Of a stretch of 64,000 nucleotides of DNA, positions 1-64,000 are shown piece after piece. Positions within the stretch are counted from its first letter, which is position 1. The number at the start of each line of letters is the position of its first letter. Origin of the DNA: Macrostomum lignano. Its lineage: Eukaryota. The notes beneath the pieces were generated by a model. It was given only the letters and a program-made list of their open reading frames with translations, did no database searches and was not told where the DNA came from. The translations under genes and the position numbers were made by a program. Location: positions 558,001-622,000 of the forward strand of contig NIVC01000284.1 of NCBI GenBank assembly GCA_002269645.1. Reading direction: 5' to 3'.

Positions 1-9
1 GCTCCGGCA

Positions 10-384
10 GTGGAGACAGAAGCCGAGGGAGAAGTTGGCACGACTCTGTGCGCGGAGACGGATGATCATCGGGTGCCGTGCTCCGTGGTTTCGACCGAGC
101 AACGACAGGAGCCACAGCAACCACTTCAGCAGCACTTAGACAAGCCGCAGAATCACAACCAGCAACCGGTCCATGAGGAAAGTCATCACATCCACCGCAG
201 CCGTGAGCAGCAAGCCAAGCAGGAGCAGATTTTGTCACCATCGGAGTCGCAGCAATCGTCTCGCTACGGCCGATTGAAGACGCCAGAAATTTGCAAGCGA
301 GACTTTCTATCCATGCTTCGGCAGAACATCTCGCACGGTAGGCTGCACCGACGTGCCAAAATGAAGCTGAACAGGCGGTCCTAG
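10..384 (+). CDS. Possible terminal coding exon, Gln/Glu/His-rich with basic C-terminus; function unknown
   Basis: GC-rich open frame from the window start to TAG at 382-384. No recognisable domain. Confidence 0.25.
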   Translation: METEAEGEVGTTLCAETDDHRVPCSVVSTEQRQEPQQPLQQHLDKPQNHNQQPVHEESHHIHRSREQQAKQEQILSPSESQQSSRYGRLKTPEICKRDFLSMLRQNISHGRLHRRAKMKLNRRS

Positions 385-1149
385 CTGACCAAGTTCCAAG
401 ATCCCAACACAAATATTTGCCAGCAAAATCAATTCCTCGATTGTCAATTGTCGCGCCTCCATTGGGACTGCAGCCTTGTTATAAAAACTCAAACTTGTGC
501 GCCAGCGTGAACTCTCCCTCCCACACACACCCAACCCCTTCAAAGTCTTCTCAGCAGAGTCGAATTTGTAATGCTGTCCGTATCCGTACCGCGCTCTCAA
601 CCAATTGAGTGTTTATTTGCGTAATTGTAATCAATTCAGCACAAGCTCGTGCGCAAAACGCGAAGTTAACAACGCCAATACGCTGCATGCACATTCGGTT
701 GTGTTTAAAAAGTGCTTTTAACACACACGCACAATTTTTCGTAACTTATAAATGTGGTAAATCCATTCTTTTTGTTTCCTACTCCATCCCCGATTGGCAG
801 CTTAAACTGCAGTAACTGTCGAGTTTACAATGCCGCCTTTTTTAAACTGTTTCGCTTCTGGCCCTCCCGTACTCATGGTCTCTTCGCAGACTGTTTGGTA
901 ACCTGCTCTCCGAATTATTTCGCACGTCGTCTCAAAACTGTGACTGCACATTTACCTCGAAACCTACTAAACCGACTGCAATGTTTTTTCATTCATTTTT
1001 TTAATATATAAGACAAATTTCAGGTGTCCAGCAAATACCAGAATATTTTTTCTTGTAACCTCAAGACACAAAGCGTATGGTTATGTAAAATGCTTGGTAT
1101 ATTCTGTTGCTTTTGTGTTTCCGTGCTGACGAAGGCAAGGGCAGGGGGA

Positions 1150-1595
1150 TGTTAGACAAATGAACAAGGATGTTAGAATAACAACACGGATGTTAGACTA
1201 TAACAACGAGAGTGTTAGAAAAATTAAAGAAAGAAAATCAGACCAGAACAATGATGTTGGAAAAATTAAAAAGGATGTCAGACGAGAACAAGGATGTTGG
1301 ACAAATTAAAAGGGATGTCCAACCAGAACAAGGATGTTGGACAAATTAAAAGGGGTGTCCGACCAGAACAAGGATGTTGGACAAATGAAAGATGATGCCA
1401 GACCAGAACAAGGATGTTGGACAAATGAAAGATGATGCCAGACCAGAACAAGGATGTTGGACAAATGAAAGATGATGCCAGACCAGAACAAGGATGTTGG
1501 ACAAATGAAAGATGATGCCAGACCAGAACAAGGATGTTAGACAAATGAAAGACGATGTCAGGCCAGAACAAGGATTTATGACAAATGAACAAGGT
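1150..1595. repeat. Minisatellite, 40-bp unit
   Basis: Unit gaccagaacaaggatgttggacaaatgaaagatgatgcca repeats near-perfectly at about 1360-1560, with degenerate flanking copies. Confidence 0.9.
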
Positions 1596-1677
1596 TGTTA
1601 AAAGACGAGACTACATGTATGTTAGACCAATAAGCAGGGAAAGCTTAGCCGCGAGAAATGTTACACAAAGAACTCAC

Positions 1678-2002
1678 CTAACAGTTCGTTAATAAAGGTG
1701 CTCTTTCCCGAGTTGCTCTGACCAACAACTACTATGCAAGGCCGTTCGAGACTGTTCGCAGCAGACGAACTATTGAAGCCACCACCGCTTTTGAACAGCT
1801 GGTTAACCCGTTCTCGGACACCCTGCAAAGCCAAATTCTCTCGAATCTCGGCAACTAATTCCGGTGACAAAACTTTTACAAAGTCTTTGTCTAGCAGAGA
1901 CTCAGATTGGTCTAATAGTTTGTTTAATCTGTCACGATCGGCGTAGAATCGAGAGATCTCGAAGCTCAATGGTGACTCGTTCGAATCTTTAGACATGCTC
2001 AT
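1678..2002 (-). CDS. First coding exon of a dynamin-like/DSTYK-N-like P-loop GTPase
   Basis: MSMSKD...PCIVVVGQSNSGKSTFINELLG contains a beta-strand plus G1 Walker A (GxxxxGKS) in Dynamin_N-like context. Canonical donor TTAG|gtgagt at 1678/1677. Later exons not found in the window. Confidence 0.6.
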
Positions 2003-2632
2003 TTTTTTCCTTCTAAAAACTTTTTTCACTTTTTTGTCTCAGCTTTTACAGGTAGATATTTAATATAGACCGAGCACGCTTGAGCACATGGTCTTTATCG
2101 AGTTAGTTATCTTATCAAATTGTCATTTTCGTCGTTTAACTTTTATAGACATTGCGCTCTAGAAAGACTTAGCAAAAAAGAAGTTCAGTGATACGAGAAG
2201 TTGCTAAGACTAGCAACGACGCCCTCCACAGTAAAACTCCTGTTGATGTCATCGAAAGAACGGAAACTTAAAACTGCTTTTCCTAAAAATTTAAAACCAA
2301 GCTAAAAAAAGCTGTAATTGATTATTGTAAAAACTTGATTGCCACAATTAAAAAGCCTTATACTTAGCCATATGCTTTGCTAAAAAGGGTAATATTATTT
2401 TACTTAGGTAGATAAATAAAGCATACATATAGTAGCAACACTAAATCTACAAGATACTGTAGTACAAAAAGAAAACAAATACTAAAACTACAAAACAGCA
2501 GCATTTTATTAGCAATTGTCTGAGCTGTTACAAAACAACTAGTAATTTAGAAAACATTTAAGCAGACATGATTTTGAGCACACAGTGTTGTAAAGTACAG
2601 AATCTTGAAAGGTTATAAAGAGATTTTATCAA

Positions 2633-4021
2633 TTGGCGATTGTATAGATCTGAGCAGCTTCCTATCCAGATTGTGTATAGATCTGAGCAGCTTCCTATCC
2701 AGATTGTGTATAGATCTGAGCAGCTTCCTATCCAGATTGTGTATAGATCTGAGCAGCTTCCTATCCAGATTGTGTATAGATCTGAGCAGCTTCCTATCCA
2801 GATTGTGTATAGATCTGAGCAGCTTCCTATCCAGATTGTGTATAGATCTGAGCAGCTTCCTATCCAGATTGTGTATAGATCTGAGCAGTTTCCTATCCAG
2901 ATTGTGTATAGATCTGAGCAGTTTCCTATCCAGATTGTGTATAGATCTGAGCAGCTTCCTATCCAGATTGTGTATAGATCTGAGCAGTTTCCTATCCAGA
3001 TTGTGTATAGATCTGAGCAGTTTCCTATCCAGATTGTGTATAGATCTGAGCAGCTTCCTATCCAGATTGTGTATAGATCTGAGCAGTTTACTATCCAGAT
3101 TGTGTATCGATCTGAGCAGCTTCCTATCCAGATTGTGTATAGATCTGAGCAGCTTCCTATCCAGATTGTGTATAGATCTGAGCAGTTTCCTATCCAGATT
3201 GTGTATAGATCTGAGCAGCTTCCTATCCAGATTGTGTATAGATCTGAGCAGTTTACTATCCAGATTGTGTATAGATCTGATCCAGATTGTGTATAGATCT
3301 GAGCAGTTTACTATCCAGATTGTGTATAGATCTGATCCAGATTGTGTATAGATCTGAGCAGTTTACTATCCAGATTGTGTATAGATCTGAGCAGTCTCCT
3401 ATCCAGATTGTGTATAGATCTGAGCAGTTTCCTATCCAGATTGTGTATAGATCTGAGCAGTTTCCTATCCAGATTGTGTATAGATCTGAGCAGCTTCCTA
3501 TCCAGATTGTGTATAGATCTGAGCAGTTTCCTATCCAGATTGTGTATAGATCTGAGCAGTTTCCTATCCAGATTGTGTATAGATCTGAGCAGTTTCCTAT
3601 CCAGATTGTGTATAGATCTGAGCAGTTTCCTATCCAGATTGTGTATAGATCTGATCCAGATTGTGTATAGATCTGAGCAGTCTCCTATCCAGATTGTGTA
3701 TAGATCTGAGCAGTTTCCTATCCAGATTGTGTATAGATCTGAGCAGCTTCCTATCCAGATTGTGTATAGATTTGAGCAGTTTCCTATCCAGATTGTGTAT
3801 AGATCTGAGCAGTTTCCTATCCAGATTGTGTATAGATCTGATCCAGATTGTGTATAGATCTGAGCAGTTTCCTATCCAGATTGTGTATAGATCTGAGCAG
3901 TTTCCTATCCAGATTGTGTATAGATTTGAGCAGTCTCCTATCCAGATTGTGTATAGATCTGAGCAGTTTACTATCCAGATTGTGTATAGATCTGAGCAGC
4001 TTCCTATCCAGATTGTGTATA
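2633..4021. repeat. Minisatellite, 33-bp unit, about 42 copies with occasional 22-bp short units
   Basis: ttgtgtatagatctgagcag(c/t)ttcctatccaga tandem array. It explains the IQIVYRSEQLP and LCIDLSSFLSR ORFs. Confidence 0.97.
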
Positions 4022-4484
4022 GAATATACACAACTGGTAGCATTAAATCATAAAAAGTTTGAAAAGGCACACAAAAGCTAACGGTAAGCATAAGATAGCA
4101 GTGACTAGATTGCCTTGAAAAGAAAAAAATTAGACATGAAAATTTAAAATATTAAAAATGGTTATTAGCAGGTGTGAATAAAAATTTTAGCAACAAAATT
4201 CTTCGCATAATACTGTTTTGAGCAGTGAAATTGAAGCATTCTCGCAAAAAACGACAATAAATAGCTGAGCATGCAAAATAAATAATCAGACGATTTAATT
4301 TTTCAAAAATGTTTTAAAAAGCTTTAAACAAAAAACATATATAAAAGTTTGACAAATTTTCTTTGTTTAGCATGCTTTGAGTGTAAATTATATTTAACAA
4401 TCACATTTGAATCAACTATTGACTAGAAACAATAAATAGACAATTGTAAATATAGAATTTGAAAGGCCCGCTATTGAAATTACT

Positions 4485-5222
4485 GAAGAGTGACTTTCTG
4501 AAGTATTTGAGTAACGTTTTGTAGGATTTGAGAGTGAATTTCTGTAGGGTTAGAGTGACTTTCTGTAGGGTTTGAGAGTGACTTTCTGTAAGGTTTGAGA
4601 GTGACTTTCTGTAGGGTTTGAGAGTGACTTTCTGTATGGTTTGAGAGTGACTTTCTAGGGTTTGAGAGTGACTTTCTGTAGGGTTTAAGAGTGACTTTCT
4701 GTAGGGTTTGAAAGTGACTTTCTAGGGTTTAAAAGTGACTTTCTATAGGGTTTGAAAGTGACTTTCTAGGGTTTGAGAGTGACTTTCTGTAGGGTTTGAG
4801 AGTGACTTTCTGTAGGGTTTGAGAGTGACTTTCTGTAGGGTTAGAGAGTAACTTTCTGTAGGGTTTGAAAGTGACTTTCTGTAGGGTTAGAGAGTAACTT
4901 TCTGTAGGGTTTGAGAGTGACTTTCTGTAGGGTTAGAGAGTAACTTTCTGTAGGGTTTGAGAGTGACTTTCTAGGGTTTGAGAGTGACTTTCTAAAGAAC
5001 TCCGGAGTGAATTTCTGTAGGGTTTGAGAGTTACTTTCTATAGGGTTTGAGTGACTTTCTGAAAGACTCAAGAGTGAATTTCTGTAGGGTTTGAGAGTGA
5101 CTTTTTAGGGTTTGAGAGTGACTTTCTATAGGGTTTGAGTGACTTTCTGAAAGACTCGAGAGTGACTTTCTGTAGGGTTTGAGAGTGACTTTCTGTAGGG
5201 TTTGAGAGCTACTTTCTGTAGA
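4485..5222. repeat. Minisatellite, about 23-bp unit containing telomere-like TAGGGTT
   Basis: Consensus gagtgactttctgtagggtttga. Confidence 0.92.
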
Positions 5223-5372
5223 ATTTGAAGGGATTAGAGAACTGTTTGTTATAAAAAAGCAAAGCATTTTCGACCTAATTCAATTAATAAGGAAGTTATC
5301 GTTCGTTCCATTGATCGATTAGAGAAAATAAACAGAACACAAAACTCCTAGTGCACAAAAAGAACCCAGACA

Positions 5373-8300
5373 TCAGAGCAGTCGCAAATTTGTTACCAGC
5401 ATCGAATTAAAATCGGTTAGACGTTGATAATCTCCCGGCTCGCTAGCTTGTCCGAAATATTCGCTAAATGATTTTGCATCTCCGGCAGCTGCAGGTTCAC
5501 ATTCCGGTCTAGGCTCGCTCAGCCGATGAGAAGGTCGGTGCTGCTGTTTCTGCTGTTGCACAGTCGGGGGCGGCTGCAGCAGCAGCGGACAAGGAAGCAG
5601 TTCAGGTATAACTGACAGGTGACAGATTAGTGAGTGCAGATTCGGCCACTCTTTGGATAGACCTTTGAGCTTGACGCCTCTGGCTGTGCACTGGATCAGG
5701 TAGTGAGACAGTGCCTGCTGCTTCTGATGAGGCACGCACACCTGGTGGTTGAAGGGTTGCAGGGTGTTCAAGGTGAATTTCTTTCAAAGCAGTGGTTTGT
5801 TTGCATTTGCATTTCTTTGGGTACAATATTAGTCACATCGATTTTCTATTGAGTGACAAGGGCGATTTTCTGGGAGTGACTGGGGCGATTTTCTGTGAGT
5901 GACTGGGGCGATTTTCCGGGAGTGACTGGGGCGATTTTCTGTGAGTGACAGGGGCGATTTTCTGTGAGTGACTGGGGCGATTTTCTGGGATTGACAAGGG
6001 CGATTTTCTGTGAGTGACAGGGGCGATTTTCTGTGAGTGACAGGGGCGATTTTCTGTGAGTGACTGGGGCGATTTTCTGGGATTGACAAGGGCGATTTTC
6101 TAGGAGTGACAGGGGCGATTTTCTGAGAGTGACAGACGCGATTTTCTGTTTGTGTGACAGGGGCGATTTTCTGGGAGTGACAGACGCGATTTTCTAGGAG
6201 TGACTGGGCGATTTTCTAGGAGTGACAGGGGCGATTTTCTGGGGGTGACTGGGGCGATCTTTTAAGAGTGAAAGGGCGATTTTCTGCTGAGTGACAGGGG
6301 TGATTTTCTCGGAGTGACAAGGGCGATTTTCCGAGAGTGACAGGGCGATTTTTTTGGGAGTGACAGGGGCGATTTTCTGTGAGTGACAGGGGCGATTTTC
6401 TGTGAGTGACTGGGGCGATTTTCTGGGATTGACAGGGGCGATTTTCTAGGAGTGACAAGGGCGATTTTCCGAGAGTGACAAGGGCGATTTTCCGAGAGTG
6501 ACAGGGCGATTTTTTGGGAGTGACAGGGGCGATTTTCTGGGAGTGACAGGGGCGATTCTCTGTGAGTGACTGGGGCGATTTTCTGGGATTGACAGGGGTG
6601 ATTTTCTCGGAGTGACAAGGGCGATTTTCCGAGAGTGACAGGGCGATTTTTTTGGGAGTGAAAGGGGCGATTTTCTGTGAGTGACAGGGGCGATTTTCTG
6701 TGAGTGACTGGGGCGATTTTCTGGGATTGACAGGGGCGATTTTCTATGGGGTGACAGGGGTGATTTTCTAGGAGTGACTGGGCGATTTTCTAGGAGTGAC
6801 AGGGGCGATTTTCTGGGGGTGACAGGGGTGATTTTCTAGGAGTGACGGCGATTTTCTAGGAGTGACGGGCGATTTTCTGGGGGTGACAGGGGCGATCTTC
6901 TAAGAGTGACAGGGCAATTTTCTGTTGAGTGACAGGGGTGATTTTCTGGGAGTGACAGAGGCGATTTTCCGAGAGTGACAGGGGCGATTTTCTGTTTTTG
7001 TGACAGGGAGGATTTTCTGTTGAGTGACAGGGGCGATTTTCTGTTTGTGTGACAGGGGCGATTTTCTGTTTGTGTGACAGGGGCGATTTTCCGGGAGTGA
7101 CAGGGGCGATTTTCTGTGAGTGACAGGGCGATTTTCTAGGAATGGCAGGGGCGATTTTCTGCGAGTGAAATGCAAAATTCCCTAGTGATAGAGGGAGCGA
7201 TTTTCAGTGCGCGATGAGGAATGAATCTCGTAGGGCCGAGTAAAGTCAATCTAATAGAGTTGATCGAAGAGTGAATATCAAAGGTAAATTAAAACTAGCA
7301 AAGTACAAATAACTTGTAATACGAACCGAAAGTGCGTAGCAGTTCGGGTGACTGGCACTGTTGCGCACTAAGAAGCTTCCCACTGGTCTGCCAGCCAACA
7401 GCTTATAAGCCGCCTCCCTTGGCAACTCGGGTTGATACCACCACCAGCTCTGGCCGCTGCCGCTGTCCGATTCCATCTCATCGCTTAGGCTCTGAGGCTC
7501 GGCTTGTCGCTGATCTACCGTTTCAGCCTTCGGGATGGCATCTGGAGGCAGTGGCGGCGGCGGTGGCACCTCGAACTCGCAAGGTCGGCACTGAAGACTG
7601 TCGTAGTTGCATTGGTGAGACATCAGGGGGTGGGAGTTATGGTTCAGGTGCAGTTGACAGGCTGGGCCAGCAACTGATGGTCTGGGAGTCTGGCCCAGCA
7701 ACTGAGGATCTGGGAGGCTGGGTCCAGCAACTGAGGATCTGGGAGGCTGGGCCCAGCAGCTGAGGATTTGGGAGGCTGGCCCAGCAACTGAGGATTTGGG
7801 AGGCTGGCCCAGAAACTGATGGTCTGGGAGTCTTGCTCAGCAGCTGAGGATTTGGGAGGCTGGCCCAGCAACTGAGGATCTGGGAGTCTGGCCCAGCAAA
7901 TGAGGATGAAGGAGGTTGGTGGCCCAGCAACTTGGGATCCGGGAGGCTGGCCCAGAAACTGATGGTCTGGGAGTCTGGCCTAGAAACTGAGGATCCGGGA
8001 GAGTGGCCCAGTAACTGAGGATCTGGGAGTCTGGCTCAACAACTGAGGATCTGGGAGAGTGGCCCAGTAACTGAGGATATGGGAGTCTGGCTCAGCAACT
8101 GAGGATCTGGGAGGTTGGTGGCCCAGCAACTTGGGATCCGGGAGGCTGGCCCAGAAACTGAGGATCCGGGAGAGTGGCCCAGTAACTGAGGATCTGGGAG
8201 TCTGGCTCAACAACTGAGGAAGTGAGAGTCTGGCTCAGCAGCTGAGGATCTGGGACGCTGGCTCAGCAACTGAGGATCTGGGAGGCTGGTGGCCCAGCAA

Positions 8301-10194
8301 CTGGATGATCTGAGAGGCTGGTGGCCCAGCAACTGGATGATCTGAGAGGCTGGTGGACCAGCAACTGAGGATCTGAGAGGCTGGTGGCCCAGCAACTGAT
8401 GATCTGAGAGGCTGGTGGCCCAGCAACTGGATGATCTGAGAGGCTGGTGGACCAGCAACTGAGGATCTGAGAGGCTGGTGGCCCAGCAACTGATGATCTG
8501 GGAGGCTGGTGGACCAGCAACTGAGGATCTGGGAGGCTGGTGGCCCAGCAACTGGATGATCTGGGAGTCTGGCTCAGCCTATAAAGCAAAGAAAAATCAA
8601 CAGACAGCAGTTGCTACCGAGTTGGCAGTGGCGGAGGCTGCTGCTGCTGAGCGCTGTGCACCGATCTGCCAGCTACAGGACTGGCAACATAGCTGTTGCT
8701 GCTGACCTGCCCGCCGCCGATAGACCTTGGCGCGGGAATCGGCTTGGGCTTGACAACGTACTGCGAAGGCTGCTCAATGCTCTGCTGCTGTTGCTGCTTT
8801 TGCAAATGCTTCTGCTTTTGGCGATGCGGCTTTCTTGCAGCTGAAAAATGAATGATGAAGTCCAGCAGAAGTCCGACAACCTGACAACCATAATTTCTTA
8901 TTCTTCAGACACCAATCAGAAAATCAATAGGACATTATGTACTTTTATCCTGGCACAGGGCCGTAGCTCAGCGGCCCAGGCTCGATTCCAAGTGCTGTCA
9001 GATTAATTTGTAGCTCAACTGGAATCTCGGCTTGGCTCTGCTCGTGCTTTAAAAAGCCACTGAAAGCCAACCCCCTAAGGCACAGTGAAGTGTACATGAC
9101 TAACGATAAATAAAGTTAAGGCCGCTGTACACTCCTGTGTGAGTGTGTGCCTGTGCGTATGACTGCGTACGCATCCGCGCGCTTGTGTGCCTGCTCAGGG
9201 GAATCGGCGGAATGGGCAGTAATGCCTCTCACCGGTTGTGTGTCAATGTCGCTTAAAGTGCGCCAGGTGCACACAGGCCCTTTACATCTAATAAACATGT
9301 ACTTTTATTTATTAAGACACTTGCACTTTTATTGATGATACCCAATAAAAGAACCTTAATAGGACACAGTGTACTGGAAACGTATGCACTTTAACTGACA
9401 CAATGTTTCAGAACCATGTACTCTTAGTTAAAAACCGATCAGACTCTCTAATACTCATATACTTTAAGTCACCAAGCATCCCAGGCACTAGATAGAACAC
9501 TGTGTACTTTATTCAGGCACCAATCTAATACACTTAATCGAACACTATGCACTTTTATTCGAGAAACAAAGGAAATACACCTAATATGAGAAGCATGTAC
9601 AGTTATTAAGACGAAAATCGGATATCCGACCAAACACAATATGTACTTTAACTTATACAAAAATCTAGGACACAATGTACTTTTTAAGCATAACCCAACG
9701 CTTTTGAGTTTACCTTCAGCCGCAGACTCAGACTTAAACTTCTCTTTTTCAGCCACCAGCAGAGCGTGTTCAAAGCAGGCCCCAATTAGACTACTCAGTT
9801 CACGAGCAGCTCGAGGCGACTCAGTGGCGAACACTCGACACAGGGCAGGCGTGGACCGGCCACCCCCGGCCGCCTCTCTGGCCGAGAAGGCAAACAAAGA
9901 CCGATCCGGATCGCAGCTGGCCATCGAGATTCGTCTCAGTGGGTGCGTGGATAGCAACTGATCCGCACTGGTACTCAGATTTGATGTCGAATAAATACCG
10001 ATTCCTAAATATGATATTCTTAGCTGAACTGGTTGTCCATCAGAAGCGGCTGGTAGGCTGGTAGGCAGCTGAACTGAACTGCCTGTAGTAACAGGAAATG
10101 TTGCCACGTGTCTAACATAGCGAACAGAATCTGCAGTGCGAAGCTGTTGCTGTTCACAGCTGTCAGGTATCAAACAGTCTCGATTGCGGCGCAT
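5373..10194 (-). CDS. PTB + SH2 adaptor protein (SH2D5-like; SH2 resembles tensin/EGFRAP type), 4 exons, about 475 aa
   Basis: Exon model 10194-9714, 8840-8618, 7681-7327, 5741-5373 keeps frame (1428 nt). PTB: HVATFPV...HPLRRISMASCDPDRSLFAFSARE...LCRVFAT. SH2: WYQPELPREAAYKLLAGRPVGSFLVRNS...YALS|VCVP...HYLIQ...EWPNLHSLICHL...LLPCPL. The exon 2 donor and exon 3 acceptor are the least certain boundaries. Confidence 0.8.
5848..7175. repeat. Intronic minisatellite, about 23-bp unit
   Basis: Consensus gagtgacaggggcgattttctgt; fills most of intron 3 of the PTB-SH2 gene. Confidence 0.93.
7660..8578. repeat. Intronic G-rich minisatellite, about 28-31-bp unit
   Basis: tgggaggctg(gt)gcccagcaactgaggatc array filling intron 2 of the PTB-SH2 gene. 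Confidence 0.92.
8958..9285 (+). mobile_element. tRNA-derived SINE, family 2, copy 1
   Basis: A-box-like TAGCTCAGCGG and B-box-like GGCTCGATTCC. Body aligns by eye with the reverse complement of 52590-52860 (gccaacccc..aaggcaca, ctgtacactc.tgtgtgag, gcggaa.gggcag). Confidence 0.6.
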
Positions 10195-10989
10195 TGTTTT
10201 TTAATAGTTTCTGGAATATTTTAGTTGAAAGTTGCATTTTTATTGTCTGCAGATAACTAGGGACATAAGTGCAATGCTATCAAGTCACTAACTAGTGTTG
10301 TGTAGTTTCTAACAACAGAAAATTAGAAATTGGAAAGTTTACTATATTTCTATTATCATTAGAGCAAGATGCAATTAAAAGCAAGGTCTTGTCAAGCATT
10401 AGGGTTACAGAAATCATAGTTTATTACTAGGCATATGGTTGTATTGGCTAGTAGCTGATAAAACTAAAAAAAACAGAATAACATTGGATGTTAATGTTAA
10501 TGTCTGATATTAATTTAGGCAATCTAAATACCCCATTCTAGATGTCTATTCATTCTATAGTTCTTCACAAGAAGCCTATAATTACCCAACAATTTTCATA
10601 TCTATAAAAAATAATTATTGAAAACAATAAGCTTAGAACCACTTAGAACACCTTTTACTTTATGTCTACTATACCAGAAATGGAAGACCATCTTGTACAT
10701 AAATGTGCAATACCTAGCCAAGCTGTTCAATCTGGCTGGCTAGCAATAGGCCTAGACAAGACAAGTCACAAAACTGCCTACTCCAAAATTATAGACATGT
10801 TGCTAACTAGATGATGGGACATTTAGCCCAAATAATATAGTCATTGATACTATTGCCATTTATTTTTGCATACATAAGAATATAAGATACATTGATACTA
10901 TCATAAAAATGTACATGTAGTTACTTCAGTACTGTTTATACATCAGCAGAGAAACATGTGTGTATAGTGCATGTTTGCATAATTTTTCT

Positions 10990-12334
10990 TTTCTCACTTT
11001 TCTCCCACAGATTGTGTCCCAGACTTCACCTGCCAACCTGGCATTTATAGATCTTGACAAGGAGACATTGCTGGCTGCTTCCATTGACATCGGATTTGTT
11101 GCGATGAAGGAGCTTGCAAAACTGTGTGCTGAAAATGTTGTCAGTCAAACCTCTAAGCTCTAGTTTCTGACTGAATGCAAAAAGTTCTACATCACACTTA
11201 TGAGAAAACTATTTTCTAAAAGTCACTGCTCCGTTATGACATCATCAGAGGGGCCAGCTCTCTATCACCTTTTTTGATTTTCAACAACCCCAACATTGTT
11301 GTGTGGCACTTTTGAATTTTGCTTCTCCAGCTTTTAGAAGCACACTGGCTGACTTCTGATGAAGCCAAGGCTGCCCAACGAGCTTTCAGCTTGTTTTTTT
11401 TGAATTGCCAGATGTAAAGAGCAAGATGGCTACCTTTACATCCAACAAAAGGCTTGACCTGTTTTACAGCAACATCTTTCAATATGACAGGGGTCTTTCT
11501 TAGCCTGCTGAGATGCAGCAAGAGGCTCGTGCTTCCATTTGGAAAGTTGTGTCTCTAGTGCTGATTATGTTGCATGGAAACATGTCTATTGAGAGCGGCT
11601 TCTCTCTCAACAAGAATCTTGTTCCCAATCTAATTGAGGAGTCCTTAGTTGCCCTGCGCTTGGTCTAGGACTCTATCATTGCCACAGGCAGAATTGATGG
11701 CAGTGAAATCAGCAAGTTAATGCTCTCTAATGTCTGTATGGCCTGCTAGAAATATCGTGACGACTAGAAAAAATAAATGGAAATGAGAAGTGGGAGAAGA
11801 TGGCGAGCCAGGCTTCAAAGAAAAGTGCTGCACTTCAAATAAGTGACTTGGAAGTCACTTGAGGCAGAGACAGGCCCTTGCAGAGGAGGAAGCTGCTACT
11901 GCTTCTCAGATTGCTGAACTAAAGAAAGACTTTGATTTTGTTGAAAGACTTGAGTTTTGAACTTGTGCTTTAATGCGCTGCATCAACAATTTGTTTAGTA
12001 CTATTATTAGTTATGTTTTTGTAGTATTTAGTAGCATTTAGTAGTATTTAGTAGTGTAATATTTATTAGTTACCTAACTATTTTTGTAGTACTAATTTTA
12101 GGAAAATTTTAGATGGAAACAGCCATACCCCTAAGTCAGTCAGCCAATAATTAATCAATTAGTACATTAGGACTTATACTCAGACTTACTGGCTTCAGAA
12201 TTTGTTCCATCAGGGAAGTTATACATGTTAAGTAATGTTAACACATTTTATAAGCAAAAATAAAGGCATCTTAAAAAGGCTGGAAAACCTGGAAAAACCT
12301 GGAATTAGACTTTGAAATTTGCGTGGACACCCTA
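10990..12334 (+). mobile_element. Degenerate hAT-like DNA transposon relic (transposase C-terminus plus right end)
   Basis: LHGNMSIESGFSLNKNLVPNLIEESLVALRLV*DSI at about 11570-11675 matches the HGNAxVERGFS dimerisation-type motif. Terminal ...ggacacccta at 12325-12334 follows ggaaaacct subterminal repeats. Multiple TAG stops. Confidence 0.65.
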
Positions 12335-12898
12335 ACTATAAATAAGGATAAAAAATGACCACTTGATTGCCTTTGTAAGATTATATTGCATCTTTTTTAT
12401 AAAGATTATGTGGCAAGTGGGTTGCCATTTGTTTATTTTCATTTTATCTTTTAATATTTTATTTTGCGTATGAATTTGTGTGCCCCAATTGGGACTTTTT
12501 TGCATTCCCTATTTTTGTTATTCTCTCAGTTGGCTCAATGACTAACCCAGTGGTGGCACTCATTTTTTCTAGCTATTGCATCTGTTTAGCCCATCTTTAG
12601 TTTTATCAATTTTTAAACTTCTTTTCATGTAATTCTGGGTTCGTCCAACCGCCTGTCAACTCCTTGCTTTGTGTTGGTCCAAATGATGCCCCACATGTTG
12701 GAAACCATTTCTACTTTTGCTTAAATACTTCACCCCACTGATAAGTTGTCAACCACCTTTTCCACCCTTTCACACTCTCCTTCTCCTCCTTTTCATGCTC
12801 ACCTTCTCTTCATGCTTACATTTTAACTTCCTTTCTCTCACATTAATTTGTCCATTTATTCAGTTTCTGCGACCCATTTAATTTAGCCTGAATATACT

Positions 12899-13570
12899 GT
12901 GAAAGAAGTATTCAAGCAAGTTCAAGATGTTAACTTAAAGTTAAAAGGCAAGAAGTGTCATCTATTTCAGGCAAGTCTAAATCATCTGGGACATCTAGTT
13001 ACAAAGGAAGGCATCAAGACTGATCTAGCAAAGATTGAAGCAATTCAGACCTGGCCAAGACCAAGAACAGCCCATCAACTTAAGAGTTTTGTCTGCATTC
13101 TGCATATGCGCTTATTATGCAAAATTTGTACCTGGCTAAGCAGACTTGGCAGCTTCATTCAATGATATAATTAAGAAGAATATTTGCTATTTCAACTGTC
13201 TATAGGGAAAAGCCTAGCAAGACATGTTTGACCAACTTAAGGTGGCCATGACTTCAACATGACTTCAACATCAATACTTGCATATTTGCAGTTCAGTGAG
13301 GAGCCTAACATAACATTTGTCTTGGATACATATGCTTCTGCAACCAGAATCGGAGCCTGCTTGAGCCAATGCCAAGCTAATGGGATTGAGTGCCCAATCA
13401 GCTATTTCTCTAGGAGATTCAAACTAGCCAAAGCTCATTATCTGATTACAAAAATAGGAACTCTTGGCAGTTGTAGATGGAATGCAACATTTCTGTTTCT
13501 ACCTACTGGCCAAGAAGTTTATCTGCCAGATTGATCATGCAACATTGACCTGGATCCTAAGGCAAACTTA
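12899..13570 (+). mobile_element. Gypsy/Ty3 LTR retrotransposon pol relic (RT thumb-RNase H)
   Basis: LKLKGKKCHLFQASLNHLGHLV..GIKTDLAKIEAIQTWPRP; FVLDTYASATRIGACLSQ; PISYFSR; ELLAVV..IDHATLTW. Stops and frameshifts present. Confidence 0.85.
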
Positions 13571-14255
13571 GCAAGTAGGCATCTTTGGACGATGGCTATA
13601 GACTATAGAGGCTTAGAGAATTTGAGTTTGAGATCTATCATCACAAATCTAGTCAGCATCAAAAGGCCATTTCAATGCAAGGCAGCAGACAAGAACCAAA
13701 GTAAGCAGCCAGCTGCAATATCTGGCACAACAGCACCAAAGGTCCTTGACAGTAGCCACCCTAGCCATTTATTGAGCAAGAAGCCATTGACCTGCCAAAA
13801 TCAACAAAAGCCATTAACAAAGCCAAAGGAGTCCAATGGTGAGGCTATGCCACCAGCAACACTACTAGCCGATAGCAAGCTGCTAACAAAGCTGCTCCTG
13901 CCAGCAACAAAGCTGAGGCCATCAGCCAGCTATTACTAGGACTCACAGAGGTTACTTACTAGTTTCAGTAGCAAGATATGTTGCCCAACTAGGAGCTAAT
14001 GACAATCAACTAGAGACAACAAGGACAGCAACCACAGTGCAGCCTACTGCCAATCCACTTGCTGCCCTAAGTTTAAGAAGGTGAGGTTCAGCAGCGATGC
14101 TAACAGCTCTGAGGCCTCATTATTATCTACTGATTAATCCAAGATTAGCAACAATGACGCCAAAGCTATGGACAAGGATTGACCTTTGGGCACATTGACA
14201 ACATAGCAACTAGTTTAAGTAGCGATCATGCAGAGGGAGCTCCAAACCCCAAATA

Positions 14256-15335
14256 TTGCAGCAAGTACAGGAGAGCCATGGACTCAGACTGGGAAATAAG
14301 CTTAGCAGGCATCACATTAACTTTGCTAATTTAAAGATGAAAGTTTATTTGGCATCACAACTTTTTCGTAAGTTGGTGGCTGATTCATTACGATGGGTGC
14401 ACAAGCAAGGCTTGGTTGGATTTGATCACTCCAATGTATTAGTGACAGTAGATTTTATTGAGCACATGAATGATCTGTTCAATGCATTCAATTCAAAGCA
14501 ACTGGTAAATTATGGGGCTAGGCTAGCTCTAAGAGCTGACAACCAGTCTGACTAGATCGACTTCTTCACTGACTTGATCCAGCTTCTCAAGAGCTTAGAT
14601 CAACTCTAGCAAGATGCAAAATCTTTGACACTGCAAAGAAGACAGGATTTTTAGGCTTCATCATCTACTGCCATGCCGTTATTGCACTTGCCTTGAAGCA
14701 TTTATTTTGAACTGGCGAATTCTTCTTTCTTTGCATTTACAAGCTGTCTCAGGACTTTCTATGAGAACTATTTTTAGTGCAGTCAAGCTTTGAAATGGCT
14801 GGAACCACAACCCGACACCAAAGCAGTTTTGCTTGGCATTTATGTAGCTGCTGGTGCATGCCAGTAAGATTCTCCAGTCTGTCAGCCTGAATGTGAAGCA
14901 GCAGGATGCCACCATTCAACTGTCCTTGTCACGTCTACCATCATCAGCTGAATCAGCACAGAAGCAGTAGAAGCTGAAAGTTTAGAATGATATGGGACTG
15001 AGTCTTGAATCCATCCAGCACCATATGAATGCATCCAATTGTAAGATTTGCTAGTCTATTGTGTACTATATTGCCTGAGCAGTTGTGCAAAGCATGTTGA
15101 AAGTTGTTGAATGTGCTCTGTGCAGGTCAGTTCTGACTGCCAGCTCCAATACGCCACCAGCTTTTTGTGCCCCTTGCTCACTTGTTGCCTTAAAGAATGT
15201 TTAAACAAGGAAGGAACTGGTAGCTTGATTTTTCCCAGCAGCAATGTCTTCTGGGTGCTGCTCAATGCTGAGTCTGTTATTCAATGTGCTAGCAGCTATA
15301 ACAAACTCAATGCCAGTGGAAATTCAAAACTTTAA
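14256..15335 (+). mobile_element. P-element/THAP9-type transposase relic
   Basis: GLRLGNKLSRHHINFANLKMKVYLASQLF..VADSL; DFIEHMNDLFNAFNS; KTGFLGFII; YKLSQDF; WNHNPTPKQF; GSLIFPS. Stops and frameshifts present. Confidence 0.85.
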
Positions 15336-16780
15336 AGACCCATTTTGGTGTCAGCACAACCACTAGAAAATTTCTATTTTTTTGCCCCCACCTCAAGAAA
15401 CAATATTTAATCACTACTGAAACAAAAGTACTAATGCTTAACTTTTTCAAATTTAAAAAAAGTTAGAGTTTGCTTGTGTTTTATTGTACTTTATTAGGTA
15501 TAATACATTTCTGCTTGGATCTGCTTTTATAACTAAGCCATTGTACTCTAAAAATGTTTTGTCATTTATATAAGTTTCTAAGTTTATAATATAGTTCACA
15601 AAATTATCTTTGTTTTACTCTACCTATTGCTAATATTTTTTAAATAATACCTATAGAATCTACATAATATGACAGCAACTATATTGTATTTCTGTAATTC
15701 TAGCCATAAGAGCATCTATCTACCATAGGCATATCTGTAGTTGCTATAGGCAACTTATTTTACTATATTTGCCATAAGATCTTATAGCTATAGCCATAAC
15801 TTTGGTAGAATTTTTCTATGCTAAATAAGGGCCTATCAAAAAAGCTTGTGCATTCATGTTATAGTTTGGAGTGACATCACAACAAGTTGCTTTTTTAAAG
15901 GGATTCAAAATAGAATGCAATCAATGTGATGATTTGTTCAAAGCATTTGGGCAACTTTTGAATACCATCTATAGCACTGTAATCACCCTAGTGTTTTAGA
16001 AGTTAGACAATCTTATTGAAGAGCTTTTTCATACATGTGCAACCTTGGGAATCACTCGGCTATTTCTATTGGTAAAACACACATATGTAAGTTGCTATTG
16101 GCTGGGTGAATCCCTAGGTTGCGCCCAAGCATGAGCTTGTTTAGGCATTGATATTGGCAACCTTAGGTCTTTTTTGAGAATTTAGTAGATGCTAGATGAA
16201 ATAATTCCACAAAGTTCTGCTAGTTCTTTAGACATCTATTTTGAATTGATTTCTAAAAAACCATAGATATACTCAATGTTACTCTTGGTCTATAGTTCTT
16301 GGGGTCTCCTAGATCTAGGCTCTTCTAAAGTCAAAGTGCAACCACTTTTAAAGCAATAGTACTACTTGTATATAGTCTACTCATATATTAGCAAAATGCA
16401 TATTTGCCATATACATTTATAAGCTACTAGTAGACTAATGCAGACTAGTGTTTCTTATAGCCATTTAGTCTTAATATAATACCACTCACTGTTGCTTGTT
16501 TGGTAGGTCATTTCATAATATAAAAAAGTTAGCCAAAGAGAAAAACCAGTGGTAAGAGATATTGTACTGAAAATAATAAAAATATAACTAGCTCTATTAT
16601 GCACAAATAATTGCTATTAGCTATAGGGTAGCTATAGTAATAGCTATAGCTATTAGAGTGATATCTATGATAGATAAAAAGCAATTTATTGCAAGAAGCT
16701 TTTGGGATAACCCTTGCCTTATATATATGCAACCTTGAGAATCACCTAGGCCCTAGCTGTTTATATTGGCAATGGCAATA

Positions 16781-17140
16781 TCTCTACATATAAAAATCAA
16801 AACTCTGTGTATGTGTCTGTGTACAAATTACTTTGCTATGGACTCCCAAACCGCTCAACCAATTTACACCAAATTTTGCACCCAGCCTAAATTCACTATT
16901 CACCTTAAAATTTCCTAAATTTGAGTCTTCCTACCTAAAAGTGCAAAAAAACTGCTCAAAATGCACAATTTTTCACTAAATGCTCCATAGTGTCGCTCCA
17001 CTTTTATCAATTGTCTTCAAATTTGACACAATTTCAAATAAAAATGTTATTTGCATTACTAATAGTAGAGTATAAGGAATTGTGCAGGTATTGTTCAAAA
17101 CTCATTCCGCATCAAAATCTTAGCAATGCTTAGTAACGGT
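16781..17140 (+). mobile_element. Helitron-like 5' end
   Basis: a|TCtctacatataaaaatcaaaactctgtgtatgtgtctgtgt...gctatggactcccaaaccgctcaaccaatttacaccaaatttt resembles invertebrate Helitron 5' termini. No convincing 3' hairpin/CTRR found. Confidence 0.5.
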
Positions 17141-17316
17141 GAAAACCAATGAGCAAGCCCATTAGAAATCTGCTAAACCCCCTCTCAGGTGAATACAAAA
17201 ATGTAGTCCAGTTTCTCAGATACATAATCAAGCCCCCTGCAGCTCCATTGACCCGTCAATCATACCCCGCCTAGCTAAGAGCAATCATTCGTAAGCAATT
17301 ATCAAGTATAAGCCAT

Positions 17317-18353
17317 GGAAGATGACAATTTAGACAATTTTCTTAAAGAGTTCCTAGGGATAGATGAGTCCATAGAGAATTTAGAGCTGGCCGCCAAGCA
17401 AGCCGCCAAGCAAGCCGTCGAACAAATTGCCAGGTAGCAGCCAGCAGCTCAATAGCCAGCAGCTCAACAGCCAGCAGCTCCGGCAGCTCAACAGCCAGAA
17501 GCTCGGCCAGCAGCATCGCCACAGGCAGAACAGCAGCCAGCGCCATTTGCAGCTCGACTCGATGCTTCGCCAGCCGCCCCCTCGGCAGCAGAACAACCAG
17601 CGGTGGAGGACGCACCATTGAGGCAGCCTACGAGGCCGAAGGCAGTGCCAGGCATGAATGAGCAAGCGACCGGCAACAACAGCGGAGTCAGTGCCAGCTA
17701 AGCGGGCGGCCATCCTCGAGGCCCAGGCTAGGGCTCCAGTCAAGTCCGTGGTTGTGAGGCAATGTGGTGAGGAAGGGTGTCGCACCCTACAACTCGCAGC
17801 GCCGCCGCCTCGGCAGTCGACACCACGGCTGCGCCAGTTGTCACCTCAGCGTCAGCAACAGCCACAGCAGCAGGCCTCGTGACAACCAGCACCGCCGATG
17901 AGACAGACAGCACCGCCGCAGCAGCAGCCGAGACAGCCAGCACCGGCGAGACAGCAGCCCCTGCACCAAGGCAGCCGCTGCAGCCTGTACTTCAGCCGCC
18001 TCAACATCCACCAGTGCATCATGAGGCTGCTCTGAACCTCCTCGCCATTCATGGGATTCCACTGGAGAGTAGTACACGGTGTGCGAACTTATCTGGGCAG
18101 AATTGCTCATCTCCGCCTAGATCAGGCGCTGCCGCAGCGCGCCTATCTGTGGCCGAGCCTGCGACACCTGCAAGCCCGACTGGCGAGAGAGGAGGCAGTC
18201 ATCGTGCTGCAGTATGCAGCAGACCAGTTTCGAAGTGATGTTGACGTCAGCCGCCAGTTTCAGCGCCAGCTTGTAAACATCAAGCTGCGCTGGATTTTCA
18301 TGCAACTGGGATGGCCAGAGTACCGGGATCTGCAATGCAACTGCAATTTCTAA
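17317..18353 (+). pseudogene. Disrupted Ala/Gln/Thr-rich ORF of unknown function, probably TE-borne
   Basis: ATG at 17317 (MEDDNLDNFLKEFLGIDES...). In-frame TAG stops occur where the internal repeat cag-cca-gca-gct-caa begins with CAG elsewhere. Further frameshifts lead to a helical C-terminal segment (ORF 18051-18353). Confidence 0.45.
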
Positions 18354-19626
18354 AAAGACTGATAAGTGTCTATGCTAACAATTTTTCTTTTAACTTTTCT
18401 AGTATGCTTTCCGTTTCATTATAATACATCTAGTAGACTGCTTCTTTGCACTGCACCTGTAGCATTTATTATTGACACCTGTGAAATTTGTTTTGCCAGT
18501 TTAATGTGTTTGAGGAGTTTGTTTTTTTAATAGTACCTTTTAGTAGTCTGTATGTAATTTTCTAGCTTTGTCACCAATTTGCCTTTATGCTCATTTTTAT
18601 TTTTCTATGCAATGCACTTTACTCATTCAAAAATTTTATTTTTGTAAAATTTTATTATTCGTAAATTGCTTCTAGGGAAGGCAGGTTGATATAGTGCCTA
18701 GAAATATTATATGCACAAATATTTTTATTTTTCTTTTGCCCAAAATACTCTATTTTTCCTATGCACGAATGCTTCATTTCTTAGAAAAATGCACATTCAA
18801 ATTTATGCAAAAAAGAAATTACTAGTATTTTTTGTTTCAATGTTGTTAATCGTAAGAATATTAACCTTTTGTTTTAAACAAGCCTGATGGCCAATATAAA
18901 TAGAAGCTCCGAGCGGGCCAAAAGAGCAACCGTCCTTGACTCATCAATTAACCTTGAGCAACATTAATAAGCTCTTACTAAATCTTAAAAGCAGTCACTT
19001 GAAAATTGACTTAATCATTTCTTAGAGTAGAAGCCCCAAATTGGGAGTAGTATTAAGATCTGCTAAAAAGCGAGAATTGCCTCAGGGCAGAAGAACTGCT
19101 TAAAAGCAGGAGGATTTGCCTCAGGGCAGGGAAAACGCATAAAGCCATGACCCTCTGATCCTAGGAATGGCAGGACTGAGAGACTAAGAATTAGACAGTG
19201 CCAATAGACTGCTCAGGCTAAAAGTAGATAAGTAGACGCTACCAATATAAGTAGATAAGTAGACGCTACCAATAATAGTAATACATTTATGCAAAAGTAC
19301 ATTAAGTAGAGACTAGAGAGACAGAAGTTTAGCACTAGGACAACTTTGGTGGTAGTTCATAAGATAAGTAACTAGGCAAAGGTTAACAATCAGAAAGACT
19401 TAGTTAACACCCCTAGCACAGCTTGGTGACATGACGGTGGGATTTTCATAGAGAGCCAAAAGGCCTATAACACAAGGCTTGCAAATTGGCAAGAAAGATG
19501 ATATGATCAAAGCATGAGAACAGCCATGAGAGTACTACATCCCACAAACTGGCTTTCCAAGCAGGAATGGGCAGACTTTTACCTCAAAGGCTAGAAAAGA
19601 ATCCAGCTTATGGCTGAGGGGCAGTT

Positions 19627-20690
19627 GAGAGTGGAGAAGAAGGAATAGACTATTTAAAAAGAGAGGAGAGATGAGAAAGAGAATAAGAGAAATATAAAAG
19701 ATAATAGAAGAGATGAGGGAGTGAGGACAATGAGAGGAGAGAGTAGAGAGGAGCAAGTAGAGAGGAGAGAGTAGAGAGGAGCAAGTAGAGAGGAGAGAGT
19801 AGAAGAGCGAGTAGAGAGTAGAGAATAAAGTAGCGAGTGGAGAGGAGAGAGTAGAGGAGCAAGTAGAGGAGAGAGTAGAGAGGAGCAAGTAGAGAGGAGA
19901 GAGTAGAGTAGACAGTAGAGTAGCGAGTGGAGAGGAGAGAGTAGAGGAGCAAGTATAGAGGAGAGAGCAGAGAGCTGCAGATGAGAGGAGAGTAGAGAGA
20001 AGAGCAGATGAGTTAATAAAGAGGAGAAAGGAGAGATGAGAGAGTAAATGGAAGAGAGAAGAGATTAGGTTGTACAGATAAGAGAGATGTAGGAAGGATT
20101 GGAAAATGAGAAATGAGAGATAAAGAAGGAGAGTGGAAAGAGAGAAAAGACGAGACAAGAGAGGGAGAGTCTATATAGAAAAGAGAAGACAAGAGAAAAG
20201 AAGAAAGAAGGGAAAGTGAGGAGACAAAAGAGGTGAACGAAAATAGTACAGAGGACAGAATGAGAGAACATATAAGACAGTGAAGATGACAGATGAAAGG
20301 GGGGGGGGGTGAGCTGAGAGCAGAGACAAAAATGAACAGATGAGAGATGGGAGAATAGAGAGAACAGAGGAGAGATAAGAGACAAGAGATTACAGAGACA
20401 AGAGTCAAGAGAAGAGACAAAGGGAGAAAGAAGTGAGTGAGGCAAGAGGAGAAAAAAGAGGAGAATGGAGGGGAGAGAGTAGAGAGGAGAAAGATGGGAG
20501 AAGAGAGATAAGAGAGAGGGGGGAAACAGAGAGAGGGGGAAGCAGAGAGAGAGGGGGAAAGCAGAGAAATGAAAAGAGATAAAAGAGAAGAGAGAGAAGA
20601 GAAAGGAGAGATCAGAGAGCAAATAAAGACGAGAAAGAAGAGAGGAAACAGAAGAGAAGATAGAAGTTTCAAAGAATCCAAGGGACATAG
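19627..20690. repeat. About 1-kb purine-rich (GA) low-complexity tract
   Basis: Plus strand is dominated by gagaggagagtag-like units. The minus-strand L/S-rich ORFs are artefacts. Confidence 0.9.
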
Positions 20691-21023
20691 GGAGAGTCAG
20701 AAGCAGAGGCCAGAGTTTGCCAATACATGTTTTAGAGTCAGATAGACATTAATTGCCTATTTAAAGTAAAAAGCCCCCTAGCCAACAATATCAATGTTTG
20801 CCTTAAATCCTAATTTTACGCGAATGTACTCCATTTTGTTTACCTCGATCCTACTAACTCTTAACAAGTTTTTGTTTGTGTATGACCTTAGATTTCAGAA
20901 TACATGCAAAAGTAGTTCCAGGGATTGGAATTCCCTGGGTTCAAAATCTATGGGTTTTAACAGCTTGTATATATAAAGGCCTAATTAATGACAATAACAT
21001 GATTATTATGGTCAGGCCTAATG

Positions 21024-24000
21024 TAGGGTGTCCAGTGAGCTATTTTTTCAATGTATGATTTTTGAAAAATATGAAAATGACCTAATTTCAAATGTCTGTA
21101 AATCGGTAAGTATGTAAGCTACAGCAATGAGTTTATACTTTTAGAAAGTTAAGACTTATATCTACAACATAAAAAAGAGATCAAGCGATTTCATTTTATA
21201 CAAAAAAAGTTACAGCATGGCAAAGTTGTGCCATTTTTACAGAAATTTAAAATTGAGGCAAAATCCAAAAAAGAAAGTGGGTTTTGTAGAATTGGTCCTA
21301 CATAAAAACTGAACTGTTTTTCATGATTTTTTCAACACTGGAGCTTAGTAAACATGTATGAGTACCTTAGGAGCTATTTTTTGAAGAAAAAAATTTTTCA
21401 TGTACAAGCATGTCATGTACATGAAAATTGGTGAATGTCAGTTTTTCAAGATCGGGTGTAAGCATGCCCCTGAAACTTTATGTAGTTGTTATGGCAACCA
21501 AATGAAGCAGTTTCAGTGAAAGTTCGACCTCCTAACTATAAACGCAAGTGCTGGGCAAAAATTTCACCAAATACATGTAAAATCTCATAGGAAAATGTAA
21601 AACTTCAAATATTGGATGGCCTGTTTGAAGCACGAATGTTTCCTTTGCTTAAAATGTAGCCTAACGCACCCCAAATCAGGTCTAGAAAGGATTTCTATGT
21701 AGGCCAAAACGCAAAGGCACCATTGGCCATAGACTGTAGAACGTTTCTTGGAAATACACTGCGGAGATAGGGAAAAACAAAACTGGGCATTTCGCAGCTT
21801 CTAATGGGGACTATTTGACTCTGCTTTGACCCAAATTGAAATTGATGTATATGAGCTGTTGATCTAAACAACTTATATGATAGTAATGTTGCTTTTAGTT
21901 GAGGAATTGTAATTACCTATACTACATTATCCACTCTCACTTGATCATTTCAGTTTAGACTCAATATTCAAGAAGTTCAGTAACTCTGTTGAGCTACTCG
22001 TCGTCTGACAGGACATGAAGGTCGCCCTTCAAATAGTCTTCGTACAAGTTATATTCAAAGGTTGTGCTGCCATGGTCGTCAAACACAACCTGGAACTTCT
22101 GCTCAAGGATGTCTGCATTGGTACCGGAACACGGCGGACAACGACACCCTGCTCCCAGACCTCGCCGTCGGTGTAGCCAAACAAAACCTCCACACGTCGG
22201 CCTTCCAGCTGTGGGAGGTTGCTCAGCGAGGGGGGAATAGCAGCAGCCTGCTGCTCTGCAATGGCCTCGGCAGAGTCTGACTCCGAATCAGAAGTCGGCA
22301 GCGGCGCTCGCTTTTGCCTGCTCGAAGCTCTACCCTGGCCACGGCCACGCCCCTGACCACGTCCGCGACCCCGACGCGTGCCCGACTGCCTGACGCGCTA
22401 GCACCACGCCCGCTGCCTGCGCGCCACCTTGGTGCTGCTGGCCAGTCGTAGCTGCCACCTGACGGGCCTCCAGCTTCTTGGTGACAGCAGAGCGGACAAG
22501 CTCTGCCCGCTCATTACAGGGCCGGATGTTGGTGTTGCCTTGGGTGTCGACCGCGACGGCAACTGCTGCCTTTTCAGCCTCCAGATGGGCAATTACTTGT
22601 CGCAGGTTGGCAGTCAGGGCGGGCAGGCTGCGTCTTACACCGGCTCGCGACAGGTTGAGCAGGGCAGCCAGGTCCCTTGGCAGAGTAGGCTCTGCATGGA
22701 AGTAAGTTTGTAGGTGATAATGAATTCTCCAAATTACCTGATTCCTGAACGTTTGAAAGTCAACTTTCAGCAAAATTTTCGTGAAACTTTCTTTGCTAAA
22801 GACCAATTTAAAAATTTACTTCCTACTTAATACCAAAACTACGCTGTCTTACTCATGGCTTTCTGCAGACGCAGCTGCGCTGTCACAGCTTGCTCGTGAC
22901 GTCCAGATGGGAGCTGCTGCAGCGCCTCCGTCATGTCGCTGACGGTAATCCAGACGCCGCCGAACTCGTGAACAGCGCGCATGTGGTCACGGAGGGAGCA
23001 GTCCTTGGCGACTCTCTTGCGGTGCACTGCCTCGATGCGCGCCTGCTGCAACTGCTGCCGTGCCTTGTCGATCGCCTGTTTCGTCGCCTTTGCCCGTGCC
23101 TCAACTTTCCCGGAAATCTTCCGAGCCCGAGAAAGCATGGCCTCCTGCTCATCTCGAGTTTTTTGATGCAGCCACTGCTCCGTAGCGTTCTGCTGAAAGA
23201 GGACGTACGCCTCTCGAGCCAATGGGCGCATGTGCGGCTTGCAAGTCACCGTGCTGTCCAGCACAGCAAAATTGCGCTCGGAGCGACGTTGTCTTTCGGC
23301 GCATCCGCTGTCAGACGGCGCTGCTCGTCGGACAAATTGCGCAGGGCACCGCCGGGCAAGTGGTCGCAGACCTCACGATGAAGCAGCACGAGCATGTATG
23401 CAGCGGTGACTGCAGCGCCTGGCTCAGTAGATCGTTGTCCAGCTGCGACGCATCGGCCGTCAACGCACTCCAAACGTCGCCAGCGTCATCGGGCGCTAGC
23501 ACTGCCCCAGCAAGGTCAGGAAATGGGCTCTGGTCGCCCGAAAAGCGGAAGCCGTCTGCCGTGGCCAGCTCCTCCAGCCAGTCGCAGAGTTGCTCGTAGC
23601 GCTGGTTCATGTCCAGAATTCGGACTGTTGACTGCCGGTTCAGCATCCACAATGGCCGAATCACCAGCATGTCGATGACACCAAGCGCTCGACAGCCACT
23701 CAGCAGGACATTCGAGGCGAGATCTGCTTGCACGGCTTATTCTTATGAAATATTATGTAGTATTCAATTTAAATGCTAGCAGAAGCACTGGAGTGAGGGT
23801 TAGAAATGGAGCGATAAAATTGAGTATGAGTATATTGTTCTGACATAATTTACAATTACAATTTATATTATGACATAATAGCATCTGAAAGTGAAATAGT
23901 ATATTTTGACATGATCAATGACATAAACTCACAGTAAAGCCAGATACTCATAATATTAGTCATATTTATATATTAAGGACAAGCCAGAAAATATGGAAAC

Positions 24001-24821
24001 AGAAACTTATGAAGTTATGAAACATTTTTTATACCATATACATGTCATTACCCATTTACAACAATACAGAGAGAGAAGCAGTGCAATGAATTTTTTTTTA
24101 AAAATTCTTATAACTTTTTTATTATTCAACATATCTTTAAAAGTAATATGTCATTTTACTCATAACATCCAGTTGTATTTGTTAAAAAAAGTAAAAACCC
24201 TGACATTCTAACTTAAAACTGTTTACTAGACACTATCACCCAGTTTGACTTCCTGAACCCTTATTCACAATTTTTCCTTAAAAAATTCTCCTACCTACAG
24301 CTATACTTAAACTGCACAATTTTATGTTTCCTAAAAGAACTAAAAGAAATCTAAAGTTTGACACCAAGAAAGTCTGTCTAAGTATAGTACAAGTATTTTA
24401 AGGGGACTTTAAAGTAAAAAAAGTATGACTCCGGCAGCATAAAAAAAACATTTTTTTATTAACAGAACATCCTGCAGCAAAAAACTGCTAAGCAGGAGAA
24501 CTTTTTTAGTTACAAATTATATTGCACAGTTAAATTACCTAAAAATTGACACCAAAGTCAAAGAAGTAGCTTAACTAACAAAAAAGTTATTTACACTTAA
24601 TTAAAGAAAAAAGTAAAAATGACGTGGAATTGGCTTCACTTTCTAATGTATTAAGAATAGGGAAAAACGCATTCTTTTTAAAACAAAAATACTCATAACT
24701 TTTTTATTACTTGACCAAATTAAAAAAGTGAAGTGTCATTTTACTCATAACATCCAGGTCTATAAGTTACATAAGTCAAAACCAAAAAAATTTCAGAAAA
24801 AAATTCTCACTGGACACCCTA
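21024..24821 (-). mobile_element. hAT-superfamily-like DNA transposon, internally deleted, with TIRs and 7-bp TSD
   Basis: TIR tagggtgtccagtgag (21024-21039) and ctcactggacacccta (24806-24821). Flanking direct repeat cctaatg at 21017-21023 and 24822-24828. Transposase 3' half lies inside. Confidence 0.85.
21994..23733 (-). pseudogene. 3' half of transposase with RG-rich linker and C-terminal Tudor/Spindlin-like domain; one intron, about four 1-nt frameshifts
   Basis: GCRALGVIDMLVIRPLW...DHLPGG...DNVA/ERNFAVLD..KP...EAYVLFQQNATEQWL. Intron 22852-22692 (ATGA|gtaaga...catgcag|AG). RGRGRGQGRGRG linker. LEGRRVEVLF..VWEQGVV...FQVVFDD..FEYNLYEDYLKGDLHVL*. Confidence 0.7.
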
Positions 24822-25955
24822 CCTAATGTTTATATATTGTATCCATGAAAATATGAAGATATATTTTCCTGTCTAAGTATCTAGAACTACCCAAGTTTGG
24901 CACAATATATTTGTCAAGGAAACCTAATCTTCAATTAAATACTGAATATGATTTGATTCCAATAATTTAATTTGTCTAGCCTACTCTTTAGCCTTCACTG
25001 CTTTAGGTTCAGAAGGAAGTTATATGTTATGTTACCACTACATAACTATGCTATTTCGATAGTAATACTTAACTATAGATTGACCAGTATTGTCTGCTGC
25101 AACCTATATGTAACTCTTATTCCAATAACCTTAACAAACAGGACACAAACAGCACTATAATATTGGTATAGTGATATAGGTGTAGTAGTATGAAAGCTTC
25201 GATCAAACTAAAATCACGAAGAAAATATTGGTGTTTGATTATTTTAAATTAGTTATAATGTGACGATAACCGGCAGACTCGAAATTAACTGACGAAGACA
25301 AATACAGCAGAGGCAAATTTTGTAGCGGTAGCACTTGATGATAGTAGCGAATGATGCGGGCGGTGGCCGCAATTCTTATTTATTGTAACCGTATGAGTAG
25401 ATAGTTTGGGCGATCGTTATTATCAATTCCGTCTGGGTAGTTTATAGAGATGGCCAGAGTACGCTCGTATTTGCTAAATCCGTAAGGAATGCACTGGGCG
25501 GCTACGCAACAATAAGATGGATGATTGATGATAGAGCGAGTCGATGAGCCTGAGGCAATGTCGACGATGTGATGGCAGTGATCGTGTGATTGCGGTACTC
25601 GTAGCAAGAACCCTTTATAGACGGTAGTGGTGGCGTGGTCGAGATAATTGACGGTGGCGGTGGCGTGACTGAGACTTGGCAGAGGCGTGGTTTAGAACTG
25701 TGGCGGAGCGAGGCGGAGAGAGAAGACGGGTAAACAAGCAAACAAGGGTCGAGCGCCCCAGCCAGACAGGACTGATAAAGAGAGGGCTAGCTGGGGGTAG
25801 GTGCGCGAGGAGAGTGTTGTGGCCGCTGGCCAAATGAATGAAATCGATTCACTTAAGGCGAAGGAGAGGAGAGGAGAGGTAGCTCTCAGCTATTAGTTAG
25901 CTAGCCAATATATATTATCTAACTGATACGAGCTAGATTTACATCGATGCGCGTA

Positions 25956-26798
25956 NNNNNNNNNNNNNNNNNNNNNNNNNNNNNNNNNNNNNNNNNNNNN
26001 NNNNNNNNNNNNNNNNNNNNNNNNNNNNNNNNNNNNNNNNNNNNNNNNNNNNNNNNNNNNNNNNNNNNNNNNNNNNNNNNNNNNNNNNNNNNNNNNNNNN
26101 NNNNNNNNNNNNNNNNNNNNNNNNNNNNNNNNNNNNNNNNNNNNNNNNNNNNNNNNNNNNNNNNNNNNNNNNNNNNNNNNNNNNNNNNNNNNNNNNNNNN
26201 NNNNNNNNNNNNNNNNNNNNNNNNNNNNNNNNNNNNNNNNNNNNNNNNNNNNNNNNNNNNNNNNNNNNNNNNNNNNNNNNNNNNNNNNNNNNNNNNNNNN
26301 NNNNNNNNNNNNNNNNNNNNNNNNNNNNNNNNNNNNNNNNNNNNNNNNNNNNNNNNNNNNNNNNNNNNNNNNNNNNNNNNNNNNNNNNNNNNNNNNNNNN
26401 NNNNNNNNNNNNNNNNNNNNNNNNNNNNNNNNNNNNNNNNNNNNNNNNNNNNNNNNNNNNNNNNNNNNNNNNNNNNNNNNNNNNNNNNNNNNNNNNNNNN
26501 NNNNNNNNNNNNNNNNNNNNNNNNNNNNNNNNNNNNNNNNNNNNNNNNNNNNNNNNNNNNNNNNNNNNNNNNNNNNNNNNNNNNNNNNNNNNNNNNNNNN
26601 NNNNNNNNNNNNNNNNNNNNNNNNNNNNNNNNNNNNNNNNNNNNNNNNNNNNNNNNNNNNNNNNNNNNNNNNNNNNNNNNNNNNNNNNNNNNNNNNNNNN
26701 NNNNNNNNNNNNNNNNNNNNNNNNNNNNNNNNNNNNNNNNNNNNNNNNNNNNNNNNNNNNNNNNNNNNNNNNNNNNNNNNNNNNNNNNNNNNNNNNNN
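25956..26798. other. Assembly gap (843 N)
   Basis: Run of N. Confidence 1.
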
Positions 26799-28489
26799 CG
26801 CTACTTTGTTGCCAAAAGCGACACTGCAAACTGTTTACTGGGAGCGGCTTGCAGACTCCGCGCTGTATCACTGCTCCCCAGCGCCTGCTTTTTCACATCA
26901 TGCGAGCATCGCAGTGTGGCGTTCGGCAGTTTTTATGAATTCTCCTTCCTTTCGGCCTAAAAGCCTTGTGTTGTTTGTTTGTTTCAACGCGTCTCAAATA
27001 TCTGCTTTTACTTCTGCTTTCTGTAAGTACACGCATTGCTCGTTTTCAATTCTCAACTAATTATTCTGTCGTGATTCAATTCGTCACCCAGTGGTACTTC
27101 ATTGAAAGTACGAGTAATTCAGTAGAATGGGATAGTAGATTTCTCTATGGACTAATGGAATTCCCTATCACATACATTATATCTTATATTCTTTCAGTCA
27201 GTCAGTCAGGTGAGACACCGGTAGTGAGAAATCGGGTGAGTCAATTGCCCAAAAAACCATTAAAATGGCACGGCACAGCTCATTGGTTTTATGAATCTAT
27301 TTTGTTATTCTTAGCTATCTGGGTAACAATATGTGTAACGGAGATGATAAGATAGATTCATAAAACCATAATTTTTATGATTTTTAGTTGCAGAAAATGT
27401 ACGTAGAATAAAGGATTAACATGAATCCTATTTTTTGAACCAAAAGCTTTATATATGAATGGAGCTATAAGAAAGGCACAACATTTCAGAATATTAAAGT
27501 TGGATCTGCCTCCTATCGAATGCAATAACAATTTTTTGCTTAAAATGAAAATTTCCCATCTCCGTAGTGTATTTTTCGGCAAAAAGTGGCCTTCAAAACA
27601 TTTTCGATAAATTTCGAGTGTTGCGTCCTTCTACGAGTACTTTAGTAGTCCTTGACAGTCAGCTTTATTTGAAACATTCAATATCGCGACCGCCCTACTA
27701 TATAATTTTTGGATTTTTCATGTCCAGCCAATACTACGAACCTACATGGAGGACGTTAAAACGTAGTATAATAAAACAAAGAGCGGTTACACGTAAGGAT
27801 ATGCATCTAATCCGGATAAGGGATATCAAATCAAAACGCACTTTTCAAAAAAATTAATACATGCAATTGCAGGTTTTGTACAGCATATTTGTACTTTACA
27901 ATATACATGATTAGAGAACCGTATGCGCTGGACAGAAGCTCGTACCAAAATTGAGGCACATGAGAAAAACAGTTTTAAGACAAAAACGATTGCATATAAT
28001 TGTCATTCGAATAAACTATATAACTACAGCGCTATTATTTCTTTTCAGTCAAAAAAGGAATAAACTTATTGTAGGAGCCTAGAAAGACATGCCTTCGGTT
28101 GACTTCCTTTTTATATTTTTTATAATTTAGCTTTGGTCAAGATTTAATCAATCAGACTTGAATGTGCGATAATGTCCAGCAATTATGCAACTCACATTAA
28201 CATTTTCTCCTTATTTGAAATCGAATCACATAAAGTCACAGTTTTCTTTCCTAGTGTTGATAAGGATTATTAGAACAGTTTATACGAGCTAAAATAAAGC
28301 TTTTGTATTCTATTGATATCGCCCTTCCTGCCTTAAATTTTTGCCTTGCACCTGTAATAATGATGAACCCAGGGTGACTTGTACAATAAAGCCTAATAGT
28401 CTTTCCTAAGGTTATTTCTAAATCATGTAAAAAAAATCCCAACTGAATGCTATCCAATATCAGACTTATTGTTTGTTAAATATTCGAAT

Positions 28490-30336
28490 CTACTTATTGA
28501 GTGACAGCTTGTCAAGGACGAGTCGAAGTTCGTCGCCATCCAGGGTAACGCGTTTCTCAGAGATTATGGTCTCGATTTGGTGCCTGCAGAATTCCCTGTG
28601 TTCCAACGACTGGCTGTAGTGGGCCAGGGTAAGAAGCTCCTCTAAATCCGGGTCTTCTTGCAGTTCACACGCCACTCTCAAAAATGTCGATTGGAAGATC
28701 TCGTAGAAGCTCAGCTTGGAGACTCCAGCTGAGGCAGCGAAAATTCACGTACAGGTGGGCGGAGCCAGGCTGCGACAGTCTGGCTTTCAACAGAGTCTGA
28801 GTGAACTCAGGGAGGAACGGCAGTCGAGGCGGACTGTCGCAGGGGAGGCAAAACCTCCACGCCCAGTCTTCCTCAATATCGAAAAAGTCTTTACTCAGAA
28901 GGTTTTCAGGCTTCCAACCTCTCTGCACTTGATGCGATTGCAGCTTCTTCAGGAGGATGTCAGCCTGTGCAGAATCCTTGGATTTCACATACGCCATGAC
29001 TTTCATGCACAAGACTGCGCATTTACACCACTGAAGCTGATCCAGGATATTAAGCTGTTCCATTAGCTCGTCCTTGTCAGTTGCTTCTGACTGCAGATCA
29101 ACCATGCATTGGTTCACCATGCAGTAGACCGCAATGGATGAATCTGCAGGTTGTGTGGCTTGAAAAGGTTTTTCTACTTTTCTGGTTAGAGGTAGCAAAG
29201 TGAACGGGTGAAAGTAGAAGTCCTCCGACTGTAGAGACATCATCTGTTCTTTCATTGCCTCATACACCTGTCTTATATTGCTTCTAATCTCTCTGAATTG
29301 GTCCGAAACTTTTGTCCTTGCGTTGACTAAGTCACCTCCGACTCCAGCATTTTTGAAGTACAACGGAGCGTCAGCATGAAGAATGCAGACACAGGCGAGC
29401 TGCCGGAAGCAACGAAGCTTAGCATCGTGTCGAGCGATTCATTTAGCAGATCGACCAAGTTCTCCACCGAATGCCAAACTATCTTTGCCTTGCTTCTCCA
29501 GCATGAACAGGAGCAAAGTCTTGCGTAGGTCTTGAGACCTGCCGTGTTTGCAAATTGATGGGCATGTATATCTTAAATATGTATTTCAAGATGACGAAAA
29601 GTTGGCCTTGTACTTCGCTTACGCTCTCCAAGATTCTTTTTCATGGAAGCTGAAACTCACTCTGAGTTCGTTCGGCGAGTTGGTCGAGTCGCTCTAACGA
29701 GGTGCACTGGGGGCAGATCTCGGTTAGGAAGAAGCTTTGCAATTCGGTCCTGACAGAAGTCGCTGCAACATTGGATAGCTTCGCAGATGTCTTCTGTGGG
29801 TCGAACACCGCTCGCTGGGGTCGTCATCGCCGGCTGGCTGCCTGAAAAGAGACAACAACAGTTTATACCTTAGTCGAATTGTTGCCAGGGCTCAGTTAGT
29901 ACTTTAAATCAGTCTTTGATCTTCGTTGCGGCTTGACTATTAAAGTTGTAAGGTTTAACAGAGCACAAGCAAGCGTTACTGATAAGCTGGGCAAAACTTA
30001 CCCGATCCAGCTTGCACCTGAGCGTGGCCTTCTCTAACCTGAAGCAGTGGAGAATTTTTGCAATTTTCAGACCTTTGGCAGCCTCCTTTCAGGTGAGTTA
30101 CTTGTCTAGAGTCCATCGTAGTCCAGTCGATGTCGGATTGAGCCCCTACTCTGCCGTTCACCTGCACGAGACTGTTCCCCCAGCCTTCTCGGTAGCTGCC
30201 AGTCATCTGCCTCTGACCATCTGAAGAGCTTTGAACCAGCGTTTGCAGAGTGCGACCCAGTACTTGCTGACACTTTGCCCTGCGCAGACTGAATCCTGCC
30301 TGGGTAAGCTGCTGGTGCCAACTCCGACTTAGCTCT
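28490..30336 (-). CDS. cGAS-like/Mab-21 family nucleotidyltransferase (cGLR-like), frameshifted: sequencing errors or young pseudogene
   Basis: Exon 30336-30002: MTGSYREGWGNSLVQVNGRVGAQSDIDWT (GS + DhD NTase motif), donor G|gtaag. Exon from 29841: EDICEAI...NELRVSFSFHEKRIL...QLFVILKYIFK...GLKTY/KTLLLFMLE...NLVDLLNESL..FFM/DAPLYFKN, the Mab-21 core succession. About six indels. First exon not located. Confidence 0.75.
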
Positions 30337-30824
30337 CTGTTTCTAAATTTGTTAAAGCTAAATATTCAGTAACACATACGATCGTATTTAAAAAAACAGA
30401 AGCAAAATTTTCTTAGAAACATGCTCTCAATAGTAGATTGTGTCTATGGTTTTGGCACCAGGACAATGCATTTAGACAACCTCCGAATCGCTTACCGAGT
30501 TTGTTTGACGCAAAAAATCCATTGTCGTGTTTTCCGAAGTTCTAAAAGCACAAAATTAATTTTAAAACACTTAAATTCGTTTTTGTACATGGAAGACATT
30601 GTAAGAAGGAGGATGAGTGAAACTCAAAAAATTTCCTGAATTTCATTGGGGCCAATTTTCGTTGCAAGCATGTTAGCTATGGTTGCTTGTCTAAACGGAT
30701 TTCGCAAGGATTTTGCTCTTGCATTGCATACATTAAATAGAGCTTTACCATAGACAAACTTGGTCGAGAGAAACAACATTACCAGAACAAAACCGGCCTC
30801 CAGTGAAATTTTCACGACTTGTTA

Positions 30825-31755
30825 CATCTTTTTGCATTCAATTTCAACCAAAGTCGCATTCAATTTCAGCAAGCTGGCATTCAAAATCGGCAATCTAAAT
30901 TAGCCATCTAAATCTTCATTCAATTTAAGCATGCTCGCATTCCATATCAGCGAACCACATTCAGCGAACTGCATTCAATTCAATTTTGCCTCAAACTTGT
31001 CTGCTCGTCTATGGGTAAACTTTATTGACGCGTGCAGATTTTGCGCTCAATTTCGGCAATCTGCATTCAAATTCAGCAAAATTTTATTAACTTAACGTAA
31101 AACAAAACGAACGTCGTCCAATACATGTACAGTGTCATAGGGAACAAAAACAGAAAATCGAAGTCACGTCAAGTGTGCTTCAGTCCCCATTGGTGTTCAT
31201 GAGCTCTGCAAGTTGTAAATAGTCCTGCCCTGTCTCGTGGGCATCGATAAGGCGGGCTCTATCTCCGTCAGAAACTCGTGCGTATGGTCCTCGACCGTCT
31301 TCTTCTTCTCACTCAATTTCTTCGACAGCTTGTTCTTTGATGATCTCATTGTCACTCATATCTATGTTCGATATCTACACTTGCAGTCAAAAAAAAACAG
31401 AAAGCTGGGGTGAAGTGAAATGAAAGGATCGACAGAGCCTCTTTGGATGTAAACTGTACATGGAATTGAACATTCGTCTGTGGTTGAAATCGAATGTGTT
31501 TTGCTGAATTTGAATGCAGATTGCCGAAATTGAGCGCAAAATCTGCACGCGTCAATAAAGTTTACCCATAGACGAGCAGACAAGTTTGAGAAAAAATTGA
31601 ATTGAATGCAGTTCGCTGAATGTGGTTCGCTGATATGGAATGCGAGCATGCTTAAATTGAATGAAGATTTAGATGGCTAATTTAGATTGCCGATTTTGAA
31701 TGCCAGCTTGATGAAATTGAATGCGACTTTGGTTGAAATTGAATGCAAAAAGGTG
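30825..31755 (-). mobile_element. Tc1/mariner-like deletion derivative with 257-bp TIRs and TA TSD
   Basis: TIRs 30825-31081 and 31499-31755, about 4 mismatches seen. TA at 30823-24 and 31756-57. Interior encodes RGPYARVSDGDRARLIDAHETGQDYLQLAELM, an HTH-like transposase N-terminus. Confidence 0.85.
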
Positions 31756-31817
31756 TAGTGTCCTTTCGTAGTCTCTGAATTTGCATTGATATTCAGAAAA
31801 AAAGAAATTTATATTGA

Positions 31818-33579
31818 TTAAAAGACGCACCCATTTTGCAGCACCGGAAGCACTTGGTAGTTATGATATTGATTAGCCAGCTGCTCGCATGTCATGCCTT
31901 GGTGATCTTGATGACTTGGGTCTGCTCCTTCGTTTATCAGAACCTTGGCAGATAAAACATGGCCCGCTATGCACGCTCGAGACAGAGCCGTCCGACCTTG
32001 GCCATCTACAGCCCTCACAGACGCACCGTGAAGCAGCAATTCATTGATGACGTCGTGCTGACCCGCATCTGCTGCCAGCATTAAAGCGGTTGCTCCTGTG
32101 CTATTCTGCTGATCGACATGCGTGTCGCTATAGTATTGGCTTCTGATTATCGTGAGTGCCAGTGCGACAAGACTGTGCGTGATGGACAGGCAGAGCAGTT
32201 GAGCGATGCGAACGGCATGCATTTTAGACAGCGTATATCGTAAAACTGAATCGTCACCAGGAATCTCCAGGTGCTGAGAGAGCAGCTTCAGCAGTGGAGA
32301 GTTGCGGAGCAGCCAGTCAGCTGGAATGGCTGCCACCGCTTTTCCGTCCGAGCTTGAGGAATAAAATCGGAACTGACCCGACTCCGGCTTTTGAAGCAGT
32401 GGACACAAGAAACTCGTTGAGTCTGCGGATATCCATCTTTTCTGCAACAGTCTCCGTCGCGGACCTCCAGTACTCGTCTTTCAGCAACATGCTGGAAGGA
32501 ATATACTTGCCGACAGTCGCGACAACATCCCAGTTTTTCGTATCTGCTGCAGCCCCTGCAGTTATCATGCAGCTACTTTCGAGAATGCTTTGATCGTCAA
32601 TGATCTCAATGAAAGTTTTCACTTCATTCCATTCGTTTCTGTCTGCAAGGATTTCTACTGCTTTCAGGCAGCACTGATCCCTCATGTTTTTGTCTTCAAT
32701 GGTTAGAGCCAGAAAAACCAGATCTTCGCACTGAGCAGATGAATGTGCTAAGTCTGCAAGCTTCATGCAGCACAGATACCTGCGACTGGGGTCAGCGATC
32801 AGCTCAACTAGAGACTTCGCGATATCCCAACTGCCAGATAATACAAAGGATTCAGCAAAATCGATGCATTTTTTATCTCTAAGTGCTGGATTAGAAATAT
32901 TTCTTAAAAGCGAAGTAGCTGCTTCCAAGCAATTGGATGCAGCAGATTGCTCTGCATAGGAGATGCAGAAAGAATCCCGGCCGTCCGAATCAGAAATCAT
33001 CTGCCCAAGAGAGGCCACACAGTTCATATTGCCATGGCTGGACGCAGATTCTGCAGCGTCTATGCAGTATTGATCTTTGAGTTGCCTATCGCGAATTGTA
33101 CCTGCTAGAAAAATAATGAGTTCATCGTTAAAAAGATCGTTATTTGCAAGTGCAGGAGCGTCTTCAAAAGTTTCGTCTGTTGTGCCAGCGTTTTCCGAAA
33201 CGGCCTTTATGTAAGATGAACAGAAGTCATCTCGCAGTTGTTCGTCAGAGATGCTTTGCACCAAAAAAGTCACAACATTCCAGTGCTGATTTCCTGCAGC
33301 GATCCAGGCTGCTTCCGCACAACAACTATCTTTACTGCTTTTGTCGAAAAAGAATTCCATCAGAGCAGCGACAACTTCTCCGTGGCCATTGGCTGCTGCA
33401 GCTTTTGTCGCCTCCGTGCAACACTTGTCCGAGCTGTCTCTGTCCGAAATCTTTTGCAAATATTTTTCCAGATCTTCTCTTGTACCACTGGCGGCGGCTT
33501 TGACTGCATTTTCTGCTGCATTCTTCTCCAAAATATCTTCTATTTTGCTTTCCAGGAAGTTTCGAGCACGATTGAACAT
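31818..33579 (-). CDS. Intronless protein: ten 35-aa helical repeats plus C-terminal ankyrin repeats, about 586 aa, one apparent +1 frameshift near 32410
   Basis: ORFs 32317-33693 and 31818-32447 overlap and join as NEFL/CPLLQK if one T is removed. Ankyrins: STGATALMLAADAGQHDVINELLLHGA, GQGRTALSRACIAGHVLSAKVLINEGADP. Likely ATG at 33579. Confidence 0.75.
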
Positions 33580-34307
33580 AATTATATGCGTGAAAAACTC
33601 ACTTGACGCAGTTTTCTTAATTGGCAAGGTATTTCGTTGAAACCATTTATTTGCTGTGAATTCGAAGATTATCGTTTGTAATGCTTTAAACACTTACAGA
33701 CTCGCTGTGCTTCGAGGGGGGTTGACAGAATGATAAGTTAAGGCTTAGGGCATAAAATCCAGACCAGCTAGCTATCGGAAACAAAATTCCAGCAGTCTTA
33801 GTTAAAATAATAGTTATATATATCGGCCAATCTTTTGCCCCTCCCCTCTCTCCACCAGTCTGCCACATGTAGTTAACTGGTGAGAGTTAGTGGAACCCGA
33901 CTGCAGGAAATTCCGTGGAAATTCCATGGCTAGTTCAACTACTGGAGAGATCGGTGGCTATGTTAAAGATAGTAGTGCCAGGGGTGATCAGGTGTCGCCT
34001 ACTGAGAAAAAGAGAGATAAAGTTTGGGGCACGGACGGACAGGTAGAGGGGTGCACAGGTGGCAGTCCCAATTGCCTAACATTTACAAGCCTAGCCTCCA
34101 CTTGAGCACTCATATATGAGGGAAACTATAGGTTTATGCAACTATAGGTTTATGCAAATACGTACTTGGAAGGTAGAAATCGATCGATCAGCGCATAGAA
34201 CGAATAAAATAGTGGTGCTGCGGGTCCCTAAGTTAGACACAATCTGCTGCGTGGCACTGCAGGAAAAAAGCATTGCGGGTGTTGTGTCGTGACAAGGGAG
34301 CCCTTGA

Positions 34308-34632
34308 AAGGGGGCATCACAAATCCGAAAAATCACAACTCCGAAAAGCGCTTTCCATCACAAGCCCGAAATATCATACGAGCGTAACTCCGAAATTGCT
34401 AGCAACGCACATCATATACCCGAAAAATCATAACTCTGAAATTTCTAGCAATGTCCAACACTATTTTGGTTTTCGGAGTTATGATATTTCGGGTTTGTGA
34501 TATTTCGGGTTTGTGATATTTCGGGTTTTGTGATATTTCGGGTTTATGATATTTCGGGTTTATGATATTTCGGATTTATGATGGGAAGTGCATTCGGAGT
34601 TGTGATTTTTCGGGTTTATGATGGCGACCCTT
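34308..34632. mobile_element. Small foldback/MITE-like element
   Basis: About 70-bp imperfect inverted ends (catcacaaatccgaaaaatcacaactccgaa versus its reverse complement) built from about 17-bp tgatatttcgggtt(t) repeats. Confidence 0.65.
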
Positions 34633-36271
34633 AAAACGACCGTTTTACTAAATATCAAGCTTAGTTTGAATAGGGTTATTTTTCTTACTACTCTACTGTA
34701 AGTAGGCGTCAACGTAAATGTTATGCAAATAATTAGTATTTTTTGCGTTGCCGAAATTATCGATCTTATAATAACTCATGCTTGAATGCAAATATAAGCG
34801 CAGCTTACTCGTCTTCCTAAGTGGAGCGCACCTTCCTCGAATTCTTGTTTGGCTAATTAATCGCGGCTTTCTGTGTTAGTCTATTGAGACACGACACCAC
34901 AGCGGGCAGATGGTATAACTCGAGCCCGAAGCGACCGAAAATCACAGTTGATGATGAGTTCGTTTGCGGTGAATCGAGAACCTTCGATGCAGCGACTCCC
35001 AAACCAGTCTGAGGCTGCTTTAGTAACCGAAGTGAACTCGATTTCTTATTTTCCCTTTCTATGTACTGGTGAGATCGCAGTGTTATTTTGACTGGTGTGG
35101 ACATCCGGTTACAATACGAGTAATATTAGAACCATATGTTGGTAGGTGAAGCATCCATACGGATATTGGAGTAGAAAAAGAACCTGCTCTGAGGTGAAAT
35201 ACTTGCAAGCGTTGTATGTACGTATCCAAATATTTATTGACTAATGACTGTAGGAACTGCTTTAAAATAGTGTGTTGCCAAAGAAGATATACATGTAGGT
35301 TAATTTTAAGTTTTACTTTTCACCCAATTTAATTGCTTAACCTAATAAACTTCCTTAACGCTTTTAAATCTTACTCAGTGTTCTTTTAACCTTTGCATGC
35401 AACCTATAACCTATGCATGTAATGTCACATGAAGACAAACTTTCGTTCAACTTTCAAGTTCAAGTTCAACTTCGAAACTTCTAGCTCTGTACATGTAAAT
35501 CGACAATCATTTTAGACAAACTCCTTTTAAATATCGACAGACCAGCACAGATTTGCATGAAGAAGAAAGCCTATATTTTTTTGGCATTGACAAAACTTCA
35601 TTTTAGTTTTGTCAGACTCCAACTCATATCGACAATCTGCTGACGCAACTTCTATAAACTCGGATTCACTTTCGTCAAAACATTGATTCGTCTAAAATCG
35701 TCAATTTACGCTCACTTTAGCCAGGAGAACCTACGAAATGTGCTGGGACCCAAGCACAGCTGGAATAAAATAAAATAAAGTTACAAAAAACAAGAAATTC
35801 TACTGTTGAGTAAATAAATACTGTGGTAATCTTTTTTTTCAACACCTAAAAACTTACATTAAAAGTTTGAAGTTAAACAATTTTCACAATATTAGATTTA
35901 AAATCAAAATATTAATAAATACCGTAATCAGCAAGAGTAATAAGCGAGAAATAGTAGAAGAATATATATCAGATAATCTCAGCTTTTTACAAATATATTA
36001 CCATCCTTAAAGTTAGTTTTGACCCAGCAATTTATTGCCAAGGTTCGTCACAGTAGTGAAGTAGCAATAATAATGAGTCGTAATTTACAGAACTTGACAT
36101 TCTCTCTTCTTCTTGGTCCTTTTGAGATACTGTTCCTGGAGAGCGCTGACAAGTTCCGTAGGGAGAGATGCCAGATTTTCCTGCAATTTGAATTTAATTG
36201 CTGATTATTACAGCAATGTTGCAACAGTTTCAACCTGTCTAGATTAGTTTGGATTTAATTAATTCTTGGAA

Positions 36272-37729
36272 TTAAGCAGTCAACCTTCTATCTACGACCT
36301 CTAGGAGCACCAGAGGCGCCAGCACCAGAGGCGCCAGCACCAGAGGCGCCAGCACCAGAGGCGCCAGCACCAGAGGCGCCAGCACCAGAGGCGCCAGCAC
36401 CAGAGGCGCCAGCACCAGAGGCGCCAGCACCAGAGGCGCCAGCACCAGAGGCGCCAGCACCAGAGGCGCCAGCACCAGAGGCGCCAGCACCAGAGGCGCC
36501 AGCACCAGAGGCGCCAGCACCAGAGGCGCCAGCACCAGAGGCGCCAGCACCAGAGGCGCCAGCACCAGAGGCGCCAGCACCAGAGGCGCCAGCACCAGAG
36601 GCGCCAGCACCAGAGGCGCCAGCACCAGAGGCGCCAGCACCAGAGGCGCCAGCACCAGAGGCGCCAGCACCAGAGGCGCCAGCACCAGAGGCGCCAGCAC
36701 CAGAGGCGCCAGCACCAGAGGCGCCAGCACCAGAGGCGCCAGCACCAGAGGCGCCAGCACCAGAGGCGCCAGCACCAGAGGCGCCAGCACCAGAGGCGCC
36801 AGCACCAGAGGCGCCAGCACCAGAGGCGCCAGCACCAGAGGCGCCAGCACCAGAGGCGCCAGCACCAGAGGCGCCAGCACCAGAGGCGCCAGCACCAGAG
36901 GCGCCAGCACCAGAGGCGCCAGCACCAGAGGCGCCAGCACCAGAGGCGCCAGCACCAGAGGCGCCAGCACCAGAGGCGCCAGCACCTGCAGAATATTTAG
37001 AGAATGGCACTCACGTGTGTCAGCGCACTGCATTCAATGTACTTGAGAGCTTTAGTCTTCTTAGCCAACTTTTTTCCCTGCTTGAAGGTGACCGGCGCCC
37101 TTCCATTCTTTGCCAGTTTCTCAACCACATCCGGGTCTGTCCTCAAATCTGCCTTGGTGCCAATCAGGACGAATGGAGTACTGCTATTGTAGATGTAACT
37201 CGGAGCCTCTCGCAACCACTTGGTTTCCACATTTTCAAATGACGCCGGGTCGATCACCGAGAAGCAGATCAGGTAGCCGTCGTAGCTGGGATACGCGGGA
37301 GGACGCAATCTGAAGTGGAAAGTAGAAAGTATGCAAAGCAAGATGAATTATCATGCAGTGTACAGTCTGATGTACAGCCAAAGACATCGATGAGTGTTGC
37401 TGAACTGGCAGCTAACTTATAGTCTATGGCCAGCCCTGCGGACCGCTATAAGTGGATTTCTTTCAGGCTTTTAATAATAAGAGGTTTTAAAGTTATATTT
37501 TAGCTGATCAGTTGCACTCGATTTACCTGTCGTATTCCAGTGGCACCGGCAAGTCAATTAATTGCAGAATGAAGTCCTCTGTACCAATTTTTCCTGTGAT
37601 TTCCTTGGGGTCGCACGTATTCGGCACGTACTCCGATGGAAACTGGCTGGTTGCAGAAGTTATGATCAGACTGGTTTTTCCAACGCCCTTGTCGCCGACC
37701 ACAGAGCATTTACACGTAAAACATTGCAT
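36272..37729 (-). CDS. Atypical Rho-family GTPase (Rac/Cdc42-like fold)
   Basis: Exon 37729-37527 (KCSVVGDKGVGKTSL..FPSEYVPN..LQLIDLPVPLEYDR) and exon 37309-37015 (LRP..YLICFSVIDPASFENVETKW..FVLIGTKADLR..KYIECSALT) have canonical splice sites. Possible last exon 36985-36272 after a 29-nt intron; otherwise stop at 36997. Confidence 0.8.
36307..36986. repeat. Perfect 15-bp tandem repeat, about 45 copies
   Basis: (gcgccagcaccagag)n. Minus strand reads (VLAPL)n or (GAGAS)n. Confidence 0.97.
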
Positions 37730-37890
37730 GTTGGCCTAAAATATTATTGAATTGATTTGTTTGGTCATTTCATGTTTCATTTTTAGTACAATTTGAGTCA
37801 GAAAATGCTAAGGGCCAACGTATCCTGAATAAATTTGATTCCTGTGCTCCACTTTGGGATACTTAACAGCAGAAAGACCACGCTATTTTT

Positions 37891-39425
37891 CCCCATGGGT
37901 AAAGACCACGGGGGTGTATTACAAATACACACGACCCATTTCACGATATCTCGCAAACAGAATTTTCCAATTTTCGTAAAAGTCCACCATATGGATTAAA
38001 ATTTTCCGCCCTTTCCGACGAACTAACTTTCAAAGTCATCCGACGTCAGCATCGTCGAGATATTCAACGATTCTTGTCGAAGACACTGGTGGCAACACTA
38101 CACTGTATAAACCTTTATGGTGAATCCATATTGGCTCAATAATCTGGGTCCATCAGTCGTAGAAGCCTTTGTTCTCAGCATCCTAGACACCAGGGTCTCC
38201 TTCATCTCCGTCTGGAGCATCGGCGGCGACCGTCGGACCTTCAACGAAAGCACCCGATCGGTACTCAGAGACGGCTGCGTTCCCAAAACTGAAGTGGAAG
38301 AATCCTCTTCTGCATGCAGCATTCAGTCAGTAGACACAATCGGTGAATGAAATGGACGATGGCGACCCTCTAGGCTGACCTGTAGACATACAGGCGACCT
38401 TCGGGACCTTCAACGGAGTGCCACCACGCGGCCCCGACGAGCTGGAACCGCTAACATCGTGATTTTTCTATCAAAGCACCAAACCAGGCTTGTCTGCATA
38501 TTATACAATGGTTCTGCACCATGTTAAATCGGAGAGTTACCGATTTCATTGGCGACAGAAAAATATAAAACCGCTTTCTCTTTGTCTATGGCCAAGAGGT
38601 GCCAAGCAGTTGCTCAGAATGAGGAGCAAATGCTCCGCATTTGAGAAATTTCTTTATTCATATGAACATTGAGCAACTGCTCCAGATCAGAGCAGTTGCT
38701 CGAGTTTAAGCTCTTGCTCAATCTCAGAGTTTGAGGTGAAACTCGCCAGTTATTGCTCACTTTATTCAAATGGCCAATAGACACAAAAGCGGAGTCAATT
38801 GTCACTATTTAATTTGGTGTACAACGTGCGCAGTACTGGTGGGGGTGCCAGCTCGTCGGGGCCGCGTGGTGGCACTCCGTTGAAGGTCCCGAAGGTCGCC
38901 TGTATGTCTACAGGTCAGCCTAGAGGGTCGCCGTCGTCCATTTCATTCACCGATTATGTCTAATGTTTGAATGCTGCATGCAGAAGAGGATTCTTCCATT
39001 TCAGTTTTGGGAACGCAGCCGTCTCTTAGACACCGATCGGGTGCTTTCGTTGAAGGTCCCGACGGTCGCCGCCGATGCTACAGACGGAGATGAAGGAGAC
39101 CCTGGTGTCTAGGATGCTGAGAACAAAGGCTTCTACGACTGATATGCATAGTTTGTCGAGCCGACGTGGTTTCATGATGAGATTTTTTGAACAGAAAAAT
39201 TTTGCCAATGTTGGTGGTTTTTGCCACCTGACACCCCGAGGAGAATCGTTGAATATCTCGACGATGCCGATTTTTTGTGATTCTCGAAGTTGCTCCATCG
39301 AATAGAGTGGAAAATTTTTGCCCGTGTTCGGGATTTTCATGGCAATTGGTTGAATATTTTCGGAGATACAGACAAAGGAAAATGTGTGTATTTGAAATAC
39401 ACCCCCATGGTCTTTCTATCTGGGG
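37891..39425. mobile_element. About 1.5-kb foldback element with long inverted repeats
   Basis: Inner arms 38152-38445 and 38848-39143 are near-identical inverted copies. Outer arms (about 37891-38065 and 39240-39425) are diverged but alignable (aaagacca.gggggtgtatt.caaatacacac; gcatcgtcgagatattcaacgattct). Confidence 0.8.
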
Positions 39426-40618
39426 AGACAACAAAGATGGGAGTAAAAATTAGTACAGTAAGGAATCGATAATCTAATGGAATATTTTGTATTTCATGGA
39501 ACTTACAGAAGGCTGCAGTGTGGCTGAATCTAGCCAACCGAGACGCGAGTGGACGAAGTGATTCTGCTGAGAACTTGTCAACTGACGTTGATATACAGCT
39601 CATGTATGCTATATTTATATATTCCTTCCATCATTCTACGCAATTTAAAAATAGAAAACTGATATTTTATCACCGCGCTATTTTTAGAAACACAGCAAAC
39701 TGAAACTGAGCCAGATGTACGCACAGAATTCACACAGAATGCAGAATCGAGCAATTTTTTAAAGTCGAATTAAAACTCGTGCGCACTACTTTTGTTGTGG
39801 AACTATGGCCGGTAGTATCAACTAACACCACGTCAATAAGATACCAATAGCAGTTGCGAATACTAACGTTAGATCGTGTCTCTAAGCACAAAAATTGGTC
39901 AATCAAGATGAGTCTGTTCTTATAAAAAGTCAAAACGTGAATCTTATATACGCTCGTAACACCGAAACAGCGTCTATTCGCATCATCAAACACTGGGTTG
40001 AGGATCTTGCTGTCATCTCAATGTAACTTATGCCCAAAGAATGCGCGCTCTCTGACTCTCCCCGCGTTGGCCATGGCGTTGTCAAACAGCCGGTGGGGGG
40101 CCTCCTACTGAACTGGGCTGTCTGGGTCTCTCAAACTGCGCTAAAAGTTGTCGTTCTATCAAGACGAACACTTGAGTCGCGTTCGATAGATAATTTATTT
40201 TAAGGCCCGATTTAGAGAGATAGAAAGTCTAAATTTTACCGTGCGTACGTACGAAGTGCAGATTTCAGTAGTTAATCCACTTTAAATTCAGGAAAATGCC
40301 ACTGAAGACTCGTTGGTTCGAACTGGGAAAATTTTGAAGCAAATTTTTCGCTCGTTTTATCCAGTTTCAGCCTAATTCGTTTCCGAAAGACACCTGCATT
40401 TCGATGATCCAGATTAGTGCAAGAAGTTCAAGAATCGGCCAAAAGTTTTGAGATGCAACATTTGAATATTTATTTGCCACTGCCAACAGTGTGGACTATC
40501 TACAGGGGCAGAAATCGGAGCAGCGAATTTCGATCTTCTGGTTACTCGATTGGTAAGTTAATTGTATCTCACTCAACTGGTTCGAGGTTTGATAATGTCT
40601 TCAATTAATCATATATAC

Positions 40619-42099
40619 TCAAGGTGTATCCTCGACCAGGCACTCGACAGTTTGCATGGAGTAGTCCATGTCGAGCGGGGTCGTGGAGCCGTCGTAGAAA
40701 TAGTACAGAGGTGAGTAGCTGGAGTCGAAGCCCGGCGGAAACGGAGGCGCATAGTAGATTCCGTTGGGGTTGAAGGAGTTGCAGTAGCCGTACCACCAGC
40801 CAGCCGAGCGCAGGGAGGCGCAGTTCACTGCAGCCACGTCATTGTCCTGATCAGGAGTGGAGAACTGAAAGTTGTGGATATTCCACATAGAGCCGCGGTT
40901 GTACTGGGGCACGCTGGACCTGCTGGCATCGAGTGGCCCGATCCTGACTCGGTAATTGTCGGCTGAGCCAGCTACCGTGAAGTTGGGATTCTCCGTCCAG
41001 TACCAGTTGCCGTCCCAGTCGCCGAACTCAAACCGGAGTCGCCGAGTGCCGTCCAGAGTCAGAAGGTGCAGCGGCTGCAGGCCCATCCAGAAGTTGGCGT
41101 GCTCGGTCTGGCCGAAGCCGCTGACGTACGCGGCCCAGTTGCGGTTGAAGCTCAGCGAGCCGTCAACCCTGTGCTGGAAGGTTCTCCAGCAAGTGACGCG
41201 ACTCTGAGATGCTCGAATCTGCGTTAGATGATAAAGCGAACGGATTCGACAGTAAGATGGCTCGAATGACCAGCTAAAGTCCAGGTGAGATATTGCCTCC
41301 TTTTACTTTAGTTTTCCATGCAGTAAAAAATCCTAACTTCGAATGCTTCCAAGAATCAAATGAAGTCAATGTGCAAACTCGAGATTAAAATCGGACTGTC
41401 CAATGAGTTCTCTTCGATTGAAACTTTTGCGTCCTGGACCTGATGCTACAGTGGTCCTTAATTTTTTTAATAGAGCGAAATTTGTTCATTGGAATAGCAG
41501 TTGTAGCCCCCGTTGGGGAGACAACAAAGAAAAAAATACCCAAAAAGCTCCTTATTAAAAAACGTAATGCTATGCTTACTTTCTTAGAAATTAAATGTGC
41601 AAAAAGCAGGAAAGAAATAGGTCTGATATCAAGAATTATCAACTTTGAGCCTTGATATCTCAGCTAGAATTGCTCGCTAAGTCTCTAATTAATATTATCA
41701 TGTTTTGTTTCGGTATCTCAAAGAAAAGGCAGCTGGAGTGTGCTTGTTCATCTCATCATCAAGTTTTTGAAGGCGAGAACTGGAAACTCGGTGAGTCGAA
41801 CTCACCCAGACGGACGGCGGCAGGTCCGGTTGATTGAAATGCCGACATTTCTGACAGCCCAGCCGGCCCTTCGGGCAGCTCATGAGGCTGCACAGCCCCG
41901 TCTGCTCAGCGAACAGCACGGCGTCGGTGTCGGCAGTGGCAGCAGTCAGGCACTCGATGAGCTTACTGCTGGGGAAAACTTGCAGAGTTCGGTACTCAGT
42001 CAGGTTGAGCTGCACTCGCCGCCAGATTGCGCTGCCGGCAGCATTGAGACGATGAGCTGTCACGCCAAGAAGCAGGGAGATCAGAAGCAAGTGGCGCAT
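40619..42099 (-). CDS. Secreted lectin-like protein: signal peptide + PAN/apple-like region + fibrinogen C-terminal (FReD) domain, about 292 aa
   Basis: Exon 42099-41806 (MRHLLLISLLLGVTA...; donor TGG|gtgagt) and exon 41203-40619 (TFQHRVDGSLSFNRNWAAYVSGFG..FWMGL..LHLLT..FSTPDQDND..NCA..AGWWY..C..NPNG), both phase 0. Confidence 0.85.
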
Positions 42100-42296
42100 G
42101 TTTTGTCGCTTTTCTGTGACAGAAGTCAGTCAAGATTTAGGGATGATTCGCTTGAAATTTCTCTTCTTTTATGAAGTGTAAATTTAATTAGCAAATTTCC
42201 AATCAGTGAAATTGGTCGTCAATTAGTGGGTATTTTTTCATAGACCTATTTTGCTTGAATTCTGATTTCTATTACTATAATTGGTGTGAACATTTT

Positions 42297-42581
<285 letters not shown>

Positions 42582-43189
42582 AAGTAGCAGATTGAAGTGT
42601 TCAATTACGCTAATCGACAGTCAATCAGTGACAATTGCTTGGGCCTACTGTTTGGGAAATTTTTAAATTAAGCAATGCCTACTGAGGACACTGCGGGTAC
42701 CCGCAAAACAAAATGGTCGTTTCAATTAAATATCCCAGCTTTGTTCATTTGGTGAAAGTCTTTTTTCATTTTTAAATTACAATTTTTCTGACGGCGTTCT
42801 ACAAGTAATCTGGTTCTGCTCTCGGTAGTCAGCTACGATGATTGTTTTAATTCCGTGTATGAAGGCATCATTCGCGATACACTGCTGTCAAAAATATTTA
42901 TCAAAAAGATGTTGCCGCCAAAAATTGATTATTTGGAATGGGGACTGCTTTTAAAGCTTGAAAATATTCAATGTAATTTTTTGTGGGCAGAGTCGTGATG
43001 GCGGAATCGAGTTTCTGTGCGCCAGTCCTTCCAGTATTGATTTCGGTGGGGTCGTTTTGCAATCCCGAAATTTTCATTTTTCGTCTTGTTAAGCTTCTTT
43101 TTGTTCAACCTACGCCCAGAAGGATCGTTTCCTTGAGTTTTAGGATTCATTTTGTATATTTTTATCTACAAAAAGCTCCGTGTAGATAA

Positions 43190-43410
43190 AAGGCTGCGTA
43201 CGGCTGTTCAATCCAAGGACTGGGGGGTCGACACACACACCCTCAATTACCCAGCTAATGCTGGCACCCATTTTACAGCTGGGTGAACTGAAGCAATGCA
43301 GAGTTAAGTGTCTTGCTCAAGGACACAAATTATTCCGAGTGGGTTGAGAATCAAACCTCCGACCTTTCAAGTCCGACGCTCCAAGTCCAACGCTTGGACC
43401 ACTAGGCTAG
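43190..43410 (-). mobile_element. tRNA-derived SINE with Nin/Deu-like core domain, family 1
   Basis: Reverse complement aligns with 51817-52028. A-box-like TAGCCTAGTGG, B-box-like GGTTTGATTC, core tgtgtccttgagcaagacacttaactctgcattgcttcagttcacccagctgtaaaatgggtgcc. Confidence 0.8.
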
Positions 43411-44072
43411 ATTCTTTTAGTTTCAACTCTTAGCAGCTATGAATTGGGTAATATGAAACGCCTCAGTACTGTTTCGGTTTGTGAAGTCTCCAATCCCTTC
43501 AGTCTATTTTATAGTTGTGAAATTTAGTGTTGATAAATGCGACCTTTTCGTTAGCCTACGTTCGGCAGGTGAAAGAATGTTGAAATTGTTAGGGTTGGTC
43601 ATGCGACTTTATGCCCGAAAGAGACGCTCCAGACGTTGATCCGCAATGGGAAAACCAACATTTAACTGAAATTTATCCATTAAGCATTGAATAAAAGATG
43701 TGTTTCAATTATTTTTTTTCTTTGGTCTGATGCAAATCCAGTTTGAACACCAGCTTCAACCTTGACCTGCTGGTGGTGGCCGCGAAGACGACAAAAAACC
43801 TGATGGCACGATTTCAAGTTGCATGCTCGTCAGACGAAACGGACCGGAAAACAGAATCGGAGCCTCGTACTTGTGAGATGTCAAGCCTTGAGAGAGTGGC
43901 TACTATCATGGCTCCCATAAAGAATGTAAGTTAACAAACCAACGCATATGTACATGCTTAGGCAGTAAAAATATCAAAAGTAAAGACGGTCTCCAGCTGT
44001 GTTAAAATAATCTTATACGATTATGGAGTGTGTTGCGTCTATGTTAGAATTATTTGAAGGTCCCAGAGGCCG

Positions 44073-44375
44073 TCAATCCGACCCAGAAGCAGTCCTGGCC
44101 TGAGCGCCTCGCATCACGTGATTCTCCAGCCTAGGCAGCCTCTCCGGCTTGGATTCATCGCACAGGCTCGGATAATTGAACAGCGGCTTCGGCTGAGCGG
44201 CGGCCGGCTGCTTTTCGTTGTGCTGATTCTCGGCGGACGGCGAGGAGGACTCAGGCGGCTCGGACTTCGCCGCCGCTGATTGAGCAGCCGCCACTTTGCC
44301 TTCCCTGACGCGCCGGAATTTGCGCACGGCTTCCTGGCAGTGCTCGCACTCGCACGACGACGTGGCAGGATTCAT
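44073..44375 (-). CDS. Small hypothetical protein or exon, about 100 aa
   Basis: GC-rich ORF MNPATSSCECEHCQEAVRKF... with coding-like composition. No recognised domain. Confidence 0.3.
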   Translation of the reverse strand: MNPATSSCECEHCQEAVRKFRRVREGKVAAAQSAAAKSEPPESSSPSAENQHNEKQPAAAQPKPLFNYPSLCDESKPERLPRLENHVMRGAQARTASGSD

Positions 44376-45349
44376 GTTTCTCTGTTGGTCTTCTCGACAC
44401 AAAGATATTTGTTTTACTGGCTTATGTTGCTGTTGACGTTTGATTCCGAGCTGTTGAAGAATGCGGTTGCACATGCAGCATGCCGTGAGGGCTAGGCTAA
44501 TCAAGTACTCTGTGATGCTGGGATGCAGCTGATTGCAGCTCTGAGAAGTCTATGGTAAGTGCAGCGGATGGATAAACCAAAGCATGAAGTTCTCGCATGC
44601 CTCGAAAGCTATGCAAATCGTTATCAATACGTAAACTTCGAAGAACCAAAGAAGTACTCACAAAATGCCTATCATGTTACTTTCAGTAGGCACGTGTGCT
44701 GAACTATTTTGTTTGCCAATTATTTATTAAGAATTTTGCAACGCTTTAACATTACGAGTTCTCCAACATCAGGAAAGATGCTCTTACTCGTACTTACGCG
44801 CTCGTATTGGTGTGAATTTAGTGATATTTTTCACAGTTTAAAATTACACAATACTGATTTAGACATTCTGAAGACTCACGCATTGCATAGTGTATAATGC
44901 ATGACGGTTTGGTTGTTCTAGTGTTTCTTTCTGTTGTCTTTGTTGTTATTTTTTGTTTTGCTGTCTTCTGTGCAACAACATCTTGTTCTAAAGTTGAACT
45001 ACTATAACGTATAACGTCTGCTCCAATCTAGGAAGCTGTGATGTTTTTGTTTTAATGTTTGTTTTACCGCATTCCGCTGTTCTGTCACTTTGAATCTCCT
45101 AACCTGTTCGACAGCTCTTGTACTGACAGCCAATCACGAACAGCGTGCCTCACCCCTTATTACTGACAGCATAAAATTTCCAGAAGATAATTGGCCGGGA
45201 CAATGGATGACAAAGCAACTGGATTCATCCAATCAACGCAGTTCTCTAGTTTTTACAAAATCAGTCTAGCTAAAAACTACTCTACATCCTCGAATGGCCA
45301 ACTTTCTGGGGTAGTCATACGGAGAAATTTGTTTAAAAGTGGGATAAAA

Positions 45350-46102
45350 ATGCTCAACAGCCTTGTTCTACACTTCATGGTTGCCACGAGCACCATTGTC
45401 TTGCTTCTCTTTGCTGCTGAGGGCGGCAACTTGGCCCTGAAATTCACCAAGTCCAACAGTGACAGCGCTGTCGCTCCGCTGGATTTCGCTTCTCTGCCCG
45501 GACCCAACAAGATCAGCTGCGGCTTCATGTGCGGCCTCAGGCCGGGCTGCTTCGGCTTCTACTGGCTGCTCGGAGCGTATCGGCTGTTTGACATGCAGGC
45601 GTTTTACGATGCCAGCGCCTGGGTCAGCACCGGCAAGTGCGACGTCTTCGTAATAGGTAGGCTTCGTTTAAAATTCTGCTTGAATTGAAGTTTACCAAGT
45701 CTTCAAGATCTTATTGTATGTAACTAAGTTTAATCAGCCGATTTCAATTTTCATGCCTTTTCGACCCGAATCCAGCTTTGGAGAAGCTGCAGATTCTCGA
45801 CTGCGACCAGAGTTCGAGCTCAGGACAATGTCTTCCAGCGGGCCATTGACGGCAACACGAACTCGAGTTTGCATGCTGGTTCCTGCACTGGAAACAACAT
45901 GAATGAGTGGTGGGAGGCCGTCCTCGCCGCCCCGTCATTCGTGTCCTTCGTCACCATCCACAACAGGCAGGACTGGTGCTCTGACAGATTCAACACTTTC
46001 GATCTCCTCGTTGACGAGTCCGAATGCAAGCAGGTGAACGTCAGCGTGGCGTTCTCCGTGGCCAACTTCACCTGCGGCGCGTTCGGCGTTGCTTCCGTGT
46101 GA
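45350..46102 (+). pseudogene. PAN/apple + F-type lectin paralog, degenerate
   Basis: Exon 45350-45656, intron, exon from 45776. Same intron position as the 56943-57779 gene. Frameshift near 45830, apple Cys to Tyr, lectin His lost (CTGN versus CSHT), RQDWC versus RQDCC, C-terminal strands missing. Confidence 0.7.
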
Positions 46103-47344
46103 TGCCGCGGACATGCGATGATTTGATGAATTCGGTAATCCATCGAAGAGCAGATAATTCGTTAACAAAAACATTTGCTGCATTTTCGAGATTCATCAAG
46201 CAACACTGGCTGTACCGACACGTGGCTTAATTTAACTGAGAGCAATTTAATTAACTTAGAAGCACTGCGGACACCCTTTGGTCCGAACAGAAATAGTGTT
46301 AGAATTAAAACAGCCACTCTACAGTTTTTTGTTGCAAAAATTCAATTCACGAAATTGAATTTTTCATTTTTTACTAGCAAAAACTGCAATTTTGCTCCGA
46401 ATATATTTTTGCAGTGATTTTTCAAGAATGCGCCCGTAGAAACAATTAGACAGAAGTGGAAATTTGCTTCTGATGCATTTTTCTGAACCTTAGTGCCTTA
46501 AGGGCCTTGGTGCCCTAATGGGTTGGCCCTAATGGGTTGGCCCTAATGAATTTCATTTTTCGCTGTTCAATACTGTAATTATAGACTTCTGTTGTGGATG
46601 AGTCGTCCTGCATTTTTACCAAAGCCGAAAGACAGACCAGCGAGATGAAACAGTTTGTTAAAACAAATGTAAAACTGAATGTGACGCTGCTCAGATTCAG
46701 TCACTAAGTGTCAAAACCGAAATTTATTGAAGCTTACTTAAAGAGTAAGTTGATAGGTGGCTACTGTAAGTAATAAAAACAGAACTTCGAGTACTTCTTA
46801 GTGAGCTAGTAGAAAACAACTAATTGGGCTATCGGTGATTTGCATGCAGGTGAGCAAATTCTGTCAATTGAGAGAAACACAATTCTATTGCTTATTTAGA
46901 GGCTTAATTATGCCTGAAAAATTCCAACATATTTAAAGTATCAATCAATGGACTCTTAAGGCTCGTTCGAGCAGCTATCAAATGAGACCAATTTTCGGGC
47001 GATCAAACGTCCTGTTCAATTTTTTGATGGTTCAGCTGATGATGCCTTGCAAACTAGTACTTGGTGGTTTCTTGTATCAAGCCATTTTTCATCCTGGGAG
47101 CACAAAGAGGGGATATCCGGCGTTTTAAGATACCAATGACAGTCGACTTGGTCCAGAGCGTTACTCCGGGCTCCATTTTAAGGGGCGTAAGTTGACATCC
47201 TTGGCTGCGGCCGACAAACAACAGCATATTGTTGCACAATGTGACAGACTGTAGCATAAGAATCAATGTGTTGTTTTACAAGCAGTAGGCAACTTTGATC
47301 TACAGTACACAATATCCCGAAAAGGTATCTCGGCTACGCATAGT

Positions 47345-53543
<6,199 letters not shown>

Positions 53544-56500
53544 CTGTTAGCAGATGGAATTAGTTGGTAGCTGAGACTACTCAGACCTTATCAAATTGAA
53601 AATCAACTCAGATATTTTGGATTCTTGTTCGAATGTCTCGAAAATTCATCTGAGACCCAGCTGCTGCTAATTATGAGAGAGATTTTCTGCCTGTTCCGAT
53701 TTTGAAAGAGGATTCCCTTTGAGGGCGTAAGTTATTAGTCTTTTAAACTAAAATTCACGCCTAGAATAAAACTGATAATCAGTGTCATATTCAAGATTCA
53801 GCAAAACGTGTCATCTAGTACAAGCGGTTCGTGTAGAAATATGTTTCGGCAATCATGGTTTTTGCATTCTCTTCTTTTTCACTTCCATACAACCTTTTTG
53901 GTTCTTGTAACTGACCTTTGCGCAAATTTCATTTGATGCCAGACAACAACAAAGTCAATAGTAAACAAAGTATTCAAAATGGTGCATCAGTAAACAGTCG
54001 GGCCGTATTCAACAAGCACATCCTGAAAGTCACGCGCCGTCTGATTTGAGTGGAGTTAGTTGCTGGACTGGCTAAAAAAGCAGATTGCAGCTCCACGGAT
54101 GACGCTGCTTTGGAGAGTAACAATTCTCAGCCGTGAGCGTTGGTGCCGGAAGGGGGCGATAATTCGGTTACGACACATTCAATTTCTCATTTCCCGCGCC
54201 TGGTTTTGGAGAAGCGAATAGTCAGGAACCGGACTGACGAGACCCCCTGCAGGAGGACGGAATGAAGGCTGGGAAAGCTAGAGAGCCGTCCAGCTGGGAC
54301 GGAAGGAACTTCGGGAGCAAAAGTATTAGAGAAATGGGAAGGAAATTGCCCGGGGGAGGGCGGGCAGACGGATCCTGGAGTTGGAGCACAGCAACCAGAC
54401 AGGGAGTGGGCAGAGAGATGCACAAACAGTGAGCCAAAGAAAGTATTAACTTCAAGGAAGTGAATTCTTTTCCAGCAAAGCTCGCAGTGTTTATTCTATA
54501 GCTCCAATTTCAAAATGTGAGTACATGATGTTGGCGGAATTCCTGCTTTGGTCTCTAAACTTCTTTTGCTGGTAGACAGTTCCGTCGACTGTCCCATGAT
54601 CTTTCAATTGAGTATTTAATAAAAGAAATTTGTCACACTGGCTTTACCTCACGCGATGTGTTTTTATTAAACTTAATTCTTTTTTTTCGCAAAGTATTTG
54701 ACAGTCTGTATTGAATAATTTAGGTTTAGATAAATTTGTTGGGGTGTTAAAGAATGGATTACACTACAGAATTATTTATTAGATGCGTTCTACGGAGCAG
54801 CGGGAGACGATAGGTAGCTTTTTTAAAAGTTTATTTCCCTCGTGGTGGTCCAGAAAGCAACCATATATTTTTGGTACTCATCGTAGTATAATCGTCCAGC
54901 GGGTGTCCCAAAACAAAAAGCTTTTTATTTTACTTGACTCTGTTCGGCAGTCTTACCCCCTGATCTATACATATGCAACGCTCTCTCCCGGTAGCGAGAA
55001 CTTGCTTTAACATAGCATCTGTCTCTGGCGTAAAGCGCGATCCGGAAACTGCTGCCTGCGGTCTTCATCTCATTTTTGCTATATCATCAAGGGCTGTAGC
55101 TCCTGTTACCCAATGCACGAATCGAGTGCGGTTTTCGACAGATAAAATTTACTGATGTTGTATGTAGATCCCCTTTATTGACATGTAAAAGCTAGTTGAA
55201 GATGAATAGATGAATATTCTTCAACGTTTTCTGCGGCCCTAGTTAGCACTGTGCGACCTGTAACTGCGTAAGTTACACCTGTGGCCGACCTCATTGCAGA
55301 TGTATAATACATTTTAAGCAGAACATCATTAAAATTCTCCTACCATTCTAATTATATCAAAGAGACTCTAAGGATTCAAAAGCTGTAAATAATTATATGA
55401 CACGGTTCGAAGTGGGATAATTTAGGCTCTGATACAGTTCAGAGAACATTAAGTCCTATATAAATGTGTTCTTCGATGCTAAAAGGCTTGTCTTTTTCCA
55501 ACAAAGATCTGACCTATCAAGCATAAAATAAAAGTGAAAAAAATATATTGTCAACCTGGCCTTTTACCCGCACTATGTATCTGTCAACTTGCGTCACTAT
55601 GAAGTGTCTATGGTCTGGCCCTTACCACAGGACAAGTTATCAAGTTGTCCTTGTTCCACACACAGTACAGTCAAACCATAGACTAAAGGCACAGCTGCTG
55701 TCTATGGTAATCGAGAAATATTCATAGTTGATCCTGGAGTTACAATAAACATCATTCCCTTTTGTTGCCTATTCCATGTAGCTGCTGCATGTTCAGTTAG
55801 GAATAGGAATTAGGAATAGCTGCTTAAAAGAATATCTATGGTAAACAGCATATACCACCCCCACAGGAACAGAGATGATTCAAAGCCCAATCCGACAGGA
55901 AGATCACAGGCTGAGAAGTTTTAAATTATATTCTTAGCTTGCTGATATCTGCAAAATTGTTTTTATGTAGAATATTCAACATCAGCCTCTTACCAAACAG
56001 CGTGCAGCACTGCAGACAAATAACTAAGAAAGCTGTCCAACAAACCGCAAGATAGAGGAACATTTGTAGAATTTTCATTTTGCAAAAGCAACAATTTTAA
56101 TGCTCAACGGAATTAATTAAAGGTGCTTTCAACTAGAAGCTTTAAATTTATTGACAGCAGTCTTTAATCTTCAGCGATTGGTTTATTTTTCACGGAGTTC
56201 CCACCGTCCTGTCTCTGTCTGTCTATTGCTAAAATTTTGTGTATTTAGCTGCAGTCTTCAGCCAATCGGTTGAGTTTTGGGCATCGTCCAATCAGGTTAA
56301 AGATCGAGAAGCGGAGCAGCTGTTAAATGCGTCAGAATAATGATTGCAAAGCACAGAAACCGACAGTATGGCCTATGAAACTTAAAGCAGTTTTTTATCT
56401 ATATTCTCATGACCATTTCGGGCCTGCACACGGACAAACAATTTAAATAAATTGCCAATCCAGAAACAATTTTGTGGCAGCAGTTTCGACCGACAGCAAC

Positions 56501-56942
56501 ATTGATCAGGATCTGAACTTGCTGGTCATTGATTTTTCTTATTCATTTTCTGCCAAGTTGACTTTTCTTTCTTGAAATTCCTTCAGAAAAAGTAGGAGAG
56601 TCAAAAGTTGTTTATTGGTAGTCGTATTGAGGAGAGTTTGACTATAGATGTACATCCTTCATAACCCATGTCCCATTACAATATTTCTGAGTTTGAATAA
56701 ATGGAACTTGATTGACCAGCCTCGTAAAGCCGACGTCAAATTAAGTGGCAGAAGGGAAAAAGAAGATCGAATTCTCTGAATTTCTTCTTGATAAAACGTT
56801 TAGAAAACATGGAAAATAGCAGCAGGTGATTATGACACAGACATTCGAATCTAGATGTTTATTTTGTAACCCACTTGTTAATTAGTATGGTATTTCACTG
56901 AGCATTCCGTGATCCAACACTGAATTTCTCAGAATTCCTCGA

Positions 56943-57779
56943 TCAGAAGAAGCCGTAGGCCATGAACTCGCAGATTGTCAGAGCCTGTGGCGGGTCGCTG
57001 CGAGCCACAACTCGGACCCGAGAGCCGAAAGCGCCGCAGGTGAAGTTGGTCACGGAGAACGGAGCGCTGAGCCTCACCTGGTTGCACACGGACCCGTCAA
57101 CCAGCAGGTCGAACTTGTTGAGCCTCTCAGCGCAGCAGTCCTGCCTGTTGTGGATGGTGACGAAGGACACGAGAGACGGGGCGGCGAGGCCGGCCTCCCA
57201 CCACTCGCTAGAATTGAACTGAGTGTGAGAGCAGGAGTCGGACGAGAGGACGAGAGACTGGCTCGTGTTACCGTCGATGGCTCTGTTGCATGGGTAGAAC
57301 CATGTCGGACTGGTTGAGCTCTGGCTGCAGTCCGCAACAGGCAGCTTCTTGAAATCTGATCGAGAGACAATAAATGTATCTACTCATAAGATACAATCAA
57401 TGAGTTTACAGAAGCTGTTGTTATATTAACAAAAAAGAACCAAAGTGAGCGAAAGCACCAGAAACGCACCCAGCACGAAGACGTCGCACTTGCCGGTGCT
57501 GACCCAGGCGCTGGCATCGTAAAACGCCTGCAGGTCGAACAGCCGACACGCTCTGAGCAGCCAGTAGAAGCCGAAGCAGTCCGGCCTGTGGCTGCACATG
57601 AAGCCGCAGCCGCGCTCGCAGAGTCCGGGCTGCGCAAGAAACTCTGGCGGAGCGACAGCGCTGCCCGTCCTGGCCACGGTGAACTGGACAGCCGGCCTGG
57701 GCACCTCCGCAGCTGCGACAGCCAGAAGCGCTGCGAGACCGCAGAGGAAACTTATCCAGATGATGATGTTTGACTGCAT
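56943..57779 (-). CDS. Secreted PAN/apple + F-type lectin (fucolectin) domain protein, 240 aa, intact
   Basis: Exons 57779-57470 and 57355-56943 (723 nt). Signal peptide; apple-like CGFMCSHRPDCFGFYW..CRL; F-type lectin AIDGN..CSHT..WW..VTIHNRQDCCAERL..LTICEF with the His and RxDxxxxR fucose-binding motif. Confidence 0.88.
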
Positions 57780-58459
57780 CCTTGATGTGCTTTCTGTAGC
57801 GTTTCAGTTGCCCAGTCGATTTTTCAGGCAAAGTAATCTAATGTGCGGCAATCCAGTCTCAACTGCAGCAGGTGAAATTCGGATCATTCCACTTGTAAAA
57901 CGTCTCTTTAAATACCATGTCAGTAGAGTTTCTGATTAAAGTGATGGTGAGTCACTAACGCAAGCTAATGGCTTGCTAAACACAAAAGGAGTTGACAGTT
58001 TTGGTAGTGTGAGCTAGCAGCGTCGGTCGGCTTCAATGTTGGACTGGCAAACCAAAAGTAAAGCTATACATTTCTCTGCAATTTGCTTTTAGTCGATGCG
58101 GACACGAGACAGCTGGTTCTCACTGTGCAGCTGTAAATCAGGCCTTTCCTTCCACATGCTTTCAGCTAGCAATGCAATTATAAGGAGGTAGTTTAATTCC
58201 CTAAGCGATTTTGCGTGACTGACACATTTCCAGCAACCGAGATCGATCGTCAAAGTTTGCTCAGACTGGGAGTACTATTGCATCGCATAGCTTTCATCTG
58301 AGACAACTACTGTATAGGTACTTTATGCAGATGGAGGTACTGCTTATTGAGGATGCTTGTCCAGCGTGGAGACAGCATTCGTTGCATGTTTCTGGTTGCA
58401 TCTGAGGTGTGGAGCACACGATGCATTTTTAGTTGCCGCAGAATGCAGTAGTATATATA

Positions 58460-59325
58460 TACATAATAACAAATAAACAAAAACAGAATACGCGTTCAGC
58501 GTCACAGGGCGCGCCTCAAGCCCAGGTCGCGAATGAACGCCACGCCGCCGGCTGAATCCGGGGCGCCGGCGTGAGCCAGCAGGCAGTCGACGAAACGCCG
58601 AGTGCGCGCCTGCCCCCGCCGGTAGGGTGCCTGCAACGTTAGCAAGCAGCACCTCCTGCACCGGCTCTGGGCAGTACGACTCGGCGCGGATGATGTGGCC
58701 TGCCAGCTGGAGGCGCCGACGGCGCAACAGGTCGCTGCATGGGACAGACACCAGGCCGACGCGTTGATACAAAGCCGCGTTGGTCACTCGCTCGTAAAAC
58801 CGATCTTAAAGGCTGCGCGCAGCAGGCCAGCAGGTCAGCGACTCCCTCAGCGTCCAGGTCTCGGCGTTGTACAGCAGGACGGTCTCGATCACCGCCTGGA
58901 ACAACGCCACCCTTTGGCGGTCAGTTAGAGCCTCGGACTGCAGGACTGCCCTCACAAAACGAAAGGCGGCCCAGGCAAGCCCGCGGCGACGCCGCAAATC
59001 CTCGCGGACGCCGGGAACCAGACCGCCGAGGTACATTAGATGAACTGCTGAAAACGCGGAAGCTCTATTGCCTGTCCATCAGCGCCTCGGCACAAAATCG
59101 CAGCCTCGATGTCGTCCGGCACGCAGAGCACACGACGGTCTTCTGCGTATTGACCAACAGGCCGACATTCGCCGCAACAGCAACTAGTAGTACAGCTTGT
59201 ACAGTTGTCGCTGGGCCCCCTCGACAGTTGAGGACGGCAGGCCGCGAGATCGCCAGCGTAGGCAAGCACGCTGAGCCGCCTCTCCGGTTGACGTTGACCC
59301 ACGCGTCGCCGCAACAGAAACCCGG
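58460..59325 (-). mobile_element. 5'-truncated RTE-like non-LTR retrotransposon
   Basis: RLSVLAYAGDL (YADD site), GLLVNTQKT, YLGGLV..DLRRRRGLAWAAF, LFQAVIETVLLYNAETWTL, RRRRLQLAGHIIR. Frameshifted. Confidence 0.88.
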
Positions 59326-60057
59326 GCTGCCATTAACATTGATACAATGTTTTTTCAATGGTTGAAAAAAGGTTGCTATTGGATGTTGAAATAACGTCGT
59401 TTTTGGCCCGCCTTTTTAAGATTTTTAAACGTTGGTGGCCAACGTTGGGATTAGATTAAAAAATAACCGTCTACCAACCTTTTTGCTACATGCCCCACTG
59501 ACTACTTATAGACATAGCTCTATAGTTTCAGAAAATAATTAACAGAAGAGTCTTTTTCTTTTATTTTTAGCAAAAGAGATTGATTGTAATTTCATTTATT
59601 TAAAGTTGCGTAGTAAACTTATGGTTACGTCGATAATAGATGTTATAAAACGAAACTCGGCTTGTATAAATTTGGTTAATATGTTTTGAAGTATAATTTA
59701 TTAAAAGCTAGCATTCTTTAGTAGGAAAGATTAAAAGACTGCATGAACACTTATATAGAAAGATGCGCTCTTACGCAGGCGGGCCCGTAAAATTTAACTT
59801 CGTTAATTAGTTGACCAAATTTTTGCAATAGCTAAAATAAGCTCATATGGGAAAGCAGTGCTTGCAAACATACTTACTAAAAGTAGTTAAGAGTTTAATT
59901 GTTTTTGTCGTCCAGTAAAAATTTGAGTTTCTGACCATTTCTGATGGAAGAATTAATATGTTTTAATAGATAATTTTTGTATGAGCATAGCAAGTACAAT
60001 ATACTTTACAAGCTATTTGATACGGATGGTGGATGCTGTTTATGTTATATAACTGGC

Positions 60058-62220
60058 TTAGTCTGCATACATTTCACATAGAAGATCCCCATCCTCCTCG
60101 GTGTCCGCGTCACCGTCCTCAGCAGAATCACTCGAAATTGTCGAACCTTCAGCAGCTGCGGAACCAGTCTGGTTTCCAACAAGCAGCAACCTTTCGCTCT
60201 GCTTTCTGATTCGAGTGCCTGCGTGCCTTAGATGCTCGCCAACTGCGGCTTCGGCCGTTATTTTTGTGCAGTCACGGAAGACGCCAGAAGCTGCAGCTAA
60301 AAACACAAAATTTTGAAATATATTTTAAGCAGTACCTTTGAGGGATACAACTGTGGAAGGCTGATCATATTTAACTCAGCTCTGTCGATTCGATTTAATA
60401 CACTATATAATGTTGCAAATTGCACCAAACTGATTTACAGGAATCTTACTTACCACGGATAATAGGAAATAGACCAAGAGAGTCGAAGCTTCTCTTTGCG
60501 GCTCCTCGGCGAGTAGCCCCTCGCAGGCTAAACTGTGCTGCAAGGTCATCCGTCATGAGCTGTCGCAGAATGTTGGAAATCAGGTGATTTAGCCTCCTGC
60601 CCCCCAGAGAGCGAAATTGAACAATCTGAAAATGGACGATGGGGAATTATCCGCTGATTATACTGACTTACATTACATGTGTGTAGTGCGTAGTATCTAA
60701 TTCAAGGCCTATATAAATTATTTTTCGCAGTATAAATGTAAGACTGTTCTCTGTTATTAGCGTTACTCCTATCATAACTACTTTAAATCAGTAATAAGTA
60801 TTGACATCGAGTGACGTCCTTCGTTCACTCACTGTGGCTTTTTCGGCCTTCTTATCTCCCTTCACGGCCGAAATCCAGCTCTCAAGGGCCGCAAAGTCAC
60901 TGAATGGCAATGCTTCAAATAGCTGACGGTAGTCACAGCTGTCGGCGTCGTTCTCGTGTAGATTAGTTGGACGAGCCATTATCTTGTTCTGCAGATCAGT
61001 TAATGCAGCTTTCACTGATGTATGCTGAGCCTGAACTACATCTGCGCAATAAAATGATACAGTATATTATATAGAATTAGTAGCATATTGCATTATTTCA
61101 GTTCAGCATAAGAAGTCGAAATCAAGTAAGAAAGTACGAGTATATATTTACTTCGATTCAGGGGTTGCAGAGCTAGATTTTTCTAAGCGGGGGGCATTTT
61201 TCTTTTTAATCAAGAATTTGTTTTCTCTTTCAATTGAGTAATTAGGCTTAGGGACTTTAATTTTATGCTAAATTCACATGTACTCACTCTCAAGCCGCTC
61301 AACAGCTGCTGTGAGCTTCTCTACTTTAGCGCACAAATTAGACGCAGAGACGCTATCGTTTGGCTGCCCTTGTCCGAACGCAAGAACGTTGGGCTCCCTG
61401 TTATGAGCTGCCGGTGTTGATGCGACAGTCAGTGTAGGCGTGCCGAAAATGTCGGTCTCAGTAGCCGCCAACATGCTGGAATGATCAGCCGCTGCTGCCG
61501 CTCCTGTCGACTGGGGAGTTTGCGATTGCACTGGCATCTCTGGCGGTGGTGAATTTCTGATTGGCAGAATCGGTGGTGGAGAGCTTTCCTTTTGCTGTTG
61601 TTTCCTGCGACTTCGAGTCGTGTCATCAGGCCCCATGACCCGTCCGTCTGTCTCATCGATGAAGCGTGTTACCGGCTGCCGAGACCGCGGAGCATCAGAG
61701 TCACTAGTCTCTATAGTGCCTCTCCTTGCGAATCGCTTTCGAAATTCAACAGCTTCCTTCAGAGAGTCTGCAGCAGTGAAGATCAAAGAGAAATGATTTT
61801 ATTTGGCACTTTAGCCTTCATTCATTTTGATTTGATACAATGTATTGTGATAATTCACGCCCGCGTATTAAGACACATGCTTTATGTGTCTTAGAATTGG
61901 GATTGGGTATTGTATATTCAAAAAGTTAACGTTAAAGCTAAACGCAGACGTTTAAAAACTGCAATATAATTCCTCAAATATTGAAAATAATACTTATATT
62001 AACTATTCAATTGAATTTTCTTACCCCGAGATCCAACTATATCCACTGTCTCGAATGACCACTTGTCACTCGGCATCTTCCTGCCATTTATGGCTTGCTT
62101 ATAGTCCGATACTGGTGGCCAGCGAACAAGATTTGGGTTTTCGAACCACGTGTTTAAAGTCAGCTCTATGCTGCCATCGTCAAAAATGACCAGCACAAAT
62201 TTTTTCTCCAAATGGGACAT
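60058..62220 (-). CDS. EnSpm accessory protein (DUF4806-like), 5 exons, 431 aa, intact
   Basis: Exons 62220-62025, 61767-61288, 61041-60833, 60625-60454, 60296-60058 sum to 1296 nt with GT-AG sites and matching phases. N-terminal FVLVIFDD..TW..VRWPP; C-terminal LGGRRL..ILRQLMTDDLAAQFS..G..HLRHA. Confidence 0.8.
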
Positions 62221-63399
62221 TTTCGGATGATTAGCTGGCTATTCTTAATTCTATGAAAAAAAATGGAGCTAGGATGACACCTAAGGCTAAAGCACTTAAA
62301 CTAGATTTGATGAGAATATTCTAACGACAAAAGATGAAGTCAATATGATTAAGTCAGCTAGCTGAAGCAAAATATACAAACAGTTTTCTTTTTACTCATT
62401 TACCACTTGCATATTGGCTTTAAAGTATATTTCCATCAGTCTTCACTCCTCAGTCAACCAATTAAAATGAAGCAGCCCCCGGAATAAGGCCTCACCACCT
62501 GGTCAGTTGAACATTGGACATTGGACAAGCAAAATTGTACTGAAATTGTATCTTTCAGCAGCGGCAGATCCAGGGTTTTTGCATAGGGGCTGAGAATTAA
62601 ATGTGAGGGTGCCGCCTTTTGTCAGGCAGGGGCGCCTGGCGCCGCATCAGGTTAGAACCTATGCGATGAATGCCATTTTTAGCGCTTGTAGCACCTTTTG
62701 GCGCCTGTGACCCTTTCTAGGACAACGGAGCAACCTCCTGTGACAGGGCGCCCACCTAAGACAGGCGCTGTTCGATTTGGGTGGCGGGGGGCAACTGGGC
62801 GGGTCAATAGGCCATGTGAATAAAGTGAGCAGTTGCTCAAACTCTTTCGTTCCTTCGTTATATGAGTGATTCGCTCATCGTATTGCAGATCATTGTTGGT
62901 AAAATAAATAGGACAAAGTCATATCTTCTTTAAGGAACCAAAAATTTTTTTAGAAACCATAAAGCTAAGCCTTGGGGCTTGGGGAAACCTGGAGAGCCAG
63001 TAATTTATGACACGGAGACATTACTTCCTTAATCGTTTATCCTTTCATTGACAGGAAGGAAGAAAAATAATTTAAAATTACTTGTAAAAGTTGTAACCTT
63101 CTTATGCCATGACTTCAATCTATCTGATTTCATCAGACCATCCAGACTCGATAGATCCCATGTCGTCATATCTTATCTGCCATATTTCTATTTCTTCTGA
63201 TTTGAATTTATGTACTTTTCTTAGTGTTGTACAAAGGTTATGTGAGAGTGAATGATTAGCAAACGTGAAACATGCAGAATCAATCAGCAGTAGATTCTAA
63301 GAACATTGCACGTTAAAAACAGCATTTTAAACATTCGAAAAGCGTGAAAAGCGAAGTAAGTACAAAGTATTAGAAGGCTGAGAATAAGAGTCAGATTTT

Positions 63400-64000
63400 T
63401 CAGCTTCGCATGGAGTGCAGTAGTGGGAAAGCGACTTGCTTATCTTTTAAAGGGATAAGCATTGCCTTGCAGAAAATATCTTCTTTTCGTAATAAACTGT
63501 AGCCGCTGGAAAGCTTACTCACAACGGATATCATATTGGTGTCAAAAGAGTTCACCGGAGTTACATAAAGAGGCTCTGCTTGCCTAAAACTGCAAACATT
63601 CAGGTAGCAGGAATTATCAACAGTGGAAAGTATGTGAAAAACTCGACACACGAGCCCAGTTCGAGTCATAAAATAGCAATCAGGCTTAGAAACCGATAGA
63701 AATGTTGACTTTAAAGGTAAGTCGAGGCGAGAAAAAGCTGTGGAAACTCGAACAGGCAGAATAGTGTTCGGCAGAGGCATGGGCCTGGACAGAGTAAACT
63801 GGGCTAATTGTACTTTTTTGACATGCTTTTTAAGAAAACCGAGCGTAACATCTCTCTCAGAGACTCGCTTTACAACTTGCTGAAGAGCCATGAAGGGACC
63901 ACGGCAAAAGGCAGCAATGAAACGTTGAAAATTTTCGCCCCAAAAGCAGCTAAACTGCTCCAAGGGGCCAAATCGGCGAACATCAGCAGGGATATGGATG
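63400..64000 (-). CDS. C-terminal part of CACTA/EnSpm transposase
   Basis: IHIPADVRRFGPLEQFSCFWGENFQRFI...LQQVVKRVSE matches the H..DV..FGPL..FS.F.FEN motif of CMC transposases. Frame is open from the window end to the stop at 63400. Confidence 0.85.
   Translation of the reverse strand, partial: IHIPADVRRFGPLEQFSCFWGENFQRFIAAFCRGPFMALQQVVKRVSERDVTLGFLKKHVKKVQLAQFTLSRPMPLPNTILPVRVSTAFSRLDLPLKSTFLSVSKPDCYFMTRTGLVCRVFHILSTVDNSCYLNVCSFRQAEPLYVTPVNSFDTNMISVVSKLSSGYSLLRKEDIFCKAMLIPLKDKQVAFPLLHSMRS

Follow-up and report, generated by a model that had tools for sequence, protein, structure and literature searches.

The minus strand of the window, the 64,000-nt stretch of the Macrostomum lignano genome analyzed here, carries between 28490 and 30336 only exons 2 and 3 of a larger gene, which we infer to run in three exons over roughly 5.1 kb, from about 33579 to 28490 (Table 1). 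The order predicted for its product is N-terminal ankyrin repeats, a nucleotidyltransferase (NTase) core of the cGAS/Mab-21 fold and a C-terminal domain of ~260 aa. An earlier note on this DNA had described the region as a "hidden" nucleotidyltransferase; with an ankyrin exon upstream on the same strand, it does not stand alone but forms the 3′ portion of a gene that joins ankyrin repeats to a cGLR. Exon 1 would open at the ATG of MFNRARNF and continue with ~450 aa of helical repeats that are ankyrin-like but degenerate and rich in Cys, followed at its 3′ end by canonical ankyrin repeats and a GT donor at 31830. It matches Pfam ankyrin models (Ank_2 at E 1.6e-4; Ank families down to E 4e-13), and the paralogue P0007 has a single continuous exon where it sits. 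When the N-terminal region was used as the query, only generic ankyrin proteins were returned, without an annotated model of the locus.

Splice phases are coherent in both introns. Paralogues have an intron in the same place as intron 1, for which either of two acceptors, at 30337 and 30343, restores the frame. Intron 2 is the gap that separates SDIDW from EDICEAI; it is a true GT..AG intron in the correct phase, and its position, between AG and SQPA, is kept in the paralogues. The inverted-repeat element within intron 1 is probably a non-autonomous DNA transposon. Exon 3 terminates at a TAG stop (28492-28490), and in intact paralogues the last exon is unbroken at about 1.4 kb. A scaffold gap of 843 nt of N (25956-26798) lies 1.7 kb downstream of the gene.

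Table 1. Features of the ankyrin-repeat-cGLR locus and its frame breaks (positions in the window; break sizes in nt)
Feature	Position	Strand	Remarks
Exon 1 (putative)	31831..33579	-	ORFs 32317-33693 and 31818-32447; tblastn with P0007 and P0001
Canonical ankyrin-repeat block	31839..32270	-	One intact frame; 56% identity to P0001 residues 1-144
Intron 1 (putative)	30337..31830	-	Donor GTGCGT, phase 2
Inverted-repeat element, 935 bp, within intron 1	30823..31757	.	259-nt terminal inverted repeats, 98% complementary
Exon 2	30002..30336	-	Single intact frame; spine helix (N-terminal), beta-1, MTGS, SDIDW
MTGSYREGWGNSL	30206-30168	-	First part is the MTGS motif, 30206-30195
SDIDW, first two catalytic Asp	30137-30123	-	D..D invariant in family
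Intron 2, 160 nt	29842..30001	-	GTAAGT...TTTTCAG, phase 1
Exon 3 (last)	28490..29841	-	Rest of NTase core, Mab-21_C helical lobe, C-terminal domain
EDICEAI, third catalytic Asp on beta-strand	29774..29794	-	Corresponds to P0002 D148, cGAS D319
Break	~29681	-	-1
LRVSFSFHEK	29666-29637	-	
Break	~29634	-	-1; missed in the earlier note
VQGQLFVILKYIFK	29613-29572	-	
Break	~29549	-	+2
GLKTY	29539-29525	-	
Break	~29523	-	-4; takes out the nearly invariant His of conserved TYHAKT
KTLLLFMLEK	29522-29493	-	
Break	~29480	-	Net +1
Break	~29373	-	-1, beside an in-frame -9 deleting part of conserved DECMPH
Intact 232-aa ORF	28665..29363	-	End of Mab-21 domain and most of C-terminal domain
Break	~28678 (28667..28688)	-	+1 or -2; between ...LPIDIF and ELQEDPDLEELL

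The peptides on which the earlier note had built its case were all found in their places on the minus strand, no single ORF covering all of them. Its proposed active site, a GS motif, a DxD and a third acidic residue in EDICEAI, is intact in the window, and the corresponding G65/S66, D87/D89 and D148 (P0002 numbering) do not vary among 12 diverse members of the family, although identity between members is only ~30%. The window sequence, as MTGS-X20-DIDW-X56-EDI, fits the cGLR motif of Li et al. 2023 (PMC9980059), h[QT]GS-X8-20-[DE]h[DE]h-X50-90-h[DE]h; the residue preceding the third Asp is E/Q, not hydrophobic, and the strict regular expression matches through the adjacent C-E-A. The expected correspondence with the cGAS triad was also borne out at the level of sequence, the third Asp aligning with human cGAS D319 (the Asp of ISVDITLAL): hhalign paired RPAQD(148)TCHAI with KISVD(319)ITLAL (E 4e-4, probability 35%), and VHLVRATRP..ELRVSFS with cGAS FYLVPKHAK..TWRLSFS. 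An arrangement in which EDICEAI is helical and the His of VHLVRA replaces the third acid was rejected on the basis of this D148-D319 pairing, of the strand (149-155) that DSSP places directly after D148 in the P0002 model, and of the sequences MDLVPA and FDFVTA at the third-Asp position in distant members. About 27 residues separate D148 from H176 in P0002, whereas cGAS has a far longer insert from D319 to FYLVPK. The family also has an invariant Cys/His set, which may be a Zn site, and an unusually long GS-DxD loop of 20 residues, the top of the motif range of Li et al. Isoelectric points (8.4-8.7 for the core, compared with 9.07 for the cGAS core, and 5.0-5.6 for the C-terminal domain) are indecisive for nucleic-acid binding.

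The stitched sequence of 569 aa has 34 protein matches, and the best of these (E 1.7e-185) is 55% identical over 97% of the query. Could the motif matches have arisen by chance, or from translated non-coding repeat DNA? Pfam searches with the single-frame pieces gave no meaningful matches, as such a reading would have it. Against it stand the homology (E 1e-185), which extends along the full stitched sequence, the introns, whose positions are conserved, and the ankyrin exon found upstream; with the homology and tblastn results we consider it refuted, with next to no probability left to it. Compared with the M. lignano paralogues, the window copy shows 50-59% amino-acid and 68-71% DNA identity, and the searched protein collections contain nothing above 59% identity to the locus. 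Ankyrin repeats, cGLR core and C-terminal domain lie on one strand together with the intron between AG and SQPA, the features of the subfamily; judged by sequence, the window copy is a divergent, outlier paralogue in the expanded ankyrin-repeat-cGLR family of M. lignano. The family is not an unrecognized one: UniProt labels members "Mab-21-like HhH/H2TH-like domain-containing," and Li et al. 2023 (PMC9980059) already catalogued the subfamily as cGLRs, the M. lignano paralogues PAA93208.1 (BOX15_Mlig001946g3) and PAA68676.1 (BOX15_Mlig016402g1) being nos. 92-93 of their Table S3. Some members, as currently modeled, also have a fused caspase domain (cGLR-ankyrin-caspase gene models P0184 and P0191).

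Resemblance to a cGAS-like (cGLR/Mab-21-fold) nucleotidyltransferase, the central claim of the earlier note, is upheld by profile and fold matches as well as by homology. When searched as a whole protein against the PDB, the family profile was swamped by ankyrin-repeat matches and was set aside, and the core alone was used instead. Its best match is Sp-cGLR1 (8gjy) at E 1.4e-7, and all of its 41 PDB matches are cGLR/cGAS/MAB21L1 chains or the entries 4jlx and 4kb6 ("Uncharacterized protein"), bar one marginal SH3 domain (E 2.1). For the AlphaFold model (pLDDT 78.6, pTM 0.82) the intact paralogue P0002 was used in place of the broken window copy, and with it Foldseek returned cGAS, MAB21L1, MB21D2 and Sp-cGLR1 at the top with probability 1.0 and a target-normalized TM of about 0.5, which makes the paralogue a predicted structural homologue of cGAS. 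As modeled, the family has the cGAS/Mab-21 fold. The HMMER check for Mab-21 gave a divided answer: Pfam PF20266 (Mab-21_C; gathering score 24.1 bits) is found above threshold in intact paralogues (26.8-32.5 bits), but the stitched window protein stays under it (17.7 bits, E 0.004), and PF03281, the NTase lobe, is matched by neither the window sequence nor the paralogues, with E cut-offs relaxed to 1-10. The NTase lobe is recognized solely by profile and fold searches.

Breaks in the reading frame were mapped by frameshift-aware protein-to-DNA alignment and by aligning the DNA with that of two paralogues whose genes are intact. Exon 3 has seven frame disruptions where the paralogue exons are open, six of them within about 310 nt (29373..29681), and an eighth is probable in exon 1 at about 32375-32460. 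The earlier note had counted about six indels, each placed within ~10 nt of a real break, and was right that one exceeds 1 nt; its total for exon 3 was one short. Very short introns were considered as the source of the last-exon breaks, since M. lignano has 58-nt introns, and were rejected because the DNA alignment shows no extra sequence at the breaks. At the ~32400 junction in exon 1, removal of a 61-nt GT..AG interval would equally bring the frame back, and a short intron is possible there.

We consider that the window copy is probably a pseudogene, and a fairly young one, as its conserved residues otherwise survive and no nonsense substitution has arisen. This is the most likely reading because the neighboring nAChR gene reads cleanly and the locus has no annotated protein, neither M. 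lignano annotation set in the database having a model or protein for it; the mixed sizes of the breaks (Table 1), the loss of the nearly invariant His and the open last exon of intact paralogue genes were also counted towards it. The locus itself, then, probably makes no functional protein. Some observations run the other way: an old pseudogene would not be expected to keep its frame free of nonsense codons with its invariant residues in place, and every disruption could, in formal terms, be a 1-nt error added to a natural in-frame length difference. It is possible, although we think it doubtful, that the animal has an intact, working gene here, encoding a divergent ankyrin-cGLR of ~1,100-1,200 aa, and that the 7-8 breaks are consensus errors of a long-read assembly. 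All catalytic and nearly all family-invariant residues are kept without any in-frame nonsense codon, splice phases are coherent in both introns, most breaks fit the gain or loss of a single nucleotide (some beside short A or C runs), and their tight cluster, with the scaffold gap near, is what a locally poor consensus would leave. However, the ~2 kb of adjacent nAChR coding exons, 92-100% identical to M. lignano proteins, have no frame break; indels thus do not pervade the whole assembly, and a uniform error rate is disfavored. The 232-aa ORF, nearer the gap, is also clean, the break at 29523 is a loss of 4 nt that includes a conserved His codon and that at 29549 a gain of 2 nt, and both annotation sets lack a model. 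With a probable pseudogene as the preferred reading, the earlier description of a "catalytically competent-looking receptor" would hold for the intact relatives, to judge from their residues, and fails for the window locus, with its 7-8 frame disruptions, the loss of a near-invariant His and no annotated product.

The C-terminal stretch of ~250 aa that had not been recognized proved to be real, conserved and lineage-restricted, and it is folded in the model (pLDDT 75.7, pTM 0.70) with no recognizable fold. The model shows TPR-like helices together with a small alpha/beta unit, in which the motifs DWAWRFCLPCDSPP and LYVNFRCLSWSLQAELL lie; a fold search against the PDB gave nothing below E 0.5, just matches to TPR-like hairpins of 60-80 residues. 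Among 1.84 billion, 24 representative clusters match the domain; the ten that were looked up were all from M. lignano (10/10), and one further match listed for the stitched sequence, P0021, comes from a JGI metagenome. As far as these searches go, the domain (~260 aa) is almost confined to Macrostomum. That this extension senses a ligand, as had been proposed, is speculation.

Among the closest known systems are the M. lignano ankyrin-cGLR paralogues, here P0001-P0020 and P0183. These paralogues and the window copy have in common the domain order, the intron position and the motifs MTGSYxEGWxNSL, SDIDW, QDTCHAIxCC, VHLVRATRP, ELRVSFSF, GQLFxxxKFIFK, GLKTY and DWAWRFCLPCDSPP. Unlike them, the window copy is unannotated, with no closer database relative, and has a transposon-like insert in intron 1 and frame disruptions, with the TYHAKT His and part of DECMPH gone. 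With Sp-cGLR1 of Stylophora pistillata (8gjy) and vertebrate cGAS (4k9b, 6cta), the family shares the bilobal Mab-21/cGAS nucleotidyltransferase fold together with the GS motif, [DE]x[DE], third Asp, (S)PAVT, WRxSFS and SYHxKT, at just 13-20% identity and with ankyrin repeats and the C-terminal domain in addition. Ankyrin-repeat-fused cGLRs are known, for example from corals, whose cGLRs may carry ankyrin or death domains (Li et al. 2023, PMC9980059, Fig. 1C). As in the M. lignano family, such proteins join an NTase core to ankyrin protein-interaction repeats; the likeness is one of domain fusion, and the M. lignano proteins have the extra C-terminal domain. MAB21L1/MAB21L2 (5eog, 5eom) have the same fold and comparable Foldseek scores over the C-terminal lobe, and Li et al. 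2023 (PMC9980059) state that Mab21L1/2/3 have no active site predicted to function. The M. lignano family differs from MAB21L1/MAB21L2 in keeping an invariant GS/DxD/D set, and because the window has these residues too, the window sequence was not filed with the non-catalytic MAB21L1/2-type proteins.

By analogy with other cGLRs, the intact relatives may sense a ligand, perhaps through their ankyrin and/or C-terminal domains, and in response begin to make a cyclic nucleotide messenger, which a downstream receptor would read. Five M. lignano cGLRs were cloned by Li et al. 2023 (PMC9980059; Table S3 nos. 89-93) for a biochemical screen, and two of the five belong to the very subfamily of the window copy; their Note entries are blank, and the 15 active enzymes include none of them. 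This inactivity is weak evidence because the screen used dsDNA and poly I:C only and constructs #92-93 start downstream of the ankyrin repeats. It does bear on an explanation that we consider unlikely, in which the family, and with it this copy before its decay, is a Mab-21-fold scaffold or adaptor rather than a cyclic-nucleotide synthase and keeps the acidic residues for the sake of structure or nucleotide binding, as has been suggested for MAB21L1. Consistent with such a role are the absence of a PF03281 match, MAB21L1 among the top structural matches, the long GS-DxD loop with the invariant Cys/His set, and the place of the M. lignano constructs outside the active set. Yet GS/DxD/D is invariant at ~30% identity, whereas Mab21L1/2/3 are said to lack a functional active site (Li et al.), and the best sequence-profile match, Sp-cGLR1, is an active cGLR; the limited ligands and ankyrin-less constructs weaken the screen result here as well. 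Quite improbable, in our estimate, is that the breaks are artefactual and the locus is a live divergent ankyrin-cGLR whose C-terminal domain is a new ligand-sensing or effector-coupling module, with a non-STING output possible, e.g., through fused caspase domains.

Birth-and-death turnover is typical of immune receptor families. With this locus, a cGLR family known from an earlier catalogue and in part from a screen gains one more paralogue, probably a dead one, and a decaying copy would be evidence of such turnover and could help to date it. Macrostomum retains and has expanded its cGLRs; most flatworms are reported to be without any. Loss of cGAS and STING has been reported in the literature for Schistosoma and Schmidtea, and nothing was found there for Macrostomum. 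If the breaks are artefacts, signaling by the family would persist in a phylum from which cGAS-STING is elsewhere reported lost. The case also shows that frame-stitching by eye can bring out genuine NTase domains so divergent that they escape Pfam.

On its minus strand the window holds a frameshifted copy of an ankyrin-cGLR (cGAS-like receptor) gene, which is probably an unannotated, dead paralogue in a family already catalogued. No single frame is open throughout 30336-28490, as the earlier note had stated, and the peptides it quoted were all recovered at their minus-strand positions when read across frames. A 569-aa sequence stitched by hand, each frame break marked by X, served as query for domain and homology searches; it matched Mab-21_C alone in Pfam and below threshold (17.7 bits, E 0.004), and had 34 relatives in a large protein collection, nearly all from the free-living flatworm Macrostomum lignano (best relative E 1.7e-185, 55% identity, 97% of query covered). 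Most of the 34 carry ankyrin repeats and many have a precomputed PF20266 (Mab-21_C) match. Mab-21_C scores of the intact paralogues exceed the Pfam gathering threshold, and none of these proteins matches the NTase-lobe model PF03281. Family members also occur on short JGI metagenome contigs (P0021, P0028) and in a 'Kangiellaceae bacterium' MAG (P0030), the last being most likely flatworm DNA contaminating the bin and not a bacterial homologue.

The suggested cGAS-like fold is supported by intact relatives. A profile of the core region of 12 diverse family members, searched against PDB sequences, matched the active coral enzyme Sp-cGLR1 best (8gjy, E 1.4e-7); its other matches were ~35 cGAS sequences, MAB21L1, 4jlx and 4kb6 (both 'Uncharacterized protein') and a marginal SH3 (E 2.1). 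The AlphaFold model of P0002, an intact 659-aa paralogue, is confident (pLDDT 78.6, pTM 0.82), with mouse and human cGAS, MAB21L1, MB21D2 and Sp-cGLR1 as best PDB fold matches (probability 1.0, target-normalised TM ~0.5). G65, S66, D87, D89 and D148 (P0002 numbering) are invariant among the 12 members and all have equivalents in the window copy, in agreement with the GS, DxD and third acid read from the sequence alone; the copy carries the active-site motif by which Li et al. 2023 (PMC9980059) defined cGLRs, as MTGS-X20-DIDW-X56-EDI. In the P0002 model, strand 89-101 starts at D87/D89 and strand 149-155 directly follows D148, a position reading MDLVPA or FDFVTA in distant members, the classic Mab-21 third-Asp strand. 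With hhalign against the human cGAS sequence from Table S3 of Li et al., GSQPAVT aligned to GSPAVT and D148 to the Asp of ISVDITLAL (D319). Because of the modelled strand, the distant-member motifs and the D148-D319 pairing, the guess that EDICEAI holds the third acid was right, and a helix at EDICEAI was rejected. Six more NTase-core residues, H100, C105, H123, C155, C156 and H176 of P0002, do not vary in the family alignment either; their counterparts in the window lie in exons 2-3, and they may form a metal (Zn) site distinct from the cGAS zinc thumb.

Searches by tblastn with intact paralogues placed the gene start upstream of 30336, where an intact ankyrin block is preceded by further ankyrin-like repeats as far as an ATG at 33579. 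Splice phases are mutually consistent across the inferred three-exon structure. An indel between SDIDW and EDICEAI was ruled out, the gap being intron 2, whose phase correctly joins ...QAGS-G-SQPAM... and whose position is the same in two intact paralogue genes from GCA_002269645.1. Intron 1 contains an inverted-repeat element, present once in the window and absent from the two paralogue loci, that probably represents a recent insertion of a non-autonomous DNA transposon; its core holds a short HTH-like ORF remnant lacking a Pfam match.

Features of the cGLR locus and its surroundings in the window
Feature	Position	Strand	Details
Exon 1 (inferred)	33579-31831	minus	
Intact ankyrin-repeat block	32270-31839	minus	56% identical to residues 1-144 of homologue P0001 (tblastn)
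Intron 1 (inferred)	31830-30337	minus	
Inverted-repeat element	30823-31757		935 bp; 259-nt terminal inverted repeats, 98% complementary; 417-nt core
Exon 2 (inferred)	30336-30002	minus	
Intron 2	30001-29842	minus	160 nt, GTAAGT...TTTTCAG
Exon 3 (inferred)	29841-28490	minus	
Frame break 1	~29681	minus	-1
Frame break 2	~29634	minus	-1
Frame break 3	~29549	minus	+2
Frame break 4	~29523	minus	-4; TAC CAT GCA AAG to TAC GC AAG, nearly invariant His lost
Frame break 5	~29480	minus	net +1, stretch of variable length
Frame break 6	~29373	minus	-1, beside in-frame 9-nt loss in conserved DECMPH
Frame break 7	~28678	minus	+1 or -2
Scaffold gap	25956-26798		843 N; 1.7 kb beyond cGLR gene 3' end
Nicotinic acetylcholine receptor (nAChR) gene	45482-53457	minus	multi-exon; Neur_chan LBD and membrane domains in homologues (Pfam)
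ORF fragments	40619-41086 and 9469-10194	minus	fibrinogen C-terminal domain (E 8e-18) and PTB/PID domain (E 2e-6)
Span with tandem arrays	1238-8578		
Tandem array	2641-4023		33-nt unit x43
Tandem arrays	4487-5228, 5839-7168		23-nt units x33 and x58
Tandem array	7662-8578		28-nt unit x31
Tandem array	36306-36986		perfect 15-nt unit x45
Tandem arrays	among 42297-42587, 48635-49100		(TAG)97 and (TAAC)116

Frameshift-aware protein-to-DNA alignment with three paralogues, together with DNA alignment to two intact paralogue genes, mapped seven disruptions in exon 3; all six indels reported earlier are among them, the break at ~29634 having been missed. An eighth probably lies at ~32375-32460, between two exon-1 ORFs, where the gene of paralogue P0007 is continuous; a 61-nt GT..AG interval could instead explain this junction. 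The mixed indel sizes and the loss of a conserved His make it reasonably likely that the window copy is a real pseudogene, as does the neighbouring nAChR gene, our control for assembly quality, which has no frame break and whose exons are each 92-100% identical to M. lignano P0035 and P0036. The last exons of the paralogues are open, and the best annotated protein is at most 59% identical to the locus (none above this value in homology searches and a HMMER scan covering 1.84 billion representative proteins), which points the same way. Assembly error is a rather doubtful source of the breaks, favoured by zero nonsense substitutions, the retention of nearly all invariant residues, the packing of six breaks into ~310 nt and the nearby scaffold gap; every break could also be accounted for by a 1-nt error on top of natural in-frame variation. 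Most likely, the window copy yields no functional protein.

The long unrecognised C-terminal extension described earlier is a real domain. The window's intact 232-aa ORF (29363-28665), modelled together with its homologues (pLDDT 75.7, pTM 0.70), gives a helical stretch, TPR-like in part, and after it a small alpha/beta unit, and a fold search of PDB structures returned nothing below E 0.5. Just 24 clusters in the exhaustive HMMER scan contain it at E <= 0.001; all ten that were looked up are M. lignano proteins, and one more listed match is P0021 on its environmental contig. Given this model, the lack of a PDB match and the 24 clusters, the domain is nearly restricted to Macrostomum and without recognisable fold. 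An M. lignano 'Ig-like domain-containing' model (P0027, UniProt A0A1I8GQH7) has an 82-residue stretch 65% identical to the window C-terminal domain and is probably a chimera, a piece of a different family member having been drawn into the gene prediction.

If they work as characterised cGLRs do, intact members would be inactive until a ligand is sensed, whereupon the GS loop, together with a metal-binding triad of D87, D89 and D148, would join NTPs into a cyclic oligonucleotide, to be read by a downstream receptor. The ankyrin repeats and the C-terminal domain, which is acidic (pI 5.0-5.6 versus 8.4-8.7 for the core), are candidates for binding ligand or partner. Five M. lignano proteins were cloned for the biochemical screen of Li et al. 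2023 (PMC9980059, Table S3), and nos. 92 (PAA93208.1) and 93 (PAA68676.1) belong to exactly the same subfamily as the window copy. Their Note fields, where labels mark the 15 active enzymes, are empty; the constructs as listed start after the ankyrin repeats, and poly I:C and dsDNA were the only ligands screened. Loss of cGAS and STING has been reported in other papers for Schistosoma and Schmidtea, and we found nothing in the literature on STING in Macrostomum. Two M. lignano models, P0184 (PAA59752.1) and P0191 (PAA93319.1), combine cGLR core, C-terminal domain and ankyrin repeats with a C-terminal caspase (Peptidase_C14, E 1e-25 to 1e-27); should each prove to be one genuine transcript, a cGLR would be fused directly to a protease effector, and a merging of adjacent genes is an equally good explanation.

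By the exon identities of the nAChR gene, the window belongs to M. lignano or a species very close to it. Elsewhere in the window, the segment around the scaffold gap (26-28 kb) is very low in GC (0.22). Several large tandem arrays account for long ORFs that are spurious and for the peaks of GC skew seen along the composition profile, and the fibrinogen C-terminal and PTB/PID ORF fragments are other genes.
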